From a bacterium (GTDB lineage: Bacteria; UBA10199; JAIBAG01), in the NCBI GenBank assembly GCA_019695305.1, contig JAIBAG010000016.1:1161-65160 (forward strand): a stretch of 64,000 nt of DNA. Direction: 5' to 3'. Made by a program: the position numbers and the translations under genes. The notes under the pieces are model-generated. The model saw nothing but the letters and a program-made list of their open reading frames with translations, ran no database searches and was not told the DNA's origin. Every line of letters begins with the position of its first letter. Position 1 is the first letter of the stretch. Shown one piece after another: positions 1 to 64,000 of the stretch.

Positions 1-8662: not shown

Positions 8663-9151
8663 ATGAGACAAACTTTATTGGGGTTGATTTTTTTAGTTGT
8701 CAGTAGTTCCGTTTGGGCAGAAGGCCCTGTTGAAAAAGTGGCATGTGATCCTGCTAAAGATGACTCAGGTTATCATCTCGAATTTAAACTCTCCAAAGAT
8801 TACGAATACGGTAGTCTCACTATTAAACGTACCGGTGATGGGAAAAAAGAGGCTAATTATATGAAAGATTTAAGCGCTTTTAAGGGCGGTATGTATGTAC
8901 TGGATGTTGCGGCTAAGGGAAATGTAAGCGGATATGCGCTGGAAAATAAAGAAAATGGTTCTAGTTTTTTAAAGCGTACCGAGGCTACAATTACTTGCGG
9001 CAAGTTACCGGTAGCAAAAACGCCGGCTTCGTCTAAACCCAACAGTAAAAGTAAAGCCGAAGTAACGCCACCGGCCAATGCCAAGCCAGCACCGACTCAA
9101 GCTAAAAATTCTCCCCCTCATGACGATAACTTTGAGATAAAAGATTTTTAG
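8663..9151 (+). CDS. Secreted hypothetical protein with Pro/Lys/Ala-rich tail
   Basis: 162 aa. N-terminal signal peptide (LLGLIFLVVSSSVWA/EG). No recognisable domain. Confidence 0.6.
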   Translation: MRQTLLGLIFLVVSSSVWAEGPVEKVACDPAKDDSGYHLEFKLSKDYEYGSLTIKRTGDGKKEANYMKDLSAFKGGMYVLDVAAKGNVSGYALENKENGSSFLKRTEATITCGKLPVAKTPASSKPNSKSKAEVTPPANAKPAPTQAKNSPPHDDNFEIKDF

Positions 9152-9226
9152 CGTTTTTTCCTGTTGGAATGTACACGCTTTATTTTTTAAATTGTTTTTT
9201 CCCTAATTCCTTGTTACCCACATCCC

Positions 9227-9889
9227 ATGCCTTTTAATGCCATCATATTCGATTTTAACGGCCTCATTGTGGACGACGAGGGCGTGCATTGCTCTTTGTT
9301 TATCAAAGTTTTGGCGGATGAAGAAATTACGCTTACTGAAGAACAATACTGGAATGATTATTTAGGCTTTGACGATAAAGGCCTCATTGAAGCTGTTTAT
9401 AAGAGGGATGGTAAAAAGATTACGCCTAAAAAAGAAAAAGATTTAATCGCTAAAAAGAACGATTTGTATTTTCCGGAATTAAAAAAGAGTCTTAAATTTT
9501 TTCCCGGTGTGTTGGATTTTATTAAAATCGTTCACCAAAAATATCCCATTGCCATTGTATCGGGCGCGCTTAAATCGGAAATTGAATTTGTATTAACGGA
9601 AGGCGGTGTACGCAATTTATTCGAGATTATCATCGCCGCCGATGACACCAAACACGGCAAGCCTGATCCTGAAGGTTTTGTGATGGGACTGGCCCAACTT
9701 AAAAAGAAACATCCGCAAATTCGCCCTGAAACTTGTCTTGTTTTAGAAGACTCCAAAGCTGGCATTGAAGCCGCTTTGCGCGCAGGCATGAAAGTGGTGG
9801 CATTGCCGCATACCTATCCCAAAGAAGAATTAACCGCCGCTAGCTATATAAAAGATACCTTTAAAGACGTGGAAGCGCTCCTTTTCTAA
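9227..9889 (+). CDS. HAD-superfamily hydrolase (beta-phosphoglucomutase/phosphatase-like)
   Basis: 220 aa. DxD motif IIFDFNGLIVDDE. Motif II IVSGA. K..PDPEGF. Motif IV LEDSKAGIEAA. Confidence 0.8.
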   Translation: MPFNAIIFDFNGLIVDDEGVHCSLFIKVLADEEITLTEEQYWNDYLGFDDKGLIEAVYKRDGKKITPKKEKDLIAKKNDLYFPELKKSLKFFPGVLDFIKIVHQKYPIAIVSGALKSEIEFVLTEGGVRNLFEIIIAADDTKHGKPDPEGFVMGLAQLKKKHPQIRPETCLVLEDSKAGIEAALRAGMKVVALPHTYPKEELTAASYIKDTFKDVEALLF

Positions 9890-9947
9890 TTGCAAGTTAC
9901 TTTCAATAAGCCTTGACATTATACGCCCTCACTTTTACAAGTGAGGC

Positions 9948-10394
9948 ATGAGTAAGAAGGATGAAGGATTTTTTGAAAAGCTCTATAGCCATTTAGCGAG
10001 CCACGGCTTAAAGCGTACACATCAGCGTGATGTGATTGCCCAACTTTTTTTTAGTGGTCCCCACAAGCATTACCGTATTGAAGAAATTTTGGAAGAAGCC
10101 CGTAAAAAAGATGCCACCATCAGCTATGCCACTGTGTATCGCACGCTGATGATGTTTGTAGAAGCGGGCTTGGCGCATCAACGTCATTTTGGCAAAGGGC
10201 AATCGCGCTTTGAAGCCGTTTCCTCCCACCATCACGATCATTTGATTTGCACCAAATGTAATAAAATTGTGGAATTTGAAAACGAAGAAATTGAAGCCAT
10301 GCAAGAAGCCATTGCCAAAAGCCACAACTTTACGCTCACCCATCATAAAATGGAACTCTACGGCCTGTGTAAGAAATGTGCCGGGAAATCATAA
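9948..10394 (+). CDS. Fur-family metalloregulator (Fur/Zur/PerR)
   Basis: 148 aa. Winged-helix N-terminus (ISYATVYRTL). HHHDHLICTKC..(CxxC) and C-terminal CKKC metal sites. Confidence 0.85.
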   Translation: MSKKDEGFFEKLYSHLASHGLKRTHQRDVIAQLFFSGPHKHYRIEEILEEARKKDATISYATVYRTLMMFVEAGLAHQRHFGKGQSRFEAVSSHHHDHLICTKCNKIVEFENEEIEAMQEAIAKSHNFTLTHHKMELYGLCKKCAGKS

Positions 10395-10406
10395 CCCCCC
10401 TGTTGG

Positions 10407-10427
10407 CCCCCCTTACCTTAAGGGGGG
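10407..10427 (+). terminator. Hairpin CCCCCCTTA-CCT-TAAGGGGGG after fur (single-hairpin relative of repeat family B)
   Basis: 9-bp GC-rich stem 13 nt after the fur stop. No clear U-tract, so terminator function is uncertain. Confidence 0.35.
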
Positions 10428-10442
10428 GAGGAAAATAAAATA

Positions 10443-10470
10443 TTGACACTGACTCTCTTTTTCTTATACG
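10443..10470 (+). promoter_or_regulatory. Sigma-70-like promoter upstream of the cys leader and operon
   Basis: TTGACA (10443-10448), 16-nt spacer, TATACG (10465-10470). Confidence 0.4.
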
Positions 10471-10480
10471 GTAGCAAAAT

Positions 10481-10588
10481 ATGTTTTTAACCGCAGAACA
10501 GCAAGTGCAAGTATCTCAAGGTCTCCAGGTCCTTTGCATGTGTTGTTGTACCCAGCCGATGCTGGGTTTGTGCGGTGCTTCTTTGTAA
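10481..10588 (+). promoter_or_regulatory. Candidate Cys-rich leader peptide (35 aa) upstream of the sulfate-transport operon
   Basis: ATG..TAA encodes MFLTAEQQVQVSQGLQVLCMCCCTQPMLGLCGASL, with 5 Cys of which 4 fall in 5 consecutive codons at 10535-10549. Hairpins lie within and after it (10550-10567; CATCAGA..TCTGATG ~10619-10650, then GACTTTTTG). No Shine-Dalgarno; the ATG is about 4-10 nt from the predicted TSS. Confidence 0.3.
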
Positions 10589-10702
10589 CTCCTCAGTTAC
10601 TTAACTCCCCAAAGCAAACATCAGACGATCGGCAGAGTCAACTTCTGATGGACTTTTTGTTAGTCCATTGTCATTCTCACTTTATTTAATTTTGGAGATT
10701 TT

Positions 10703-11698
10703 ATGTTTTATAAAAAAATTGTTGTTCTTATTTTGATTCTCATTTCTCAAGCCGCTTTAGCCGATACTGCTTTGCTTAATGCCTCATACGATCCAACACG
10801 TGAGTTGTATAAAGATATTAACCAAAAATTTTCTGCCGACTGGAAAGAAAAAAAGGGTGAAACTATTGCTATTAACCAGTCGCACGGTGGATCGGGCAAA
10901 CAGGCCCGCGCTGTTATTGATGGTTTAGAAGCCGATGTGGTGACATTAGCTTTGGCCTACGATATTGATGCTATTAGCCTGATGAGTAGTTTGTTGCCAT
11001 CTAACTGGCAAACATTGTTGCCCCATAATTCTACTCCCTATACCTCCACCATTGTATTTTTGGTGCGTAAGGGTAATCCCAAACAAATTAAAGATTGGGA
11101 CGATTTGGTAAACCCTGGCGTTGGTGTTATTACACCCAATCCCAAAACCTCCGGCGGGGCTCGCTGGAATTATTTGGCGGCGTGGGGTTATGCGCTTAAA
11201 AAATTGGGCGCCGACGATGCCAAAGCTAAAGAGTTTGTGGGAAAACTTTATAAAAATGTTCCTGTACTCGATTCGGGCGCACGCGGTTCTACTACCACTT
11301 TTGTGGAACGTGGCATTGGTGATGTTCTTATCACCTGGGAAAACGAAGCTCTGTTATCGGTAAAAGAATTGGGTGCCGATAAATTTGAAATTGTTTATCC
11401 GTCTATGAGCATTTTGGCCGAACCACCGGTAGCACTTGTAGAAAAAAATGCCGCCAAGCATAAAACAACCGAGCTCGCCAATGCATATCTTAATTTTTTG
11501 TACACACCCGAAGGTCAGGAGATTGGGGCAAAAAATTACTATAGGCCGCGCTTGGCGGCGGTGGCCCAAAAGTATGCAGCTCAGTTTAAAGCACTGTCTC
11601 TTTTTACAATCGACGAAGTTTTTGGCGGTTGGCAAAAAGCCCAAAAAATTCATTTTAACGATAGTGGTACTTTTGACCAAATCTATATGGCACAGTAA
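10703..11698 (+). CDS. cysP: Sulfate/thiosulfate ABC transporter substrate-binding protein
   Basis: 331 aa. Signal peptide. Sbp/CysP-like motifs ([50 protein letters not shown]). Confidence 0.9.
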
Positions 11699-11734
11699 CC
11701 CTCTATGACAGGAATTTTTTGATTCCAAAACAAA

Positions 11735-11767
11735 CCTTTCCCCTCTATAAAGAGGGGAGAGGTTTTT
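11735..11767 (+). terminator. Intra-operon intrinsic terminator/attenuator hairpin between cysP and cysT
   Basis: CCTTTCCCCTCT-ATAA-AGAGGGGAGAGG forms a 12-bp stem with one G-U, followed by TTTTT. It ends 8 nt before the cysT ATG, and its right arm contains the only SD-like GGAGAGG. Confidence 0.5.
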
Positions 11768-11774
11768 CTAGTTT

Positions 11775-12590
11775 ATGAATAATAAAAATGTTCTTCCCGG
11801 TTTTGGCCTTACCATGGGCGTTACCCTGTTTTTACTGGGTTTGGTGGTTATTTTGCCGCTATCGGCCCTTTTTTTAAAAACAGCGGGCATGGGATGGACA
11901 GCCTTTATAGAGGCCATCTCATCACCACGTGTTCTGTTTGCCTATCGTTTAAGTCTTTTCTGTTCCTTGGCTGCCGCTCTCATCAATTTATTTGTTGGAC
12001 TTTTGGTAGCCTGGGTGTTGGCGCGTTATCAATTTCCAGGTAAGCGTATTTTGAATATGCTTATTGATTTACCCTTTGCGCTGCCCACAGCCGTGGCTGG
12101 CATTACGCTTACAGCGTTGTATGCACCCGATGGTGCCATAGGAAAAATTTTTAACGCGGTTGGTATTCCCATTGTTTTTTCCCCTCTTGGAATCACGCTG
12201 GCTCTTGTATTTATTGGTTTTCCATTTGTGGTGCGTACAGTAGAACCGGTATTGGCCGATTTGGATACCGATATGGAAGAAGCCAGTGCTTGCTTGGGCG
12301 CCGGACGTTTAAAAACATTTTGGAGCATTATTTTACCACCTTTAAAACCGGCGCTATTAACCGGTTTTTCGCTCGCTTTTGCACGCGGGCTTGGCGAGTA
12401 CGGCTCGGTGGTTTTTATTTCGGGCAATTTACCTCTTAAAACCGAAATTGCGCCGCTGATGATTATTTCTAAACTGGAACAATACGATTATACAGGAGCC
12501 ACCGCCATTGCCTGTGTGATGCTGGTAGCCGCATTTTTAATTTTGCTCACAATCAATATTTTGCAATGGAAATACATTAAACAAAAGTAA
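11775..12590 (+). CDS. cysT: Sulfate ABC transporter permease CysT
   Basis: 271 aa polytopic membrane protein. ABC permease EAA-like loop ([21 protein letters not shown]). Confidence 0.9.
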
Positions 12591-12594
12591 GCAT

Positions 12595-13410
12595 ATGCAT
12601 TCTGCTGTTACCGAAAAACCTGTTGTGCGCCGTGTGCTCATTGGCCTTGCATTTGCCGTAGCCACTTTCTTTTTGTTGCTGCCGTTGGGAGCTGTGTTTA
12701 GTTACGCGCTTTCTAAAGGCTGGGCTGTGTATCGTGATTCTATTATTGATCCTACGGCACTTTCGGCCATTAAACTAACTCTTACGGTGGCGGCCATCAC
12801 AATTCCTGTCAACGTTGTGTTTGGTGTGATGGCGGCGTGGGCTATTGCCAAGTTTGAGTTTCGTGGTAAAAAAATTCTTACCACGCTTATTGATTTACCT
12901 TTTAGCGTATCTCCTGTGATAGCCGGACTTATTTTTGTGTTGTTGTTTGGTCGCATGGGCTGGTTTGGTCCGTTTTTACTTGATCACGATATTAAAATTA
13001 TTTTTGCCATTCCCGGGATTGTGCTTTCCACCATTTTTATCACCTTTCCGTTTGTGGCTCGTGAACTCATTCCGCTCATGCAATCGCAAGGTACCGATGA
13101 AGAAGAGGCCGCGTTAACCTTGGGGGCCAACGGATGGCAAACGTTTTGGCAAGTGACCTTTCCCAATATTAAGTGGGGGCTCTTGTACGGAGTTATTCTT
13201 TTAAATGCGCGTGCTATGGGAGAATTTGGAGCTGTGTCTGTAGTATCGGGTCATATTAGGGGATTAACCAACACCATCCCGCTGCATGTAGAAATTTTGT
13301 ATAACGAATATAATTTTACCGCGGCGTTTGCTGTGGCGTCTATTTTGGCGCTTTTAGCGATTGTAACATTGATTGCGCAAACTTTTTTGGAGCGGAAGAA
13401 GAGTGAGTGA
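12595..13410 (+). CDS. cysW: Sulfate ABC transporter permease CysW
   Basis: 271 aa, paralogous to CysT. EEAALTLGANGWQTFWQVTFP. Confidence 0.9.
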   Translation: MHSAVTEKPVVRRVLIGLAFAVATFFLLLPLGAVFSYALSKGWAVYRDSIIDPTALSAIKLTLTVAAITIPVNVVFGVMAAWAIAKFEFRGKKILTTLIDLPFSVSPVIAGLIFVLLFGRMGWFGPFLLDHDIKIIFAIPGIVLSTIFITFPFVARELIPLMQSQGTDEEEAALTLGANGWQTFWQVTFPNIKWGLLYGVILLNARAMGEFGAVSVVSGHIRGLTNTIPLHVEILYNEYNFTAAFAVASILALLAIVTLIAQTFLERKKSE

Positions 13411-13417
13411 GTGGGTG

Positions 13418-13582
13418 GTTCTTTTCAGGATCTTTAAAATTTTTTTCTAAAAAACCTGAAGGCCTCCATAAAATAACGGCCTCACCATTGCAGGTTGAAA
13501 GAGTCTTTTGGGTGGAAGGGTGAGGCCTTTAGAGTGGGCCACATGTTTTTTAGAAAAAAATTTTAAAGATCCTGAAAAGAAC
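13418..13582. repeat. Structured intergenic repeat family A, copy 1 (165 nt)
   Basis: Perfect 38-bp inverted arms, 13418-13455 and 13545-13582. Conserved core (..ACGGCCTCAC..GGGTGGAAGGGTGAGGCC..GTGGGCCACATG). Lies inside the cys operon between cysW and cysA. Confidence 0.85.
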
Positions 13583-13652
13583 ATCTGTTTTATGTGGGTG
13601 ATAAAGCGCTATTTTTTTGAGATATGTTGAAGAGTTTTATTGAGGAGTAATT

Positions 13653-14693
13653 ATGAGTATTGTTTTAAAAAAATTATCCAAATCCTTTGATGGTCATCAT
13701 GCGGTGGATGATGTGTCGTTTCAGGTTAATGATGGTGAGTTTGTAACATTGCTTGGGCCGTCGGGCTCTGGCAAATCTACCATTTTGCGTTGTATTGCAG
13801 GTCTTGAAGAAGCCGATACCGGAACCATTGAATTGGGCGGGCAGGATGTAACTCATTTATCGGTGCAAGAACGTAAAGTGGGTTTTGTGTTTCAGCATTA
13901 TGCTCTTTTTCGTCATATGCGCCTGTGGGAAAACGTGGCTTTTGGTTTAAAGGTGCGCGGCATGTCTAAGGCTAATCGTAAATTAAAAGCGTTTGAACTT
14001 TTAGAATTGGTTGGTCTTAAAGGGTACGAAAACCGCATGCCCAATCAGTTGTCTGGCGGGCAGCGTCAGCGTGTGGCTTTGGCACGTGCACTGGCGCCAG
14101 AACCTTCTCTTCTTTTACTTGATGAACCCTTTGGTGCGTTGGATACACGTTTGCGTAAAGAATTGCGCGCGTGGCTTAAACAATTGCACGATCGTATTGG
14201 TCTTACATCCGTTTTAGTTACCCACGATCAGGAAGAAGCTTTTGAATTATCCGATCGTATTCTTGTTGTTAATAAAGGACGTATTGAACAAGAAGCGCCA
14301 CCTCCTGCGGTATTTAATACGCCGGCTACCGAATTTGTGGCCAGCTTTGTGGGCGAAACCAACCGTATTGAAGGTGTTGTAGACGAGGGTACGGTGCGAT
14401 GGGGACCGTTTCATTTTAAAGCCATTCATTTGCCCGAAAAATCGAAAGCGGTTGTTTTGTTTAGGCCCAACGATGTGTATGTAACCACCAAACGTGAAGA
14501 CGGTGGTTGGCCTGGGATAATTCAATCGGTTCAATTTATGGGGATGTTTGAAGCGCTTACTATTGATATGGGCCAGGGGCAAATGCTAACGGCTACCATT
14601 CCTATGGGGGTGGCCAGTCTTTCCAAATTTGAAGCCGGAAAAACCGTGCATGTGATGGTGACCTCGGCACATGTTTATAAAAGTCCTAATTAA
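13653..14693 (+). CDS. cysA: Sulfate ABC transporter ATP-binding protein CysA
   Basis: 346 aa. Walker A GPSGSGKST, signature LSGGQRQR, Walker B LLLLDEP. C-terminal TOBE-like domain. Confidence 0.9.
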   Translation: MSIVLKKLSKSFDGHHAVDDVSFQVNDGEFVTLLGPSGSGKSTILRCIAGLEEADTGTIELGGQDVTHLSVQERKVGFVFQHYALFRHMRLWENVAFGLKVRGMSKANRKLKAFELLELVGLKGYENRMPNQLSGGQRQRVALARALAPEPSLLLLDEPFGALDTRLRKELRAWLKQLHDRIGLTSVLVTHDQEEAFELSDRILVVNKGRIEQEAPPPAVFNTPATEFVASFVGETNRIEGVVDEGTVRWGPFHFKAIHLPEKSKAVVLFRPNDVYVTTKREDGGWPGIIQSVQFMGMFEALTIDMGQGQMLTATIPMGVASLSKFEAGKTVHVMVTSAHVYKSPN

Positions 14694-14698
14694 ATAAT

Positions 14699-15778
14699 TT
14701 AAAAACAGGAACTCAACTCGCGAGCTTTGGCAAGAGCGTTGCCGTCGCCCACTTTAGATAAATTGTACCAGGCCATGGCATCTTCGGGTACTAGGGTGGC
14801 GGCTTTGGTAAACGAGGTTTTGGCTTCGGCAGGGGCGTTTGATTGCATCATGGTTAATCCCGATACATAGGCTTCACCCGATTCGGTCCAACGCTTGGGA
14901 GACAAATGATACGAGGCTTTTACATTTTTACCGGTATTGGGAATAAGCGTGACGCCTTCGCCATATAGTTGGGCAAAATTTTTGCCCGATACTTTGATGA
15001 TGAGGGCCTGCATTAACAGGGTACGGGCGCGTTCTTCAAAACCACGAGTAAATTGGTACGAGAGACTGGTTGCTTTTTCAAACCATACTTTGGCAATTTC
15101 TAAACTGGTGTCGTTATAGTGGCTGCTGGCTTCCATGCCCTTGGCAAAAAATCGGAAGGCTTCAAAGCTGACATGTTGTGTAAGGAAAAAATCAAAACCC
15201 TTGGGGCGTGTTTTTTCTTTAAATACCAAACGGGCAATGTCGCTTGCGGCATCGGCAATAATAGAAAAATAACGATCTCCTATATCGCCGGCATATTCTA
15301 ACGGAGGCGTTAAGCTTTGATTTTTTTCAACGTCTTTAATTTTAATAAAAAAGCGCATCGTGTTTTGAGGCTGTTTTTGAAACATCCCGTATACCACATG
15401 CGTGGCCCCCAGTTTTTTGGCGGCCTCCAGCATTTTATCATCGTCAAATAAATCGTTATTGGTAAGTGTTTTATCGCCTACGGTTAAAAAGGGATGATAT
15501 ACGCCCGTTTCCTTGTAATCGGTTAAAAATTCGTAGAGCGAGAGGGGAAACATGGAGGCCAGTGTAGGGTCATCTCCTATAAACCCCCCGTCCTGAAAGG
15601 GAAATACGGCAATTCTGATTTTTTCCGATTTGGTCCGATTGATCAAATTGTCGTAAAAAACCCTATCCATGGCCTGGGTATTGGGTGGCGTGGTACAGGG
15701 GGTTTGGGCTAAAACGGCCCTAATAGGCCCTAAAAGCAGTAAAAAAAAGACTATTTTAACAGGAAAAGCTTGATTCAT
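14699..15778 (-). CDS. Secreted hypothetical protein, C-terminal TPR-like region
   Basis: 359 aa. Signal peptide (VFFLLLLGPIRAVLA). No confident family. Divergent from the FHA/PEGA gene. Confidence 0.6.
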   Translation of the reverse strand: MNQAFPVKIVFFLLLLGPIRAVLAQTPCTTPPNTQAMDRVFYDNLINRTKSEKIRIAVFPFQDGGFIGDDPTLASMFPLSLYEFLTDYKETGVYHPFLTVGDKTLTNNDLFDDDKMLEAAKKLGATHVVYGMFQKQPQNTMRFFIKIKDVEKNQSLTPPLEYAGDIGDRYFSIIADAASDIARLVFKEKTRPKGFDFFLTQHVSFEAFRFFAKGMEASSHYNDTSLEIAKVWFEKATSLSYQFTRGFEERARTLLMQALIIKVSGKNFAQLYGEGVTLIPNTGKNVKASYHLSPKRWTESGEAYVSGLTMMQSNAPAEAKTSFTKAATLVPEDAMAWYNLSKVGDGNALAKARELSSCF

Positions 15779-15849
15779 AAGACTGTTCGGCTATCTTACC
15801 CCTTGGGTCGGTTTTCGTAAATGGAAAGTTACTTTTTTGTCGATTATCT

Positions 15850-18174
15850 ATGGATGCTACGGAAGCTATTAATAAGGGAGAAGAAGCCTATCCTTCCTTG
15901 ACCATTTTATCCGGCCCGGATGAGGGCTTGTTTATTGCCCTCACTGGAAAAGAACAAGTTATTGGCCGTTCACGCCGTTCGGCATCCATCCTTTTAGAAG
16001 ATACGTCTGTTTCCCGGGTTCATGCTCGCATTACCAGTAAAGACGGCAATTTTTTTGTGACCGATATGGAAAGTCGCAATGGAGTTGCGCTCAATGGTAA
16101 CCGCATTAAACCTAACAGCGAAACTCCTTTAAAACATCTCGATCAAATTAAAGTGGGCTTGTATATTTTGCGTTTTAATGAGCGCAAACCCACTAGCGAA
16201 GAAGCTGCCAAATCTACCGTTTATTCAGATATTCCATTGCCCAAAAAGAAAGAGAACCCAAGCGCTTTTGACGATATTACCATTTCCGATAAAGTGCCTG
16301 AAGAACCTAAACCTATTGCTCCCGTGCCAGAGGTGGCACCAGAAAGCGTAAAAAAAGAGGAAGAGGTTTTACCGCCCCAAACTGAGGCTGCTACCGAAGC
16401 TAAAGAAGCCGAAGAAATTTTAAATTCATTACCGATTGAAGAAGGCGTTGTAGCCAGTGAAGATGCCGTTAGTTTAGAAGAAGAAAGTTACGGCAAGGGC
16501 ATTCGCAATGTTTTTATTATTATCAGTGTTATTTGTGCGCTTACCGGGTTGGTTTATTTTTTATCACATGGATTTTCACAGAAAAAGAAAGAAAATGTAG
16601 AAGCGCTTGAGACTCCTCCAGAGGTGACTGCCATCAATACGGAGGATGTAGAAAAACATCTAGAAGTGCCGGAGGCTGTGAAACCCGAAGAGCTAAAGGC
16701 GCCTGAAGAAACACAGCCTGCTGCTCAAGAAGCTAATGCTCCTGCGCCCACTATCCAAACGCCACCCGATGTTGTAACGCCGCCAGCAAATACTATTGAA
16801 AACGTTCCTGTAGTTAATTCTCAGCCGCAAGTATTACCTCCCAGTAGCGCCGATGAGCGTACCATGAATTTTATTTTAGATTTACAAACGCAACCCATGC
16901 CTGCGCGCGTTTATTTTAACGATCAAGATTTAGGACAATCGCCCGTAAAGGCGCCGCTTCAATTAAAACCCGGTGTGTCTTACAGTGTGGTTGCTAATTT
17001 TGATTTGCCAGACTTAAACGATCAGTATCAATATCGTGCTTCTTTTACTCCCGATGCGTCAAAAGAAGTGATTACATTAAATGTATCGCCCGATATTGGT
17101 TTGATGAAAGTGATGCTCTTGCCGCGTGATGTAGATTTTTACATGGAAGGATATTACGCCTACGACAAAGAAAAAGCGCATCCGGTAAAACTCACCAACA
17201 TTATTTATGGTAAACCTGTTTATGTTCCGTTTGGACATTATGTGATTGAACTAAAAGAACGCGTTAAAGTAGGTGACACCGATACATATGTAAGTGAAGT
17301 GCGCTATCACAGAGAAATAGATATTAATGCCGATAACCGTACGGTGGAGTTATCGGTGAAGGAACGCGATATCCAGTTTTTTCCGGCACGTATTACATCA
17401 GAACCGAGTGGTGCTCAGGTATTTTTAGATGGGAAACAAGTTGGGAAAACGCCCTATGCAGGAGAATTGCCCTTAGGGCGCCACGATTTAAAATTAACGC
17501 TTGATGGCTATTTTGATAACGACAGCACGCTGGATATGCGTGTGAATAGTCCGTATGAAGCTAAAATTGTGATGAAGACTTCCAAGGTAGGCCAAATGAT
17601 TGCCAAGGCCAAGGAAGAAAAACAAAATGGACAATATCAGGATGCTATCAATAATTTAATTGAGGCTTTAAAAATTGGAGGCAGTGATAAAGAAAAAGCG
17701 GATATCCGCATTTTACTAGGCGACTCGTATTATTTAATGGGGGATTACGATAGGGCTTTTAGTTTTTATGAAGAAATGGCTGCCGAAACCCCTTACCGTT
17801 ACCGGGCTCTTTTGGGAAAAGCCCGTATTCTTAATATTAGAGGGGATAAACAAGGAAGTTTACGTTTACTTTCCGAAATATTTTTAAATTTAACGCCCCA
17901 AGATCCACTTTTAAATGAGGCAGCTAGCCTTTTTAAACAACTCTCTCCTCTTAAATCGGTGATGTATATCACTACCGAACCCAAAGGCGCTACTGTGATG
18001 GTAAACGGACGCGATATGGGTCAAAAAAGCCCTGTTCTCTTATTTGACCTGGGTTTTGGTAATTACCGTATTGAGCTCTCTAAACCCGGTTTTCAAAGTG
18101 CCCAGGTACAAAAAAACCTCAAGGTGAGTGAGTTTGTGCCGGTAGTGGTAAAACTTAAACCCGATAGTTTGTAA
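15850..18174 (+). CDS. FHA-domain membrane protein with periplasmic PEGA domains and TPR repeats
   Basis: 774 aa. N-terminal FHA (VIGRS...ILLEDTSVSRVHARI....FFVTDMESRNGVALNG). TM VFIIISVICALTGLVYFL. Pro/Glu-rich linker. PEGA-like ITSEPSGAQVFLDGKQVGKTPY and ITTEPKGATVMVNGRDMGQ. TPR between them. Confidence 0.8.
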   Translation: MDATEAINKGEEAYPSLTILSGPDEGLFIALTGKEQVIGRSRRSASILLEDTSVSRVHARITSKDGNFFVTDMESRNGVALNGNRIKPNSETPLKHLDQIKVGLYILRFNERKPTSEEAAKSTVYSDIPLPKKKENPSAFDDITISDKVPEEPKPIAPVPEVAPESVKKEEEVLPPQTEAATEAKEAEEILNSLPIEEGVVASEDAVSLEEESYGKGIRNVFIIISVICALTGLVYFLSHGFSQKKKENVEALETPPEVTAINTEDVEKHLEVPEAVKPEELKAPEETQPAAQEANAPAPTIQTPPDVVTPPANTIENVPVVNSQPQVLPPSSADERTMNFILDLQTQPMPARVYFNDQDLGQSPVKAPLQLKPGVSYSVVANFDLPDLNDQYQYRASFTPDASKEVITLNVSPDIGLMKVMLLPRDVDFYMEGYYAYDKEKAHPVKLTNIIYGKPVYVPFGHYVIELKERVKVGDTDTYVSEVRYHREIDINADNRTVELSVKERDIQFFPARITSEPSGAQVFLDGKQVGKTPYAGELPLGRHDLKLTLDGYFDNDSTLDMRVNSPYEAKIVMKTSKVGQMIAKAKEEKQNGQYQDAINNLIEALKIGGSDKEKADIRILLGDSYYLMGDYDRAFSFYEEMAAETPYRYRALLGKARILNIRGDKQGSLRLLSEIFLNLTPQDPLLNEAASLFKQLSPLKSVMYITTEPKGATVMVNGRDMGQKSPVLLFDLGFGNYRIELSKPGFQSAQVQKNLKVSEFVPVVVKLKPDSL

Positions 18175-18220
18175 GGGATTCTTCCTTTACGAAGTTTCAA
18201 AAAACCTTCATAATATTGCG

Positions 18221-19627
18221 ATGATTCGCACAAAAATTATTTGTACCTCTGGTCCTAGTGTTGACTCCCCTGATAAAATGCAGGCGCTGGTAGAGGCGGG
18301 CATGTCATTAATTCGCATTAACTGTTCACATGGTGCTATTGCCGACAGGCAAAAACAACTGGCTATTATTCGTGGCGTTGAAAAAAAAATGAACATCCCC
18401 ATTGGTATTATGGCCGATTTGCAAGGGCCTAAACTGCGTGTGGCTAAACTTGCGCAGCATCTCGATTTACACCGTGACGAAGTATGGAAATTATCACCAA
18501 GCGAAAAACAAGATCAGGTTAAAAAAGTAATTCCTGTAGATTACAAGCGCATTGCGCAGGCTGTAGTTCCGGGTGATATGCTGTATATGGATGATGGTCT
18601 TATTCAAACGGTTGTAGTTAAAAAAAATAAGGCCGATGTGTGGGTTAAAATTATTCACGGTGGAATTTTGGAAAGCCGCAAAGGCATTAATATCCCCAAC
18701 TTTAAAGCGCATAATCCTATTCTTAACAGTAAAGACAAAGAAGATTTGAAATGGGCCTTAGCGCAAAAACTCGATTTTATTGCTGTGTCGTTTGTGCGTA
18801 CGGTAAAAGATATAAAAGACGTGCGCAAATTTATAGCGCAACATTCAAGCGAACATGTACCTCTTGTAATTGCTAAAATTGAAAAGCCCGAAGCTGTAGA
18901 TAATTTGGACGGTATTATTAAAGAAAGCGATGGTATTTTGGTGGCCAGAGGAGATTTGGGAATTGAGTTGTCGCCCGAGCGTGTGCCGGTAGTGCAAAAG
19001 CAAATTATTGAACAGTGCCGTTTGCTGCAAAAGCCTGTTATTGTGGCAACACAAATGCTGGATAGCATGCGCTACAATCCACGTCCTACACGTGCCGAGG
19101 TGAGTGATGTAGCAAGTTCTATTTATGCCGGTGCCGATGCGGTGATGCTAACCGGCGAAACCTCCAGTGGTAAATATCCTATTAAAGCTACCCAAATGAT
19201 TTCTAAAATTGTTTCCGAGGTAGAAACACACATGGAGCTTAAGAGTTTTTTTAAACGCGCCAGTGATTTTGGTGTTTCTCAATATTGGGATGCCTTTGTA
19301 TTTAATGTGATGACCATGGCGTCGGATATTAAAGCCAAGGCTATAGTTGTGCTGGTAAAAAACGGGCATATCACCAAAATATTATCTAAAATGCATCCCA
19401 AGCAGCCCGTTTATTCTATTGCTCCCAATCCGGCCAGCCATCGCAAGCTTACTTTATTTTGGGGCGTGTATCCGTTAGAGGTATTTCATAGCCATCTTGA
19501 AAAACGTATTGATGGCGGGCTTGCCATTTTGCGTAAAAAGAAAGTGGTTAAAAAAGGCGAGAAACTTATTTTTGTGTACCGCGATTATAAAACCGATAAT
19601 CTTAATTTAAAAGTGATGGAGTGTTAA
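18221..19627 (+). CDS. pyk: Pyruvate kinase
   Basis: 468 aa. MIRTKIICTSGP, IRINCSHG, ADLQGPKLR, VARGDLGIE and MLTGETSSGKYP motifs. Confidence 0.92.
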   Translation: MIRTKIICTSGPSVDSPDKMQALVEAGMSLIRINCSHGAIADRQKQLAIIRGVEKKMNIPIGIMADLQGPKLRVAKLAQHLDLHRDEVWKLSPSEKQDQVKKVIPVDYKRIAQAVVPGDMLYMDDGLIQTVVVKKNKADVWVKIIHGGILESRKGINIPNFKAHNPILNSKDKEDLKWALAQKLDFIAVSFVRTVKDIKDVRKFIAQHSSEHVPLVIAKIEKPEAVDNLDGIIKESDGILVARGDLGIELSPERVPVVQKQIIEQCRLLQKPVIVATQMLDSMRYNPRPTRAEVSDVASSIYAGADAVMLTGETSSGKYPIKATQMISKIVSEVETHMELKSFFKRASDFGVSQYWDAFVFNVMTMASDIKAKAIVVLVKNGHITKILSKMHPKQPVYSIAPNPASHRKLTLFWGVYPLEVFHSHLEKRIDGGLAILRKKKVVKKGEKLIFVYRDYKTDNLNLKVMEC

Positions 19628-19634
19628 AAATATT

Positions 19635-19934
19635 ATGAAAAATCAAAATCAACAATCACCCCAAATTCCGGCCATGCGTTATCCTGCTATTGAAAAGCTT
19701 ATTGAAACCGAAGCCTTTGAGCCGGTTAACCGGTCGTTTACTACCACTTATGAAATGTTGGAGCGTTTTTTAAAGGATAAGTCGGGGGGGTTAAAAAAGC
19801 AGGGGCAAATCAGACAAGCCCTAAAAGCCTACGATTTAACCACCGATCTTATCAAAGAACTGCTGAAAGTTAAGCAAGAACTTCTTAAAAATCAAAAGGA
19901 TAGCCCTGATAAAAAAAGTCCTCAAAAAAAATGA
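19635..19934 (+). CDS. Small Lys-rich hypothetical protein
   Basis: 99-aa ORF 8 nt after pyk. No recognisable domain. Confidence 0.45.
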   Translation: MKNQNQQSPQIPAMRYPAIEKLIETEAFEPVNRSFTTTYEMLERFLKDKSGGLKKQGQIRQALKAYDLTTDLIKELLKVKQELLKNQKDSPDKKSPQKK

Positions 19935-19942
19935 GTAAAAAA

Positions 19943-19971
19943 ACAACTTAAGGGGGAGCTCTTTCCGATAA
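19943..19971 (+). promoter_or_regulatory. Candidate sigma-28 (FliA-family) promoter upstream of the SctF-like gene
   Basis: ACAACTT-N15-CCGATAA. The -10 matches the sigma-28 consensus GCCGATAA at 7 of 8 positions. The same bipartite motif with identical spacing occurs at 22130-22158. The -35 part deviates from TAAAGTTT. Confidence 0.35.
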
Positions 19972-20094
19972 TTATCCTGAGAGGAAACAGTTCCTCTGAA
20001 ATTAATCCCCTGCGCTAATGCTTCGGGGATAAGACCCTGATAAAGCCGCCCTGAACTTTGTTCAGGCCGACTAACAGGCTCTAAAGGAGTTATT

Positions 20095-20631
20095 ATGGCA
20101 AATACTCAACCGATTGAAACCAACTATGTAGATATGACGGGTGCTACAACTACGGCCCAGCAACGTGCGGTTTCGGGAACCAATTTTTACGATACCATGA
20201 ACCAGCTGATGTACTACGCCGGTCCTACAGCCGCTCAAACGGCTGCTTATACGGGTCATGATGTAGTGTCGGCTGCCATCACGGCTTCGGCCGGTGGCTA
20301 CGGCGGTGGTTATGCCGGTTACCCCGGGATGTCTACCGGCGGTATGGGTTATACGGGTTATCCTTCGGCTTCGGTAGGCTTTAACTCGGGCGGTGTGGGT
20401 GCCAGTGTTTCGTACGGTGGGTCATCTAGTGCTGTTTCACGCAGTACGGGCACTTCTGATACCATGAGCTTAGTGAGTGATCAATTATACCAAGGCCAAG
20501 TACAAAACATGGAGATGTTGGTACTTCAAAACCAGGTAGCCGATGTAAACCGTACCTGGCAAATTGCCTCTACCGTAAGCGCCAATAGCGAACAAACCAA
20601 AATGGCGATGGTAAGAAATATGAGAGGTTAA
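20095..20631 (+). CDS. Needle-filament (SctF)-like protein with long Gly/Tyr/Ser-rich N-terminal extension
   Basis: 178 aa. The C-terminal ~45 aa (LVLQNQVADVNRTWQIASTVSANSEQTKMAMVRNMRG) follows the SctF pattern (..LQ..(I/V)N+W..I.ST+....+..I+QNFR). AAGGAG RBS. Strong terminator after it. It sits at the fliE/sctF position before a TPR chaperone and sctJ. Confidence 0.5.
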   Translation: MANTQPIETNYVDMTGATTTAQQRAVSGTNFYDTMNQLMYYAGPTAAQTAAYTGHDVVSAAITASAGGYGGGYAGYPGMSTGGMGYTGYPSASVGFNSGGVGASVSYGGSSSAVSRSTGTSDTMSLVSDQLYQGQVQNMEMLVLQNQVADVNRTWQIASTVSANSEQTKMAMVRNMRG

Positions 20632-20660
20632 GATTAGCCTCTAAAAGCAGAAGTCACAAG

Positions 20661-20696
20661 ATCGCGGTCCCGCCCCAGGCGGGACCGCGATTTTTG
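20661..20696 (+). terminator. Rho-independent terminator
   Basis: ATCGCGGTCCCGCC-CCA-GGCGGGACCGCGAT forms a 14-bp stem, followed by TTTTTG. Confidence 0.85.
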
Positions 20697-20757
20697 CTTT
20701 GGGGCTTATTAAACTTGTGTCATACTCCTAAAAGTATCTGATTTAAGAGGGAGAATT

Positions 20758-21192
20758 ATGATTGATGTTCCGCGTGATGATTTGGTGTTGATGATGGAAG
20801 CCGGTTATATTTATCTGGCCATGGGCAAGCTTTCTGAAGCGCGCCAGGTATTTGAAGGCATTTCAGTATTAGCGCCTCAAAACGAAATTCCACTTGTGGC
20901 TATTTCCAACGTTTATTTTGCTCAAAAAAAATATTTGCAGGCTATCCGTACCTTAAAAGAAGCTGTGGAACTTAATCCCAAAAGTGCCTTTGCCAAATCG
21001 CATTTGGGTGAAGCCTATTTGTTTTACGGTAAAAAAGATGAAGCTATTGAAACATTAAATGAGGCTTCCAAGCTAGACCCCAGTGGCAAGCCGGGTGATT
21101 TTGCCCGCTCGCTTTTAGAACTGATCAAAACGGGTTATGACCCTGTGGCGCTTACCAAGCAAGCCAAAGAAATGAAAAAAGGTGCCAAATGA
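20758..21192 (+). CDS. TPR-type T3SS chaperone
   Basis: 144 aa, all TPR. Lies between the needle-like gene and sctJ, the position of yscG-type needle chaperones. Overlaps the sctJ start by 4 nt. Confidence 0.6.
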   Translation: MIDVPRDDLVLMMEAGYIYLAMGKLSEARQVFEGISVLAPQNEIPLVAISNVYFAQKKYLQAIRTLKEAVELNPKSAFAKSHLGEAYLFYGKKDEAIETLNEASKLDPSGKPGDFARSLLELIKTGYDPVALTKQAKEMKKGAK

Positions 21193-22079
21193 CAACACGT
21201 CTTCTCTCTTGCTTAGCTGTTCTTCTTTTTATAGCTGCTTGTAACGAGCAGGTTACCTTAGTGCAGGATCTCGATCAAAAAAATACCAATGCTATTTTGT
21301 TTGTGCTGGCTAAAAATGGCATTAGCGCCCAAAAACAAGTGGTAGAAAAACAGCAGGAAAAAAGTTGGGTGGTAACGGTTGCCTCTGGCGATGAAGTGCG
21401 TGCACGTGAAATTTTGATGATGAACCAGCTTCCCAAGGAGCGCCAGCTGGGGCTTTCCGGGGTTTGTAAGGATGCGGGTTTAATTCCTACTCCTAAAACC
21501 GAAAAGTGTCGCGAGTTGCTGGCATTAAAAGGTGAAATTATTAACTCACTTGAATCTATTCAGGGAGTGGTGAGTGCCGATGTAGTATTAAACGTTCCCG
21601 AAAAAGAAGATTTCCCTGACGAAAATGCGCCACCTAAAAGGCCTACAGCTTCAGTGGTGATAGAGGTATCGGCGGAGTTTGGCAAAAATATTACCGAATC
21701 GAAGGTGCAGCAATTTGTGGCCAATGCGGTAACTGGCATGGATGTAAGAGATGTGGCTGTTATCATCAGTATGCCCGGGCAAAAGAAAGATACACCCACT
21801 GACACAACGGCTCAAATTGAAACTGGTGATAAAGTATCTCCCGAAAATGAAGATGTAGTTCAAAGCGCCGATATGACTTCGGTGGGGGGCTTATCCATGG
21901 ATGAAGCTTCGGCCAAAAAATTTAAAATTATTGCTGTTTTCTTTTTGTTTGTGTTTGTCCTGCTTTCCGCAGGCCTCATTGCTGTTCTTTTCCAAATGGC
22001 TCGTTTAAGACAAAAAAATGAAAAGCCTATGAATACCTTGCCCGAGCCGGTGGCTAACAGGGATGTGGTAAATACATAA
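21189..22079 (+). CDS. sctJ: T3SS inner-membrane ring lipoprotein SctJ (YscJ/PrgK/HrcJ family)
   Basis: 296 aa. Lipobox LLFIAAC. YscJ/FliF-family N-terminal pattern (L..DLDQK.TNAILFVLAKNGISAQK, EVRAREILMMNQLPKE). C-terminal TM FFLFVFVLLSAGLIAVLF. Confidence 0.8.
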   Translation: MTTRLLSCLAVLLFIAACNEQVTLVQDLDQKNTNAILFVLAKNGISAQKQVVEKQQEKSWVVTVASGDEVRAREILMMNQLPKERQLGLSGVCKDAGLIPTPKTEKCRELLALKGEIINSLESIQGVVSADVVLNVPEKEDFPDENAPPKRPTASVVIEVSAEFGKNITESKVQQFVANAVTGMDVRDVAVIISMPGQKKDTPTDTTAQIETGDKVSPENEDVVQSADMTSVGGLSMDEASAKKFKIIAVFFLFVFVLLSAGLIAVLFQMARLRQKNEKPMNTLPEPVANRDVVNT

Positions 22080-22129
22080 GATATTGATTTTATTAATAAT
22101 TTTTTTATTAATAAAAAAAGAGTTTTTTC

Positions 22130-22158
22130 ACAACTTTGGCCTCTCATTTTGTCGATAA
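22130..22158 (+). promoter_or_regulatory. Candidate sigma-28 (FliA-family) promoter
   Basis: ACAACTT-N15-TCGATAA (-10 GTCGATAA), the same architecture as 19943-19971. About 20 nt upstream of the ATG at 22179. Confidence 0.35.
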
Positions 22159-22178
22159 TACTAGTGAGAGGTTTTTTT

Positions 22179-22631
22179 ATGAGTTCTTCACCACAAATTA
22201 CAGGCCCTTCGTACTTAAGAATGGATTATTCGCGTGCGGATAAATACGTTTATCCCGAACCGCCCAAACTTACTTTTTGGCAAAAATTGGGTCGTGGTGT
22301 GGGTAAGTTTATGTCGTGGGCTGGCCCTATTGGCGCTGCTGTTACTGCGGTAGCCTTGCCAGGTGTAGGTTTACCGTTAGCTGCTGGTATTTATGGTTTA
22401 TCGCGCTATTCGCAAGATAAAGTGGCCCAGTCTTATCAAAAAGATCAAATTGCCATGGCTAACCAGCCCATGCCTCAAAATATCACCATGCCCGGTTTAT
22501 TTGCGTCTACGCCTCCCAGTGCGGGAAGTATCACTACCGATTTTATTGCCCCCCGTTCATTTGATGCTAATATTTCGGATGTGATTATGAACCGTAACGA
22601 AACCGAAGTTCAAATGCGCTCTGGTTTTTAA
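22179..22631 (+). CDS. Hypothetical protein with central hairpin-like hydrophobic segment
   Basis: 150 aa from the ATG at 22179 (GAGAGG SD 8 nt upstream; the ORF track starts at a TTG at 22149). Hydrophobic FMSWAGPIGAAVTAVALPGVGLPLAAGIYGL. Confidence 0.55.
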   Translation: MSSSPQITGPSYLRMDYSRADKYVYPEPPKLTFWQKLGRGVGKFMSWAGPIGAAVTAVALPGVGLPLAAGIYGLSRYSQDKVAQSYQKDQIAMANQPMPQNITMPGLFASTPPSAGSITTDFIAPRSFDANISDVIMNRNETEVQMRSGF

Positions 22632-22785
22632 AATATGTTTTTTGACATAATGCGTCAAAAAAATTGATTTTATCCTGATTCTATCTTGGTTTTACCTTGC
22701 CATTCTGAAATAATCATTTTAAGGCCTAGTGTTTTAGATTAGCGCTTGGTTAAGTATTTATCCGTTCTTTTTAATGTTCTTAGAA

Positions 22786-22824
22786 GAGTCCGATACCAGT
22801 CTCAAAATCGGACTCCAGTCTCAC
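22786..22824. promoter_or_regulatory. Inverted repeat GAGTCCGAT-N12-ATCGGACTC with two direct CAGTCTCA copies; candidate UAS
   Basis: About 130-160 bp upstream of the sigma-54 promoter at 22950, with an AT-rich tract between. Shares AGTCTCA with the 7368 palindrome. Confidence 0.35.
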
Positions 22825-22949
22825 AAAGTGGGGGGTATAAACCCATTGATTGGGATACAAGATAGAAAAGGACTGAGCTTTTTTGTGGTAAGTTATTGAA
22901 ATAATTTAATTTTATTTTTTATTCAAAACTTTTAAAAGATACTCTTATT

Positions 22950-22965
22950 TGGCATGTGAAATGCT
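22950..22965 (+). promoter_or_regulatory. Sigma-54 (-24/-12) type promoter upstream of the fliA-like/sctKLNOP operon
   Basis: TGGCAT-GTGAA-ATGCT with correct GG/GC spacing. 35 nt upstream of the ATG at 23000. Confidence 0.55.
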
Positions 22966-22999
22966 CTAAGTAATAAAGTAACTTTTAAAAGGGGTTCAC

Positions 23000-23830
23000 A
23001 TGGTCATGCAAAAGCAAAAGAAGGTGGAAAAAGTGGCGAAAGAGGCAAAACAGCCTGTAGCACCAGCTCCTCAAAAAGCACCTGCTGTTAAAGGGCCGGC
23101 TGAGGACTTAATTGAAAAGTACATTCCTTTTGCGTCTTCTATTGCTAATAAAATTGCGCGCTCGCTTTCATCGGATGCTGATTACGATGATATTTTGTGT
23201 AATGCCCGTTTGGGCTTACTGGAAGCTGCCCGCCGTTTTGATGACCGTTTCAATGTAGATTTTAAAACATTTGCCTACTACCGTATTAAAGGCGCTATTT
23301 ATGACGGTTTGCGTAAAACGGGCTGGATTCCTCGTTCCATCTATACCAAATTTAAAATGGAACAAGCCGCCAATGAATATTTTAAAGGTGTTACCGAACG
23401 CATTATGGATTCGGCCGATTCCATTAAAAGTGATTTGGACATGTTAAGTGATAAAGTAAGCCAGATGGCTTCTGTGTATGTGATGTCGCTTGATAACATG
23501 GAAGAATATGAAGTGGAAGATAAGTCGGCTAAGCGCGATATTGAGCATAAGGCCGAGTTCCAGAAAATTAAGGAAAAAATGCGGGATGCTATTGAAGGCT
23601 TGCCCGAGAAAGAACGTAAGCTTGTAAAAATGTATTATTTCCAAAACAAGACTTTGCAGGAAATTGGAGAACGTTTAAACTTATCTAAGTCGTGGACCTC
23701 GCGTTTGCACGCCCGCTCGCTGGATTTGCTGATGAAAAAGCTGTCTGGCATTGGTGGCGATATGACGCTGGGTGAAGATTTTACGTTTGATGAAGCCGAT
23801 GTTTCGGCTGATTTAGGAGTAAGAGCGTAA
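23000..23830 (+). CDS. fliA: RNA polymerase sigma factor, FliA/WhiG (sigma-28) family
   Basis: 276 aa. Region 2 (DYDDILCNARLGLLEAARRFD...FKTFAYYRIKGAIYDGLRK). Region 4 (LPEKERKLVKMYYFQNKTLQEIGERLNLSKSWTSRLHARSL). Confidence 0.8.
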   Translation: MVMQKQKKVEKVAKEAKQPVAPAPQKAPAVKGPAEDLIEKYIPFASSIANKIARSLSSDADYDDILCNARLGLLEAARRFDDRFNVDFKTFAYYRIKGAIYDGLRKTGWIPRSIYTKFKMEQAANEYFKGVTERIMDSADSIKSDLDMLSDKVSQMASVYVMSLDNMEEYEVEDKSAKRDIEHKAEFQKIKEKMRDAIEGLPEKERKLVKMYYFQNKTLQEIGERLNLSKSWTSRLHARSLDLLMKKLSGIGGDMTLGEDFTFDEADVSADLGVRA

Positions 23831-23836
23831 AAAATT

Positions 23837-24307
23837 ATGGATCCTATTGTTGCCAAACTGAATGATGCCTTAAATAAAAAGGTTCAAGAGTCGATTAAGC
23901 CTCAGGGCGAAGGTGTATCGTTTCAAAACACCCTAGACGACAAAATCACCTCCCGTTTTATCGATCGTTTAAAAGACGATGCCAAAATTGATGTTGGTCA
24001 AAACATGTCTATTGTGTCGGCTGATGATATTAAAATTGAAACAACCAACCCAGAGCTGGATACCAATAAAATCTTTTCGGCATCCGATCAGATGGAAAAT
24101 ATGTTCAAAGAAATGAACAACGGCTTGTTGGGTATGGATTCGGCCCTTGAAACTATTGCTGCTCCCAATACTAAACTTTCTTATCAAGACTGCTTAAAGC
24201 TTCAAATGTTTACTGCCCATACGGGTTTAATGGCTGAAGCTTTTTCTAAATTTACAGACGGTTTAACTCGCGGTATAACAACCATTCTACAAACTCAGGC
24301 TGGTTAA
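23837..24307 (+). CDS. Hypothetical hydrophilic protein; possible inner-rod SctI-like, or alternatively an anti-sigma factor
   Basis: 156 aa, 6 nt after the sigma gene. The C-terminal helix LKLQMFTAHTGLMAEAFSKFTDGLTRGITTILQTQ loosely resembles SctI/PrgJ C-termini. No firm assignment. Confidence 0.3.
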   Translation: MDPIVAKLNDALNKKVQESIKPQGEGVSFQNTLDDKITSRFIDRLKDDAKIDVGQNMSIVSADDIKIETTNPELDTNKIFSASDQMENMFKEMNNGLLGMDSALETIAAPNTKLSYQDCLKLQMFTAHTGLMAEAFSKFTDGLTRGITTILQTQAG

Positions 24308-24366
24308 TCTCGTGATGCGCCTTTTGTAACAAGCCGCAAACGTTTCACGAGGGATACGCGACGCTT

Positions 24367-25299
24367 ATGGCTCTTAGTCTTCGAAAAAAATCATTCATCA
24401 TAATTTCAATGCTGCTTGACGCCGAGGGGACCGAAGCTCTTTTTACTTGTTTTCCTCCTGATCAACAAAATTCTCTTAAAGAAGGTTTATCGTTCTTAAA
24501 ACAAAGTACCAAAAATGGTGATCCCAAGGCTTTGGCTTTAGAGCTTAAAAAAGTACAGGCTTTAAGCCAAAAATCGGTACTGGGTGAAGTTCATCCCGAT
24601 TGGATTATGGAATTGCTCATGAAAGAACCGCCACGTTTGGTGGCGACAGTGCTAAGATATCTTTCCGGTGAGCAGGTTCGGTATATATTAGAGCATTTAC
24701 CCGAAAGTGTGATGGCCAGCCTTCCGCCGTTAGATCAAACCTTTTCTATTCGCACCGAGGTTATTGATATTTTAAAACGAAAATTTGAAAGCTATTTTGA
24801 TTCTTTTATAGAGCGCGAATTGCCAGCCGGTCTAGACCGTTTTGAAACCTTATGTGTGCATTCGTTTCACGACTTGGAGCTTCTTTTTAAAGATATTGGT
24901 TTTAAGGAAATGGCCATGGCCTTTGCTACTCTTAATGAAAAAGCTATCCAGGCCATATTGTCGCGCCTTCCCTTAGAAGATTCCGAAAATCTTAAAATTC
25001 ATATTGCCCAGCGTGGCGATGTAGTATTGGATCGCTTGAAACGGGCACAAAATAATTTGCTGGCCTCCGAAATGAAGCGCTCGGAGTACCTTATTTTAGA
25101 ACTGGGTTTATATGTGTACTCCAAGGCCGTTATGCCCCACCAGGCCGAATACGCAAAAAGGATTGTTTATAAATTTCCGCGTGAAGTGGGAAAGCAGCTT
25201 AAAAAGTATCTGGATCGTAACATGCCGCACAACCAAGATATGGGGGTAAAGCGCTATCAGGGTGAGATTGTTGATAGCTTAAAACGCCTCCAAAATTAG
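24367..25299 (+). CDS. FliG-like protein at the SctK position
   Basis: 310 aa. LMKEPPRLVATVLRYLSGEQVRYILEHLPESV resembles the FliG EHPQTIA..L..L....A..VL..LP segment. HSFHDLELLF..KEMAMAFATLNEKAIQAILSRL.......L......G.V.LDRLKRAQ resembles the FliG C-domain MFVFEDL..KDLALALKGA..ELREKFLSNM........L...G.VRL.DVEEAQ. Immediately upstream of sctL. Confidence 0.6.
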   Translation: MALSLRKKSFIIISMLLDAEGTEALFTCFPPDQQNSLKEGLSFLKQSTKNGDPKALALELKKVQALSQKSVLGEVHPDWIMELLMKEPPRLVATVLRYLSGEQVRYILEHLPESVMASLPPLDQTFSIRTEVIDILKRKFESYFDSFIERELPAGLDRFETLCVHSFHDLELLFKDIGFKEMAMAFATLNEKAIQAILSRLPLEDSENLKIHIAQRGDVVLDRLKRAQNNLLASEMKRSEYLILELGLYVYSKAVMPHQAEYAKRIVYKFPREVGKQLKKYLDRNMPHNQDMGVKRYQGEIVDSLKRLQN

Positions 25300-25336
25300 C
25301 ATGGTTTTGAGGCTTTAAAGAAGGTATCCTATAGGT

Positions 25337-26026
25337 ATGACCGGAAAAATAGTAAAACGCCAAGATGTGAACGAAAAACTCGATATTACCGATCAGGTGC
25401 ATATGGATACGGCCGCAGCTTCTGTATCGGCGGGGCGCAATGTAATTCGCAAGGATGATTTGGAGTCGGTAGGGAAAGCTAATGCTATTATTGATAAAGC
25501 CGTTGCAGAGGCCGCTATTATTAAAAGGCAAGCTAACGATTTATTGGCCAAAGTAGAAGAAGAAATAAAAATTAAAAAAGAACAAGGCTATGAAGAAGGT
25601 AAAAAGGCGGGAGCACGTGAAGTAAGTGAGTTTTTAATAAAAGCCAAACGACATAAAGAAAAAATGTTCCAAGATTTGGAGCCAGATCTCATTAAATTAG
25701 TTTATGACATTTCCGAAAAAATTATTGGTAAAGATTTAAGCGAACGTGAAGGTGCCATCGTCGATTTAATCCGCCAAGCGCTGTCAACTTCACTGGGCCA
25801 AAAAATTGTAGTGGTGGTGCATCCCGCCGATTTACAAGTTGTAAAAGCTAATCAACCGCAGTTGTTGCAGGCTCTTGATGCGACCTGTACCTTACAAATT
25901 CGTGCCGACGAACGCGTAAAACCAAAAGGTTGTTTTATTGAAACTGAAATTGGAACCATTGACGCCGAGCTTGAAACGCAACTCACCATTATTCGTCAAG
26001 CCTTAGGATTGGAACCCAATGCATGA
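25337..26026 (+). CDS. sctL: T3SS stator protein SctL (FliH/YscL family)
   Basis: 229 aa. Coiled-coil N-terminus (EEEIKIKKEQGYEEGKKAG) and a FliH-type C-domain. 4-nt overlap with sctN. Confidence 0.8.
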   Translation: MTGKIVKRQDVNEKLDITDQVHMDTAAASVSAGRNVIRKDDLESVGKANAIIDKAVAEAAIIKRQANDLLAKVEEEIKIKKEQGYEEGKKAGAREVSEFLIKAKRHKEKMFQDLEPDLIKLVYDISEKIIGKDLSEREGAIVDLIRQALSTSLGQKIVVVVHPADLQVVKANQPQLLQALDATCTLQIRADERVKPKGCFIETEIGTIDAELETQLTIIRQALGLEPNA

Positions 26027-27357
26027 CAAGCCCCGACGACATCATCATTGATCTTAAAAAATACCGTACCCGTATTGCCAATTTAAATCCGTATCGTGTG
26101 AAGGGTAAAGTGGTAGAGCTTACCGGACTTGTGGTCAAAGCCATTGTGCCCAATGTGCGCGTAGGAGAGTTATGTCTTATTGAATCACGTCACAAAAATA
26201 AACCTATTAAAGCCGAAGTGGTAGGATTTAAAGACAACACCGTGCTGCTGATGCCGCTGGGTGAGTTGGAAGGTATTGGCCCTGGCAACGATGTTATTCC
26301 TACCGGTAATTGTCTGATGGTACCTGTGGGTAACGAACTGTTAGGACGTATTTTAGACGGTTTGGGCGAACCCATCGATACGGCCCAAAAAGGACCTCTT
26401 AAATGCCGCGAGTATTATCCTGTACACAATAGCCCCCCTGATCCTCTCACACGTAAACGTGTGCTCAAGCCTATTTCGGTAGGAGTAAAAGCTATCGATT
26501 CTATGCTGACAGCTGGTGAAGGTCAGAGAATGGGTTTATTTGCGGCGGCCGGTGTGGGTAAATCAGTTCTAATGGGTATGATTGCGCGCAACACAGAAGC
26601 CGACATTAACGTGATTTGTTTGGTGGGGGAGCGGGGACGAGAATTGCGAGATTTTTTGGAACAAGATTTAGGTGAGGAAGGCTTAAAGCGCTCTATTGTG
26701 GTGTGCTCTACATCCGATCAGCCTTCCCTGGTGCGTTCTAAAGCGGCCTATGTGGCAACGGCTATTGCCGAGTATTATCGCGACCAAGGTAAAAAAGTTT
26801 TATTAATGATGGATTCTGTAACGCGCTTTGCCCGCGCGCTTCGTGAAATTGGTTTGGCTGTGGGGGAACCCCCTGCGCGTCAGGGTTTTACGCCTTCCGT
26901 TTTTTCCACTCTTCCAAAATTGCTCGAACGAGCCGGTAATTCCGATAAAGGATCTATCACCGCTTTTTATACTGTGCTGGTAGAAGGCGACGATATGAAC
27001 GAACCTGTAGCCGATGAAGTGCGTTCTATTTTGGATGGGCACATTATTCTCTCACGTGATTTAGCCAATCGCGGTCAATATCCCGCTATTAACGTTTCGG
27101 AATCCATCAGTCGTGTGATGAGTAATATTGTGGATCAAGAACATTTGGATGCGTCGCGGAAATTAAAAGAAGTGGTAGCGAATTACGAAAAAGAACGTGA
27201 TCTCATTTTAATTGGCGCGTACGAGGCGGGTTCTAACCCGCAGGTGGATTATGCGATTGAGAAGATTGATGAGGTTAATAATTTTTTGAAGCAGGGGATG
27301 TATGATGAGATTGGTTTAGTGGAGGCGGTTGATCTTTTGAAATCTATTTTTGTTTGA
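26023..27357 (+). CDS. sctN: T3SS ATPase SctN (FliI/YscN family)
   Basis: 444 aa. Walker A GLFAAAGVGKSVL. Walker B VLLMMDSVTRFA. Typical EGDDMNEPVADEVRSILDGHI.LSR.LA.RG.YPAI. Confidence 0.95.
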   Translation: MTSPDDIIIDLKKYRTRIANLNPYRVKGKVVELTGLVVKAIVPNVRVGELCLIESRHKNKPIKAEVVGFKDNTVLLMPLGELEGIGPGNDVIPTGNCLMVPVGNELLGRILDGLGEPIDTAQKGPLKCREYYPVHNSPPDPLTRKRVLKPISVGVKAIDSMLTAGEGQRMGLFAAAGVGKSVLMGMIARNTEADINVICLVGERGRELRDFLEQDLGEEGLKRSIVVCSTSDQPSLVRSKAAYVATAIAEYYRDQGKKVLLMMDSVTRFARALREIGLAVGEPPARQGFTPSVFSTLPKLLERAGNSDKGSITAFYTVLVEGDDMNEPVADEVRSILDGHIILSRDLANRGQYPAINVSESISRVMSNIVDQEHLDASRKLKEVVANYEKERDLILIGAYEAGSNPQVDYAIEKIDEVNNFLKQGMYDEIGLVEAVDLLKSIFV

Positions 27358-27361
27358 GGGG

Positions 27362-27456
27362 AAGAGTAACCCCCTCCCGCTCCCCCTTAGTTTAAGGGGG
27401 AGAGAAAAGAAAGCCCCCTCCCTTAGGCTAAGGGAGGGTTGGGGTGGGTTACTCTT
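27362..27456. repeat. Structured intergenic repeat family B, copy 1 (double CCCTTA-NNN-TAAGGG hairpin inside an outer stem)
   Basis: Outer stem AAGAGTAACCC (27362-27372) pairs with GGGTTACTCTT (27446-27456). Hairpins at 27380-27402 and 27416-27438. It fills the sctN-sctO junction. A near-identical architecture occurs at 59091-59196. Confidence 0.8.
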
Positions 27457-27458
27457 AA

Positions 27459-27983
27459 ATGTTTTTTACGATGCCGAAGAAAGAAAAATACAGATTAGAG
27501 CCTCTTTTGAAAGTGAAGGAGAGAGCCAGACGAACCGCAGAGATTGCCTTGGCTAAGGCTATTAAACTTTTAAAGCAAGAACAGGAAAAGCTGGAATTAC
27601 TTAAAGGAAAAAAGACAGAGATTGAAGAAAAGAAAGAGAATACAAAAAGGGACTTACGCTCTAAAGTTTCGGAAGGCGGTTTAAAAATTAGACAAAGTGA
27701 GTTTCATTTTAATTTTATCCGTAAATTAGATGAAGATATTGAAAGCGTGAGCAGAGAAATTAAAGATCAGGAAGATGTGGTGGCAGAGGCGGATAAAAAA
27801 TTAAAAAGAGCGAAACGTGATTACATTGATGCGGCTACAGAGCTAGATGTTATGAAGAAACACAAAGAGTTATGGACCAAGAAATTAACCAAGAAATTAT
27901 CGGATAAAGAAAATAAAGAAATGGGTGAGCTTGGCAATGTTTTGTTTCAAATAACCAAAGGTCGCGAGGGTGCGGCTGGTTAA
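27459..27983 (+). CDS. sctO: T3SS stalk protein SctO (YscO/FliJ-like coiled coil)
   Basis: 174 aa. Highly charged coiled coil (YRLEPLLKVKERARR.AE.AL). Position directly after sctN. Alternative ATG at 27471. Confidence 0.65.
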   Translation: MFFTMPKKEKYRLEPLLKVKERARRTAEIALAKAIKLLKQEQEKLELLKGKKTEIEEKKENTKRDLRSKVSEGGLKIRQSEFHFNFIRKLDEDIESVSREIKDQEDVVAEADKKLKRAKRDYIDAATELDVMKKHKELWTKKLTKKLSDKENKEMGELGNVLFQITKGREGAAG

Positions 27984-27999
27984 GTAAAAATTAAAACTT

Positions 28000-28878
28000 A
28001 TGTCAATTGATTCAATAGATAATAACTCCGGCGATGATGACCGCCGGGCCGACCGCAAAAAAAGTGAAAATAAGTCGGCCGAAGAACGAAAATCGCTGGA
28101 GCGGGCTGGTCGTGATTTTAAAACGCGTCTTGAAAGCCAGTCGAAATCCCGTGAGATTTTTGAAAAGCAGCAAACTGAAAAATTTGTACAAAAAAATCAG
28201 GAAAATCTTTTAAATAAAATTTTAGAAACCCAACGTAAAAAAGAAGAAAACGCCAAGCAAGACCAGCATGAGCTTGATAAAAAGGAAGATAATAGAAAAG
28301 ACGCTAAAAAAGATGCTCGCCAAGCCTCGCAAAAGAAAAATGCTGACGGTGAAACGCATAAAAGAGTGGAGTCACATACGTCACACCATGGCCAAAGCGA
28401 TGACCAGGAGAGCTCTTCTTTTTCACAGGGCTCTGGTAGTGGCGGTAGTGGTGGCGGAGGGCAGCAGAAAGAATTTTCGGGAGATAAAGATAATAACAAA
28501 GGTGGCCAAGAACAGTTGATGTCGAATGATGAAAAGGGAACCTGGATTGGTCAAAAACAAAAGGTTCAAAAGGCTGAATTTAAATTTGGGGCGGGAAAGA
28601 ATACACGTAATTTTTTAAAGGATGAGGAGATTAGTGAAATTGTACACCAAGTAGTAATTGCCACCTATAGTGATGGTAACAAGGAAGTGGAAATTGTTTT
28701 AAAGGATGATGTGTTTTATGGACTAAAAATGAAATTTGCTCAAGGCGATGACGGTGTAGATGTAACCTTTATTTGCCCTAATTTAACGGTAAAAGGACTT
28801 TTTATTTTAAATAAGGCCAAAATATTTTTTAAACTCCAAGAAAAGGGAATTAAGCTCGGTAAATTTGAAATCATGTAA
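28000..28878 (+). CDS. sctP: T3SS needle-length/substrate-switch protein SctP (FliK/YscP-like)
   Basis: 292 aa. Charged, low-complexity N-terminal two thirds (Gly/Ser tract GSGSGGSGGGGQQ). Globular C-terminal ~90 aa (EIVHQVVIATYSDGNKEVEIVLKDDVFYGLKMKF..DGVDVTF) resembling the FliK/T3S4 C-domain. Position after sctO. Confidence 0.5.
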   Translation: MSIDSIDNNSGDDDRRADRKKSENKSAEERKSLERAGRDFKTRLESQSKSREIFEKQQTEKFVQKNQENLLNKILETQRKKEENAKQDQHELDKKEDNRKDAKKDARQASQKKNADGETHKRVESHTSHHGQSDDQESSSFSQGSGSGGSGGGGQQKEFSGDKDNNKGGQEQLMSNDEKGTWIGQKQKVQKAEFKFGAGKNTRNFLKDEEISEIVHQVVIATYSDGNKEVEIVLKDDVFYGLKMKFAQGDDGVDVTFICPNLTVKGLFILNKAKIFFKLQEKGIKLGKFEIM

Positions 28879-28879
28879 C

Positions 28880-29548
28880 ATGCGTTTTCCTTTACTCTCA
28901 TCTTTTAAAAACTTCACCCCCGCTACCTTGCGTTTTTTTTCACTTTTATCTCTTGTTTTTTTAGCACTTGGTTTTTTTATTATTATTACCTGGCAACTTA
29001 AAAACGGTACCTGGCTTAGAGACTGGGACGAAGTGTTTATCAATTATTTGGTTTCATTAAGACGTGATTCATGGAATGGACCTATGGTTGATATCACGGC
29101 TTTGGGCTCTGTTACCATTGAAGTTGTACTTTGTACGGTTTCTTTTATTTTTTTGTGGCTTGTAAAACGTGAAACGGAAGCCCTGTTTTTGGTTGTCGCT
29201 GTGAGTGGAGCGGGTTTGTTATCACGTTTTTTAAAATTAATGGTAGGTCGAGAACGGCCCTCGGTGCCTCACTTGGTAGAAGTAGTTAATTTTTCTTATC
29301 CCAGCGGCCATGCGCTAACCACAACCGCTCTTTTTTTAGCGCTTGCGCTTCTTGCCTCTCGACATGTTCAAAATACAAGCTCGCGTGTTGTTTTATTTGT
29401 TATGGCTTTTATTTTAATGGGTTTAGTTTCTTTTTCGCGTCTTTATTTGGGAGTTCATTATTTAAGCGATGTATTAAGCGGGGTTTTTTTGGGAATTTCC
29501 TGGACTTTGTTTCTTACTCTTCTCTTTTTTAAAAAAAGAACACTATGA
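28880..29548 (+). CDS. PAP2-family lipid phosphatase
   Basis: About 222 aa from the ATG at 28880, 2 nt after the sctP stop. PAP2 motifs KLMVGRERP, PSGH and SRLYLGVHYLSD. Multiple TMs. Confidence 0.8.
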   Translation: MRFPLLSSFKNFTPATLRFFSLLSLVFLALGFFIIITWQLKNGTWLRDWDEVFINYLVSLRRDSWNGPMVDITALGSVTIEVVLCTVSFIFLWLVKRETEALFLVVAVSGAGLLSRFLKLMVGRERPSVPHLVEVVNFSYPSGHALTTTALFLALALLASRHVQNTSSRVVLFVMAFILMGLVSFSRLYLGVHYLSDVLSGVFLGISWTLFLTLLFFKKRTL

Positions 29549-30031
29549 ATGGGGAAGCCTTGATTCATCAATCATGGCGGGATAGCCTGTGATGCCATAG
29601 AGAGTGGTTTGATAGCCGCTTTTGTTTAATTTTTTGGTAAAGCGTTCTATATCTACAACAGCATTAAATTTTTTTTGTGCTGCTAAAAAAGCTAGTTTTA
29701 AAACCGCGTTTTGTTTGTCTTCGCAATTTTCAATAGTAATTTTACCGTTAGAGCGTTTGATGAGGGGTACTTGTTTATCACCTTTATCAAATAGAAAAAG
29801 ATTTTCTGCCTTTTTAAGAGTAATATTATAAGTTTCTTGAGCCGGTGCCACTGTGCTATCGTAACAAGATCCGCAATAAGTGCTGTGTTTTAAATTGTCG
29901 GGAATAATTTCTAAAAAGGAAAAAGAAGTATTGTCTAAAAACTGCGTGCAGTTTTTGCATAATATATGGTGGCACAAGCTACAGGTGTAGCTTTGTTTTA
30001 AATTAGATTTTAAACAGGAAGAACAAGTCAT
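29543..30031 (-). CDS. Cys-rich (zinc-ribbon-like) protein with YbjQ-like C-terminal region
   Basis: 162 aa. CxxC..CxxC..CxxC and CGSC motifs at the N-terminus. 4-nt overlap with the upstream MFS gene. Confidence 0.5.
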   Translation of the reverse strand: MTCSSCLKSNLKQSYTCSLCHHILCKNCTQFLDNTSFSFLEIIPDNLKHSTYCGSCYDSTVAPAQETYNITLKKAENLFLFDKGDKQVPLIKRSNGKITIENCEDKQNAVLKLAFLAAQKKFNAVVDIERFTKKLNKSGYQTTLYGITGYPAMIDESRLPHS

Positions 30032-31251
30032 TGTATTCTTTCGTAAGTTTTAAGTTCTGGGAAAAAACGAGACCAGGCCCAAACAATGCCCATGGTGGCA
30101 AATCCTCCCAGAACCACCGTAGGAACAGTACCTATAAGACTAGCAACGGCTCCCGATTCAAACTCACCCAATTCGTTAGAGGCACCAATAAACACCAAAT
30201 TAACAGCGCTCACGCGTCCGCGCATTTCTTCTGGAGTTTCCATTTGCACCATAATTCCGCGGATAACTACACTAATCATATCGGCTGCTCCTAAAATAAA
30301 AAGAGCTGAAAGCGACAGGAAGAAATTTTTGGATAAACCAAACACAACTGTAAAGACCCCAAAAATAAATACAGCCTTTAGCATGGTAAGGCCGGTTTTA
30401 TTTTTGATGGGATAATGAGCTAAATAGATAGCCATGAGAGCCGCGCCCACAGACGGAGAAGCGCGTAAAATTCCTAAGCCTTTGGCTCCGACATGTAAAA
30501 TATCGTTCGCATATACGGGTAATAACGCTACGGCTCCTCCAAAAAGAACGGCAAAAAGATCTAAAGAGATAGTCCCCAAGATAATTTTTTTATGAAATAC
30601 AAATCTCACGCCGGCAAGTAATTCATGCCAGCTATGCACTTCTTTGCGTAGCGGGGTTGGGCGTTTGGCAATAGGGTTTATGAGTAAATACGAGAGAAAG
30701 CGCATAGCAGTCACAATAATGAGAACTTCACGTGGACTGGAGGAAAAAGCGTAAATAAAGCCTGCTAAAGCAGGGCCTGCAATAAACGCAAGCTGCATGT
30801 TAGAAGAATTCCAGGCAACAGCATTTCCAAAATGATTTTTGGGAATCATATCGGGTAAAAATGAAAAACTAGCAGGCCCATCAAAAGCATATGCCGCTCC
30901 CAATATAAAGAGAAGAGGGTATACTAGCATGATGGGGAGTTTGCCGGTAAAATATAAAGCGGTCATCAACACCATCACAAAAAACTGAGCCAGGCGAGAG
31001 AGTAAAATGAGCAATCTACGGTCATAAATGTCGGCCAAGTGGCCTGCAGGAACCGTAAAAATAAATTTAGGTAAAAAGAGAGAAAGTCCAAGCCAACCTA
31101 AGTGGAGAGGGTTTTTGGTGACTTGGTAAAGATATTGCGCCATGGCAACAGCCAGCATTTGGTGTGAAGCTAAAGCCAAAAAACGTGCTGCCGAGTAATA
31201 GCGAAAATCGGGATGGCTAAAGGCTATAAAGGGGGATTCATTTCTTTCCAT
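30028..31251 (-). CDS. MFS transporter
   Basis: 407 aa, about 12 TMs. MFS loop motif GHLADIYDRR. Confidence 0.8.
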   Translation of the reverse strand: MERNESPFIAFSHPDFRYYSAARFLALASHQMLAVAMAQYLYQVTKNPLHLGWLGLSLFLPKFIFTVPAGHLADIYDRRLLILLSRLAQFFVMVLMTALYFTGKLPIMLVYPLLFILGAAYAFDGPASFSFLPDMIPKNHFGNAVAWNSSNMQLAFIAGPALAGFIYAFSSSPREVLIIVTAMRFLSYLLINPIAKRPTPLRKEVHSWHELLAGVRFVFHKKIILGTISLDLFAVLFGGAVALLPVYANDILHVGAKGLGILRASPSVGAALMAIYLAHYPIKNKTGLTMLKAVFIFGVFTVVFGLSKNFFLSLSALFILGAADMISVVIRGIMVQMETPEEMRGRVSAVNLVFIGASNELGEFESGAVASLIGTVPTVVLGGFATMGIVWAWSRFFPELKTYERIQ

Positions 31252-31339
31252 AAAGGCAGTTGTTGTAACAGGGGTAATAAGGGCCTTTTAAGCCTATTTT
31301 TCTTGAGAACTCACAGTTCCTGATATACACTCTCAACCC

Positions 31340-32278
31340 ATGGCGCTCAAGGCCCAAGTTGAAACATTTCCATTTGATAAATTACCCCGATTCACGCGTG
31401 CAGAATGCGAAGTGGTTTCGTTTATGGCCAAATATTTTCCAGTGTCGTTTGCCGATTCTGCCCTCCTAGATCAGCTGGGGCGTTCTCTTAAAAAATATTT
31501 TGGTGATGCATTTTCAATTAATTTTGAAAATATGGAAGAAATTGCACTCGATAATTTAAACGCAAAAATTGCTGGCAAGTGTGTTGTGGCTGCCGTTTCC
31601 TTGACTCCCTATACCAAAAAGCTTATCATCACCTCCGATTTAGACTTAACAACAGCTATTATCGACAAAGCACTGGGTGGTGGCGGTGAAGTTCCTGAGG
31701 TTCCGGGCGAGTTGACTGCATTAGAAGAGGGCGTTCTCGAATTTGTGGCAGCCAAGGTGTTAAAAGCGCTCAATGGTGTTACGGCTAGTCCTTCACATCG
31801 TTTTATTTTAGAATCGCTTGAAACGCGGCGTTTTAAGTCGGAAGTACTTTATGTGTCTACCGAACGTTTTTATGTTCTGCGATTTTTGGCTGCTGTAAAC
31901 AACGTGTCGGGAATTATTGCTGTTCATATTCCGTTGTCGCTTTTGTTTGAAATGAAAGGACGTAGCGATATTTTTGCAGCTAACGAAAATATGCGCTATC
32001 AAACGCAACGTCTAAAAGATTTTGATAATTTAAGAACGGTGTTGTGGGGTGAGTTGGGGCATGTTTTGTTACACCCTCAAGATTTAAACATTTTAGACCG
32101 TGGTGATGTTGTTTTATTTGATGAAACTGATGCAAGTTTGATGGATGGAAAAGTAAAAGGAACTATTAAACTGCGTTTTGGTGATGGACGTGGAGCCGGT
32201 TTTGAGGCTTTTGTTGAAGCAGATCATACGTCCGATTATCAGGTAAAATTGGGTTCGATGTTATCTAAAGAGGAGTGA
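31340..32278 (+). CDS. sctQ: T3SS sorting-platform protein, SctQ N-terminal-type (FliM/HrcQa-like)
   Basis: 312 aa. LPRFTRAE......., GELTALEEGVLEFVAAKVL pattern typical of SctQ/FliM. Followed by a separate SpoA-domain gene with a GTGA overlap. Confidence 0.6.
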   Translation: MALKAQVETFPFDKLPRFTRAECEVVSFMAKYFPVSFADSALLDQLGRSLKKYFGDAFSINFENMEEIALDNLNAKIAGKCVVAAVSLTPYTKKLIITSDLDLTTAIIDKALGGGGEVPEVPGELTALEEGVLEFVAAKVLKALNGVTASPSHRFILESLETRRFKSEVLYVSTERFYVLRFLAAVNNVSGIIAVHIPLSLLFEMKGRSDIFAANENMRYQTQRLKDFDNLRTVLWGELGHVLLHPQDLNILDRGDVVLFDETDASLMDGKVKGTIKLRFGDGRGAGFEAFVEADHTSDYQVKLGSMLSKEE

Positions 32279-32742
32279 GCGTGGCAAATAAAGATCCTTT
32301 TGATGAAGAATTAATGGCAGAGCTGGGTTTAGAGCCTGGGAAAGCGGCACCTGCTAAAGCTGCGGCTCCCAAGCCACCGGTTACACAACAACGTGCTCCC
32401 ATAACTCCTCCTGCCAGTCAGCCTAAAACAGCTGATCCGGTAACGGGTAAAACACAAATTGTAGAACGTCCCAAGCCAAGTGCGCCTCCTGCATCTCAAG
32501 TAAGCCCTGCCGATAACGAACAAGTGGCTTTGGATATGCCCGTACAGGTAGTGGCAGTATTGGGTAAAAAAACAATTACCTTAAAAGAAATTTTATCTCT
32601 TAAACAGGGCGAGCTTTTTGAACTAAAAAAATTACCTCAAGAACAAATTGATCTTGTTGCTAATGGTAAATTAGTAGCTCGCGGTGATTTGGTGTTAATA
32701 GACGGTAAAATGGGATTGCAGATTAAACAAATTATTAAATAA
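32275..32742 (+). CDS. T3SS SpoA-domain protein (SctQ-C / FliN / HrcQb-like)
   Basis: 155 aa. Pro/Ala-rich N-terminus. C-terminal SpoA domain (VQVVAVLGKKTITLKEILSLKQGELFELKK......DLVANGKLVARGDLVLIDGKMGLQI). Confidence 0.8.
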   Translation: MSVANKDPFDEELMAELGLEPGKAAPAKAAAPKPPVTQQRAPITPPASQPKTADPVTGKTQIVERPKPSAPPASQVSPADNEQVALDMPVQVVAVLGKKTITLKEILSLKQGELFELKKLPQEQIDLVANGKLVARGDLVLIDGKMGLQIKQIIK

Positions 32743-32765
32743 TTGTCGGTGATATTTTTTACTCC

Positions 32766-33083
32766 ATGATATATTTTTTAGCACAAATTGATTCTGCTGC
32801 CGCTACAACCGAAATGTCGTTTGGGTGGCTACTTGTTAAAACACTCTTGGCTTTGGCTTTTATTTTGGCATTGGCCTTTGTGTTTATTCGTTTTTTGCTT
32901 CCCAAACTTAACTTTGCCCAAAACATTAAGCAAAATGTGCCGGTTAAAATTTTATCGCGCACGGGTTTAGAAGCCCGCAAGGCTTTGTATGTGATTGAAG
33001 TAGGAAAAAAGAAAGCGCTTATTGCTGCTACCGATCACAATGTTACTAAAATTTTTGATTTAAACGACGACGACCTCAAGTAA
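32766..33083 (+). CDS. FliO-like single-pass membrane protein
   Basis: 105 aa. TM (LLVKTLLALAFILALAFVFIRFLL) followed by VKILSRTGLEARKALYVIEVGKKKALIAATDHNVTKI. This parallels E. coli FliO ..LKISASASLGARERVVVVDVEDARLVLGVTAGQINLL. Directly upstream of sctR. Confidence 0.6.
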   Translation: MIYFLAQIDSAAATTEMSFGWLLVKTLLALAFILALAFVFIRFLLPKLNFAQNIKQNVPVKILSRTGLEARKALYVIEVGKKKALIAATDHNVTKIFDLNDDDLK

Positions 33084-33088
33084 GGGGG

Positions 33089-33826
33089 ATGTTCATGATG
33101 AGTTTTGTTCCTTTTATGGCGCAGTTAGCACCGGCAGGTCAGCCCATTGCGCAGCCTGTAGTGATCCTCATCTTTTTAGTTATCTTGTCACTGGCACCTT
33201 TTTTGGTGATGATGATGACTTCCTTTGTTAAAATCACCGTTGTTTTTTCGCTCATCCGTACGGCTTTGGGTACGCAACAAATTCCTCCTAATCAAATTAT
33301 TACGGGACTAGCACTCATTCTTACTATTTATGTAATGATCCCGGTTGGTGCCGATATTTACGACAATGTAAAAAGTACCATTCATGATACGGGCAGTAAT
33401 CAACCCATTATGTCGATGGCTTCAATTGATGTTTTAAAGCAAGCATTTGATAAGGGTAAAGAACCCATGCGCGCTTTTTTAACCAAGCATGCTTCTACCA
33501 AAGACAGAAGCCTCTTTTTTAACATGGCTAAAAAATTGCGCGCTAACAGTACCAGCACATCCATTGCCGAAATTGGGGAAAACGATTTTATTGTACTGGT
33601 TCCGGCCTTTATGATTACTGAGCTTGCCGAGGCCTTTCAAATTGGTTTTATTTTGTTTTTACCCTTTTTAGTAATCGATATGGTGGTATCCAATATTCTC
33701 CTCGCTATGGGTATGTTCATGGTGTCGCCTGTGACCATTTCGCTTCCGTTTAAACTACTCTTGTTTGTACTGGTAGATGGATGGTATCTTATCACGCAGG
33801 GGCTTGTGATGGGGTATGTGAACTAA
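33089..33826 (+). CDS. sctR: T3SS export apparatus protein SctR (FliP family)
   Basis: 245 aa. MTSFVKITVVFSLIRTALGTQQIPPNQIITGLALILT. FLPFLVIDMVVSNILLAMGM. Confidence 0.93.
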   Translation: MFMMSFVPFMAQLAPAGQPIAQPVVILIFLVILSLAPFLVMMMTSFVKITVVFSLIRTALGTQQIPPNQIITGLALILTIYVMIPVGADIYDNVKSTIHDTGSNQPIMSMASIDVLKQAFDKGKEPMRAFLTKHASTKDRSLFFNMAKKLRANSTSTSIAEIGENDFIVLVPAFMITELAEAFQIGFILFLPFLVIDMVVSNILLAMGMFMVSPVTISLPFKLLLFVLVDGWYLITQGLVMGYVN

Positions 33827-33827
33827 T

Positions 33828-34094
33828 ATGGAATCGTATACAATTGCTATTAGTAAACAGTCGCTTTATTTGGTGCTCTTGCTTTCGGCGCCTCCTGTGT
33901 TGGCTGCCATGGTGGTGGGGCTACTTGTTAGTTTGGTGCAGGCTACTACGCAAATTCAGGAGCAAACTCTTACTTTTGTTCCTAAAATGGCAACAGTTAT
34001 TGTGGTATTGGCGCTTTTGGGGCCCTTGGGCATGGCCTACATGATTTCATTTACCAAAACTTTGCTAGAAACATTTCCAACGTATATTCATTAA
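33828..34094 (+). CDS. sctS: T3SS export apparatus protein SctS (FliQ family)
   Basis: 88 aa. Two TMs. LVSLVQATTQIQEQTLTFVPK motif. Confidence 0.9.
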   Translation: MESYTIAISKQSLYLVLLLSAPPVLAAMVVGLLVSLVQATTQIQEQTLTFVPKMATVIVVLALLGPLGMAYMISFTKTLLETFPTYIH

Positions 34095-34107
34095 CAAACT
34101 CTTTGCC

Positions 34108-34938
34108 TTGATCATGTCGGTACTAGAAAAAATTTTTGGAATTAATGTTGATTATTTTGCAGCCTTTATTACCTGGGCGTTGCTGCTTACCCGTATTTTG
34201 GTGGTATTGCTGCTTATTCCTTTTATGGGAGGAAAACTAGTGCCCGCCCGTTCGCGCCTGGCTACGGCTGCTTTAATGGCTACCTATTTATTTGTGGTTT
34301 TATACCCTTCACTAAAAACACAGTTCCCCGACGATAAAGCCATTTTATTTGCACTTTTTTTTAAAGAGATTTTTTTTGGGATGACTATTGGTTTTGTGAC
34401 CATGATGACTTTTTATGCCTTGGAAGGTGCAGGACGTATTGTGGATATGCAGCGTGGTACGGCCAATGCCATGCTTTTTATGCCGCAACTGGGCCAGGTA
34501 TCTATTTTTGGTTTGTTTAATTACTGGTTAGCGGTGGCTTTCTTTTTATCCATTGGTGGTCATCGGTATTTTTTTGAGGCATTTTTTTCGGCCTATAAAA
34601 TATTACCTCTTTTAACCTTGCCGCAAATAGCACCGGGATTTTCTCCATTTTTGGAATTTTTTATTAAACTTTCGGCCAACGTTTTGATTATTGCCATTCA
34701 ATTATCGGCACCCGTGCTTATTGCCATTTTACTGGTAGATGTGGTGTTGGGGATTGCCAATAAAATGGCCCCGCAAATTAACGTGTTTGAGTTAGGTTTT
34801 GCCGTAAAAGGATTTGTAGGGCCTCTTATGATATATGTATCACTTTTGGTTTTGGTATCTCAAATGGATGTGGTGATGAAAACCATGATCACCTCCATTG
34901 ATATGCTGGCCAAACTGTTAGCCCATAATAGCCCCTAA
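34108..34938 (+). CDS. sctT: T3SS export apparatus protein SctT (FliR family)
   Basis: 276 aa polytopic. GGRIVDMQRG and LGIANKMAPQINVF motifs. Start is TTG at 34108 or ATG at 34114. Confidence 0.9.
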   Translation: MIMSVLEKIFGINVDYFAAFITWALLLTRILVVLLLIPFMGGKLVPARSRLATAALMATYLFVVLYPSLKTQFPDDKAILFALFFKEIFFGMTIGFVTMMTFYALEGAGRIVDMQRGTANAMLFMPQLGQVSIFGLFNYWLAVAFFLSIGGHRYFFEAFFSAYKILPLLTLPQIAPGFSPFLEFFIKLSANVLIIAIQLSAPVLIAILLVDVVLGIANKMAPQINVFELGFAVKGFVGPLMIYVSLLVLVSQMDVVMKTMITSIDMLAKLLAHNSP

Positions 34939-35079
34939 GGGCTATAAGCCTGGGGTGCAGGCTCCTCTTTTTCAATGTTTTCGAGGGTTTTGGCCCTCCC
35001 TCGCTTTGACCTCCTTCCGGTTTCATGCTTATAAGTATTTGAAATTATTATATATTATTTATTGTCTTTGGGCGCAATT

Positions 35080-35095
35080 TGGCATGGAGGTTGCT
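35080..35095 (+). promoter_or_regulatory. Sigma-54 (-24/-12) type promoter upstream of the acidic-protein/chaperone genes
   Basis: TGGCAT-GGAGG-TTGCT, near-perfect consensus. AT-rich tract upstream. 52 nt upstream of the ATG at 35147. Confidence 0.6.
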
Positions 35096-35146
35096 TTATA
35101 CCCTGTAGAGACCTGTCTAACTTTAAACAGGCTTTAAGGAGATTAT

Positions 35147-35986
35147 ATGTCAGACGTCATTATTCCCGGTAACACCACAAACGAAGAACTCTACCAGATT
35201 TACAACGAAGTTTTTGGTGGCGATTTAAGTGCTATGGAAGCGGCTTTTACGGCCGGAGATGCTCCCGAAGGTTACGATTTAGTGGATTTGTTTAATGCCA
35301 TTGTTCACTTTAGCGGAAGTTTGCCTGATGCCGTGGTAGCCTACGATTCCACTTTTCCTGAAGATATTAGTGAGGAAGATGCCGAACAAATTGCGGTGGC
35401 TATGCAGTACTGGATGACACAAAACCCTAACATGGAAGCCATGGGCACAGAATTTTTAAACTGGTTGGGTACAGAGTTTAGTTTTGACCCTGCTAGTTTA
35501 GAATCTCAAGTTGAAGATTTTATTAATAGCTACAAAGATAGCGGTGGTACTTTAGGCCCTTATCCTTCTCCTGAAGAGGGAGAAACCGTATTTAGTTTGC
35601 TAGATGTAGATGACTTGACCGATCTCATTCATTACGCGTTAACCGCCTATTCGTCTCCCGCGGCCGTAATGAATCTTTTAATTTTAGGTTTTCAAACCCG
35701 CGTGCGTGACATGACCGATGCCGTGGTGGGTGCGTTTGATGATGTGTCCAGAGAATTGGAAGACATTACTGCAAATTTTCCTGATGATCCTCTTGCCGAT
35801 GGTTATCAATATGATGTGTTTCAAGCGCAAACCAAAGTGGAAAACTTGCGCAATGCCATGCAAACGCTTACCAACATTGTAAAAACCATTCAGGACATGA
35901 TGCAGAACATGATTCAAACCCAGGCCGCTACCAACGAAAGTTCGCAAAACACTTTGGAACGGCTCAATAGCTATATTGCGTCATAA
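35147..35986 (+). CDS. Acidic hypothetical protein, candidate T3SS substrate (tip, translocator or gatekeeper class unresolved)
   Basis: 279 aa, strongly acidic, no TM. C-terminal coiled coil (QTKVENLRNAMQTLTNIVKTIQDMMQNMIQTQ). AAGGAG RBS. Followed by a class II-like TPR chaperone. Confidence 0.6.
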   Translation: MSDVIIPGNTTNEELYQIYNEVFGGDLSAMEAAFTAGDAPEGYDLVDLFNAIVHFSGSLPDAVVAYDSTFPEDISEEDAEQIAVAMQYWMTQNPNMEAMGTEFLNWLGTEFSFDPASLESQVEDFINSYKDSGGTLGPYPSPEEGETVFSLLDVDDLTDLIHYALTAYSSPAAVMNLLILGFQTRVRDMTDAVVGAFDDVSRELEDITANFPDDPLADGYQYDVFQAQTKVENLRNAMQTLTNIVKTIQDMMQNMIQTQAATNESSQNTLERLNSYIAS

Positions 35987-36008
35987 GGGTAGTTTTTGAA
36001 ATTATTAC

Positions 36009-36038
36009 AAAAGGGCGGCGGGTTAGCCGCCCTTTTTT
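36009..36038 (+). terminator. Rho-independent terminator
   Basis: AAAAGGGCGGC-GGGTTA-GCCGCCCTTTTTT. Confidence 0.8.
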
Positions 36039-36095
36039 GTTTATTGGCTGAGGTAACGATAAATGATATCCTTAAGTACTAATAATGAGGGAATC

Positions 36096-36641
36096 ATGCA
36101 GAAGCGTGTAGGGGTTAAATTACCGTCTTTTTTAGATAAAAAGCCCGATCTTAAAAAGAAGATTGCCGAAGTGGTTGGTCAAACTCCACTCGCCAAGCGT
36201 AAACAAGATATTGAAAAGCTTAAACAGTTTTTTACAGGCGAGTTAAGCTGGGTAGAGGTAAAGCAACTGCCCCGCCGTTATATTAATGAAATGGCTAAAA
36301 TTGCCACCATGGAATTTAAACTGGGTCATTTAAAGAGAGCCGAAGCTATTTTTAAGGGTTTGTGTGTGATTGATCATAAAACAGCCTATCATCACCGTGC
36401 GTTAGGTGCTGTTTATCAAAAACAGAAAAATTTTGAGAGTGCAGTAGAGAAATACAATATGGCGTTAGTAGCTAAAGAAAACGACATTTCCACACTGGTA
36501 AACCGTGGCGAATGTTATTTGCACTTAAACAATAAAGTACAAGCTTTGGCCGATTTAAATGCAGCCATCAATTTAGATAAAAATGGGAAAAATCCATGGG
36601 CTAACCGAGCCCGTGTTTTGGTGAAGGGTTTAAAACAATAA
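36096..36641 (+). CDS. Class II T3SS chaperone (LcrH/SycD/IpgC-like TPR)
   Basis: About 181 aa from the ATG at 36096 (GAGGGA SD). FKGLCVIDHKTAYHHRALGAVYQ parallels SycD FQALCVLDHYDSRFFLGLGACRQ. Three TPRs. Confidence 0.75.
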   Translation: MQKRVGVKLPSFLDKKPDLKKKIAEVVGQTPLAKRKQDIEKLKQFFTGELSWVEVKQLPRRYINEMAKIATMEFKLGHLKRAEAIFKGLCVIDHKTAYHHRALGAVYQKQKNFESAVEKYNMALVAKENDISTLVNRGECYLHLNNKVQALADLNAAINLDKNGKNPWANRARVLVKGLKQ

Positions 36642-36653
36642 AACAGGAATTTT

Positions 36654-37478
36654 ATGTCATCACCTATTACTTACAGCACATCCGATCTTGAGACAATCCA
36701 CCAGCTAGAAACTTATTTGGCGCAAAGCGGGGTAAGCGAAGCCGATATTGACGTTATTATGGCGGGTATCGACAATAATAGCGATGTTGATATCCCCGAT
36801 GAGTTGAAAAATGCCTACCTCAATTTGACCATGCTTAAATTGTGGCAGCTTATTTCGCCCGATACTTATCAGTCGGCTTATGGGCAAATTGGCCCTGATG
36901 TAAATCGTGGCGATGCCGATGATTTATTTGCCGCCATGGACGATTATATGAGTCCAGAGTTGGCCCAGCTTTTAGAAAAACTTATTAACGATTCTCCCGA
37001 ACTAATGGCTTTGGCAGCCGATACCGATGGTGATCCCGAGACTACAGCTCAATCTGTTTTTGATGCTATTGCCAAAGCGCGCGAGACTACTGAAGAAGGG
37101 GAAGATTTGGAAAATGTGTGGAGCGATCATGCAGGTCACGATGTTGTAGAAGATTTGGGGCTGCAGGGTACTTTTTATGAATCGGTGTTAGATCAAGCCG
37201 ATACCTTTCAAAATATTCAGGGCATTGCCATGCAAGAAATTGCCAAGTACCAAGATTTTTTAACCAACCTTTTTAGCGAAGGTGTTAAAAGTGGTGATGT
37301 GACGGTTGAAGAAGCCCAGGCCCAGGCCGGGCAGGTAAGTGCCATGATGGAAATGTGGACGGGTATTTACAACCAGGCTCAAGATCAGGTAAATAATTTG
37401 TATCAGTTTGTGGGAGCTGTTACCAAAGAACATGCCGACTTGTTAGATAATTTGGCTCGTAACTTGGCTATGCGTTAG
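36654..37478 (+). CDS. Acidic hypothetical protein, second candidate T3SS substrate
   Basis: 274 aa, strongly acidic, no TM. Same size and organisation as 35147-35986. The C-terminus ..LLDNLARNLAMR is reminiscent of needle-family ends. Confidence 0.6.
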   Translation: MSSPITYSTSDLETIHQLETYLAQSGVSEADIDVIMAGIDNNSDVDIPDELKNAYLNLTMLKLWQLISPDTYQSAYGQIGPDVNRGDADDLFAAMDDYMSPELAQLLEKLINDSPELMALAADTDGDPETTAQSVFDAIAKARETTEEGEDLENVWSDHAGHDVVEDLGLQGTFYESVLDQADTFQNIQGIAMQEIAKYQDFLTNLFSEGVKSGDVTVEEAQAQAGQVSAMMEMWTGIYNQAQDQVNNLYQFVGAVTKEHADLLDNLARNLAMR

Positions 37479-37480
37479 TA

Positions 37481-38137
37481 GTGTGGGGTAATTTGGGTAT
37501 GGAAAAGGAATTGGAAAATATTGCGTCCACCAAAAAGAAGGACAATAAAAAAGGCGAAAATCGTCTTATTTCGCCCGATCCCGTTCGTAAAAAGTTTATT
37601 ACCGAATTACTGCACGCTTTTGCTGCCCGTAAAATTAGTTTTGCCGAATTAACAAGGTTGCATCCCAAAAAAATAAAACAGATTGCCGAAATTGGTTTTG
37701 TTAAACTGCGCCATGGCCGTTACAAAGACGCCCGCCGAATTTTTGAAGCTCTAACTTTTTTAGACCACAAAAATTCGTTTCACCATTTGGCTTTGGCCGG
37801 TGCATATCAAAAACTGGAATTGTTTGTGGATGCCATTTATCAATACACCGAAGCGTTGCGGATAGAGCCCGATAATATCAACGCTATGGTTAATCGTGGT
37901 GAATTGTATTTGCGCCGCAAAAGTTATCGCAAGGCTGCCGAAGATTTTAGAAACGCTATTTTAAAAGATGAAACCGGCAAAGACCGTTTTGCCAACCGCG
38001 CTAGGTCGCTGGTGATTGCTATAAAACGTTCGCTTGCTCAAGATAAAGAAGAAGCGTTAAAACCCAAGAAAATCCCTACCTCACCGGCTAACAAAGCCAC
38101 TCTCTCGCCTTTTAAGTTTAATATGAAGAAGAAGTGA
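37481..38137 (+). CDS. Class II T3SS chaperone (LcrH/SycD-like TPR), second copy
   Basis: 218 aa from GTG at 37481, or 212 aa from ATG at 37499. IFEALTFLDHKNSFHHLALAGAYQ. TPRs. Basic C-terminal tail. Confidence 0.75.
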   Translation: MWGNLGMEKELENIASTKKKDNKKGENRLISPDPVRKKFITELLHAFAARKISFAELTRLHPKKIKQIAEIGFVKLRHGRYKDARRIFEALTFLDHKNSFHHLALAGAYQKLELFVDAIYQYTEALRIEPDNINAMVNRGELYLRRKSYRKAAEDFRNAILKDETGKDRFANRARSLVIAIKRSLAQDKEEALKPKKIPTSPANKATLSPFKFNMKKK

Positions 38138-38217
38138 ATGGTGGATAGTGGATAGTTAATAGTAAAGAGGGAAATACTATTTCCATCCACCATAAACCAT
38201 CCACTATCCACTTCTTC
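38127..38217. terminator. Long imperfect palindrome between convergent genes (bidirectional terminator candidate)
   Basis: GTGGATAGTGGAT (38141-38153) pairs with ATCCACTATCCAC (38199-38211), plus ATGGTGGA/TCCACCAT and GAAGAAG/CTTCTTC. Confidence 0.5.
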
Positions 38218-39639
38218 TTACTCATCATCATCTTCTCCCACCGACGAATCGATAATTCCGTATTTAATGAGAAGATTACGCAGATGCTTGCGGTCAATCT
38301 GGGCTTCGCGGCTGGCTTTAGAAACATTGTTTTTATTGCGTTTCAAAAGATCTTCTAAATAATCTTTTTCAAACACTTCTACAATCTTTTGTTTGGCTTC
38401 TTTAAACGGCAGTGAGTTATCAACCAAGTCTTTTGCGGATGATTTTACCTCACCAGCACCTTGAATTTCGCTAAAAATAAACTGCAGGGTGTTGCCATCA
38501 ATAACACCGTTATTAGCAAACGATACAGCACGTTCCAAAATATTGTTCAGTTCGCGCACGTTGCCGGGCCAAGGATAGCGTTGTAAAATTTTAAGCGCAT
38601 CATCTTCTACTTTGCTGGCATAAAATGACCCATCCGGCTTTTTGTTGTAGCGCGCATTAGAGAGTACACGTTCTACAATAAGTGGAATATCATCAGTGCG
38701 TTCACGTAATGGAGGGAGTTGGATCTTAACCACCGAAAAGCGGTAGTACAGATCTTCACGAAAAGTTCCTTTTTTTACTTCTTCTTTTAAATCACGATTG
38801 GTTGCGCACAACACACGGACATCCAGTTGGATGGACTGTGTAGAGCCTACGCGTTTAATTTCGCGTTGTTCTAGCGCCCGTAAAAGTTTGGGTTGTAAAT
38901 CGAGCGTTAACTCGCCAATTTCGTCCAAAAATATGGTGCCGCCATTAGCCGATTCAAAAGCACCTTTTCTATCTTTTAAAGCACCAGTGAACGATCCTTT
39001 CATGTGTCCAAAGAGTTCCGATTCAATTAAATTGGGAGCTACGGCCGAGCAATCAAACACAATAAAAGGTTTGTCTTTTCTTACGGAGTTTTCATGAATG
39101 GCACGAGCTACCAGTTCTTTTCCGGTACCAGTTTCACCCTGAATGATGACGGTAGCCATGGTGGGCGAGATACGTTCTAAAATACCAAAAATCTGGCGCA
39201 TTTTTAAACTTTTACCCACCATAGAGCCAAACTCATTATTTTTGGACGGCTCCATTTGTACTTTTTCGTTAAATGCCTGGTATTCAATTTTAGTGCCGCC
39301 AATAGTAATCACATCGCCCGGCGACAAAAAGGCTTCTTTTACCTTCATGCCATTAATAAAAGTACCGTTGGTGGATCCTAAATCGCGCAACAGATACGAA
39401 TCGGATGTGGCCTCAATTTTCATGTGGTTGCGCGACACGGTTTTATCGTTAATCACAATATCGTTATCGCTTTTTTTACCGATGGTGAGTTCTTTCTTTT
39501 TACCTAGTTCGTGTTTTACTTTGGGACTTGGGCCATCAATAACAACCAACATGCATTTACGTAAAGAAACAACATCTTTAAAATCTTCTGCCGATAAAAT
39601 TTCGGTTTTATTGCCAATTTCGTTTTCTGTATCCGACAT
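38218..39639 (-). CDS. Sigma-54-dependent transcriptional activator (bEBP) with N-terminal FHA domain
   Basis: About 473 aa from the ATG at 39639. FHA (LTIGKKSDNDIVINDKTVSRNHMKIE....YLLRDLGSTNGTFING). AAA+ Walker A GETGTGKE. Sigma-54 contact loop ESELFGHMKGSFTGA. GGTIFLDEIGEL. C-terminal Fis-type HTH. Confidence 0.9.
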   Translation of the reverse strand: MSDTENEIGNKTEILSAEDFKDVVSLRKCMLVVIDGPSPKVKHELGKKKELTIGKKSDNDIVINDKTVSRNHMKIEATSDSYLLRDLGSTNGTFINGMKVKEAFLSPGDVITIGGTKIEYQAFNEKVQMEPSKNNEFGSMVGKSLKMRQIFGILERISPTMATVIIQGETGTGKELVARAIHENSVRKDKPFIVFDCSAVAPNLIESELFGHMKGSFTGALKDRKGAFESANGGTIFLDEIGELTLDLQPKLLRALEQREIKRVGSTQSIQLDVRVLCATNRDLKEEVKKGTFREDLYYRFSVVKIQLPPLRERTDDIPLIVERVLSNARYNKKPDGSFYASKVEDDALKILQRYPWPGNVRELNNILERAVSFANNGVIDGNTLQFIFSEIQGAGEVKSSAKDLVDNSLPFKEAKQKIVEVFEKDYLEDLLKRNKNNVSKASREAQIDRKHLRNLLIKYGIIDSSVGEDDDE

Positions 39640-39640
39640 A

Positions 39641-41746
39641 TTATTCCCTTTGTAACGGAGCTGTAATTTCAAGTCCTTTAGCTCCCATGGTAATGGTTTT
39701 TGTCCAGGTTCTATAGCCAGGCATGGTAATAACAATAGTATGGCTTGTGCCGGCTGCCAAATTGGTGGTGATAACAGGTGTCACACCAGCTTTGCGCCCA
39801 TCAATTGTGACAGCACCTCCGCGTGGGTTGGAATCCACACGCAATTTGCCGCTACCACTTTTTTCCACAACGGTATCGGGAGAGGGAGTGACAGGGGGTT
39901 TATTGGGTGTGGGCTTAGGTGTTGGAGGCGGAGTCACAGGTTCTGGCTTTTTGTCCAAAGTAAAACTGAGTGTTTTTACTTCTCCTCCAGCAATGGTGAG
40001 TGTGTTTGATTGTGGCAAATAGCCATTTTTTGAAACCTGAATAATATAGGTGCCCGGTTTTAATGTAATACCACTAAGATTTTCCTGTTTTTTATCGTTA
40101 ATGGTAACACTTGCTCCATCAACATTGGTACTGATTGTGAGCGTTGCCTCTACAAACTGTGGGTCGGGAATAAAAATAAAAGTATAGGGTTTTAAACTGC
40201 TGGCTGCTGTGATGGCCTGTTCAATGGGTAGGTATTGGGGTAACACTAGTTTTAGCGTAAAAGTTTTTCCTTCAGGAATATCGTTGAGCTGTGCCGGTGT
40301 TTTAAGCCCGGTATCGGCATTATCTACCATAATCATGGCCCCTGGTGGGGTAGAGGCTATTTTAATATCCACTAAAACAGGAGCAGGGGGTGTTTCATCA
40401 ACAGGTGGAGGAGTGACTGGAGGTAGTGGAGGTTCTTCTACAACAAGAGGTGGCTCTTCTACAACAGGAGGCTTTTCTACAACCGGGGTTTTGTTTCTTA
40501 GATAGAAAAAATATGAAAGTAGCCCGCCTAAAACAATAAAGACCACCATCCACAATACTAAACGAATGGCAGAAGAAGACGAGTTTTGAATGTGGGCATC
40601 GGTGGAGGTGTTTTCTTTAATGGGCATGATCCCGTCGCCATGATCTAAATCTTCGGGCTTAATATCGCTTTCGGGTTTGGTGGTATCTTGTAAAATAGGC
40701 AATTCCACGCTTTCGTTATGAGCCAAAATTTCTTCCTGGCTTTTCATTTTATTTATCAGCATGGAGCGTGTTTGATTTTCAGTTTCACGATCTATTTTGG
40801 TTTGCTGCTTGCGAATTTTAAGTTCGGTTTGAAATGTTTTTTGAATAAAGCTACCCAACTGCTTGGGAGAAAAATCGTCGTATTTAGAATAAAGTAATTT
40901 GGTTAAAGCAATTTGCAAATCACCAGCGCTCTCAAAACGGTTTTCGGGGTTTTTGGCCAAAGCTTTAATAAGCAACGGGCGCACTTCCTTGGGGATTTTA
41001 GAATTTAAATTTTCATCGGAAAAAACAGAGTCTCTAATTTTGGCCAAAATATCAAACTGACTTTCTCCAGTAAAAAGGCGCTCGCCTGTAATCATTTCGT
41101 ACAACAAGATGCCGGTGGAATAAATATCGGTTCTGCCGTCAATAGAATTACCCGAAGCCTGCTCAGGAGACATATAGGTAACCTTGCCTTTTAATATACC
41201 GGCTGTGGTGTGAGATACATTCATGGCCGCTTTGGCAATACCAAAGTCCACAATTTTGGTTTCACCTTCAAAAGAAATTAAAATATTTTGAGGTGAAATA
41301 TCCCGGTGTACAATTTCAAGAGGCTGACCATGGTCGTCACGTTTGCTGTGGGCGTAATCAAGCCCGCTGGCTATTTCGGAAGCCATAAACAAAGCGAGAG
41401 GTAGAGGGATTGATTGGTTAAGTTCTTTAGAACGATTAATAACTTCGCGTAAATTCACACCATCAATATATTCCATGGAAATGTAATAATCGTCACCCAC
41501 CTTGCCCAAATCGTAAATTTGCACGATGTTGGTATGCGAAAGCTTAACAACAAGCTTGGCTTCGTCGGTGAGCATGGCAATAAATTCTTTATCGGCGGAA
41601 TAATTGGGGAGAATTTTTTTGATAGCGAGCAGCTTTTCAAAACCGTCTACGCCAAAGGTTTTGGCCTTGTAAATTTCGGCCATGCCGCCAACGGCGATGC
41701 GCTCCATCAAGAAATATTTGCCAAATGGTTTAGGTTCAAAAGCCAT
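39641..41746 (-). CDS. Ser/Thr protein kinase with TM and periplasmic PEGA domains
   Basis: 701 aa. Hanks motifs GGMAEIYKA, AIKK, HRDISPQN, DFGIAK and YMSPEQ. TM LVLWMVVFIVLGGLLSYFFYL. Pro-rich linker. PEGA-like IASTPPGAMIMVDN and VDSNPRGGAVTIDGRKAGVTP. Its stop is 1 nt from the bEBP start. Confidence 0.9.
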   Translation of the reverse strand: MAFEPKPFGKYFLMERIAVGGMAEIYKAKTFGVDGFEKLLAIKKILPNYSADKEFIAMLTDEAKLVVKLSHTNIVQIYDLGKVGDDYYISMEYIDGVNLREVINRSKELNQSIPLPLALFMASEIASGLDYAHSKRDDHGQPLEIVHRDISPQNILISFEGETKIVDFGIAKAAMNVSHTTAGILKGKVTYMSPEQASGNSIDGRTDIYSTGILLYEMITGERLFTGESQFDILAKIRDSVFSDENLNSKIPKEVRPLLIKALAKNPENRFESAGDLQIALTKLLYSKYDDFSPKQLGSFIQKTFQTELKIRKQQTKIDRETENQTRSMLINKMKSQEEILAHNESVELPILQDTTKPESDIKPEDLDHGDGIMPIKENTSTDAHIQNSSSSAIRLVLWMVVFIVLGGLLSYFFYLRNKTPVVEKPPVVEEPPLVVEEPPLPPVTPPPVDETPPAPVLVDIKIASTPPGAMIMVDNADTGLKTPAQLNDIPEGKTFTLKLVLPQYLPIEQAITAASSLKPYTFIFIPDPQFVEATLTISTNVDGASVTINDKKQENLSGITLKPGTYIIQVSKNGYLPQSNTLTIAGGEVKTLSFTLDKKPEPVTPPPTPKPTPNKPPVTPSPDTVVEKSGSGKLRVDSNPRGGAVTIDGRKAGVTPVITTNLAAGTSHTIVITMPGYRTWTKTITMGAKGLEITAPLQRE

Positions 41747-41851
41747 ATCTATTGTAGGGGCTTACGTAGCCCCCTCCATCGGCAATCCCACAGAGACAAA
41801 TTTGTGAGCCGGATGGAGTCTCCCCGTCAACGCCCCGTTGGGGCTGGTTAT

Positions 41852-42508
41852 CTAAAAGAAAAATAAAATCACACCAATAACAAGCACCACCACCAAGGCA
41901 ATAAGACCATAAATGATGAGCATTTCAGGGCTTTTGTTAGGCCCTTTATTTCCAACAATTTTATTTACGTTTACCACATGCTGGGTAACGGTTATCTCGC
42001 CATCGGTAGTTTCTTTTTTATCGTCAACAGGTTTAGCCTCGTCTTTAAACAGAGCTGGGTTTAAAGGGATGGTAACCTGTAAAATGTTGTCTCGCGTTAA
42101 ATTGGCCACCTTTAAGGGGTCGCCACTTTTTAAATCTTTTATTTGTAGTGCGGCCATTCGCGAAATAGCCAAAAACGCCGGAGCAATTTTTTCTCCATTT
42201 TTAAGCGTTAAATCAATTCTTAAGAGGGAAGGATCGGTTTTTAAATTGACCTTCCGGTAATAAATGACCTCAATATCATCCACCGGGATTTGGATATTTT
42301 TTTTCCATAGTTTGCTTTTATCAAGCAAGAGCTTCCAGTCGGTTTTATCGCTTAAACCCTGAAAATTATCCTGTTGGCCACCATCTTCCTGTTCCCGGTC
42401 TTTTTGAGACTCGGCAGAGGCGTCCACACGCAGATAATCGGTTTCCCTTAATTTATCGATACGCTCAACCACAAGCCTCCCAACAGAAATAATCCCGCTA
42501 AATGGCAC
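41852..42508 (-). CDS. Hypothetical C-terminally anchored membrane protein
   Basis: 218 aa. C-terminal TM MLIIYGLIALVVVLVIGVILFFF. Upstream of, and on the same strand as, the kinase gene. Confidence 0.55.
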   Translation of the reverse strand: MPFSGIISVGRLVVERIDKLRETDYLRVDASAESQKDREQEDGGQQDNFQGLSDKTDWKLLLDKSKLWKKNIQIPVDDIEVIYYRKVNLKTDPSLLRIDLTLKNGEKIAPAFLAISRMAALQIKDLKSGDPLKVANLTRDNILQVTIPLNPALFKDEAKPVDDKKETTDGEITVTQHVVNVNKIVGNKGPNKSPEMLIIYGLIALVVVLVIGVILFFF

Positions 42509-42636
42509 AAGTTTCTTATCGAAAAATGGTTATATTCTAACGGAAAATTTTTCGTAAGAGATTAAAATTGTACGGTTAGTTTGGTAAAACCGCAAGGAAA
42601 AACATTGGGTTGTAAATCTGTGGGGAGTCGATTCCC

Positions 42637-42957
42637 CTAAGGCTGGTTACCATATTTAAGTTTGATGCCAATATCCATCAAACTACCGGAAATGAAGGTA
42701 TCGATGAAAACCAGTGTTATGACAACAAGCATAGGGGTAAAATCGATGCCGCTACTGTAGAAAAAGCGGGGTAAAACGCGGCGGAGTTTGGAAAATACGG
42801 GCTGGGTAGCACCATATAAAAAGCGCACAATAGGGTTATAGGGATCGGGGCGCACCCAGCTGATGATAATGGCACCCACAATAACAAAGGTGTACATGTT
42901 GATGAGCATGCTTAAGACTTTGGCTAGAGCGATGAGTAGATTTCCTAAAATGGGCAT
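42637..42957 (-). CDS. yggT: YggT-family membrane protein
   Basis: 106 aa. YggT pattern (IISWV.PDPYNPIV.FL...T.P....R..LP...GIDF.P). Linked to proC and yggS. Confidence 0.8.
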   Translation of the reverse strand: MPILGNLLIALAKVLSMLINMYTFVIVGAIIISWVRPDPYNPIVRFLYGATQPVFSKLRRVLPRFFYSSGIDFTPMLVVITLVFIDTFISGSLMDIGIKLKYGNQP

Positions 42958-43772
42958 TAGCGTAACTCCTTGGCGCGTTGGGTAGCCCGTTTAACGCAGG
43001 CCACAACTGTTTCTTTAAACCCTTTTTCGGCCAGTTTTGCCAGGCCGGCTTCGGTGGTGCCCCCTTTGGAGGCTACTTTGGCAATGAGGTTTTCGGCCGT
43101 GTCTTTAGAACGAATAAAAAGTTCGGTAGCTCCTTGTATTGTTTTTATGGCCAAATTCTTTGCTGTATCAGGACTAAGCCCGGCTTCGATACCTCCGCTA
43201 ATCAGCGCATCGATAAAACTATAAACATAAGCAGGGCCACTGCCCGAAAGGCCGGTGACGGCATCGAGCAAATTCTCGTCTTTTACTTCCAGCACATCGC
43301 CTACCGATGCAAAAATCTTTTTCGTTATTTGTTTGTCGGCGGGCTTGCAGTTGTGGTTGGCATAAAAGGCTGTGGCACCCAAGCCAATTAAAGCCGGGGT
43401 ATTGGGCATGAGGCGCACCACGCGGCAATGGCCGCCAAAATGAGTCTCAAAAGCGCCAGTCGTTTTACCCGCTAAAATAGAGAGGATAAGGTGTTTGGGA
43501 GTTACAGAGGAACGTACTGCTGCAGACAATTCATCCAAATTCTGTGGTTTTACAGCAATAAGAACAGCAGCAGTTCCTTTAAAAACATCGGTTATCTGAG
43601 AAGCGAGTGTAATCTTATATTTTTTCTTTAATTTTTTAGCTTTGGTTTGGTCTACATCAAAACCAATAATATCACTCCCTTTAAAAAGAGCTTTTTTCGA
43701 TTTTGTTTTGGTGGTGATGCCCGAAAGAATGGCCTCGGCCATGTTTCCTAATCCAATGATGCCTAATTTCAT
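42957..43772 (-). CDS. proC: Pyrroline-5-carboxylate reductase
   Basis: Start at MKLGIIGLGNMAEAI (43772; the ORF track's longer N-terminus is unlikely). MPNTPALIG and GSGPAY motifs. Confidence 0.88.
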   Translation of the reverse strand: MKLGIIGLGNMAEAILSGITTKTKSKKALFKGSDIIGFDVDQTKAKKLKKKYKITLASQITDVFKGTAAVLIAVKPQNLDELSAAVRSSVTPKHLILSILAGKTTGAFETHFGGHCRVVRLMPNTPALIGLGATAFYANHNCKPADKQITKKIFASVGDVLEVKDENLLDAVTGLSGSGPAYVYSFIDALISGGIEAGLSPDTAKNLAIKTIQGATELFIRSKDTAENLIAKVASKGGTTEAGLAKLAEKGFKETVVACVKRATQRAKELR

Positions 43773-43851
43773 GGCTCGTAATATAGTCGGCTTCTTAAAG
43801 AAAACAATTGTTATTTCCCGCCATAACCAATAAACCGGCGCTGGATATTTT

Positions 43852-44409
43852 ATGAACAAAACAATTTATACCACACCCATTATTCGCCATTGTTTATATG
43901 CAATCGGTTGGCTTTTTTTAAAAATTGCCGGTTGGAAAACTGAGGGGAAACCTCCAATTCTTGATCAATACGTTTTGATAGCCGCGCCTCACAAATCAAA
44001 TTGGGATTTCCCTTTTGCATTGGCCATCGCCTTTGTATCGGGCATTGAAGTGAAATGGATGGGCAAGATAGAAATGTTCCGCTGGCCTTTTGGTGGTTTT
44101 TTTAAATGGCTGGGTGGTATTCCTGTTGATCGCAGCAAAAAATTAAATTTGGTTGAGCAAACCGTAGCCTCGTTCAAAAAATATAGTAAATTAATTGTAA
44201 TGATTCCTCCCGAGGGTACTCGCCAAGCCGTAGAAAAATGGAAAACGGGTTTTTATTATATTGCGCATGGTGCCGGCGTTCCTATTTGCGCAGCCTTTGT
44301 AAACTATAAGCAAAAAGTGGGTGGCTTTGGCCCGCTGTTTTATACATCAGGCAATATTGAAGCTGATATGAAAGAGATGCAGGGTTTTTATGGTCGGTTT
44401 ATTTCTTAA
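43852..44409 (+). CDS. PlsC-family acyltransferase
   Basis: 185 aa. HX4D motif APHKSNWDFP. PEGTR motif. Confidence 0.75.
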   Translation: MNKTIYTTPIIRHCLYAIGWLFLKIAGWKTEGKPPILDQYVLIAAPHKSNWDFPFALAIAFVSGIEVKWMGKIEMFRWPFGGFFKWLGGIPVDRSKKLNLVEQTVASFKKYSKLIVMIPPEGTRQAVEKWKTGFYYIAHGAGVPICAAFVNYKQKVGGFGPLFYTSGNIEADMKEMQGFYGRFIS

Positions 44410-45056
44410 TTACGCTTCCCAAAAATAGCCGTACCTACACGAATCATTGTAGCTCCTTCTTCTATCGCTACTTTAAAATCGTGGCTCATGCCCATGGATA
44501 GCTCGCTTATCTGGTTTTTATCCGCCAGTTGTTTCATTGTTTTAAAATACGGTCGTGATTTTTCGGGATCTTGTTCTGGCGGCGGGATACACATGAGACC
44601 CGTAATTTTAATGTGGGAGAGAGCCGAGCATTCTTTTAAAAGAATGGGAAGATCATCTGGATTTATGCCCGATTTTGTTTTTTCTTCTTCTACCATCACC
44701 TGAATCAAACATTCCTGAACAATATTCAGTTTAGCAGCCTGCTTGTTAATTTCTTTTGCCAGCTTTAAAGAATCAAGCGTGTGGATTAAAACAGTTTTGC
44801 CTATAACGTCTTTTACTTTGCGACTTTGCAGATGGCCTATAAAGTGAAAGCGAATATCGGGTTGGTATTTTTCTATCAATTCGTGTGTGTAATTCTCTCC
44901 AAAATCGTTTTGACCGGCTTGTTTTGCTTCTAAAATAGCAGTGATGGGTTTTGTTTTGGATACGGCAATGAGTGTAATGCTTTCCGGGTTGCGGCTGCAC
45001 GCGGCACAAGCTTCTTTTATTTCTTTTTTAATTTTTTCTAGATTCTGGGCAATCAT
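44406..45056 (-). CDS. yggS: YggS-family PLP-binding protein
   Basis: 216 aa. LIAVSKTKP, FGENY, HFIGHLQSRK and LSMGMS.DF..AI motifs. Confidence 0.88.
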   Translation of the reverse strand: MIAQNLEKIKKEIKEACAACSRNPESITLIAVSKTKPITAILEAKQAGQNDFGENYTHELIEKYQPDIRFHFIGHLQSRKVKDVIGKTVLIHTLDSLKLAKEINKQAAKLNIVQECLIQVMVEEEKTKSGINPDDLPILLKECSALSHIKITGLMCIPPPEQDPEKSRPYFKTMKQLADKNQISELSMGMSHDFKVAIEEGATMIRVGTAIFGKRN

Positions 45057-45463
45057 TACCGCGGCATTTGCTTAAGCGTTCTAAACATGAGTGTTTTTTC
45101 GGCGTTGTATAAAATGAGATTATGGTTTTTGCGGGTTACATTATAGGTTCCCAAAAAAAACTCGCACGGGTCGGCATCTTTTTTAATGCGGATAGTTTGC
45201 TTTTTCTTGTCAAATTTGTAGCTTGCCGTGCAGGTGCGGGCGTAGTCGCGGTTGGTAGAATCGGGAAAATAAATAAATGCGCCATCGGGCTGAAAATCGG
45301 CCGTGCCATGGTCGCCGCCTTCAAAAAATATCTGGTAATGATTGGTGATGGTTTCAAGCATTAAGGGTTCGGCTTTAGCGCTTAACGATAAAAAGATTAA
45401 AATGAGAAAAAAGGATATTTTGTGAATATTCATAGGGGTTGATTTTAGAAAATCAAAAGTCAA
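45056..45463 (-). CDS. Small secreted hypothetical protein
   Basis: 135 aa. Signal peptide (ISFFLILIFLSLSAKA). The start could be the internal M at 45433. Confidence 0.5.
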   Translation of the reverse strand: MTFDFLKSTPMNIHKISFFLILIFLSLSAKAEPLMLETITNHYQIFFEGGDHGTADFQPDGAFIYFPDSTNRDYARTCTASYKFDKKKQTIRIKKDADPCEFFLGTYNVTRKNHNLILYNAEKTLMFRTLKQMPR

Positions 45464-45545
45464 AAAGCCAGCTAAAGTTTTTTGTATATTATTGCAATGA
45501 CATCAAAATTACGTTTGATCTTTTATGCAGTCCTCCTGGCTTATT

Positions 45546-47657
45546 TTACAGGTCCTTGGATACGGTAACCAGAAAATCGGATATCTCAACAACTCCCGGA
45601 GCCTCTGCCAGTAAATGAAAAGAAAAAGAACTGCGTGCTTCCCTGCTGGTTATTTCAAATGTAACATCCCCCGATTCTCCTTCGTGCAGGGTTTCAAGCT
45701 TTGGAATTTTTTCATTAATTTCCTGCTCGGCCTGTTTAAGAAACAGGCTCAGGCCCAGCCCCTCGGGAGGCGCTTTGTGAACGGTCCATTTAATGTGTAC
45801 TTTCGTTTTCGATTTTTCCGGAAAATCAAGATAAAGGGCTCCTGTTAAATTGTCGGCCCATTGGTCTTTCCAGGCTCTTTTGATGATTTGTTTTTTGCCG
45901 GTTGAAAACTGGTACGATACTTCGTTTGTAAGTCGTGAAAGATTGTTATCCAGCCACTGGGCCTGTTCAATCCATATTTTTGAATTTACAAATTCCTGAC
46001 CGCTACAATAGGAAGGGCCAATAATTGAATGGCTATCACATTTCTGGCATTTCCCCATATAGGTGCATTCAATACGTTGGCCATTTTCATCCAGCCAGCG
46101 CAGACGATCGGCTGTAAAAGATACCAGAATTCTGGGCTTGGTATAATTTCTAAAAATGCTTCTGCCCTTAAGCGATGGTAAAATTTCCAATTTCAGATAA
46201 TCGAGCACCGATAAAGTAATATCTAACAAACCGTAATTGCCACTTTTAAGCTTGGGCAGTTTTGTATTCTCTGGTGCAAACACAATTAAAGGAACCCAGC
46301 TGCTCGACCAATCGCCAAGCTCTGTTCCATGCGATTCGTCTGCGGTAAGAATAACCAGAGTATTTTCTAAAAATCCCTTCTTTTTTAGATTATCCATAAA
46401 ATGGCTGATAGCCATGTCGAGAAAAGCGATAGAAGCCTGTTTTCTATCCCAGTAGTTTTTGGCAAACTCATCACTTACTTCGTAGGGATGATGGGTTCCC
46501 ACGGTTAATAATGTCAGTAACCACGGTTTTCTGGAGTTTTTTATGGTGTCCAGATAGGTGAGGGCCCCGTCAAAAAAAGTTTGATCATCAACTCCCCATT
46601 GGCGATTTTCGGATTTGTTACTGTCAAACCATTCCAGTCCATGTACTTCGTCAAAGCCAATGAGCGGCATGAACTTATCCTTACCCATAAACGATAATCC
46701 GGATGCTTGCAGATAGTGCGTAGTATAGCTATTTTTTTTAAGTTGGTTAGGTAGGCATAACGATGCCTGTTGCGGGACATTTTGTAACTGGGTAGCTTTA
46801 GGTGTGCTCCACGAGAGCTTGCTTACATCCGAGCACAGCATGGCATATAATCCACGGATAGTTTGATGGCTGTGTGCTACAAAATCGGGAACCACCATGG
46901 CTTGTTTTGACAAATTACTTAACAAGGGCATTTCATTTTGAGGTTGAGGCAGGTTAAAAAAATGTCGGGATTGTGTAATATAGCTTCCCGGAATACCCTC
47001 CATGGCGATGATAAGTACATTTTTTGCCTTACCTTTTTTAAAGTAGCGTGTTCCATTTAAATCACGATGCAGAATATCTTCGCTAATTGTGGCCGGACTG
47101 TTTTGTTTGCTGGCCAGAGGATGAATAAACAGCCAGTGCAAAGGATTGTATTGGGCATAAATATTAGAATTGAAGTTTTTTGAAAAAAGATAGGTATGGC
47201 ATGCAAGAAGTACAAAAATAGAGGCGCAAACTATCATTAAATGATGTTTGATTTTTCGGACGGTATTCAGTTGTGGCATGAGGATTAGCGCAAAAAAACC
47301 GAGTCCAAAGAGCAAAAGATGATTTTCTGTAACAAGCCTTAGCGTAAAAAGACTGTTGTTAATAAAAACAGCGTCATCCAAATACAGCAGGTCGGGCCAT
47401 GATGGTAGCCGTAGCATGGCTTTAAATAATTCAAACCCCGCTGCATTTGCACAAAACCATAACAGTAAAATAGGCCACTTAAACCGACGTTTTAAAGATA
47501 TAAGCGGATAAAAGAAAATAAATGCAATGAGTGCATCCGAAAAAAAGCCGGCCAGGTTACCATACCCCAATTGATACCGTATATAGGCGGGTAAGCCCGC
47601 CAGAATTAAAAGCGTGGCAAGGGCAATTCCAAAATAAAAGATGCTTTTTTTATGCAC
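45546..47657 (-). CDS. LTA-synthase/sulfatase-family membrane protein (phosphoglycerol- or phosphoethanolamine-transferase-like)
   Basis: 703 aa. About 5 N-terminal TMs. Alkaline-phosphatase-superfamily core (NVLIIAMEGIPG, LTVGTHHPY, VILTADES). Confidence 0.7.
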   Translation of the reverse strand: MHKKSIFYFGIALATLLILAGLPAYIRYQLGYGNLAGFFSDALIAFIFFYPLISLKRRFKWPILLLWFCANAAGFELFKAMLRLPSWPDLLYLDDAVFINNSLFTLRLVTENHLLLFGLGFFALILMPQLNTVRKIKHHLMIVCASIFVLLACHTYLFSKNFNSNIYAQYNPLHWLFIHPLASKQNSPATISEDILHRDLNGTRYFKKGKAKNVLIIAMEGIPGSYITQSRHFFNLPQPQNEMPLLSNLSKQAMVVPDFVAHSHQTIRGLYAMLCSDVSKLSWSTPKATQLQNVPQQASLCLPNQLKKNSYTTHYLQASGLSFMGKDKFMPLIGFDEVHGLEWFDSNKSENRQWGVDDQTFFDGALTYLDTIKNSRKPWLLTLLTVGTHHPYEVSDEFAKNYWDRKQASIAFLDMAISHFMDNLKKKGFLENTLVILTADESHGTELGDWSSSWVPLIVFAPENTKLPKLKSGNYGLLDITLSVLDYLKLEILPSLKGRSIFRNYTKPRILVSFTADRLRWLDENGQRIECTYMGKCQKCDSHSIIGPSYCSGQEFVNSKIWIEQAQWLDNNLSRLTNEVSYQFSTGKKQIIKRAWKDQWADNLTGALYLDFPEKSKTKVHIKWTVHKAPPEGLGLSLFLKQAEQEINEKIPKLETLHEGESGDVTFEITSREARSSFSFHLLAEAPGVVEISDFLVTVSKDL

Positions 47658-47848
47658 AGAAGGGGACTACATTTTTTTAAACAGGACATCAATGAAAGGA
47701 TTTGGAAAAGCGGCGGTTTAGAAGCGGTAATTGTGACTAAAAAAACCCCTTTTCAACTAAAAAAAAGCATGTTAGCGCACTAGGCTTTCTTGCTAGGGCT
47801 GTGTGTTTACAGTCTTATGGCTATAAAAATTTTAAGGAGAATAAAGCA

Positions 47849-49447
47849 ATGGGTACGGCAAACAAGCGTTTTAAACTGGAAGATCAAGGTATTACAGGTG
47901 TTAAAAAGGTATATTGGGATTTAAATGCAGCAGAATTATATGAAGAATCCCTCAAAAGAGGCGAAGCTTGGGTAACCGAAGATGGTGCCTTACTGGCCGA
48001 AACCGGCAAATACACTGGCCGTTCCCCTAACGATAAATTTACCGTAAAAGAACCCAGCTCCGAAGCCAATGTATGGTGGGGTAAAGTAAACAAGCCCTTT
48101 GATGCCGCTAAATTTGATGCCTTGGAAGCCCGCGTTTTAGAGCACCTCAAGGGAAAAGAAGTTTTTGTACAAGATTGTTATGGTGGTTGCGATAAAACGC
48201 ACCGTTTGCCCATTCGTATTATTAACGAATTTGCCTGGCACAATCTTTTTGCTCGCAACATGTTTGTGCGTATCGACGACAAAGCCGAACTTGAAAATCA
48301 TAAACCTGAATATACCGTGATTTACGCTCCGACTTTTAAAGCCGACCCTGCCCGTGACGGTACCAATTCGGAAGCTTTCATTATTCCTCACTTTGGCAAA
48401 AAGCGTATTATCATCGGCGGTACCAGCTATGCCGGTGAATGTAAAAAATCAGTTTTTGCTCTTCTCAACTACATCTTGCCTCTTAAAGGTGTGTTGTCCA
48501 TGCACTGCTCGGCCAATATTGGTCGCGATGGTGATACAGCCGTTTTCTTTGGTTTATCGGGTACCGGTAAAACCACTCTCTCGGCCGATCCTGATCGTGC
48601 TTTAATTGGTGATGATGAACACGGCTGGAGCGATGAAGGTGTGTTTAACTTTGAAGGCGGTTGTTATGCAAAAGCCATCAAGCTTAACAGAGAAGCTGAA
48701 CCCGAAATTTATGATTGCGTAGAACGCTTTGGAACTATTTTGGAAAACGTGGTGATGGATAAAAACACCCGTAAAATTGATTTAGATGATGCGACCTTGG
48801 CTGAAAACACCCGCGCTTCGTATCCTATTAATTTTATTCCTAACGCCGTTCCTAGTGGCCGTGGTGGAATTCCCAAAACCATCATCATGCTTACTGCCGA
48901 TGCTTTTGGTGTTTTACCTCCTGTAGCTAAACTTACTTCGGCTCAGGCTATGTACCACTTCCTTTCTGGCTATACCGCAAAAGTAGCTGGTACTGAACGT
49001 GGTGTAAAAGAACCTCAAGCTACTTTTAGCCCCTGTTTTGGTGGACCGTTCATGACTTTGCACCCTGGTGTTTATGCCAAATTGTTGGGCGAAAAAATTG
49101 CTCAAAATAAAGTGGAATGTTATTTGGTGAACACCGGCTGGAGTGGTGGACCTTATGGTGTTGGTAATCGCGTTCCTATTAAAGTATCGCGCGCTATCGT
49201 TAAGGCTGCTCTCTCGGGCGCTCTTAAAAATGTTAAAACTGTAAAAGATCCTGTGATGGGGCTCGAAGTTCCCACCGAATGTCCTGGTGTAGCTGATACT
49301 TCTATTTTAAATCCTCGTAACACATGGGCTGATAAAGCTGCTTACGACGATAAAGCCAAGCACTTGGCTGGATTATTCAGAGAAAACTTTAAGCAGTATG
49401 CTGAAGGGGTATCTGAAGAAATCCGTAACGCCGGTCCTATTGGATAA
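47849..49447 (+). CDS. pckA: Phosphoenolpyruvate carboxykinase (ATP)
   Basis: Start at MGTANKRF with an AAGGAGA RBS at 47834. GKYTGRSPNDKF, FFGLSGTGKTTLS, IGDDEHGW and NTGWSGG motifs. Confidence 0.93.
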   Translation: MGTANKRFKLEDQGITGVKKVYWDLNAAELYEESLKRGEAWVTEDGALLAETGKYTGRSPNDKFTVKEPSSEANVWWGKVNKPFDAAKFDALEARVLEHLKGKEVFVQDCYGGCDKTHRLPIRIINEFAWHNLFARNMFVRIDDKAELENHKPEYTVIYAPTFKADPARDGTNSEAFIIPHFGKKRIIIGGTSYAGECKKSVFALLNYILPLKGVLSMHCSANIGRDGDTAVFFGLSGTGKTTLSADPDRALIGDDEHGWSDEGVFNFEGGCYAKAIKLNREAEPEIYDCVERFGTILENVVMDKNTRKIDLDDATLAENTRASYPINFIPNAVPSGRGGIPKTIIMLTADAFGVLPPVAKLTSAQAMYHFLSGYTAKVAGTERGVKEPQATFSPCFGGPFMTLHPGVYAKLLGEKIAQNKVECYLVNTGWSGGPYGVGNRVPIKVSRAIVKAALSGALKNVKTVKDPVMGLEVPTECPGVADTSILNPRNTWADKAAYDDKAKHLAGLFRENFKQYAEGVSEEIRNAGPIG

Positions 49448-49457
49448 GCGGCGGTGA

Positions 49458-49621
49458 TAAACAAACCAGTTTGCCTTTTTATTTTTTTCTAAAACATGGA
49501 GTCCATCTATAAGATGACGCCCTCACAGTTCATATAAAAATTGTACTGGGTGGAAGGGTGAGGGCTTTTAGGGTTGGCCGCACGTTTTAGAAAAAAATAA
49601 AAAGGCAAACTGGTTTGTTTA
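49458..49621. repeat. Structured intergenic repeat family A, copy 2 (164 nt)
   Basis: Perfect 38-bp inverted arms, 49458-49495 and 49584-49621. Conserved core ATAAGATGACGCCCTCAC...GGGTGGAAGGGTGAGGGC..GGCCGCACG. Lies between the convergent pckA and aminotransferase genes. Confidence 0.85.
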
Positions 49622-49676
49622 AAGAAAAAAAGAGAAAAAAACGAGAGTACGAACGTACGAAGTCACGAACGCACGA

Positions 49677-50795
49677 TCAATTATAATTGATATTAGCCGG
49701 TTTCTGTTCAAACAGATAATGAGCCGGAACTTTTTCGAATACCTTCCAAAAGCGTTCCATAATGAACATGTGGCCAATTGTGATGCGCAGGAAACCGTTT
49801 AATTGCGGGATCATGCTGCGGTCGCGGACGAAGACGTTGTTTTTTGCTAAAAAGTCTACAACACCTTGAGGGTTGGCTACTTTAAGTAAGATAAAGTTAG
49901 CGGGGGTTTCGTGAACAAATAATCCCATGTTCCGCATTTTGCCAGAGAGCCACGAGCGGGCGCTATTTACTTCGGATACGTAGCGTTCCATATGTTCAAC
50001 GTCATCTAAAGCTGCACTAGCAGCAACTTGAGCCAGCGAGTTGATATTTTTACCCACGCGAATTTTGTTGATGGCTTCCAAGTTATTAGCCTGAGTTAAT
50101 ACATAGCCGCAACGAAGACCGGCCAAGCCAAATGCTTTGGAAAAAGAACGGGTAACAATAAGATTGGAATAAAACGGTACTAAATGAGCCATGCTATGGT
50201 TACAAAATTCGAAATATGCTTCGTCTACAATAACAAGTGCCTGACCTTTAGCTTTATCTAAAATATTTTTGATTTCACGTTCATTATACAAGAGGCCTGT
50301 GGGGTTATTGGGGTTAACAATATAAACAATTTTTGTTTTATCGGTAATGGCATTTAAGAGGGCATCTACTTTGGTTACAAAAGGAGATGGCCCAAAAACA
50401 GGAACAAGCGTGGCATCACACGATTCGGCATACAAACGGAAATGATCGTAAGCGGGCATGCACAGGGCAACTTCATCGCCATGAGTTAAATAAGTTTTAC
50501 AGATGGTTTCTAAAGCATTGTCCGATCCATTAAAAGTTTGGATCATTTCAGTAGGAAGACCGGTGTATTTGGATAATTTTTCAATCAGCGTGGTAGAGTT
50601 GATATCTGGGTACCAGTTAAGCTGAGATTTTTGAACGAATTCGATGAGACTACCGGTTACATGAGGAGACGGGGTAGAGGTGGATTCGTTAGAATCCAGC
50701 TTCATAATACGAGCGCCTTTTTCAAAAAGTTCGCCTGTATGCCGGCCGTTGATATAGGGTTTTAACCTGCCAATAGATTCTTTTGATGAAATCAT
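49677..50795 (-). CDS. hisC: Class I/II aminotransferase, histidinol-phosphate aminotransferase-like
   Basis: 372 aa. NPNNPTG. PLP-Lys motif RSFSKAFGLAGLRCGY. Confidence 0.65.
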   Translation of the reverse strand: MISSKESIGRLKPYINGRHTGELFEKGARIMKLDSNESTSTPSPHVTGSLIEFVQKSQLNWYPDINSTTLIEKLSKYTGLPTEMIQTFNGSDNALETICKTYLTHGDEVALCMPAYDHFRLYAESCDATLVPVFGPSPFVTKVDALLNAITDKTKIVYIVNPNNPTGLLYNEREIKNILDKAKGQALVIVDEAYFEFCNHSMAHLVPFYSNLIVTRSFSKAFGLAGLRCGYVLTQANNLEAINKIRVGKNINSLAQVAASAALDDVEHMERYVSEVNSARSWLSGKMRNMGLFVHETPANFILLKVANPQGVVDFLAKNNVFVRDRSMIPQLNGFLRITIGHMFIMERFWKVFEKVPAHYLFEQKPANINYN

Positions 50796-51088
50796 AAATT
50801 GAATTTCTGCCCCTTACGTACCGCTTAGACCGACCCCTTGTTTTCGGCTCATCTTTAAAAATGTTGCTAAGGTTTTTCCCTGTTTTTTTAAGTGAACAAC
50901 AAGGAAGTTATTTGTACAAATAAGTGCGCCGAGTGTACTTATCCGCAAAATATTTTCAAGGCCAAAAAGTGGCATTTTTGTGAAAAATAAAGCATTTATA
51001 AGTAATATCAATAGTTTATTTAGCCTATTTTTTATGCGACGTATAAAAAAGGGCAGGGATTTTATGACGGAATGCGTCAAAATAGCTT

Positions 51089-52498
51089 TTAAAGATAAGG
51101 AGTGATACGTTTTAAGCTTTCGTCACGTCCTAAAATGCGCAGCATATCGTAAATACCGGGGCTAATTTTTTTACCGCTTAAAGCCACACGGACAGGAGAG
51201 GCTAGTTTACCAAGGCCTAGCCCGGTATCGGCCACGAGCTTCTCAAAAAGGGCATGGATACCGTTACTCGTCCAATCCGTTAACCCTTGCAGGGCTTGTG
51301 AGACAAGGCCAAGTGCCTTTTTAGCATCCGGGCTAAAGGTTTTATCCAATAACGCCTGGTCCGGTGTAATTTTAATAAAGAAGAAATCGATCAATTCGGC
51401 CATTTCGGTGAGTGTTTTTACTTTTTCCTGAGAGGCTTTAATCGTTTGAAGGAGCAAATTTTTGTCTACACTCGTAATGCCTTTAAGCGAGAGTTGGTAT
51501 TCTACTTCTGATAAAAGATCTTCAGCTTTAGCTTCACGGATATAGAGCCCATTAAGCCACAACAATTTTTCGGGGTTAAATACACCTGCCGAACCGGATA
51601 CCGATTCGAGCGAAAATTTTTCAATCAGTTCTTCGCGTGTGAAGACTTCCTGATCTTTGTACGACCAACCGAGCCGCACTAAATAATTGAGAAGTGCATG
51701 CGGCAAATATCCCATTTCACGATAAGCCATCACGGAGGTAGCCCCGTGACGTTTGCTTAAACGCTTTTTATCAGCACCCAAAATCATGGGTACGTGCGCA
51801 AAGAGAGGAACAGGAAAACCAAGAGCCTCATACATTTGCAGCTGACGGGGTGTGTTGTTTAAATGATCATCGCCTCTTATAACATGCGTAATGCCCATGG
51901 TTACGTCATCCACTACCACGGTAAAATTATAGGTGGGGCTGCCATCGGTGCGCGCGATTACTAAATCATCCAATTCTTTATTAGCTACAACCACGCGTCC
52001 TTTAATTACGTCGTTAATCACGGTTTCGCCATCATCGGGCGATTTAAAACGGATGCAGTATTTAAGGCCCGCGTCTTTTTTAGCTGCTACTTCAGCATCG
52101 GAAAGTTTTAAACACGTACGGTCGTACATGGGCTTTTGCTTATTATCCTGAGCAATTTTTCTTTTGGCATCCAATTCTTCTGGGGTGCAAAAGCAGGGGT
52201 AAGCTTTTTTAGCATCCACTAATTTTTGAATGTATTCCTTATACAGGTCGAAGCGCTTGGTTTGATAAAACGGGCCTTCATCCCATTTGAGATCGAGCCA
52301 GTTCATGCCGTCCATAATGGCCTGGATGGATTCGGGGGTACTTCTCTCCAAATCGGTATCCTCAATACGCAAAATAAAAACACCGCCGTGTTTTTTAGCT
52401 AACAAGTAATTATAGAGAGCTGTACGCGCACCACCTACGTGCAAATAACCGGTAGGGCTGGGAGCGAAGCGGACGCGGAGTTTTTGGGAGTTTTCCAT
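51089..52498 (-). CDS. gltX: Glutamate--tRNA ligase
   Basis: 469 aa. RFAPSPTGYLHVGGARTALYN (HIGH) and RLSKRHG (KMSKS) motifs. Confidence 0.93.
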   Translation of the reverse strand: MENSQKLRVRFAPSPTGYLHVGGARTALYNYLLAKKHGGVFILRIEDTDLERSTPESIQAIMDGMNWLDLKWDEGPFYQTKRFDLYKEYIQKLVDAKKAYPCFCTPEELDAKRKIAQDNKQKPMYDRTCLKLSDAEVAAKKDAGLKYCIRFKSPDDGETVINDVIKGRVVVANKELDDLVIARTDGSPTYNFTVVVDDVTMGITHVIRGDDHLNNTPRQLQMYEALGFPVPLFAHVPMILGADKKRLSKRHGATSVMAYREMGYLPHALLNYLVRLGWSYKDQEVFTREELIEKFSLESVSGSAGVFNPEKLLWLNGLYIREAKAEDLLSEVEYQLSLKGITSVDKNLLLQTIKASQEKVKTLTEMAELIDFFFIKITPDQALLDKTFSPDAKKALGLVSQALQGLTDWTSNGIHALFEKLVADTGLGLGKLASPVRVALSGKKISPGIYDMLRILGRDESLKRITPYL

Positions 52499-52500
52499 GA

Positions 52501-52665
52501 TTATGGATTATTATCTTTTTTCTTTCTCTTAAACAAGAGCCAGTACATGCCAAGGCCAACTAAAATCATGGTGGCAATCTTAAAGAAATCCACCCAACCG
52601 CCCTCCGGTAAAGGAGGTAATCCTGTTGGAGACGGAACTTTTGGTTCAAACGGCAGCCAGCTCAT
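52501..52665 (-). CDS. Possible small membrane protein (54 aa)
   Basis: ATG..TAA ORF not in the track because it is under 60 aa: MSWLPFEPKVPSPTGLPPLPEGGWVDFFKIATMILVGLGMYWLLFKRKKKDNNP. One TM plus a basic tail. It fills the ilvC-gltX gap. Weak RBS. Confidence 0.35.
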   Translation of the reverse strand: MSWLPFEPKVPSPTGLPPLPEGGWVDFFKIATMILVGLGMYWLLFKRKKKDNNP

Positions 52666-52670
52666 GCGAA

Positions 52671-53726
52671 CTATTTCTTCTTAAAAGCACGTTCGGGGCG
52701 GAATTCGCGGAGCACGCGGCCAGCTTGCCACATTTCTTGATTGGCAATGGCTTCGAGCTCTTTGTTTAAACCAGCACGATAGTTAGGATCGGAATTGGCT
52801 TTAATAGAAATGCGGGCTTCGTTGCCGGTTTCTACGCTGTTGTAACAAGCTTCAATAACCGGTTTGATGGCCGCTTCGTATTTAGGAGCCCAATCCAGAG
52901 CACCGCGTTGAGCGGTGGTGGAACAGTTCGCATACATCCAGTCCATGCCGTTTTCGGCAATTAAGGGATACAAGCTTTGAAAAGCTTCTTCGATGGATTC
53001 GTTATACGCTTCAGAGGGCGAATGACCATGAGCACGGAGTACATCGTACTGTGCTTTAATAGCACCCTGGATTAAACCCATGAGCACCGAGCGTTCGCCG
53101 GTAAGATCGCTGCGTACTTCTTTTTCAAAAGTGGTTTCAAACAAGTGGCCACTGCCAATAGCAATACCTACAGCCTGAACACGTTCTTTAGCGCGGCCGG
53201 TTGCATCTTGGAATACAGCGTAGGATGAATTGATACCACGGCCATCTAAGTAATGAGTACGTACGGTTAAACCGCTGCCTTTGGGAGCACATAAAACTAC
53301 GTCTACATTTTTGGGAGGAACAATTTTGGTGTCTTCTTTAAACACGATACCAAAGCCGTGCGAGAAATAGAGACAATCGCCGTCTTTTAAGTTTTCGCGA
53401 ACCATGGGCCATGCGGTAATTTGAGCAGCATCGGATAAGAGATATTGGATGATAGTGCCGCGCTTGGTGGCTTCTTCCATGGAGAACAAGTTTTTGCCTT
53501 CTACCCATCCTTCGGAAACCGCTTTATCCCAGCTGGCGCCTTTGCGGAGGCCCACAATAACGTTAAATCCCTGGTCGCGCAGGTTTAAGCTTTGGCCACG
53601 ACCTTGGGGGCCATAACCTAAAATGGTGATCACTTCTTTACCCAGAATTTCCTTTAATTTGGCTTCAGGGTAATCGGTGCGTTCGATGATGGTTTCTTCA
53701 AAACCGGCAATATTAATTTTCTTCAT
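52671..53726 (-). CDS. ilvC: Ketol-acid reductoisomerase
   Basis: 351 aa. ILGYGPQGRGQSLNLRDQG NADP-binding motif and FSHGF motif. Confidence 0.92.
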   Translation of the reverse strand: MKKINIAGFEETIIERTDYPEAKLKEILGKEVITILGYGPQGRGQSLNLRDQGFNVIVGLRKGASWDKAVSEGWVEGKNLFSMEEATKRGTIIQYLLSDAAQITAWPMVRENLKDGDCLYFSHGFGIVFKEDTKIVPPKNVDVVLCAPKGSGLTVRTHYLDGRGINSSYAVFQDATGRAKERVQAVGIAIGSGHLFETTFEKEVRSDLTGERSVLMGLIQGAIKAQYDVLRAHGHSPSEAYNESIEEAFQSLYPLIAENGMDWMYANCSTTAQRGALDWAPKYEAAIKPVIEACYNSVETGNEARISIKANSDPNYRAGLNKELEAIANQEMWQAGRVLREFRPERAFKKK

Positions 53727-53799
53727 AAGTCCTCCAAAAATTGAACTAAGCCCCCTAACATGGTCACTTTGATTAGGTCAATACTTGGTTTAGGTTTTT

Positions 53800-54465
53800 T
53801 TAGGCGACCAAAACAGAATAAATCGAAGCAAAATGACAGGCCGATCCGGCCAGCACAAACACGTGAAAAATACCGTGATTAAAAGGGATTTTTTTAAGCC
53901 CGTAAAAAAGAGCGCCCACCGTGTAAGCTGCGCCCCCCAACCATAAGAGGGTGAAAGCATGAGGCGAAAGGGCATAATAGAGAGGTTTTATGGCAAAAAG
54001 AGCAATCCAGCCCATTCCCACATAGCTTAAGGTGGAGATAATTTTAAAACGGCCGGTATAAAAAATTTTAAAAATAACGCCCAAAAAGGCAATGCCCCAC
54101 ATGATGCCAAACATGGTCCAACCCAGATTTCCTTTTAAGCCAATTAAGGTAAAGGGTGTGTACGAGCCGGCAATGAGCACATAAATAAAGGCATGATCCA
54201 CAATTTTAAGAATGCGTTTCACCCGGATATTTTTAGCTTGGTGATAAAAAGTGGAAGAAGCATAGAGCGCTACCAGTGAAATGCCATAAAACAAGCTACT
54301 CATCAGGATAAGACCTTGGTTGGATAATACACCAATGATGGTGAGCGCGATCAAGCCGATAATAGCCAAAATAAAACCCGTTCCATGCGTGATGGTGTTG
54401 ATGAGTTCCTCGGTTGGGGTTTCGCCCGAAACCGGACAGTATGTTTGCTGAGTTTTCATGCCCAT
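53800..54465 (-). CDS. Hemolysin III / PAQR-family membrane protein
   Basis: 221 aa, 7 TMs. DHAFIYVLIAGSYTP and HVFVLAGSACHF motifs. Confidence 0.85.
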   Translation of the reverse strand: MGMKTQQTYCPVSGETPTEELINTITHGTGFILAIIGLIALTIIGVLSNQGLILMSSLFYGISLVALYASSTFYHQAKNIRVKRILKIVDHAFIYVLIAGSYTPFTLIGLKGNLGWTMFGIMWGIAFLGVIFKIFYTGRFKIISTLSYVGMGWIALFAIKPLYYALSPHAFTLLWLGGAAYTVGALFYGLKKIPFNHGIFHVFVLAGSACHFASIYSVLVA

Positions 54466-54534
54466 AGCGTCTTTAGTGGATTTGTTTATAAATAGCGAGA
54501 GGTATTATCTTTACATATGCATGTAACGTGCTAA

Positions 54535-55377
54535 ATGCTCCACATTTTTATGGGCCGATTACTTATAATTGTTATTTGTTTTGCATTTTTCCCCACATTA
54601 ACATGGGCGCATCATCCGGGGCATGGCTCGAGTGGCGCGCGTCTTACGCAATATCAGGGGTTAAAAACAAAACCGGCATCGCGTGCGTTTTTTTCGTACG
54701 ATTTGGCCGTGCTCGATGCCTCTATTGGTGAAGTGCATTCTTTTACCGTGGGCGGGGAATGGGCTTTTCATAAACGTTTCAGCGCTCTTATCGGTATCCC
54801 TATTACTACTATCCGCCACGATTTTGCAGCGAACCAAACGGGTTTAGGTGATATTGCCGTGGGGGGGCGTTTTCTTATTCATGATAACGAAAAAACTTTC
54901 TCATTTGCCTCCCTTGCTTTCGAAATCCCCACAGGCGATGAAAACGATGGGTTAGGACGTGGTTCTCTCGGTACCCGTATCGATTTATTGGGTGGTCTTA
55001 ATTTAGGAGAGTGGTCGATCTTTGTGTCTCCTGGTATTAATTTTGGCTGGGATAGCCCGCACGAACCAGTAATCAACGTAACAGGGGGCACTTCGACGCC
55101 TCGTTTCTTAGAAAAAATTTATTTTTCTTTAGCGTTCTCCAATCAAATTTTTGCAGCGTCTGATGTGTTTAAAAACGGTTCGTTTAAAACGTATTTGGAA
55201 CCGCAAATCAATTGGGTGGTGGATAAAAATGAAAAGTTAACCCTAAGCGTGCTCACGCGGGTATCTATCATGGACGAATTAGAACGTAAGAGTACCGTGA
55301 CGCTGACGAGTACCAGCAATAGTCTACTGAATGACATTAAATGGAGTGTGGGCCTTGGAGCCTCATACCAGTTTTAG
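54535..55377 (+). CDS. Outer-membrane beta-barrel protein with His-rich mature N-terminus
   Basis: 280 aa. Signal peptide ending TLTWA/HHPGHGSSG. Alternating beta pattern. C-terminal YQF. Confidence 0.6.
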   Translation: MLHIFMGRLLIIVICFAFFPTLTWAHHPGHGSSGARLTQYQGLKTKPASRAFFSYDLAVLDASIGEVHSFTVGGEWAFHKRFSALIGIPITTIRHDFAANQTGLGDIAVGGRFLIHDNEKTFSFASLAFEIPTGDENDGLGRGSLGTRIDLLGGLNLGEWSIFVSPGINFGWDSPHEPVINVTGGTSTPRFLEKIYFSLAFSNQIFAASDVFKNGSFKTYLEPQINWVVDKNEKLTLSVLTRVSIMDELERKSTVTLTSTSNSLLNDIKWSVGLGASYQF

Positions 55378-55389
55378 ATAGGACATCTT

Positions 55390-56049
55390 ATGAAATATGT
55401 TTTTGTTATTCTCATTTTGTTTAACGTAGCTTGTAGTGGTTCTTCGCTTACCGGTGTGGCGGATACAAATTTAACTGCGGATCAAAAAACAGTGATTGTG
55501 AATGTGCTTCACGAAGGCTCATCTACTTTTGATAATGATTTGGGTCTTACCGTAACACTCTCCGAAGCGTCTTTAGACTGGGGACATGTGATTCTTATCT
55601 CCGGTGGCGATGATGAAGAATGTGAAGAGGGACACGATGTGACCCTCCATGTGGAAACAGAAGAAGATTTGCTAACGCCTGAGCTTACGATGCTGAATTT
55701 AGGAACCGAAACAATTAATGATTATGCCTATTGCGGTTACCGTATTGAACTGGAGGGGTTTCATCTTGCCGGTTCCGTTTTTGACGGCGTGACCACCACT
55801 CCCTTTGATATTACCGTTGAAGATGAAATTGCCAAAGAAGCGGATTTTATGGCTAGCCATGAGGGTGTGACTATCCCACATCCTCTGCATTATCACGAAG
55901 GCCAAGTAGAGAAAGAAATTGCCTTTGTGAATGAGTATAGTCATTGGTTTGATGGTATCGATTTTTCGGAATCTGCTGATGAATTACAGGTCGAAATTAT
56001 CGCTAATCTTAAATCTCATCTTGGCCAGTATTTTAGCGATGCGCACTGA
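55390..56049 (+). CDS. Acidic lipoprotein with His/Cys-containing motifs
   Basis: 219 aa. Lipobox LFNVAC. CEEGHDVTLH and PHPLHYHEG motifs. Confidence 0.6.
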   Translation: MKYVFVILILFNVACSGSSLTGVADTNLTADQKTVIVNVLHEGSSTFDNDLGLTVTLSEASLDWGHVILISGGDDEECEEGHDVTLHVETEEDLLTPELTMLNLGTETINDYAYCGYRIELEGFHLAGSVFDGVTTTPFDITVEDEIAKEADFMASHEGVTIPHPLHYHEGQVEKEIAFVNEYSHWFDGIDFSESADELQVEIIANLKSHLGQYFSDAH

Positions 56050-56115
56050 CGTCATCGCGGCCGAAGAGCCGCGATCGAATCTGAATCGAGATCGCGGGTC
56101 AAGCCCGCGATGACG
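56050..56115. terminator. GC-rich tandem hairpins between convergent genes (bidirectional terminator candidate)
   Basis: ATCGCGG-N8-CCGCGAT (56054-56075) and ATCGCGGG-N5-CCCGCGAT (56091-56111). An alternative outer stem pairs CGTCATCGCGG with CCGCGATGACG. Confidence 0.55.
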
Positions 56116-56117
56116 GA

Positions 56118-58091
56118 CTAACGAGCACGCGCCTTCACCAGATCATCTACAACTCCCGGATCGGCCAGTGTTGACGTATCGCCTAAATTATCCAAATCGT
56201 TTTCTGCAATTTTACGCAAAATGCGCCGCATGATTTTGCCGCTGCGTGTTTTAGGGAGTGCGTCTGCAAATTGCAAAATTTCGGGTTTGGCAATCGCTCC
56301 AATTTCTTTAGAAACATGACCCATTAATTCTTTTTTAAGGGTGTCGGTGGCTTCATTTCCTTTTTCTAAAGTAACAAAGGCATATAAAGCCTGTCCTTTT
56401 ACCTCGTGCGGCATGGCCACTACGGCCGCTTCGGCCACGGTTTTGTGTGAGACAAGCGCACTTTCTACTTCGGCCGTGCCAATGCGATGGCCTGATACAT
56501 TAACCACATCATCAATACGGCCGAGTAGCCAATAATCGCCGTCGTCATCCATACGGCAACCGTCGCCTGTAAAATATAAATTGTTATAGGTGCTAAAATA
56601 AGTATCGATAAAACGATCATGATCCCCCCAGGTGGTGCGCATGATGCCGGGCCATGGCTTTTTAATGCATAATTTGCCACCTTCGTTTTTGTTACATTCC
56701 GAAGCGTCATCGCGCAATATCACTGGTTCTACGCCAAAGAACGGACGATTAGCCGAGCCCGGTTTAAGGGTGATGGCGCCAGGGAAAGGAGCGATGAGAA
56801 TTCCGCCTGTTTCTGTTTGCCACCAGGTATCCACCACAGGGCAATGTTCGTTTCCTACATTTTTGTAATACCACAGCCATGCCTCGGGATTAATGGGTTC
56901 GCCAACACTTCCAAGCAGTCGAAGACTGTTGAGCTTATATTTTTTAGGAATGCTTTCCCCAAAACGCATGAGTGTGCGGATGGCAGTGGGAGCGGTGTAG
57001 AGTATGGTCACCTTGTGTTTTTCAATCACCTGCCAAAAGCGCCCTTCATCGGGAAAGGTGGGGACGCCTTCAAACATCACGCTCGTGGCACCATTCGCAA
57101 GAGGTCCATACACAATATAACTGTGGCCTGTCACCCAGCCTACATCGGCTGTGCACCAGTAAACGTCGTTCTCTTGTAAATCAAAACAATATTTATGCGA
57201 AAGGCTGGCATGCAGCAAATAGCCTGCGGTGGTGTGGAGGACGCCTTTGGGTTTTCCGGTGGAGCCGGAGGTGTAGAGAATAAAAAGCGTATCTTCTGCT
57301 TTCATTTGTTCGGCTTGATGCTCGTTTGATTCTGTTTCTACCGCATCATGCCACCATATATCGCGTCCGCTTTGCATGGCCACCGTTCCAGGCCCGCGTT
57401 TTAAAACGAGAGCTTTAGTGACAGAAGGGGATTTAGCTAAAGCTTCATTGGCAATTTTTTTAAGAGGGATTTCTTTTCCGGCGCGATAGCCTACATCGGC
57501 CGTAATCAGCAACTTACATTCACTGTCATTCATGCGTGAGGCCAAGGCATCGGCACTAAAACCCCCAAACACAATAGAATGGATGGCGCCCACGCGGGTA
57601 CAAGCCAGCATGGCAATAGCGGCTTCGGGTACCATGGGCATGTAAAGGCAAACACGATCGCCTTTTTTAATTCCCATCTTAATGAATGCATTGGCTAGTT
57701 TACAGGTGAGGGTATGGAGTTCTTTGTAAGAAATTTTTCGTACCTCTTCATCTTTTTCGCCTTGCCACAAAATGGCAATTTTATCTGGTTGTGTTGTTAA
57801 ATGACGATCGAGGCAATTCACACTCACATTGAGGGACCCATCTTTAAACCAGGTGTGTTCAATTTTTCTTTTTTTGGTGTCCCAGGTGTAATTTAAACTT
57901 TGAGTGGGTTCTTTAAACCAGGTAAGCGTTTTGGCTTGTTCTATCCAAAAATTGTGGGAGTCTTTTATCGAGCGTTCGTAAAGCTTTTGATACTCCGCTT
58001 CACTTTTAACATGGGCTGCTTTTTGAAATGTTGGGGTTGGTTTTATCTTTTGCCCTTCTTGTTGCAACGATTGGATGGACTGTGTTGTCAT
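56118..58091 (-). CDS. acs: Acetyl-CoA synthetase
   Basis: Start at MTTQSIQ (58091). YTSGSTGKPKG, WWQTETGG, YFTGDG and SGKIMRR motifs. Confidence 0.93.
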   Translation of the reverse strand: MTTQSIQSLQQEGQKIKPTPTFQKAAHVKSEAEYQKLYERSIKDSHNFWIEQAKTLTWFKEPTQSLNYTWDTKKRKIEHTWFKDGSLNVSVNCLDRHLTTQPDKIAILWQGEKDEEVRKISYKELHTLTCKLANAFIKMGIKKGDRVCLYMPMVPEAAIAMLACTRVGAIHSIVFGGFSADALASRMNDSECKLLITADVGYRAGKEIPLKKIANEALAKSPSVTKALVLKRGPGTVAMQSGRDIWWHDAVETESNEHQAEQMKAEDTLFILYTSGSTGKPKGVLHTTAGYLLHASLSHKYCFDLQENDVYWCTADVGWVTGHSYIVYGPLANGATSVMFEGVPTFPDEGRFWQVIEKHKVTILYTAPTAIRTLMRFGESIPKKYKLNSLRLLGSVGEPINPEAWLWYYKNVGNEHCPVVDTWWQTETGGILIAPFPGAITLKPGSANRPFFGVEPVILRDDASECNKNEGGKLCIKKPWPGIMRTTWGDHDRFIDTYFSTYNNLYFTGDGCRMDDDGDYWLLGRIDDVVNVSGHRIGTAEVESALVSHKTVAEAAVVAMPHEVKGQALYAFVTLEKGNEATDTLKKELMGHVSKEIGAIAKPEILQFADALPKTRSGKIMRRILRKIAENDLDNLGDTSTLADPGVVDDLVKARAR

Positions 58092-58170
58092 ATGAGCCTC
58101 CGGTACAGAGTAAATAACAACCAAAAGCATTTGTCATCTGATATCAAAGCCATTATGATGGCCTTTCTTC

Positions 58171-59091
58171 ATGGCTTCTTATTTTGTTAAACGCCTCACT
58201 CTTCTTGTTCCCGTTCTTTTAACGGTAGCCACACTCGTCTTTTTTTTAATGCGTCTTATCCCCGGTGACCCTGTGGATTTTATTTTGGGTGAAAATGCTT
58301 TGCCGACGGATCGTGCCAAGCTTGTCGAAGCCCAGCATTTTGATAAACCGGTTTTTGAACAATACACACTTTATCTTAAAGATTTAATCAAAGGTGATTT
58401 GGGAGTATCTTTTTTTGGCCAAAAGAAAGTAACTACTCTTATTGCCGAGCGCTATCCTGCGACATTACAACTGGCCATCATGGCGATGTGTTGGGGGATG
58501 ATGATTGCGTTTCCGTTAGGGCTTTTAAGTGCGCTTAAAAAAGGACAAATATCAGATAAACTTGGTTTGTTTTTTTCACTCTTGGGTATTTCTCTTCCGG
58601 GTTTTTATTTGGGGCCACTTCTTGTTTTAGCTTTTTCAATCCGTCTCGATCTCTTGCCAGTTTCCGGACGTGAATTGCCCGGTTCGGTGATTCTCCCTAG
58701 TTTAACAATGGGTCTGGGTCTAGCAGCTTTCCTCACACGCATGATTAGGTCTTCTGTGCTCGATGTGATGAAGCTTGACTACGTGCGTACCGCCCGCGCT
58801 AAGGGCTTATCCTTTTACAAAATTTTATTAAAACATATCGTCCGTACAGCTTTAGTGCCGGTGGTGGCCGTGATGGGGCTGCAGTTTGGTACGCTTTTGG
58901 CGGGAGCGATTATTACCGAAAAGATTTTTTCGTGGCCGGGATTGGGCAGTCTTTTAATCGAAAACATCTCGCGGCGTGATTATTCGGTGGTGGAAGGTTG
59001 CGTGATGGTGATTGCGGTGTCGTATGTGTTGGTGAATCTTATCACCGATATTATTTACACAAAATTGGACCCTAGGATTGAATTAAAATGA
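58171..59091 (+). CDS. Peptide/nickel ABC transporter permease (DppB/OppB family)
   Basis: 306 aa. N-terminal YF.KRL. EAA loop YVRTARAKGL. Confidence 0.85.
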   Translation: MASYFVKRLTLLVPVLLTVATLVFFLMRLIPGDPVDFILGENALPTDRAKLVEAQHFDKPVFEQYTLYLKDLIKGDLGVSFFGQKKVTTLIAERYPATLQLAIMAMCWGMMIAFPLGLLSALKKGQISDKLGLFFSLLGISLPGFYLGPLLVLAFSIRLDLLPVSGRELPGSVILPSLTMGLGLAAFLTRMIRSSVLDVMKLDYVRTARAKGLSFYKILLKHIVRTALVPVVAVMGLQFGTLLAGAIITEKIFSWPGLGSLLIENISRRDYSVVEGCVMVIAVSYVLVNLITDIIYTKLDPRIELK

Positions 59092-59196
59092 AGAGTAACC
59101 CCCTCCCGTCCTCCCCCTTACTCTAAGGGGGAGGGGTGTGTGTTAGCAAGTCCTCCTCCCTTAAGGTAAGGGAGGAGACAGAGGTGGGTTATTCTT
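59091..59196. repeat. Structured intergenic repeat family B, copy 2
   Basis: Outer stem AAGAGTAACCC (59091-59101) pairs with GGGTTATTCTT (59186-59196, one G-T). Hairpins at 59110-59134 and 59153-59177. It fills the junction between the two permease genes. Confidence 0.8.
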
Positions 59197-59210
59197 TGCT
59201 TGAACTAAGA

Positions 59211-59993
59211 ATGAAATTTTTTGCTTACACTCTTGCTCTACTCTTAGTAGCGGCCTTCATCGCTGGCCCCTTTGTGGCTCCCTATGCGCCTCAATCCTTC
59301 GAGCTCAAAAGTCAGATGCAGACGCCAACGCACGACCATGTGTTGGGCACCGATGAATTGGGGCGGGATATTTTGAGCCGTTTGCTCTACGGTGCGCGGG
59401 TTTCCCTGGGGATTGCTTTTGTTGTTGTTAGTATCAGCCTCAGTGTTGGTTTGTTGATGGGTTTTATTTCAGGATATTTTGGGGGATTGTGCGATAAAAT
59501 TTTTATTGCTATCTCCGACGTATTTCAGGCTTTTCCTGGATTTTTGTTGGCCATTGCGTTGGCGGCTTTTTTACCTCCCAGTATTCTTAATGTAATTTTT
59601 CTCTTAAGTTTTGTGGGTTGGGTGGGTTACGCGCGTTTGGCGCGGGCGCAGGTGATGGGTTTAAAAGAGCGGGAGTTTTTACAGGCAACAAAGGCGTTAG
59701 GCGTGCCGTTACCCCGTGTTTTTTTTCTGCATGTGCTGCCCAATATTGCGGGCCCCATTTTGGTTCAGGCGGCTTTTGGAATGGCGGGAGTAATTTTGGT
59801 GGAATCGAGCCTTAGCTTTTTGGGGCTGGGGCTTCCGGTAACGGTGCCCAGTTGGGGAAAAATGCTGGATAGTGGCACGGGTTTGTTACTCGCAGCCCCT
59901 CATATTTCTATTTTCCCGGGTTTGGCTATTATGGTATCGGTTTTAACCTTTAATTTATTAGGGGACACCTTGCGTGATCGGTATCAGCGCTAG
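59211..59993 (+). CDS. Peptide/nickel ABC transporter permease (DppC/OppC family)
   Basis: Start at MKFFAYTL (59211). The track's upstream extension translates repeat B. GTDELGRDILSR, and EAA loop FLQATKALGVP. Confidence 0.85.
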   Translation: MKFFAYTLALLLVAAFIAGPFVAPYAPQSFELKSQMQTPTHDHVLGTDELGRDILSRLLYGARVSLGIAFVVVSISLSVGLLMGFISGYFGGLCDKIFIAISDVFQAFPGFLLAIALAAFLPPSILNVIFLLSFVGWVGYARLARAQVMGLKEREFLQATKALGVPLPRVFFLHVLPNIAGPILVQAAFGMAGVILVESSLSFLGLGLPVTVPSWGKMLDSGTGLLLAAPHISIFPGLAIMVSVLTFNLLGDTLRDRYQR

Positions 59994-60001
59994 CAGCCTC
60001 T

Positions 60002-60028
60002 CGTCATCCCGGACTTGATCCGGGATCC
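60002..60028 (+). terminator. Hairpin CGTCATCCCGG-ACTTGAT-CCGGGAT after the permease operon
   Basis: 7-bp GC-rich stem. Shares the GTCATCSCGG arm with the hairpins at 56050. No clear U-tract. Confidence 0.35.
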
Positions 60029-60047
60029 AGGTTGTAGTTTGTGGCCC

Positions 60048-60205
60048 GGCTCCGGTGTTAAAATTTTATTTTATTCTAAAACAAAATGTCCTCTATAAGA
60101 TGACGTCCTCACAATTTCTGGGAAGATAAGCTTATGGGTGATAGGGTGAGGACTTAAAAGTGGGCCGCATGTTTTAGAATAAAATAAAATTTTAACACCG
60201 GAGCC
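60048..60205. repeat. Structured intergenic repeat family A, copy 3 (158 nt)
   Basis: Perfect 35-bp inverted arms, 60048-60082 and 60171-60205. Conserved core ATAAGATGACGTCCTCAC...GGGTGATAGGGTGAGGAC..GTGGGCCGCATG. Confidence 0.85.
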
Positions 60206-60246
60206 TCAGAGGCTTAGCGGTAATTTTTTGGTGAGCGAGAAGAAGA

Positions 60247-61317
60247 ATGAAAAAACAAATTAACATAGGATCCAACATCATCACCGGTTTTGGCGGTTTA
60301 GAAATTAACGATACCGTTAAAACCCTTATTAAAAAATATCGCGTAGCCGGATTTATTTTGTTTAAGCGCAATATTCAAAGCCCCAAACAAGTTAAAAAAT
60401 TAATTGCCGATTTACAAAAGCTGGCCGACTACCCGCTCTTTTTTGGTGTGGATCAAGAAGGTGGCAATGTGTTTCGTTTGGGAGCGCCCTTTACGCAGTT
60501 TCCGGCCATGGTGGAAGTGGGCAATTATTATAACCGCACCAAAGATTTAAAAACGATTAAAGCCATAGCGCAAGTGATGGCTAGAGAATTAAAAGCCGTA
60601 GGCTTTAACTGGGATTATGCACCTGTGGTGGATGTTCATTCTAACCCGCTTAATCCTATCATCGGACGCCGCGCCTTTTCGCCCGATCCGGTTGTGGTGA
60701 CAAAATGCGCCGAAGCCATGATTAAAGGTTTTCATGAAGAAGGTGTGCTTTCATGTATTAAACATTTTCCAGGGCATGGTGGTACCTCCGTCGACTCGCA
60801 TTTGGATTTGCCCACCATCGATTCGGCAGGCCGCTTGTTGTGGAAACGGGATATTTTTCCTTATCGCAAGCTCATCAAAGCACGTTTAGCGCCAACCCTC
60901 ATGACAGCCCACGTGCTTTATAAAGATTTAGACCGTAAACATCCGGCTACTTTGTCCAAACGCATTTTGCATCACCTTTTGCGCAGGCGTATGGGATACA
61001 AAGGTGTGATTGTATCGGATGATTTTTATATGAAGGCTATTGCCGATAGATACGGATTTGTAGATGCGTTAACGCGCTTTTTTATGGCGGGGGGCGACAT
61101 CGCCCTTTTATGCCATCAAGAAGATAAAAATGTGGTTATTTTAGACGAGCTGAATGCGGCGCTGAACAATAATGCTGATTTTGGGAAAAAGATAAAGCAG
61201 GCGCAAAAGCGTATCAGTTTACTAGCCAAAAAATTCCTAAAACCCGTTAAAAAACCTTCTCTCACGGTCTTGGGCAGTAAAGCTCATCTTAAAATTGTAG
61301 AAAAAATTTCACTGTAA
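60247..61317 (+). CDS. nagZ: Beta-N-acetylhexosaminidase (GH3, NagZ-like)
   Basis: 356 aa. GF.LF.RN, VDQEGG.V.R, KHFPGHG and VSDD motifs. Confidence 0.85.
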   Translation: MKKQINIGSNIITGFGGLEINDTVKTLIKKYRVAGFILFKRNIQSPKQVKKLIADLQKLADYPLFFGVDQEGGNVFRLGAPFTQFPAMVEVGNYYNRTKDLKTIKAIAQVMARELKAVGFNWDYAPVVDVHSNPLNPIIGRRAFSPDPVVVTKCAEAMIKGFHEEGVLSCIKHFPGHGGTSVDSHLDLPTIDSAGRLLWKRDIFPYRKLIKARLAPTLMTAHVLYKDLDRKHPATLSKRILHHLLRRRMGYKGVIVSDDFYMKAIADRYGFVDALTRFFMAGGDIALLCHQEDKNVVILDELNAALNNNADFGKKIKQAQKRISLLAKKFLKPVKKPSLTVLGSKAHLKIVEKISL

Positions 61318-61359
61318 TTTCACTTTTTGCTCACAAAGAATGAGTAGGGCATAAATTTT

Positions 61360-62031
61360 ATGAGTGTTGCTAAAAAAATTATTGCTGAATTTTTGGGGAC
61401 TTCCTTTTTGCTTTGCACCGTTGTGGGTTCGGGCATTATGGGCGAAGAGTTAGCTGGTGGTAATACGGCCATCGCTCTTTTAGCCAACAGTTTGGCTACG
61501 GGTTGTTCGCTGGTGGCTCTCATTTTAATTTTTGCTCCATTATCAGGAGCACATTTTAATCCAGTGGTGACACTAGCATCTGTTATCCATAAAGAATTAT
61601 CAGCATTACGGGCCCTTAGTTATATTGTGGCGCAAGTAACGGGAGCTTTTGTAGGCGTGTGGGCGGCCCACTTTATGTTTTTAAAACCCATCATCATGGC
61701 GTCGCAGCACATTCGTACGGGTAGTGCTCAATGGTTAAGCGAGGGAATTGCCACCTTTGGCTTATTAGCAGTGATTCACGGATGTAAACGCTACAGTGTT
61801 CCGGTTATTGCCTCTACTGTCGGAGCTTATATTACGGCCGCTTATTGGTTTACATCCTCCACCTCATTTGCAAATCCTGCCGTTACGTTAGCGCGCTCCT
61901 GTACCGATACTTTTTCGGGAATACGTCCGGTGGATGTTCCTCAATTTATTATTGCTCAAGTGGTAGCCGCTATCTTAGCAACACTTTTATTTAGATGGTT
62001 GGGAAAGGAGGACACATGTCCTCAAAAATAA
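61360..62031 (+). CDS. MIP-family channel (aquaglyceroporin, AqpS-like arsenite channel candidate)
   Basis: 223 aa. First loop SGAHFNPVVTLA (NPV), second FANPAVTLAR (NPA). Overlaps the downstream arsC. Confidence 0.8.
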   Translation: MSVAKKIIAEFLGTSFLLCTVVGSGIMGEELAGGNTAIALLANSLATGCSLVALILIFAPLSGAHFNPVVTLASVIHKELSALRALSYIVAQVTGAFVGVWAAHFMFLKPIIMASQHIRTGSAQWLSEGIATFGLLAVIHGCKRYSVPVIASTVGAYITAAYWFTSSTSFANPAVTLARSCTDTFSGIRPVDVPQFIIAQVVAAILATLLFRWLGKEDTCPQK

Positions 62032-62420
62032 TACTCTTTGCCTGTGTGCATAATGCCGGACGTTCACAAATGGCCGCGGCATTTTTTAATTTTTTTGCTG
62101 ATCCCCATAAAGCGATTGGTATTTCGGCTGGGACTCAGCCGGGTAGTGCTGTTCATCCGATGGTGATGGAAGTGATGAAAGAAGCGGGTATTGATCTCTC
62201 GCAAGCCAAACCCCAATTACTCACCGATGAATTGGCGCGTTCGGCTTCTTTACTCATTACCATGGGTTGCGGAGAAGCGTGTCCGGTGGTGCCAGGGCTA
62301 AAGCGTGATGACTGGCCGCTTACCGATCCTAAAAATTTGCCGATTGAGGACGTGCGCAAGATTCGTGATGAGATCCGAACGCATGTACAAAAGTTAATCG
62401 AAAAAGAAAAACTAACTTAA
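62016..62420 (+). CDS. arsC: Arsenate reductase, low-molecular-weight phosphatase family
   Basis: Start at MSSKIILFAC with an AGGAGG RBS. CX5R(S) motif CVHNAGRS. Downstream Cys pair (MGCGEAC). Confidence 0.8.
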   Translation: MSSKIILFACVHNAGRSQMAAAFFNFFADPHKAIGISAGTQPGSAVHPMVMEVMKEAGIDLSQAKPQLLTDELARSASLLITMGCGEACPVVPGLKRDDWPLTDPKNLPIEDVRKIRDEIRTHVQKLIEKEKLT

Positions 62421-62424
62421 CAGA

Positions 62425-63225
62425 TTATTGTTTTCCTAAATCCAAAAACGGCAAAGTTCCACCACTGAGCATATAATTGGGCAATTCCCCGTTCCATTTT
62501 TTTACTGCTTCTAATTTAATGAGATCCTGGTTTTCTTTTAAGGCCGCCGATTGAATACGAATGGCTTCGGCTTCACCTTTAGCTTGGGCTACACGTTGGT
62601 CGGCTTCAATCGTAATACGACGTAAATCGTTCTCGGCTTTTAAGGCATTTTGCTGGGCTACTTGTTTTTCTTCCACGGCATGTTCATATGCATCCGAAAA
62701 ATCAAAATTCACAATGGAAAAATCATCCACCAAAATATGGCGGGGGTGGAGGCGTTCGGTAAGTGCTTTGGTAATGGCATCTTTTACTTTGGGGCGTTCA
62801 GACACAAGTTCGGCTGCGGTAAACTGCGCGGTAGCCGATTTTACCGATTCTTGAATGGCCGGTGCAATTACTCTAAATTCGTAGTCCGATCCAATTTCTT
62901 GTAAGAGGCGTTGTACAGTTGCAGGGTCTAAATGATAGTTAAGTGCAATGCGTGTATCTACGTTTTGTAAATCTTTAGAGAAGGATGGTGCATCTACTTC
63001 TACTTTCTGGGTTTTCACGTCAATAATTTCAATTTTTTCCATCATGGGGACTTTAAAATGGAGCCCTTCGCCCAATACTTTATCTTGCACGGCGCCTAAG
63101 CGAACAACCACGCCGCGTTCACCAGGGCCCACTAATGAAAAGGGGCTAAAAGAAAAAATAGCGATAAGAATAATAATGGCAAAAATAATAGTTGTGACGG
63201 TTTTTTTTGCTCCTTCGGGATTCAT
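62425..63225 (-). CDS. SPFH/band-7 (prohibitin/HflC-like) protein
   Basis: 266 aa. N-terminal TM. SPFH core (GERGVVVRLGAV.......GLHFK.P). Ala/Glu-rich coiled coil. Confidence 0.85.
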   Translation of the reverse strand: MNPEGAKKTVTTIIFAIIILIAIFSFSPFSLVGPGERGVVVRLGAVQDKVLGEGLHFKVPMMEKIEIIDVKTQKVEVDAPSFSKDLQNVDTRIALNYHLDPATVQRLLQEIGSDYEFRVIAPAIQESVKSATAQFTAAELVSERPKVKDAITKALTERLHPRHILVDDFSIVNFDFSDAYEHAVEEKQVAQQNALKAENDLRRITIEADQRVAQAKGEAEAIRIQSAALKENQDLIKLEAVKKWNGELPNYMLSGGTLPFLDLGKQ

Positions 63226-63758
63226 AGAGTCTCCTTATGTTGAGGTGTAGAGGATTTAGATAAAAGTTTTAGTTTAGATTGTCTGCTTTTAGAAGTAGTG
63301 GTTTTGGGTGAAAACGACTCTCTAAAAGCCGGGGGCGTAGTTTGTTCTGTGAGTTTTTCTATAAGTTTGCCCATAACCTGGCCTGTTTTTGTTAAAATTT
63401 GAGATTTATACAGTTTGGCAATTGTTTTTTTTCGTTTTTCAGTCAATTTTTGAATTTTATCCTTAAAATCTGTAAGTTTTTGGCTTTTTTCATCTATTTT
63501 ATGAATTTTTGATAGGAATTTTTTAATTTTTTTTAGGTTTTTGCGTGCTTTTTTAAGGGTTTTAGAGCTTTCAATGCTAGAGGCTTCTTTAAGCATGGTT
63601 CTGGCTTGAGAGATAAGTTGTTTTAATTGGTTAAGGGAGTCACTCGATTTTTTGGAAAAATCTTTGGGGAGAAACTCGTTAATTTTTTGGAGTACAGCTA
63701 AAAGAGAAAGGCTGGGTTGGGTTAGGCTTGTAGTAGACTGTTGAGTTGGTTCAAGCAT
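63222..63758 (-). CDS. Lys-rich coiled-coil hypothetical protein
   Basis: 178 aa, low complexity (KK..KK..KL..). 4-nt overlap with the SPFH gene. Confidence 0.45.
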   Translation of the reverse strand: MLEPTQQSTTSLTQPSLSLLAVLQKINEFLPKDFSKKSSDSLNQLKQLISQARTMLKEASSIESSKTLKKARKNLKKIKKFLSKIHKIDEKSQKLTDFKDKIQKLTEKRKKTIAKLYKSQILTKTGQVMGKLIEKLTEQTTPPAFRESFSPKTTTSKSRQSKLKLLSKSSTPQHKETL

Positions 63759-63771
63759 GGTTTTTCTGCGC

Positions 63772-64000: not shown

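Follow-up and report, generated by a model that had tools for sequence, protein, structure and literature searches.

A kinase and FHA-type enhancer-binding protein operon as the leading candidate switch of an adjoining T3SS cluster in the phylum UBA10199

In an uncultured bacterium of the phylum UBA10199, the genes for a Hanks-type Ser/Thr kinase and for a bacterial enhancer-binding protein (bEBP) with an FHA domain lie beside a T3SS cluster, which raises the question of whether the pair controls it. Based on the whole 64-kb stretch of DNA (the window) and on a comparison set of about 75 related loci (L numbers), the pair is the leading and still unproven candidate for the T3SS master switch, because it forms one operon beside a T3SS cluster with conserved sigma-54 and sigma-28-type promoters. 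Our main reading, to which we give a probability of roughly one half, is that the operon encodes a one-step Ser/Thr-phosphorylation pathway that would turn on a two-tier transcription cascade of the adjoining T3SS.

38218-39639 (-): FHA-type bEBP, 473 aa
38275-38382 (-): HTH of the bEBP (HTH_8, residues 420-455)
38719-39222 (-): AAA+ domain of the bEBP (Sigma54_activat, residues 140-307, E 2.3e-69)
38980-38997 (-): GSFTGA loop of the bEBP
39298-39486 (-): FHA domain of the bEBP (residues 52-114, E 2.5e-20)
39604-39606 (-): Thr12 codon of the bEBP
39641-41746 (-): Hanks-type Ser/Thr kinase, 701 aa
~39662-40384 (-): three periplasmic PEGA domains of the kinase (Pfam PEGA, E 1.6e-32)
~40496-40585 (-): single TM helix of the kinase (residues ~388-417)
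~40931-41704 (-): kinase domain (Pkinase, residues 15-272, Pfam E 4e-41)
41852-42508 (-): tail-anchored membrane protein, 218 aa, first gene of the putative operon

The first-pass annotation had described a PEGA-domain transmembrane kinase that stops 1 nt before a bEBP with an FHA domain and a GSFTGA loop, and the domain searches, the TM helix and the reading of the stop and start codons bear this out. The TAA stop of the kinase occupies positions 39643-39641, and a single T (39640) separates it from the bEBP ATG, which begins at 39639; in relatives, the gap is 3-10 nt. The ORF finder lists a TTG at 39735, an artefact that arises because the sequence upstream is in frame. That the two genes form one operon also held, as all UBA10199 loci with upstream sequence show them next to each other in the same orientation. 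Pfam and NCBIfam searches with the 218-aa protein gave no match; it carries a C-terminal TM helix (residues 192-218), and its orthologues are located immediately 5′ of the kinase gene in L003-L007, L010, L014, L024, L068 and L131.

Both proteins appear competent for the roles that the main reading assigns to them. In 25 kinase orthologues, the GGMAEIY, AIK, HRDxSPQN, DFG and SPE motifs and the activation-loop Thr180 are all invariant, which we count in its favor. The bEBP, which also carries AAA_lid_14, has Walker A (GETGTGKE) and Walker B motifs, a GSFTGA or GAFTGA loop, an R-finger region and an HTH, as judged from its sequence and the orthologue alignment; these argue for an intact activator. 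In the alignment of 120 bEBP orthologues, Thr12 is present in 119, within the motif T-x-[LI]-[LI], with hydrophobic residues at +2 and +3, and the rest of the N-terminal tail is variable. An AF2 model of the bEBP (pLDDT 86) shows residues 1-23, including the Thr12 tail, as disordered. The conservation of this motif in a disordered tail suggests that Thr12 is a candidate phospho-acceptor of a GarA-like phospho-switch.

The FHA domain itself is more equivocal. Residues S69, R70, H72 and S89-G92 are invariant in all 120 orthologues, the pThr pocket comprising S69, R70, H72, S89, T90 and N91, and its closest solved relatives are the kinase-partner FHA domains of Rv1747, GarA (including the pThr22 form) and OdhI. 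The canonical GR arginine, however, is replaced by Lys (K55) in 119/120 orthologues and by Ile or Ala in a few outliers and in Bradymonadia, so pThr binding could be weaker. Carried further, this replacement would mean that the domain no longer reads pThr and has become a phospho-independent regulatory or oligomerization module, with the co-transcribed kinase acting on other substrates. We consider this very improbable, given that the four remaining pocket positions are invariant, that a Lys preserves the positive charge, that all 30 genomes of UBA10199 in the comparison have the operon with the kinase, and that T-x-[LI]-[LI], as conserved in the tail, is typical of FHA ligands.

The T3SS genes of the window were assigned by domain searches and conserved gene order.

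15850-18174 (+): protein with FHA, TM, two PEGA and TPR segments, conserved first gene of the T3SS cluster
20095-34938 (+): block of T3SS apparatus genes
20095 (+): needle-like protein, Gly/Ser-rich
20758 (+): TPR protein
21189 (+): SctJ
23000-23830 (+): FliA/WhiG-like (sigma-28 family) sigma factor (Pfam Sigma70_r2 and r4)
23837 (+): SctI-like
24367 (+): FliG-like
25337 (+): SctL
26023 (+): SctN, matching EscN and FliI
27459 (+): SctO
28865-31251: PAP2, an unknown gene and MFS, interrupting the T3SS cluster
31340 and 32275 (+): two SctQ-like genes
32766 (+): FliO-like
33089 (+): SctR
33828 (+): SctS
34108 (+): SctT
35147-38137 (+): late T3SS operon
35147 (+): acidic 279-aa protein of the late operon
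36063 (+): TPR chaperone 1 of the late operon
36654 (+): acidic 274-aa protein of the late operon, C-terminus needle- or flagellin-like
37481-38137 (+): TPR chaperone 2 of the late operon, LcrH/SycD-like (TIGR02552 71 bits, below the cut-off of 104.8)
38126-38219 (no strand): long inverted repeat, AAGAAGAAGTG...GGTGGATAGTGGATAG // CTATCCAC...CACTTCTTCTT

No TM helices were predicted in either acidic protein. The pair is convergent to the last T3SS chaperone gene, as had been noted before, with a spacer of 80 nt between them, and the palindrome at this junction is likely a bidirectional terminator, to judge from its sequence. In L001 and L003-L006, among other loci, late-operon genes in this order likewise adjoin the bEBP gene. 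The 64-kb window yielded no SctV, SctU or secretin, which we count against the main reading.

We identified three sigma-54-like sites that are intergenic and correctly oriented, the number given in the first-pass annotation. The raw count of sigma-54-like matches in the window is not enriched (28 versus 36 expected, at two or fewer mismatches), and it is the conservation in relatives that validates the sites at 22950 and 35080.

7468-7483 (+): sigma-54-like promoter TGGCATCGCATTTGCT, 83 nt before gene 7567-8541
7567-8541: IS200-like Y1-transposase/HTH gene
19943-19971 (+): sigma-28-type promoter ACAACTT-N15-CCGATAA, before needle-like gene 20095
~22797-22845: repeats GGGGGGTATAAACCC and CCAGTCTCA, near the 22950 promoter
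22889-22901: IHF-like site TAAGTTATTGAAA, near the 22950 promoter
22950-22965 (+): sigma-54-type promoter TGGCATGTGAAATGCT, 35 nt before the FliA-like sigma gene
34982-35003: inverted repeat CGAGGG-N10-CCCTCG, near the 35080 promoter
35032-35044: IHF-like site TAAGTATTTGAAA, near the 35080 promoter
35080-35095 (+): sigma-54-type promoter TGGCATGGAGGTTGCT, 51 nt before ATG 35147 of the late operon

A sigma-54 promoter (TGGCAY-N6-TGCW) precedes the FliA-like sigma gene in 39/41 loci, counted as GG-N10-GC with at most two mismatches 25-220 nt upstream of the orthologous gene, against a background of 5.7% of 510-nt windows. At the position equivalent to the 35080 site, 3′ of SctT, L001 matches TGGCAY-N5-TTGCT perfectly; the motif is also present in L003, L004 and L006, and L005 has the degenerate form TGACAT. 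In other subclades, a sigma-28-type promoter replaces the sigma-54 site. Each of the two promoters is accompanied by an IHF-like site and, upstream, by G-rich inverted repeats. The third site, 7468, has a perfect palindrome, ATGAGTCTCAcTTGAGACTCAT, about 100 nt upstream, and the gene downstream of it is absent among the related loci that were fetched. Judging by the promoter at the sigma gene and the recurrent 35080 site, the T3SS cluster is sigma-54-dependent, as the first-pass circuit had supposed.

That circuit had no second tier, which our comparison adds. The best NCBIfam match of the sigma factor is TIGR02479 (FliA_WhiG) with 139.8 bits, below the cut-off of 189.6, and the position of its gene within the T3SS cluster is unchanged in 44 loci. 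In many relatives, the motif G[CA]AACTTT-N13-15-CCGATAA, of the type found at 19943, occurs again 3′ of SctJ, 3′ of SctT and ahead of the TPR gene. On these promoter motifs, the circuit would be a flagellum-style cascade from sigma-54 to sigma-28, with the sigma factor and its promoters as the second tier.

What ties the FHA-bEBP to these promoters is their neighborhood, which makes it a candidate activator. The kinase and FHA-bEBP pair was found in 30/30 UBA10199 genomes examined and also, rearranged, in Bradymonadia; in Lujinxingia, PEGA-kinase genes flank a bEBP orthologue of 50% identity. In 23/30 genomes, T3SS genes are found no more than 10 kb from the bEBP gene; in the other 7/30, the pair is detached from them. 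The first-pass annotation had looked to relatives with the pair and no T3SS as the case against its circuit; instead, 5 of the 7 genomes with a detached pair carry a T3SS cluster on another contig, and Bradymonadia, which keep the PEGA-kinase/FHA-bEBP neighborhood, have T3SS genes as well (PMC7460792).

The same comparison supplies a case for a different explanation, in which the pair is a phylum-wide general regulator with targets elsewhere (for example, in the envelope, division or development), sits beside the T3SS through inherited gene order, and leaves the T3SS promoters to another bEBP. The synteny of yggS/proC/yggT upstream of the pair equals its T3SS adjacency (about 21/25 loci), so the adjacency may reflect inherited gene order rather than functional coupling. 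In the subclade of L121, L122, L124 and L127, the T3SS cluster includes a gene for a REC-type NtrC bEBP that diverges from the FliA-like gene, and one of these genomes, JAHFSU01, retains the FHA-bEBP elsewhere (L018), which must therefore have a role independent of T3SS adjacency. Additionally, the detached pairs fit such a regulator; the 64-80% identity of the bEBP across the phylum, with an HTH invariant as far as Bradymonadia, fits a core regulon; and FHA-bEBPs sharing 40-50% identity are common in other phyla, Myxococcota among them, without a T3SS in the vicinity. Nevertheless, the flanks of the pair in the detached genomes yielded no alternative conserved sigma-54 promoter or target, apart from a single site in L010. 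There are no other bEBP genes in the window or in most related T3SS clusters, yet those clusters have the conserved sigma-54 promoter, and G-rich inverted repeats of the type seen at the T3SS promoters also precede the kinase operon. We regard the general regulator as a serious but somewhat unlikely explanation.

A second FHA/PEGA protein, encoded at 15850, had been reported and was recovered with one TM helix (residues 216-242), two PEGA domains and TPR. Its N-terminus matches the YscD cytoplasmic FHA family, about 28 loci have an orthologue 5′ of the TPR-SctJ genes, and it is possibly an SctD-like, phospho-regulated basal-body component. The PP2C domain that had been placed in a giant ORF fared less well.

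5105-5980 (+): weak PP2C-like region in the 2183-aa ORF 128-6679

Pfam returned nothing for this region, and the matches to NCBIfam Stp1_PP2C (E 2e-4) and to PppA (PDB 6jkv, E 0.026) are marginal and cover about 85 residues each, so the domain is weakly supported. The translation shows the PP2C hallmarks NED, GDVR, SDGLW and DNINV. In relatives, this ORF shows no synteny with the T3SS. Of the full kinase/phosphatase/FHA set claimed earlier, the kinase and the FHA proteins stand, and the phosphatase is a marginal match in a non-syntenic ORF.

These proteins bear on a further possibility, that the kinase mainly controls the secretion machine post-translationally through the FHA-PEGA-TPR protein, while the phosphorylated kinase tethers the bEBP FHA and so sequesters or inhibits the activator. 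The conserved place of that protein in the T3SS cluster and its YscD-like N-terminus, the periplasmic PEGA domains it has in common with the kinase, the PppA match of the PP2C-like region (its best in the PDB, from the P. aeruginosa T6SS) and precedents of threonine phosphorylation (PMC10482370) are all in line with it. It leaves the invariant Thr12 motif unexplained, and the PP2C-like ORF lacks T3SS synteny in relatives; being compatible with the main reading, it is not exclusive of it, and on its own we consider it improbable.

Under the main reading, the three PEGA domains would detect a cue, from the envelope or from contact, and the kinase would autophosphorylate at Thr180. It would then phosphorylate Thr12 of the bEBP, as conservation of the tail suggests, and the FHA domain of the same or a neighboring protomer would bind pThr12, as in GarA and OdhI; alternatively, the bEBP FHA may dock onto the phosphorylated kinase. 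Either event would alter the assembly state of the AAA+ ring, in the direction of activation or of inhibition. The active hexamer, presumably of this bEBP, would remodel the sigma-54 holoenzyme at the promoters recognized by comparison: 22950, driving the genes of the FliA-like sigma factor and SctI/L/N/O, and, in the subclade of the window, 35080, driving the operon of secreted substrates and chaperones. The FliA-like sigma factor would in turn read sigma-28-type promoters, here 19943 and, in other subclades, those after SctJ and after SctT. More speculatively, the kinase may have a second, post-translational target in the FHA-PEGA-TPR protein.

In favor of this reading, we count the universal pair with the T3SS close by or, in 5/7 detached genomes, elsewhere, the near-invariant Thr12 and invariant FHA pocket, the conserved sigma-54 promoters, and the sigma-28-type promoters with the FliA-like gene. 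Against it, we count the 7/30 detached pairs, the yggT/proC synteny, the REC-type bEBP of one subclade, the replaced GR arginine and the FHA-bEBPs common without a nearby T3SS.

Flagellar hierarchies of Pseudomonas, Vibrio and Campylobacter (FleQ/FlrA/FlgR, then FliA) also run from sigma-54 to sigma-28. They likewise pair a bEBP and sigma-54 at early/middle genes with FliA and CCGATAA promoters at late secreted subunits, and the cluster described here keeps FliG-, FliM/N- and FliO-like genes. In contrast, it is injectisome-like (SctJ lipoprotein, SctO, SctL, LcrH/SycD chaperones), the window lacks genes for a flagellar rod, hook or motor, and Ser/Thr phosphorylation is proposed in place of the REC domain or c-di-GMP input of flagellar activators.

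By sequence, the closest solved FHA domains include those of the actinobacterial GarA and OdhI switches and of PknH-EmbR (PDB 2kfu, 6i2p, 2kb3, 2fez). In GarA and OdhI, a Hanks kinase phosphorylates a Thr of the disordered N-terminal tail, which the protein's own FHA then binds; EmbR is an FHA-domain transcription factor whose gene adjoins a kinase gene. Unlike the bEBP, GarA and OdhI regulate metabolic enzymes, EmbR is SARP-type, and none is a sigma-54 activator; in the bEBP, the canonical GR arginine is a Lys. The FHA-EBPs of M. xanthus, tied to fruiting-body development (Jelsbak, Givskov and Kaiser 2005, PNAS, as cited in PMC11980068), share the FHA/AAA+/HTH architecture and a presumed eukaryote-like kinase input; according to the citing text, they serve development rather than a secretion system, and that text does not mention a conserved kinase-bEBP operon, an N-terminal Thr motif or a promoter cascade. 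Some of the Myxococcota homologues have a divergent kinase gene.

The T6SS PpkA/PppA/Fha1 pathway and chlamydial PknD-CdsD likewise combine a membrane Hanks kinase, a PP2C phosphatase and FHA proteins with a secretion machine, and the FHA-TM protein heading the cluster resembles SctD/CdsD in position and N-terminal fold family. Those pathways act post-translationally on machine components, whereas one of the FHA proteins here activates transcription; T6SS genes are absent, and the PP2C evidence is marginal and its ORF non-syntenic.

Sigma-54 promoters ahead of T3SS operons or effector genes, with an EBP gene in or near the cluster, are also found in the D. vulgaris T3SS, under sigma-54/EBP control by DVUA0100 (PMC4641369), and in the Chlamydia sigma-54/CtcC regulon (PMC7482065). 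DVUA0100 is a single-component EBP whose loop, GVATGV, is atypical, and CtcC, of the REC type, lacks a DNA-binding domain; both are without kinase or FHA gating and without a cluster-encoded sigma-28 tier.

In P. syringae, HrpR/HrpS and sigma-54 activate hrpL, encoding an ECF sigma factor that activates the T3SS (PMC3105312, PMC5263251). As proposed here, AAA+ bEBPs encoded in or beside the T3SS cluster act at the sigma-54 promoter of an alternative sigma gene, whose product reads the T3SS operon promoters. HrpV and HrpG control HrpR/HrpS, which lack a sensory N-terminal domain, and the present system has an FHA domain and a Hanks kinase instead; its sigma factor is FliA/WhiG-like with TAAA/CCGATAA-style promoters rather than ECF with hrp boxes, and sigma-54 would also read one T3SS operon directly. 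The HrpRS cascade, the D. vulgaris system and, as far as the citing text describes them, the M. xanthus FHA-EBPs are the precedents that we count in favor of the main reading.

The kinase and the activator described in the first-pass annotation as a single operon are two genes on the minus strand separated by one nucleotide, and the domains assigned to them were recovered. A small gene lies upstream of the pair, and the three are arranged as follows:

41852-42508, minus strand: tail-anchored protein of 218 aa, family unknown, 105 nt upstream of the kinase gene
39641-41746, minus strand: Hanks-type Ser/Thr kinase of 701 aa, with the Pkinase domain at residues 15-272 (E 4e-41)
38218-39639, minus strand: FHA-type sigma-54 activator (bEBP) of 473 aa, with FHA at residues 52-114, Sigma54_activat at 140-307, an AAA lid and a Fis-type HTH at 420-455

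The TAA stop codon of the kinase gene (39643-39641) is followed by a single T at 39640 and by the ATG of the bEBP gene at 39639; a longer, TTG-initiated bEBP ORF that appeared in the ORF finder listing is not the gene. At its other end, the bEBP gene is convergent with a gene for a LcrH/SycD-like TPR protein (37481-38137), from which it is separated by 80 nt. A long palindrome that comprises this spacer and overlaps both stop codons looks like a bidirectional terminator; a promoter and terminator scan of positions 37900-43000 returned nothing above shuffled controls.

The kinase has one transmembrane helix (residues ~388-417), a Pro-rich linker and three PEGA domains. Its catalytic domain shows all the elements of Hanks-type kinases (Gly-rich loop, VAIK lysine, HRD loop, DFG and APE), and the corresponding motifs GGMAEIY, LAIK, HRDISPQN, VDFG and MSPE, together with Thr180 of the activation loop, are invariant in 25 orthologues. 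This invariance points to a kinase that is catalytically competent throughout the orthologues.

The bEBP, which was aligned with 120 orthologues, has the sequence attributes of a sigma-54 activator, i.e., an AAA+ domain with Walker A and B motifs, a GAFTGA-type loop and a C-terminal Fis-type HTH. The match to Sigma54_activat (PF00158, E 2.3e-69) covers the full 168-position model, and the Walker A (GETGTGKE) and Walker B (FLDEIGE) motifs are invariant. The sigma-54 contact loop, previously noted as an intact GSFTGA, is present in that form in the window protein; it reads GSFTGA in 90/120 orthologues and GAFTGA in 30/120, with F217, T218, G219 and A220 invariant. The HTH (PF02954, HTH_8, residues 420-455) scored 22.2 bits against a cut-off of 22, and its recognition helix, IDRKHLRNLL, is unchanged as far as Bradymonadia. 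The rpoN gene is absent from the window.

As had been claimed, an FHA domain (PF00498, E 2.5e-20) takes the place of the receiver domain at the N-terminus; no Response_reg (REC) match was obtained in the protein, which is thus not an NtrC-type response regulator. The AF2 model (mean pLDDT 86), which supports the domain folds and the disordered tail only, pThr docking being beyond its reach, places a beta-sandwich over residues 24-127 (pLDDT about 90) behind a disordered tail formed by residues 1-23 (pLDDT below 50). Residues S69, R70, H72, S89, T90, N91 and G92 of the FHA pocket are kept in 120/120 orthologues, but the canonical arginine of the GR motif is replaced by Lys55 in 119/120, and by Ile or Ala in outliers and in Bradymonadia; with this substitution, the predicted pThr pocket is near-canonical rather than textbook. 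The closest solved FHA domains by sequence are those of Rv1747, GarA (including its pThr22 intramolecular complex) and OdhI, all of which are kinase partners. Thr12 is found in 119/120 orthologues, where it is followed by x-[LI]-[LI] (motif T-x-[LI]-[LI]), and the N-terminal tail around it varies in both sequence and length. The likeness to the GarA/OdhI switch lies in a conserved Thr within a disordered tail ahead of the FHA domain. A floppy tail of this kind that holds an invariant Thr, followed at +2 and +3 by hydrophobic residues, is the signature of that phospho-switch, and on the strength of this match Thr12 is a likely target of the kinase. Operon conservation and the Thr12 motif together support the link from the kinase to the FHA domain.

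The T3SS cluster spans the plus strand from ~15.8 kb to 38.1 kb and contains the following genes:

15850, plus strand: FHA / TM / 2x PEGA / TPR protein, first in the cluster
19635, plus strand: small conserved gene
20095, plus strand: Gly/Ser-rich protein whose C-terminus is needle- or flagellin-like
20758, plus strand: TPR chaperone
21189, plus strand: SctJ
22149, plus strand: small membrane protein, after SctJ
23000-23830, plus strand: FliA/WhiG-like sigma factor, with TIGR02479 as best NCBIfam match, below the trusted cut-off
23837, plus strand: SctI-like protein, after the sigma gene
24367, plus strand: FliG-like protein, after the SctI-like gene
after the FliG-like gene, plus strand: SctL, SctN and SctO, in that order
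after SctO, plus strand: SctQ-like FliM and FliN homologues, FliO-like, SctR, SctS and SctT, in that order
35147-38137, plus strand: late operon in which genes for two acidic TM-less proteins alternate with those for two TPR chaperones

Using the FliA-like sigma factor as query, we obtained 46 further T3SS loci, in which this gene order is strongly conserved. The 64-kb window contains SctJ, L, N, O, Q, R, S and T, and no SctV, SctU or secretin (SctC) was found in it; the system would be either split across loci or devoid of outer-membrane parts, as is the T3SS* of Myxococcus (PMC10433427). The remainder of the window consists of housekeeping genes, and tRNA and Rfam scans of it gave no matches.

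In the window genome only, the cluster is interrupted by a pyruvate kinase gene (18221-19627) and by an inserted PAP2 phosphatase / unknown / MFS transporter block (28865-31251); the relatives are contiguous at both places. Three TM-less proteins without a family, encoded at 20095-20631 (...MVRNMRG), 35147-35986 (...LNSYIAS) and 36654-37478 (...LARNLAMR), have C-termini that resemble those of needle or flagellin subunits; a role as secreted filament, tip or translocator proteins is probable. Divergent from the gene at 15850, an ORF of 359 aa with no family match (14699-15778, minus strand) is kept at the same position in three related loci (L084, L109 and L124), and for this reason it is probably another T3SS-associated gene.

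Three sigma-54 promoters had been proposed in the window, all of which proved to be intergenic and correctly oriented:

7468, plus strand: sigma-54-type site TGGCATCGCATTTGCT, intergenic, preceding an IS200-like/HTH gene
22950-22965, plus strand: sigma-54-type site TGGCATGTGAAATGCT, intergenic, 35 nt to the ATG of the FliA-like sigma gene
35080, plus strand: sigma-54-type site TGGCATGGAGGTTGCT, intergenic, 51 nt to the ATG of the late operon

Since the raw number of sigma-54 matches in the window (28 vs 36 expected) is not above chance, it was discarded as evidence and positional conservation was examined instead. A promoter was defined as GG-N10-GC with at most two mismatches to TGGCAC-N5-TTGCW, located 25-220 nt upstream of the sigma gene. 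Such a promoter precedes the FliA-like sigma gene in 39 of the 41 loci with enough sequence, with spacers that differ widely; the background rate in these loci, taken from random 510-nt windows, is 5.7%. Of the 100 plus-strand matches of the scan, 40 sit at this position. Counterparts of the 35080 site follow SctT at the orthologous position in L003, L004 and L006 and, as a perfect consensus, in L001, and L005 has a degenerate one, TGACAT; both sites are therefore positionally conserved in relatives. An IHF-like site (YAANNNNTTGAWW) is located ~35-50 nt upstream of both promoters, and G-rich inverted repeats are located ~95-120 nt upstream of them, a layout that corresponds to the classic enhancer / IHF / promoter arrangement. 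On comparative grounds, there is good support for a sigma-54-dependent T3SS.

The element GAGTCTCA/TGAGACTC is common to the promoters at 7468 and 22950, and GAGTCTCA-type repeats upstream of the latter also occur in L087, L089, L091 and L094. A perfect 22-bp palindrome, ATGAGTCTCAcTTGAGACTCAT, is located at 7369-7390, ~100 nt upstream of the good sigma-54 promoter at 7468-7483, and the gene that follows this promoter (7567-8541) encodes an IS200-like Y1-transposase domain that continues into an HTH at the C-terminus.

A second, sigma-28 tier was missed by the first-pass annotation. Downstream of SctT, many other loci have GCAACTyy-N14-CCGATAA instead, a promoter of the sigma-28 (FliA) type. 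Among 42 loci, the promoter of the late operon is sigma-28-type in 18 and sigma-54-type in 8; both types occur in tandem in L001, and neither is detectable in 15. More generally, G[CA]AACTTT-N13-15-CCGATAA recurs across loci after SctJ, after SctT and before TPR or needle-like genes. The copy in the window is:

19943-19971, plus strand: sigma-28-type promoter, ahead of the needle-like gene

The gene behind it encodes the TM-less protein of 20095-20631, which is rich in Gly, Ser and Tyr. The strict pattern GCAACT-N14-19-CCGATA has 0 matches in the window, and detection of the 19943 site needed a relaxed -35 element. The enrichment of CCGATAA in the window (22 copies vs 8 expected) was left out of the evidence because most copies are in coding sequence. 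We infer that the sigma-28-type promoters are read by the FliA-like factor. A sigma-54 promoter, a FliA-like gene and sigma-28-type promoters would together form a flagellar-type sigma-54 to sigma-28 cascade, an unexpected hierarchy for an injectisome-like system. These three conserved elements show that flagellum-style wiring is possible in a T3SS that is not flagellar, which bears on the evolution of injectisomes from flagella. At the late operon, where sigma-54-type and sigma-28-type promoters alternate among subclades, the turnover of promoters in a cascade can be followed as a natural experiment.

Close homologues of the bEBP (64-80% identity) number in the hundreds and all come from MAGs labelled Deltaproteobacteria or "bacterium"; genome scans assign them to the uncultured phylum UBA10199, which to our knowledge has no cultured member, and the assignment is evident from isolate names like HK-STAS-UBA10199-2. 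When FHA domains alone were aligned and used for a genome scan, generic FHA domains dominated the output, and only four UBA10199 orthologues and a set of distant FHA-bEBPs were added. The next relatives (50% identity over the full length) are found among the Bradymonadia, a predatory group of Myxococcota, and include Lujinxingia. In tblastn searches with the window proteins against the retrieved loci, every UBA10199 locus with upstream sequence, in 30 genomes, showed the kinase gene immediately ahead of the bEBP gene and co-oriented with it. In Lujinxingia, the orthologous bEBP gene is flanked by two genes for PEGA kinases, one divergent and one convergent. In three loci of Lujinxingia and relatives (L029, L032 and L034), the bEBP (50% identity) has the same HTH helix and the conserved N-terminal Thr, and no T3SS genes were found within 10 kb of it. 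T3SS export genes of Bradymonadia have been reported to be induced during predation (PMC7460792).

In 23/30 genomes, the 10 kb downstream of the bEBP gene contain T3SS genes, namely those for LcrH-like chaperones and, usually after them, SctT through SctN; L019 has a longer intervening region, which includes two more sigma-54 promoters before genes without a known family. In 7 genomes the pair is detached from the T3SS. Persistence of the pair in relatives lacking the T3SS, an observation that the first-pass annotation had named as contrary to its proposal, did not emerge, because five of these seven carry a T3SS cluster on another contig. The only alternative sigma-54 target found beside the pair in the detached genomes was a single site in L010, before a gene for a MopE-motif protein. 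Most T3SS clusters have the conserved sigma-54 promoter but not a bEBP gene of their own, which speaks for the bEBP of the pair as the activator.

The same neighbourhood can be read as plain inherited gene order. The yggS-like, proC and yggT genes upstream of the pair are conserved equally often (~21/25 loci), so the adjacency of the pair and the T3SS may reflect no more than shared synteny. In one UBA10199 subclade, the T3SS cluster itself contains a gene for an activator of a different type, which is divergent from the FliA-like sigma gene:

L121, 6291-7691, minus strand: REC / AAA+ / HTH NtrC-type activator with GAFTGA
L122, 8100-9470, minus strand: the same type
L124, 7921-9351, minus strand: the same type
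L127, 5391-6761, minus strand: the same type

One of these four genomes, JAHFSU01, keeps the FHA-bEBP elsewhere (L018). Additionally, Myxococcota, Competibacteraceae, Lentisphaerae and other groups commonly have FHA-bEBPs of 40-50% identity with no T3SS nearby, some of them with a divergent kinase gene. The neighbourhood evidence argues for the full circuit, from the kinase through the FHA-bEBP to the T3SS promoters, and the equally conserved upstream synteny, the REC-type loci and the FHA-bEBPs without a T3SS argue against it; we therefore assign this circuit a probability of about 0.5. The proposal made at first reading is supported in part, well in its sigma-54 dependence (39/41 loci) and also in the predicted link from the kinase to the FHA domain; its last step, the putative action of the bEBP on the T3SS promoters, is plausible.

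An enhancer of the bEBP was sought in a G-rich inverted repeat, GGGG-N6-9-CCCC, of which the 64-kb window has three strict copies, all intergenic, and several relaxed ones:

27358: strict copy, after SctN
41757: strict copy, 10 nt before the ATG of the kinase gene
42622: strict copy, between yggT and the first gene of the operon
20025: relaxed copy, near the promoter at 19943
~22830: relaxed copy, near the promoter at 22950
34984: relaxed copy, near the promoter at 35080

The window copies are confined to the intergenic DNA of the T3SS cluster and the kinase operon, each directly after a stop codon. In 44 T3SS loci, copies at three inter-operon regions amount to 35/47, and a copy is located 105-180 nt upstream of the -24 element in 15/37 loci, compared with 1.2% of random windows. 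The loci with the REC-type activator have TGGTG-N8-CACC at the equivalent place, instead of GGGG-N8-CCCC. The element could be a candidate enhancer for the FHA-bEBP, which would imply autoregulation; an RNA hairpin is equally possible, since the element is present whatever the promoter type and always just past stop codons, and the site of another regulator could be a third option. Despite its strong enrichment, the element was set aside as a bEBP-binding site because an upstream activating sequence and an RNA hairpin are indistinguishable here.

Two further proteins had been included in the proposed phosphorylation set. The second FHA/PEGA protein, at 15850, is real and is the conserved first gene of the T3SS cluster. 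Its FHA / TM / periplasmic layout and its match to Yop-YscD_cpl make it a plausible SctD-like component and, more speculatively, a second target of the kinase resembling PknD-CdsD or T6SS Fha1; the same PEGA kinase might then also tune the machine post-translationally through this basal-body protein. The second is the giant ORF:

128-6679: ORF of 2183 aa with no Pfam family and one TM helix at 1568-1596

In this ORF, a divergent PP2C-like region (~1655-1950) is followed by a faint GNAT-like stretch. The motifs NED, GDVR, SDGLW and DNINV are discernible by eye, but the PP2C assignment is marginal in every profile and below curated thresholds: Pfam searches with the whole protein or with three pieces gave no PP2C match at E up to 1, the NCBIfam score was 20.9 bits against a cut-off of 230, and the PDB search gave E 0.026. 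Given the visible motifs, a divergent PP2C is possible. No counterpart of the ORF was found in related loci.

Kinase-FHA switches are already known from GarA and EmbR, and FHA-type sigma-54 activators have been known for two decades from genome surveys and M. xanthus genetics; the FHA-type EBPs of M. xanthus were reportedly treated by Jelsbak et al. in 2005. In the literature searched, we found no description of how pThr signalling reaches the AAA+ ring of FHA-type bEBPs, no paper on the T3SS of UBA10199, and none combining FHA, sigma-54, T3SS and kinase. Each ingredient is therefore known, and what appears to be new is a conserved PEGA-kinase/FHA-bEBP operon beside a T3SS with a sigma-54 promoter before a FliA-like gene and with sigma-28-type promoters. 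With a fixed operon kinase, a single invariant candidate phospho-acceptor (Thr12) and few candidate promoters, this orthogroup is a tractable test case for pThr gating of sigma-54 activators. A wider proposal, to which we give clearly less credence, is that an early-branching, flagellum-like injectisome of UBA10199 has retained a sigma-54 to sigma-28 hierarchy whose master activator is gated by a kinase through a GarA-style N-terminal pThr-FHA switch rather than a two-component receiver, which would be the first kinase/FHA-controlled circuit of T3SS transcription and would give the first mechanistic handle on FHA-type bEBPs. The T3SS itself gives a hint of a contact-dependent way of life, perhaps predatory or host-associated, as in Bradymonadia and Myxococcus.

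Among known systems, the PpkA/PppA/Fha1 threonine-phosphorylation pathway of T6SS differs in its association with T6SS core genes: a Pfam scan of 56 ORFs of the window gave no T6SS family. Precedents for sigma-54/EBP control are the T3SS of D. vulgaris with DVUA0100 (PMC4641369) and CtcC of Chlamydia (PMC7482065). A further parallel is the HrpRS / sigma-54 / HrpL cascade that controls the T3SS of P. syringae (PMC3105312, PMC5263251). As in that cascade, a sigma-54 promoter precedes an alternative sigma gene within the T3SS cluster, and T3SS operons stand behind promoters of the alternative-sigma type; unlike it, the sigma factor is FliA/WhiG-like and not ECF, and the bEBP has an FHA sensory domain. 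The predicted cascade would thus work like HrpRS-HrpL without being a member of it.
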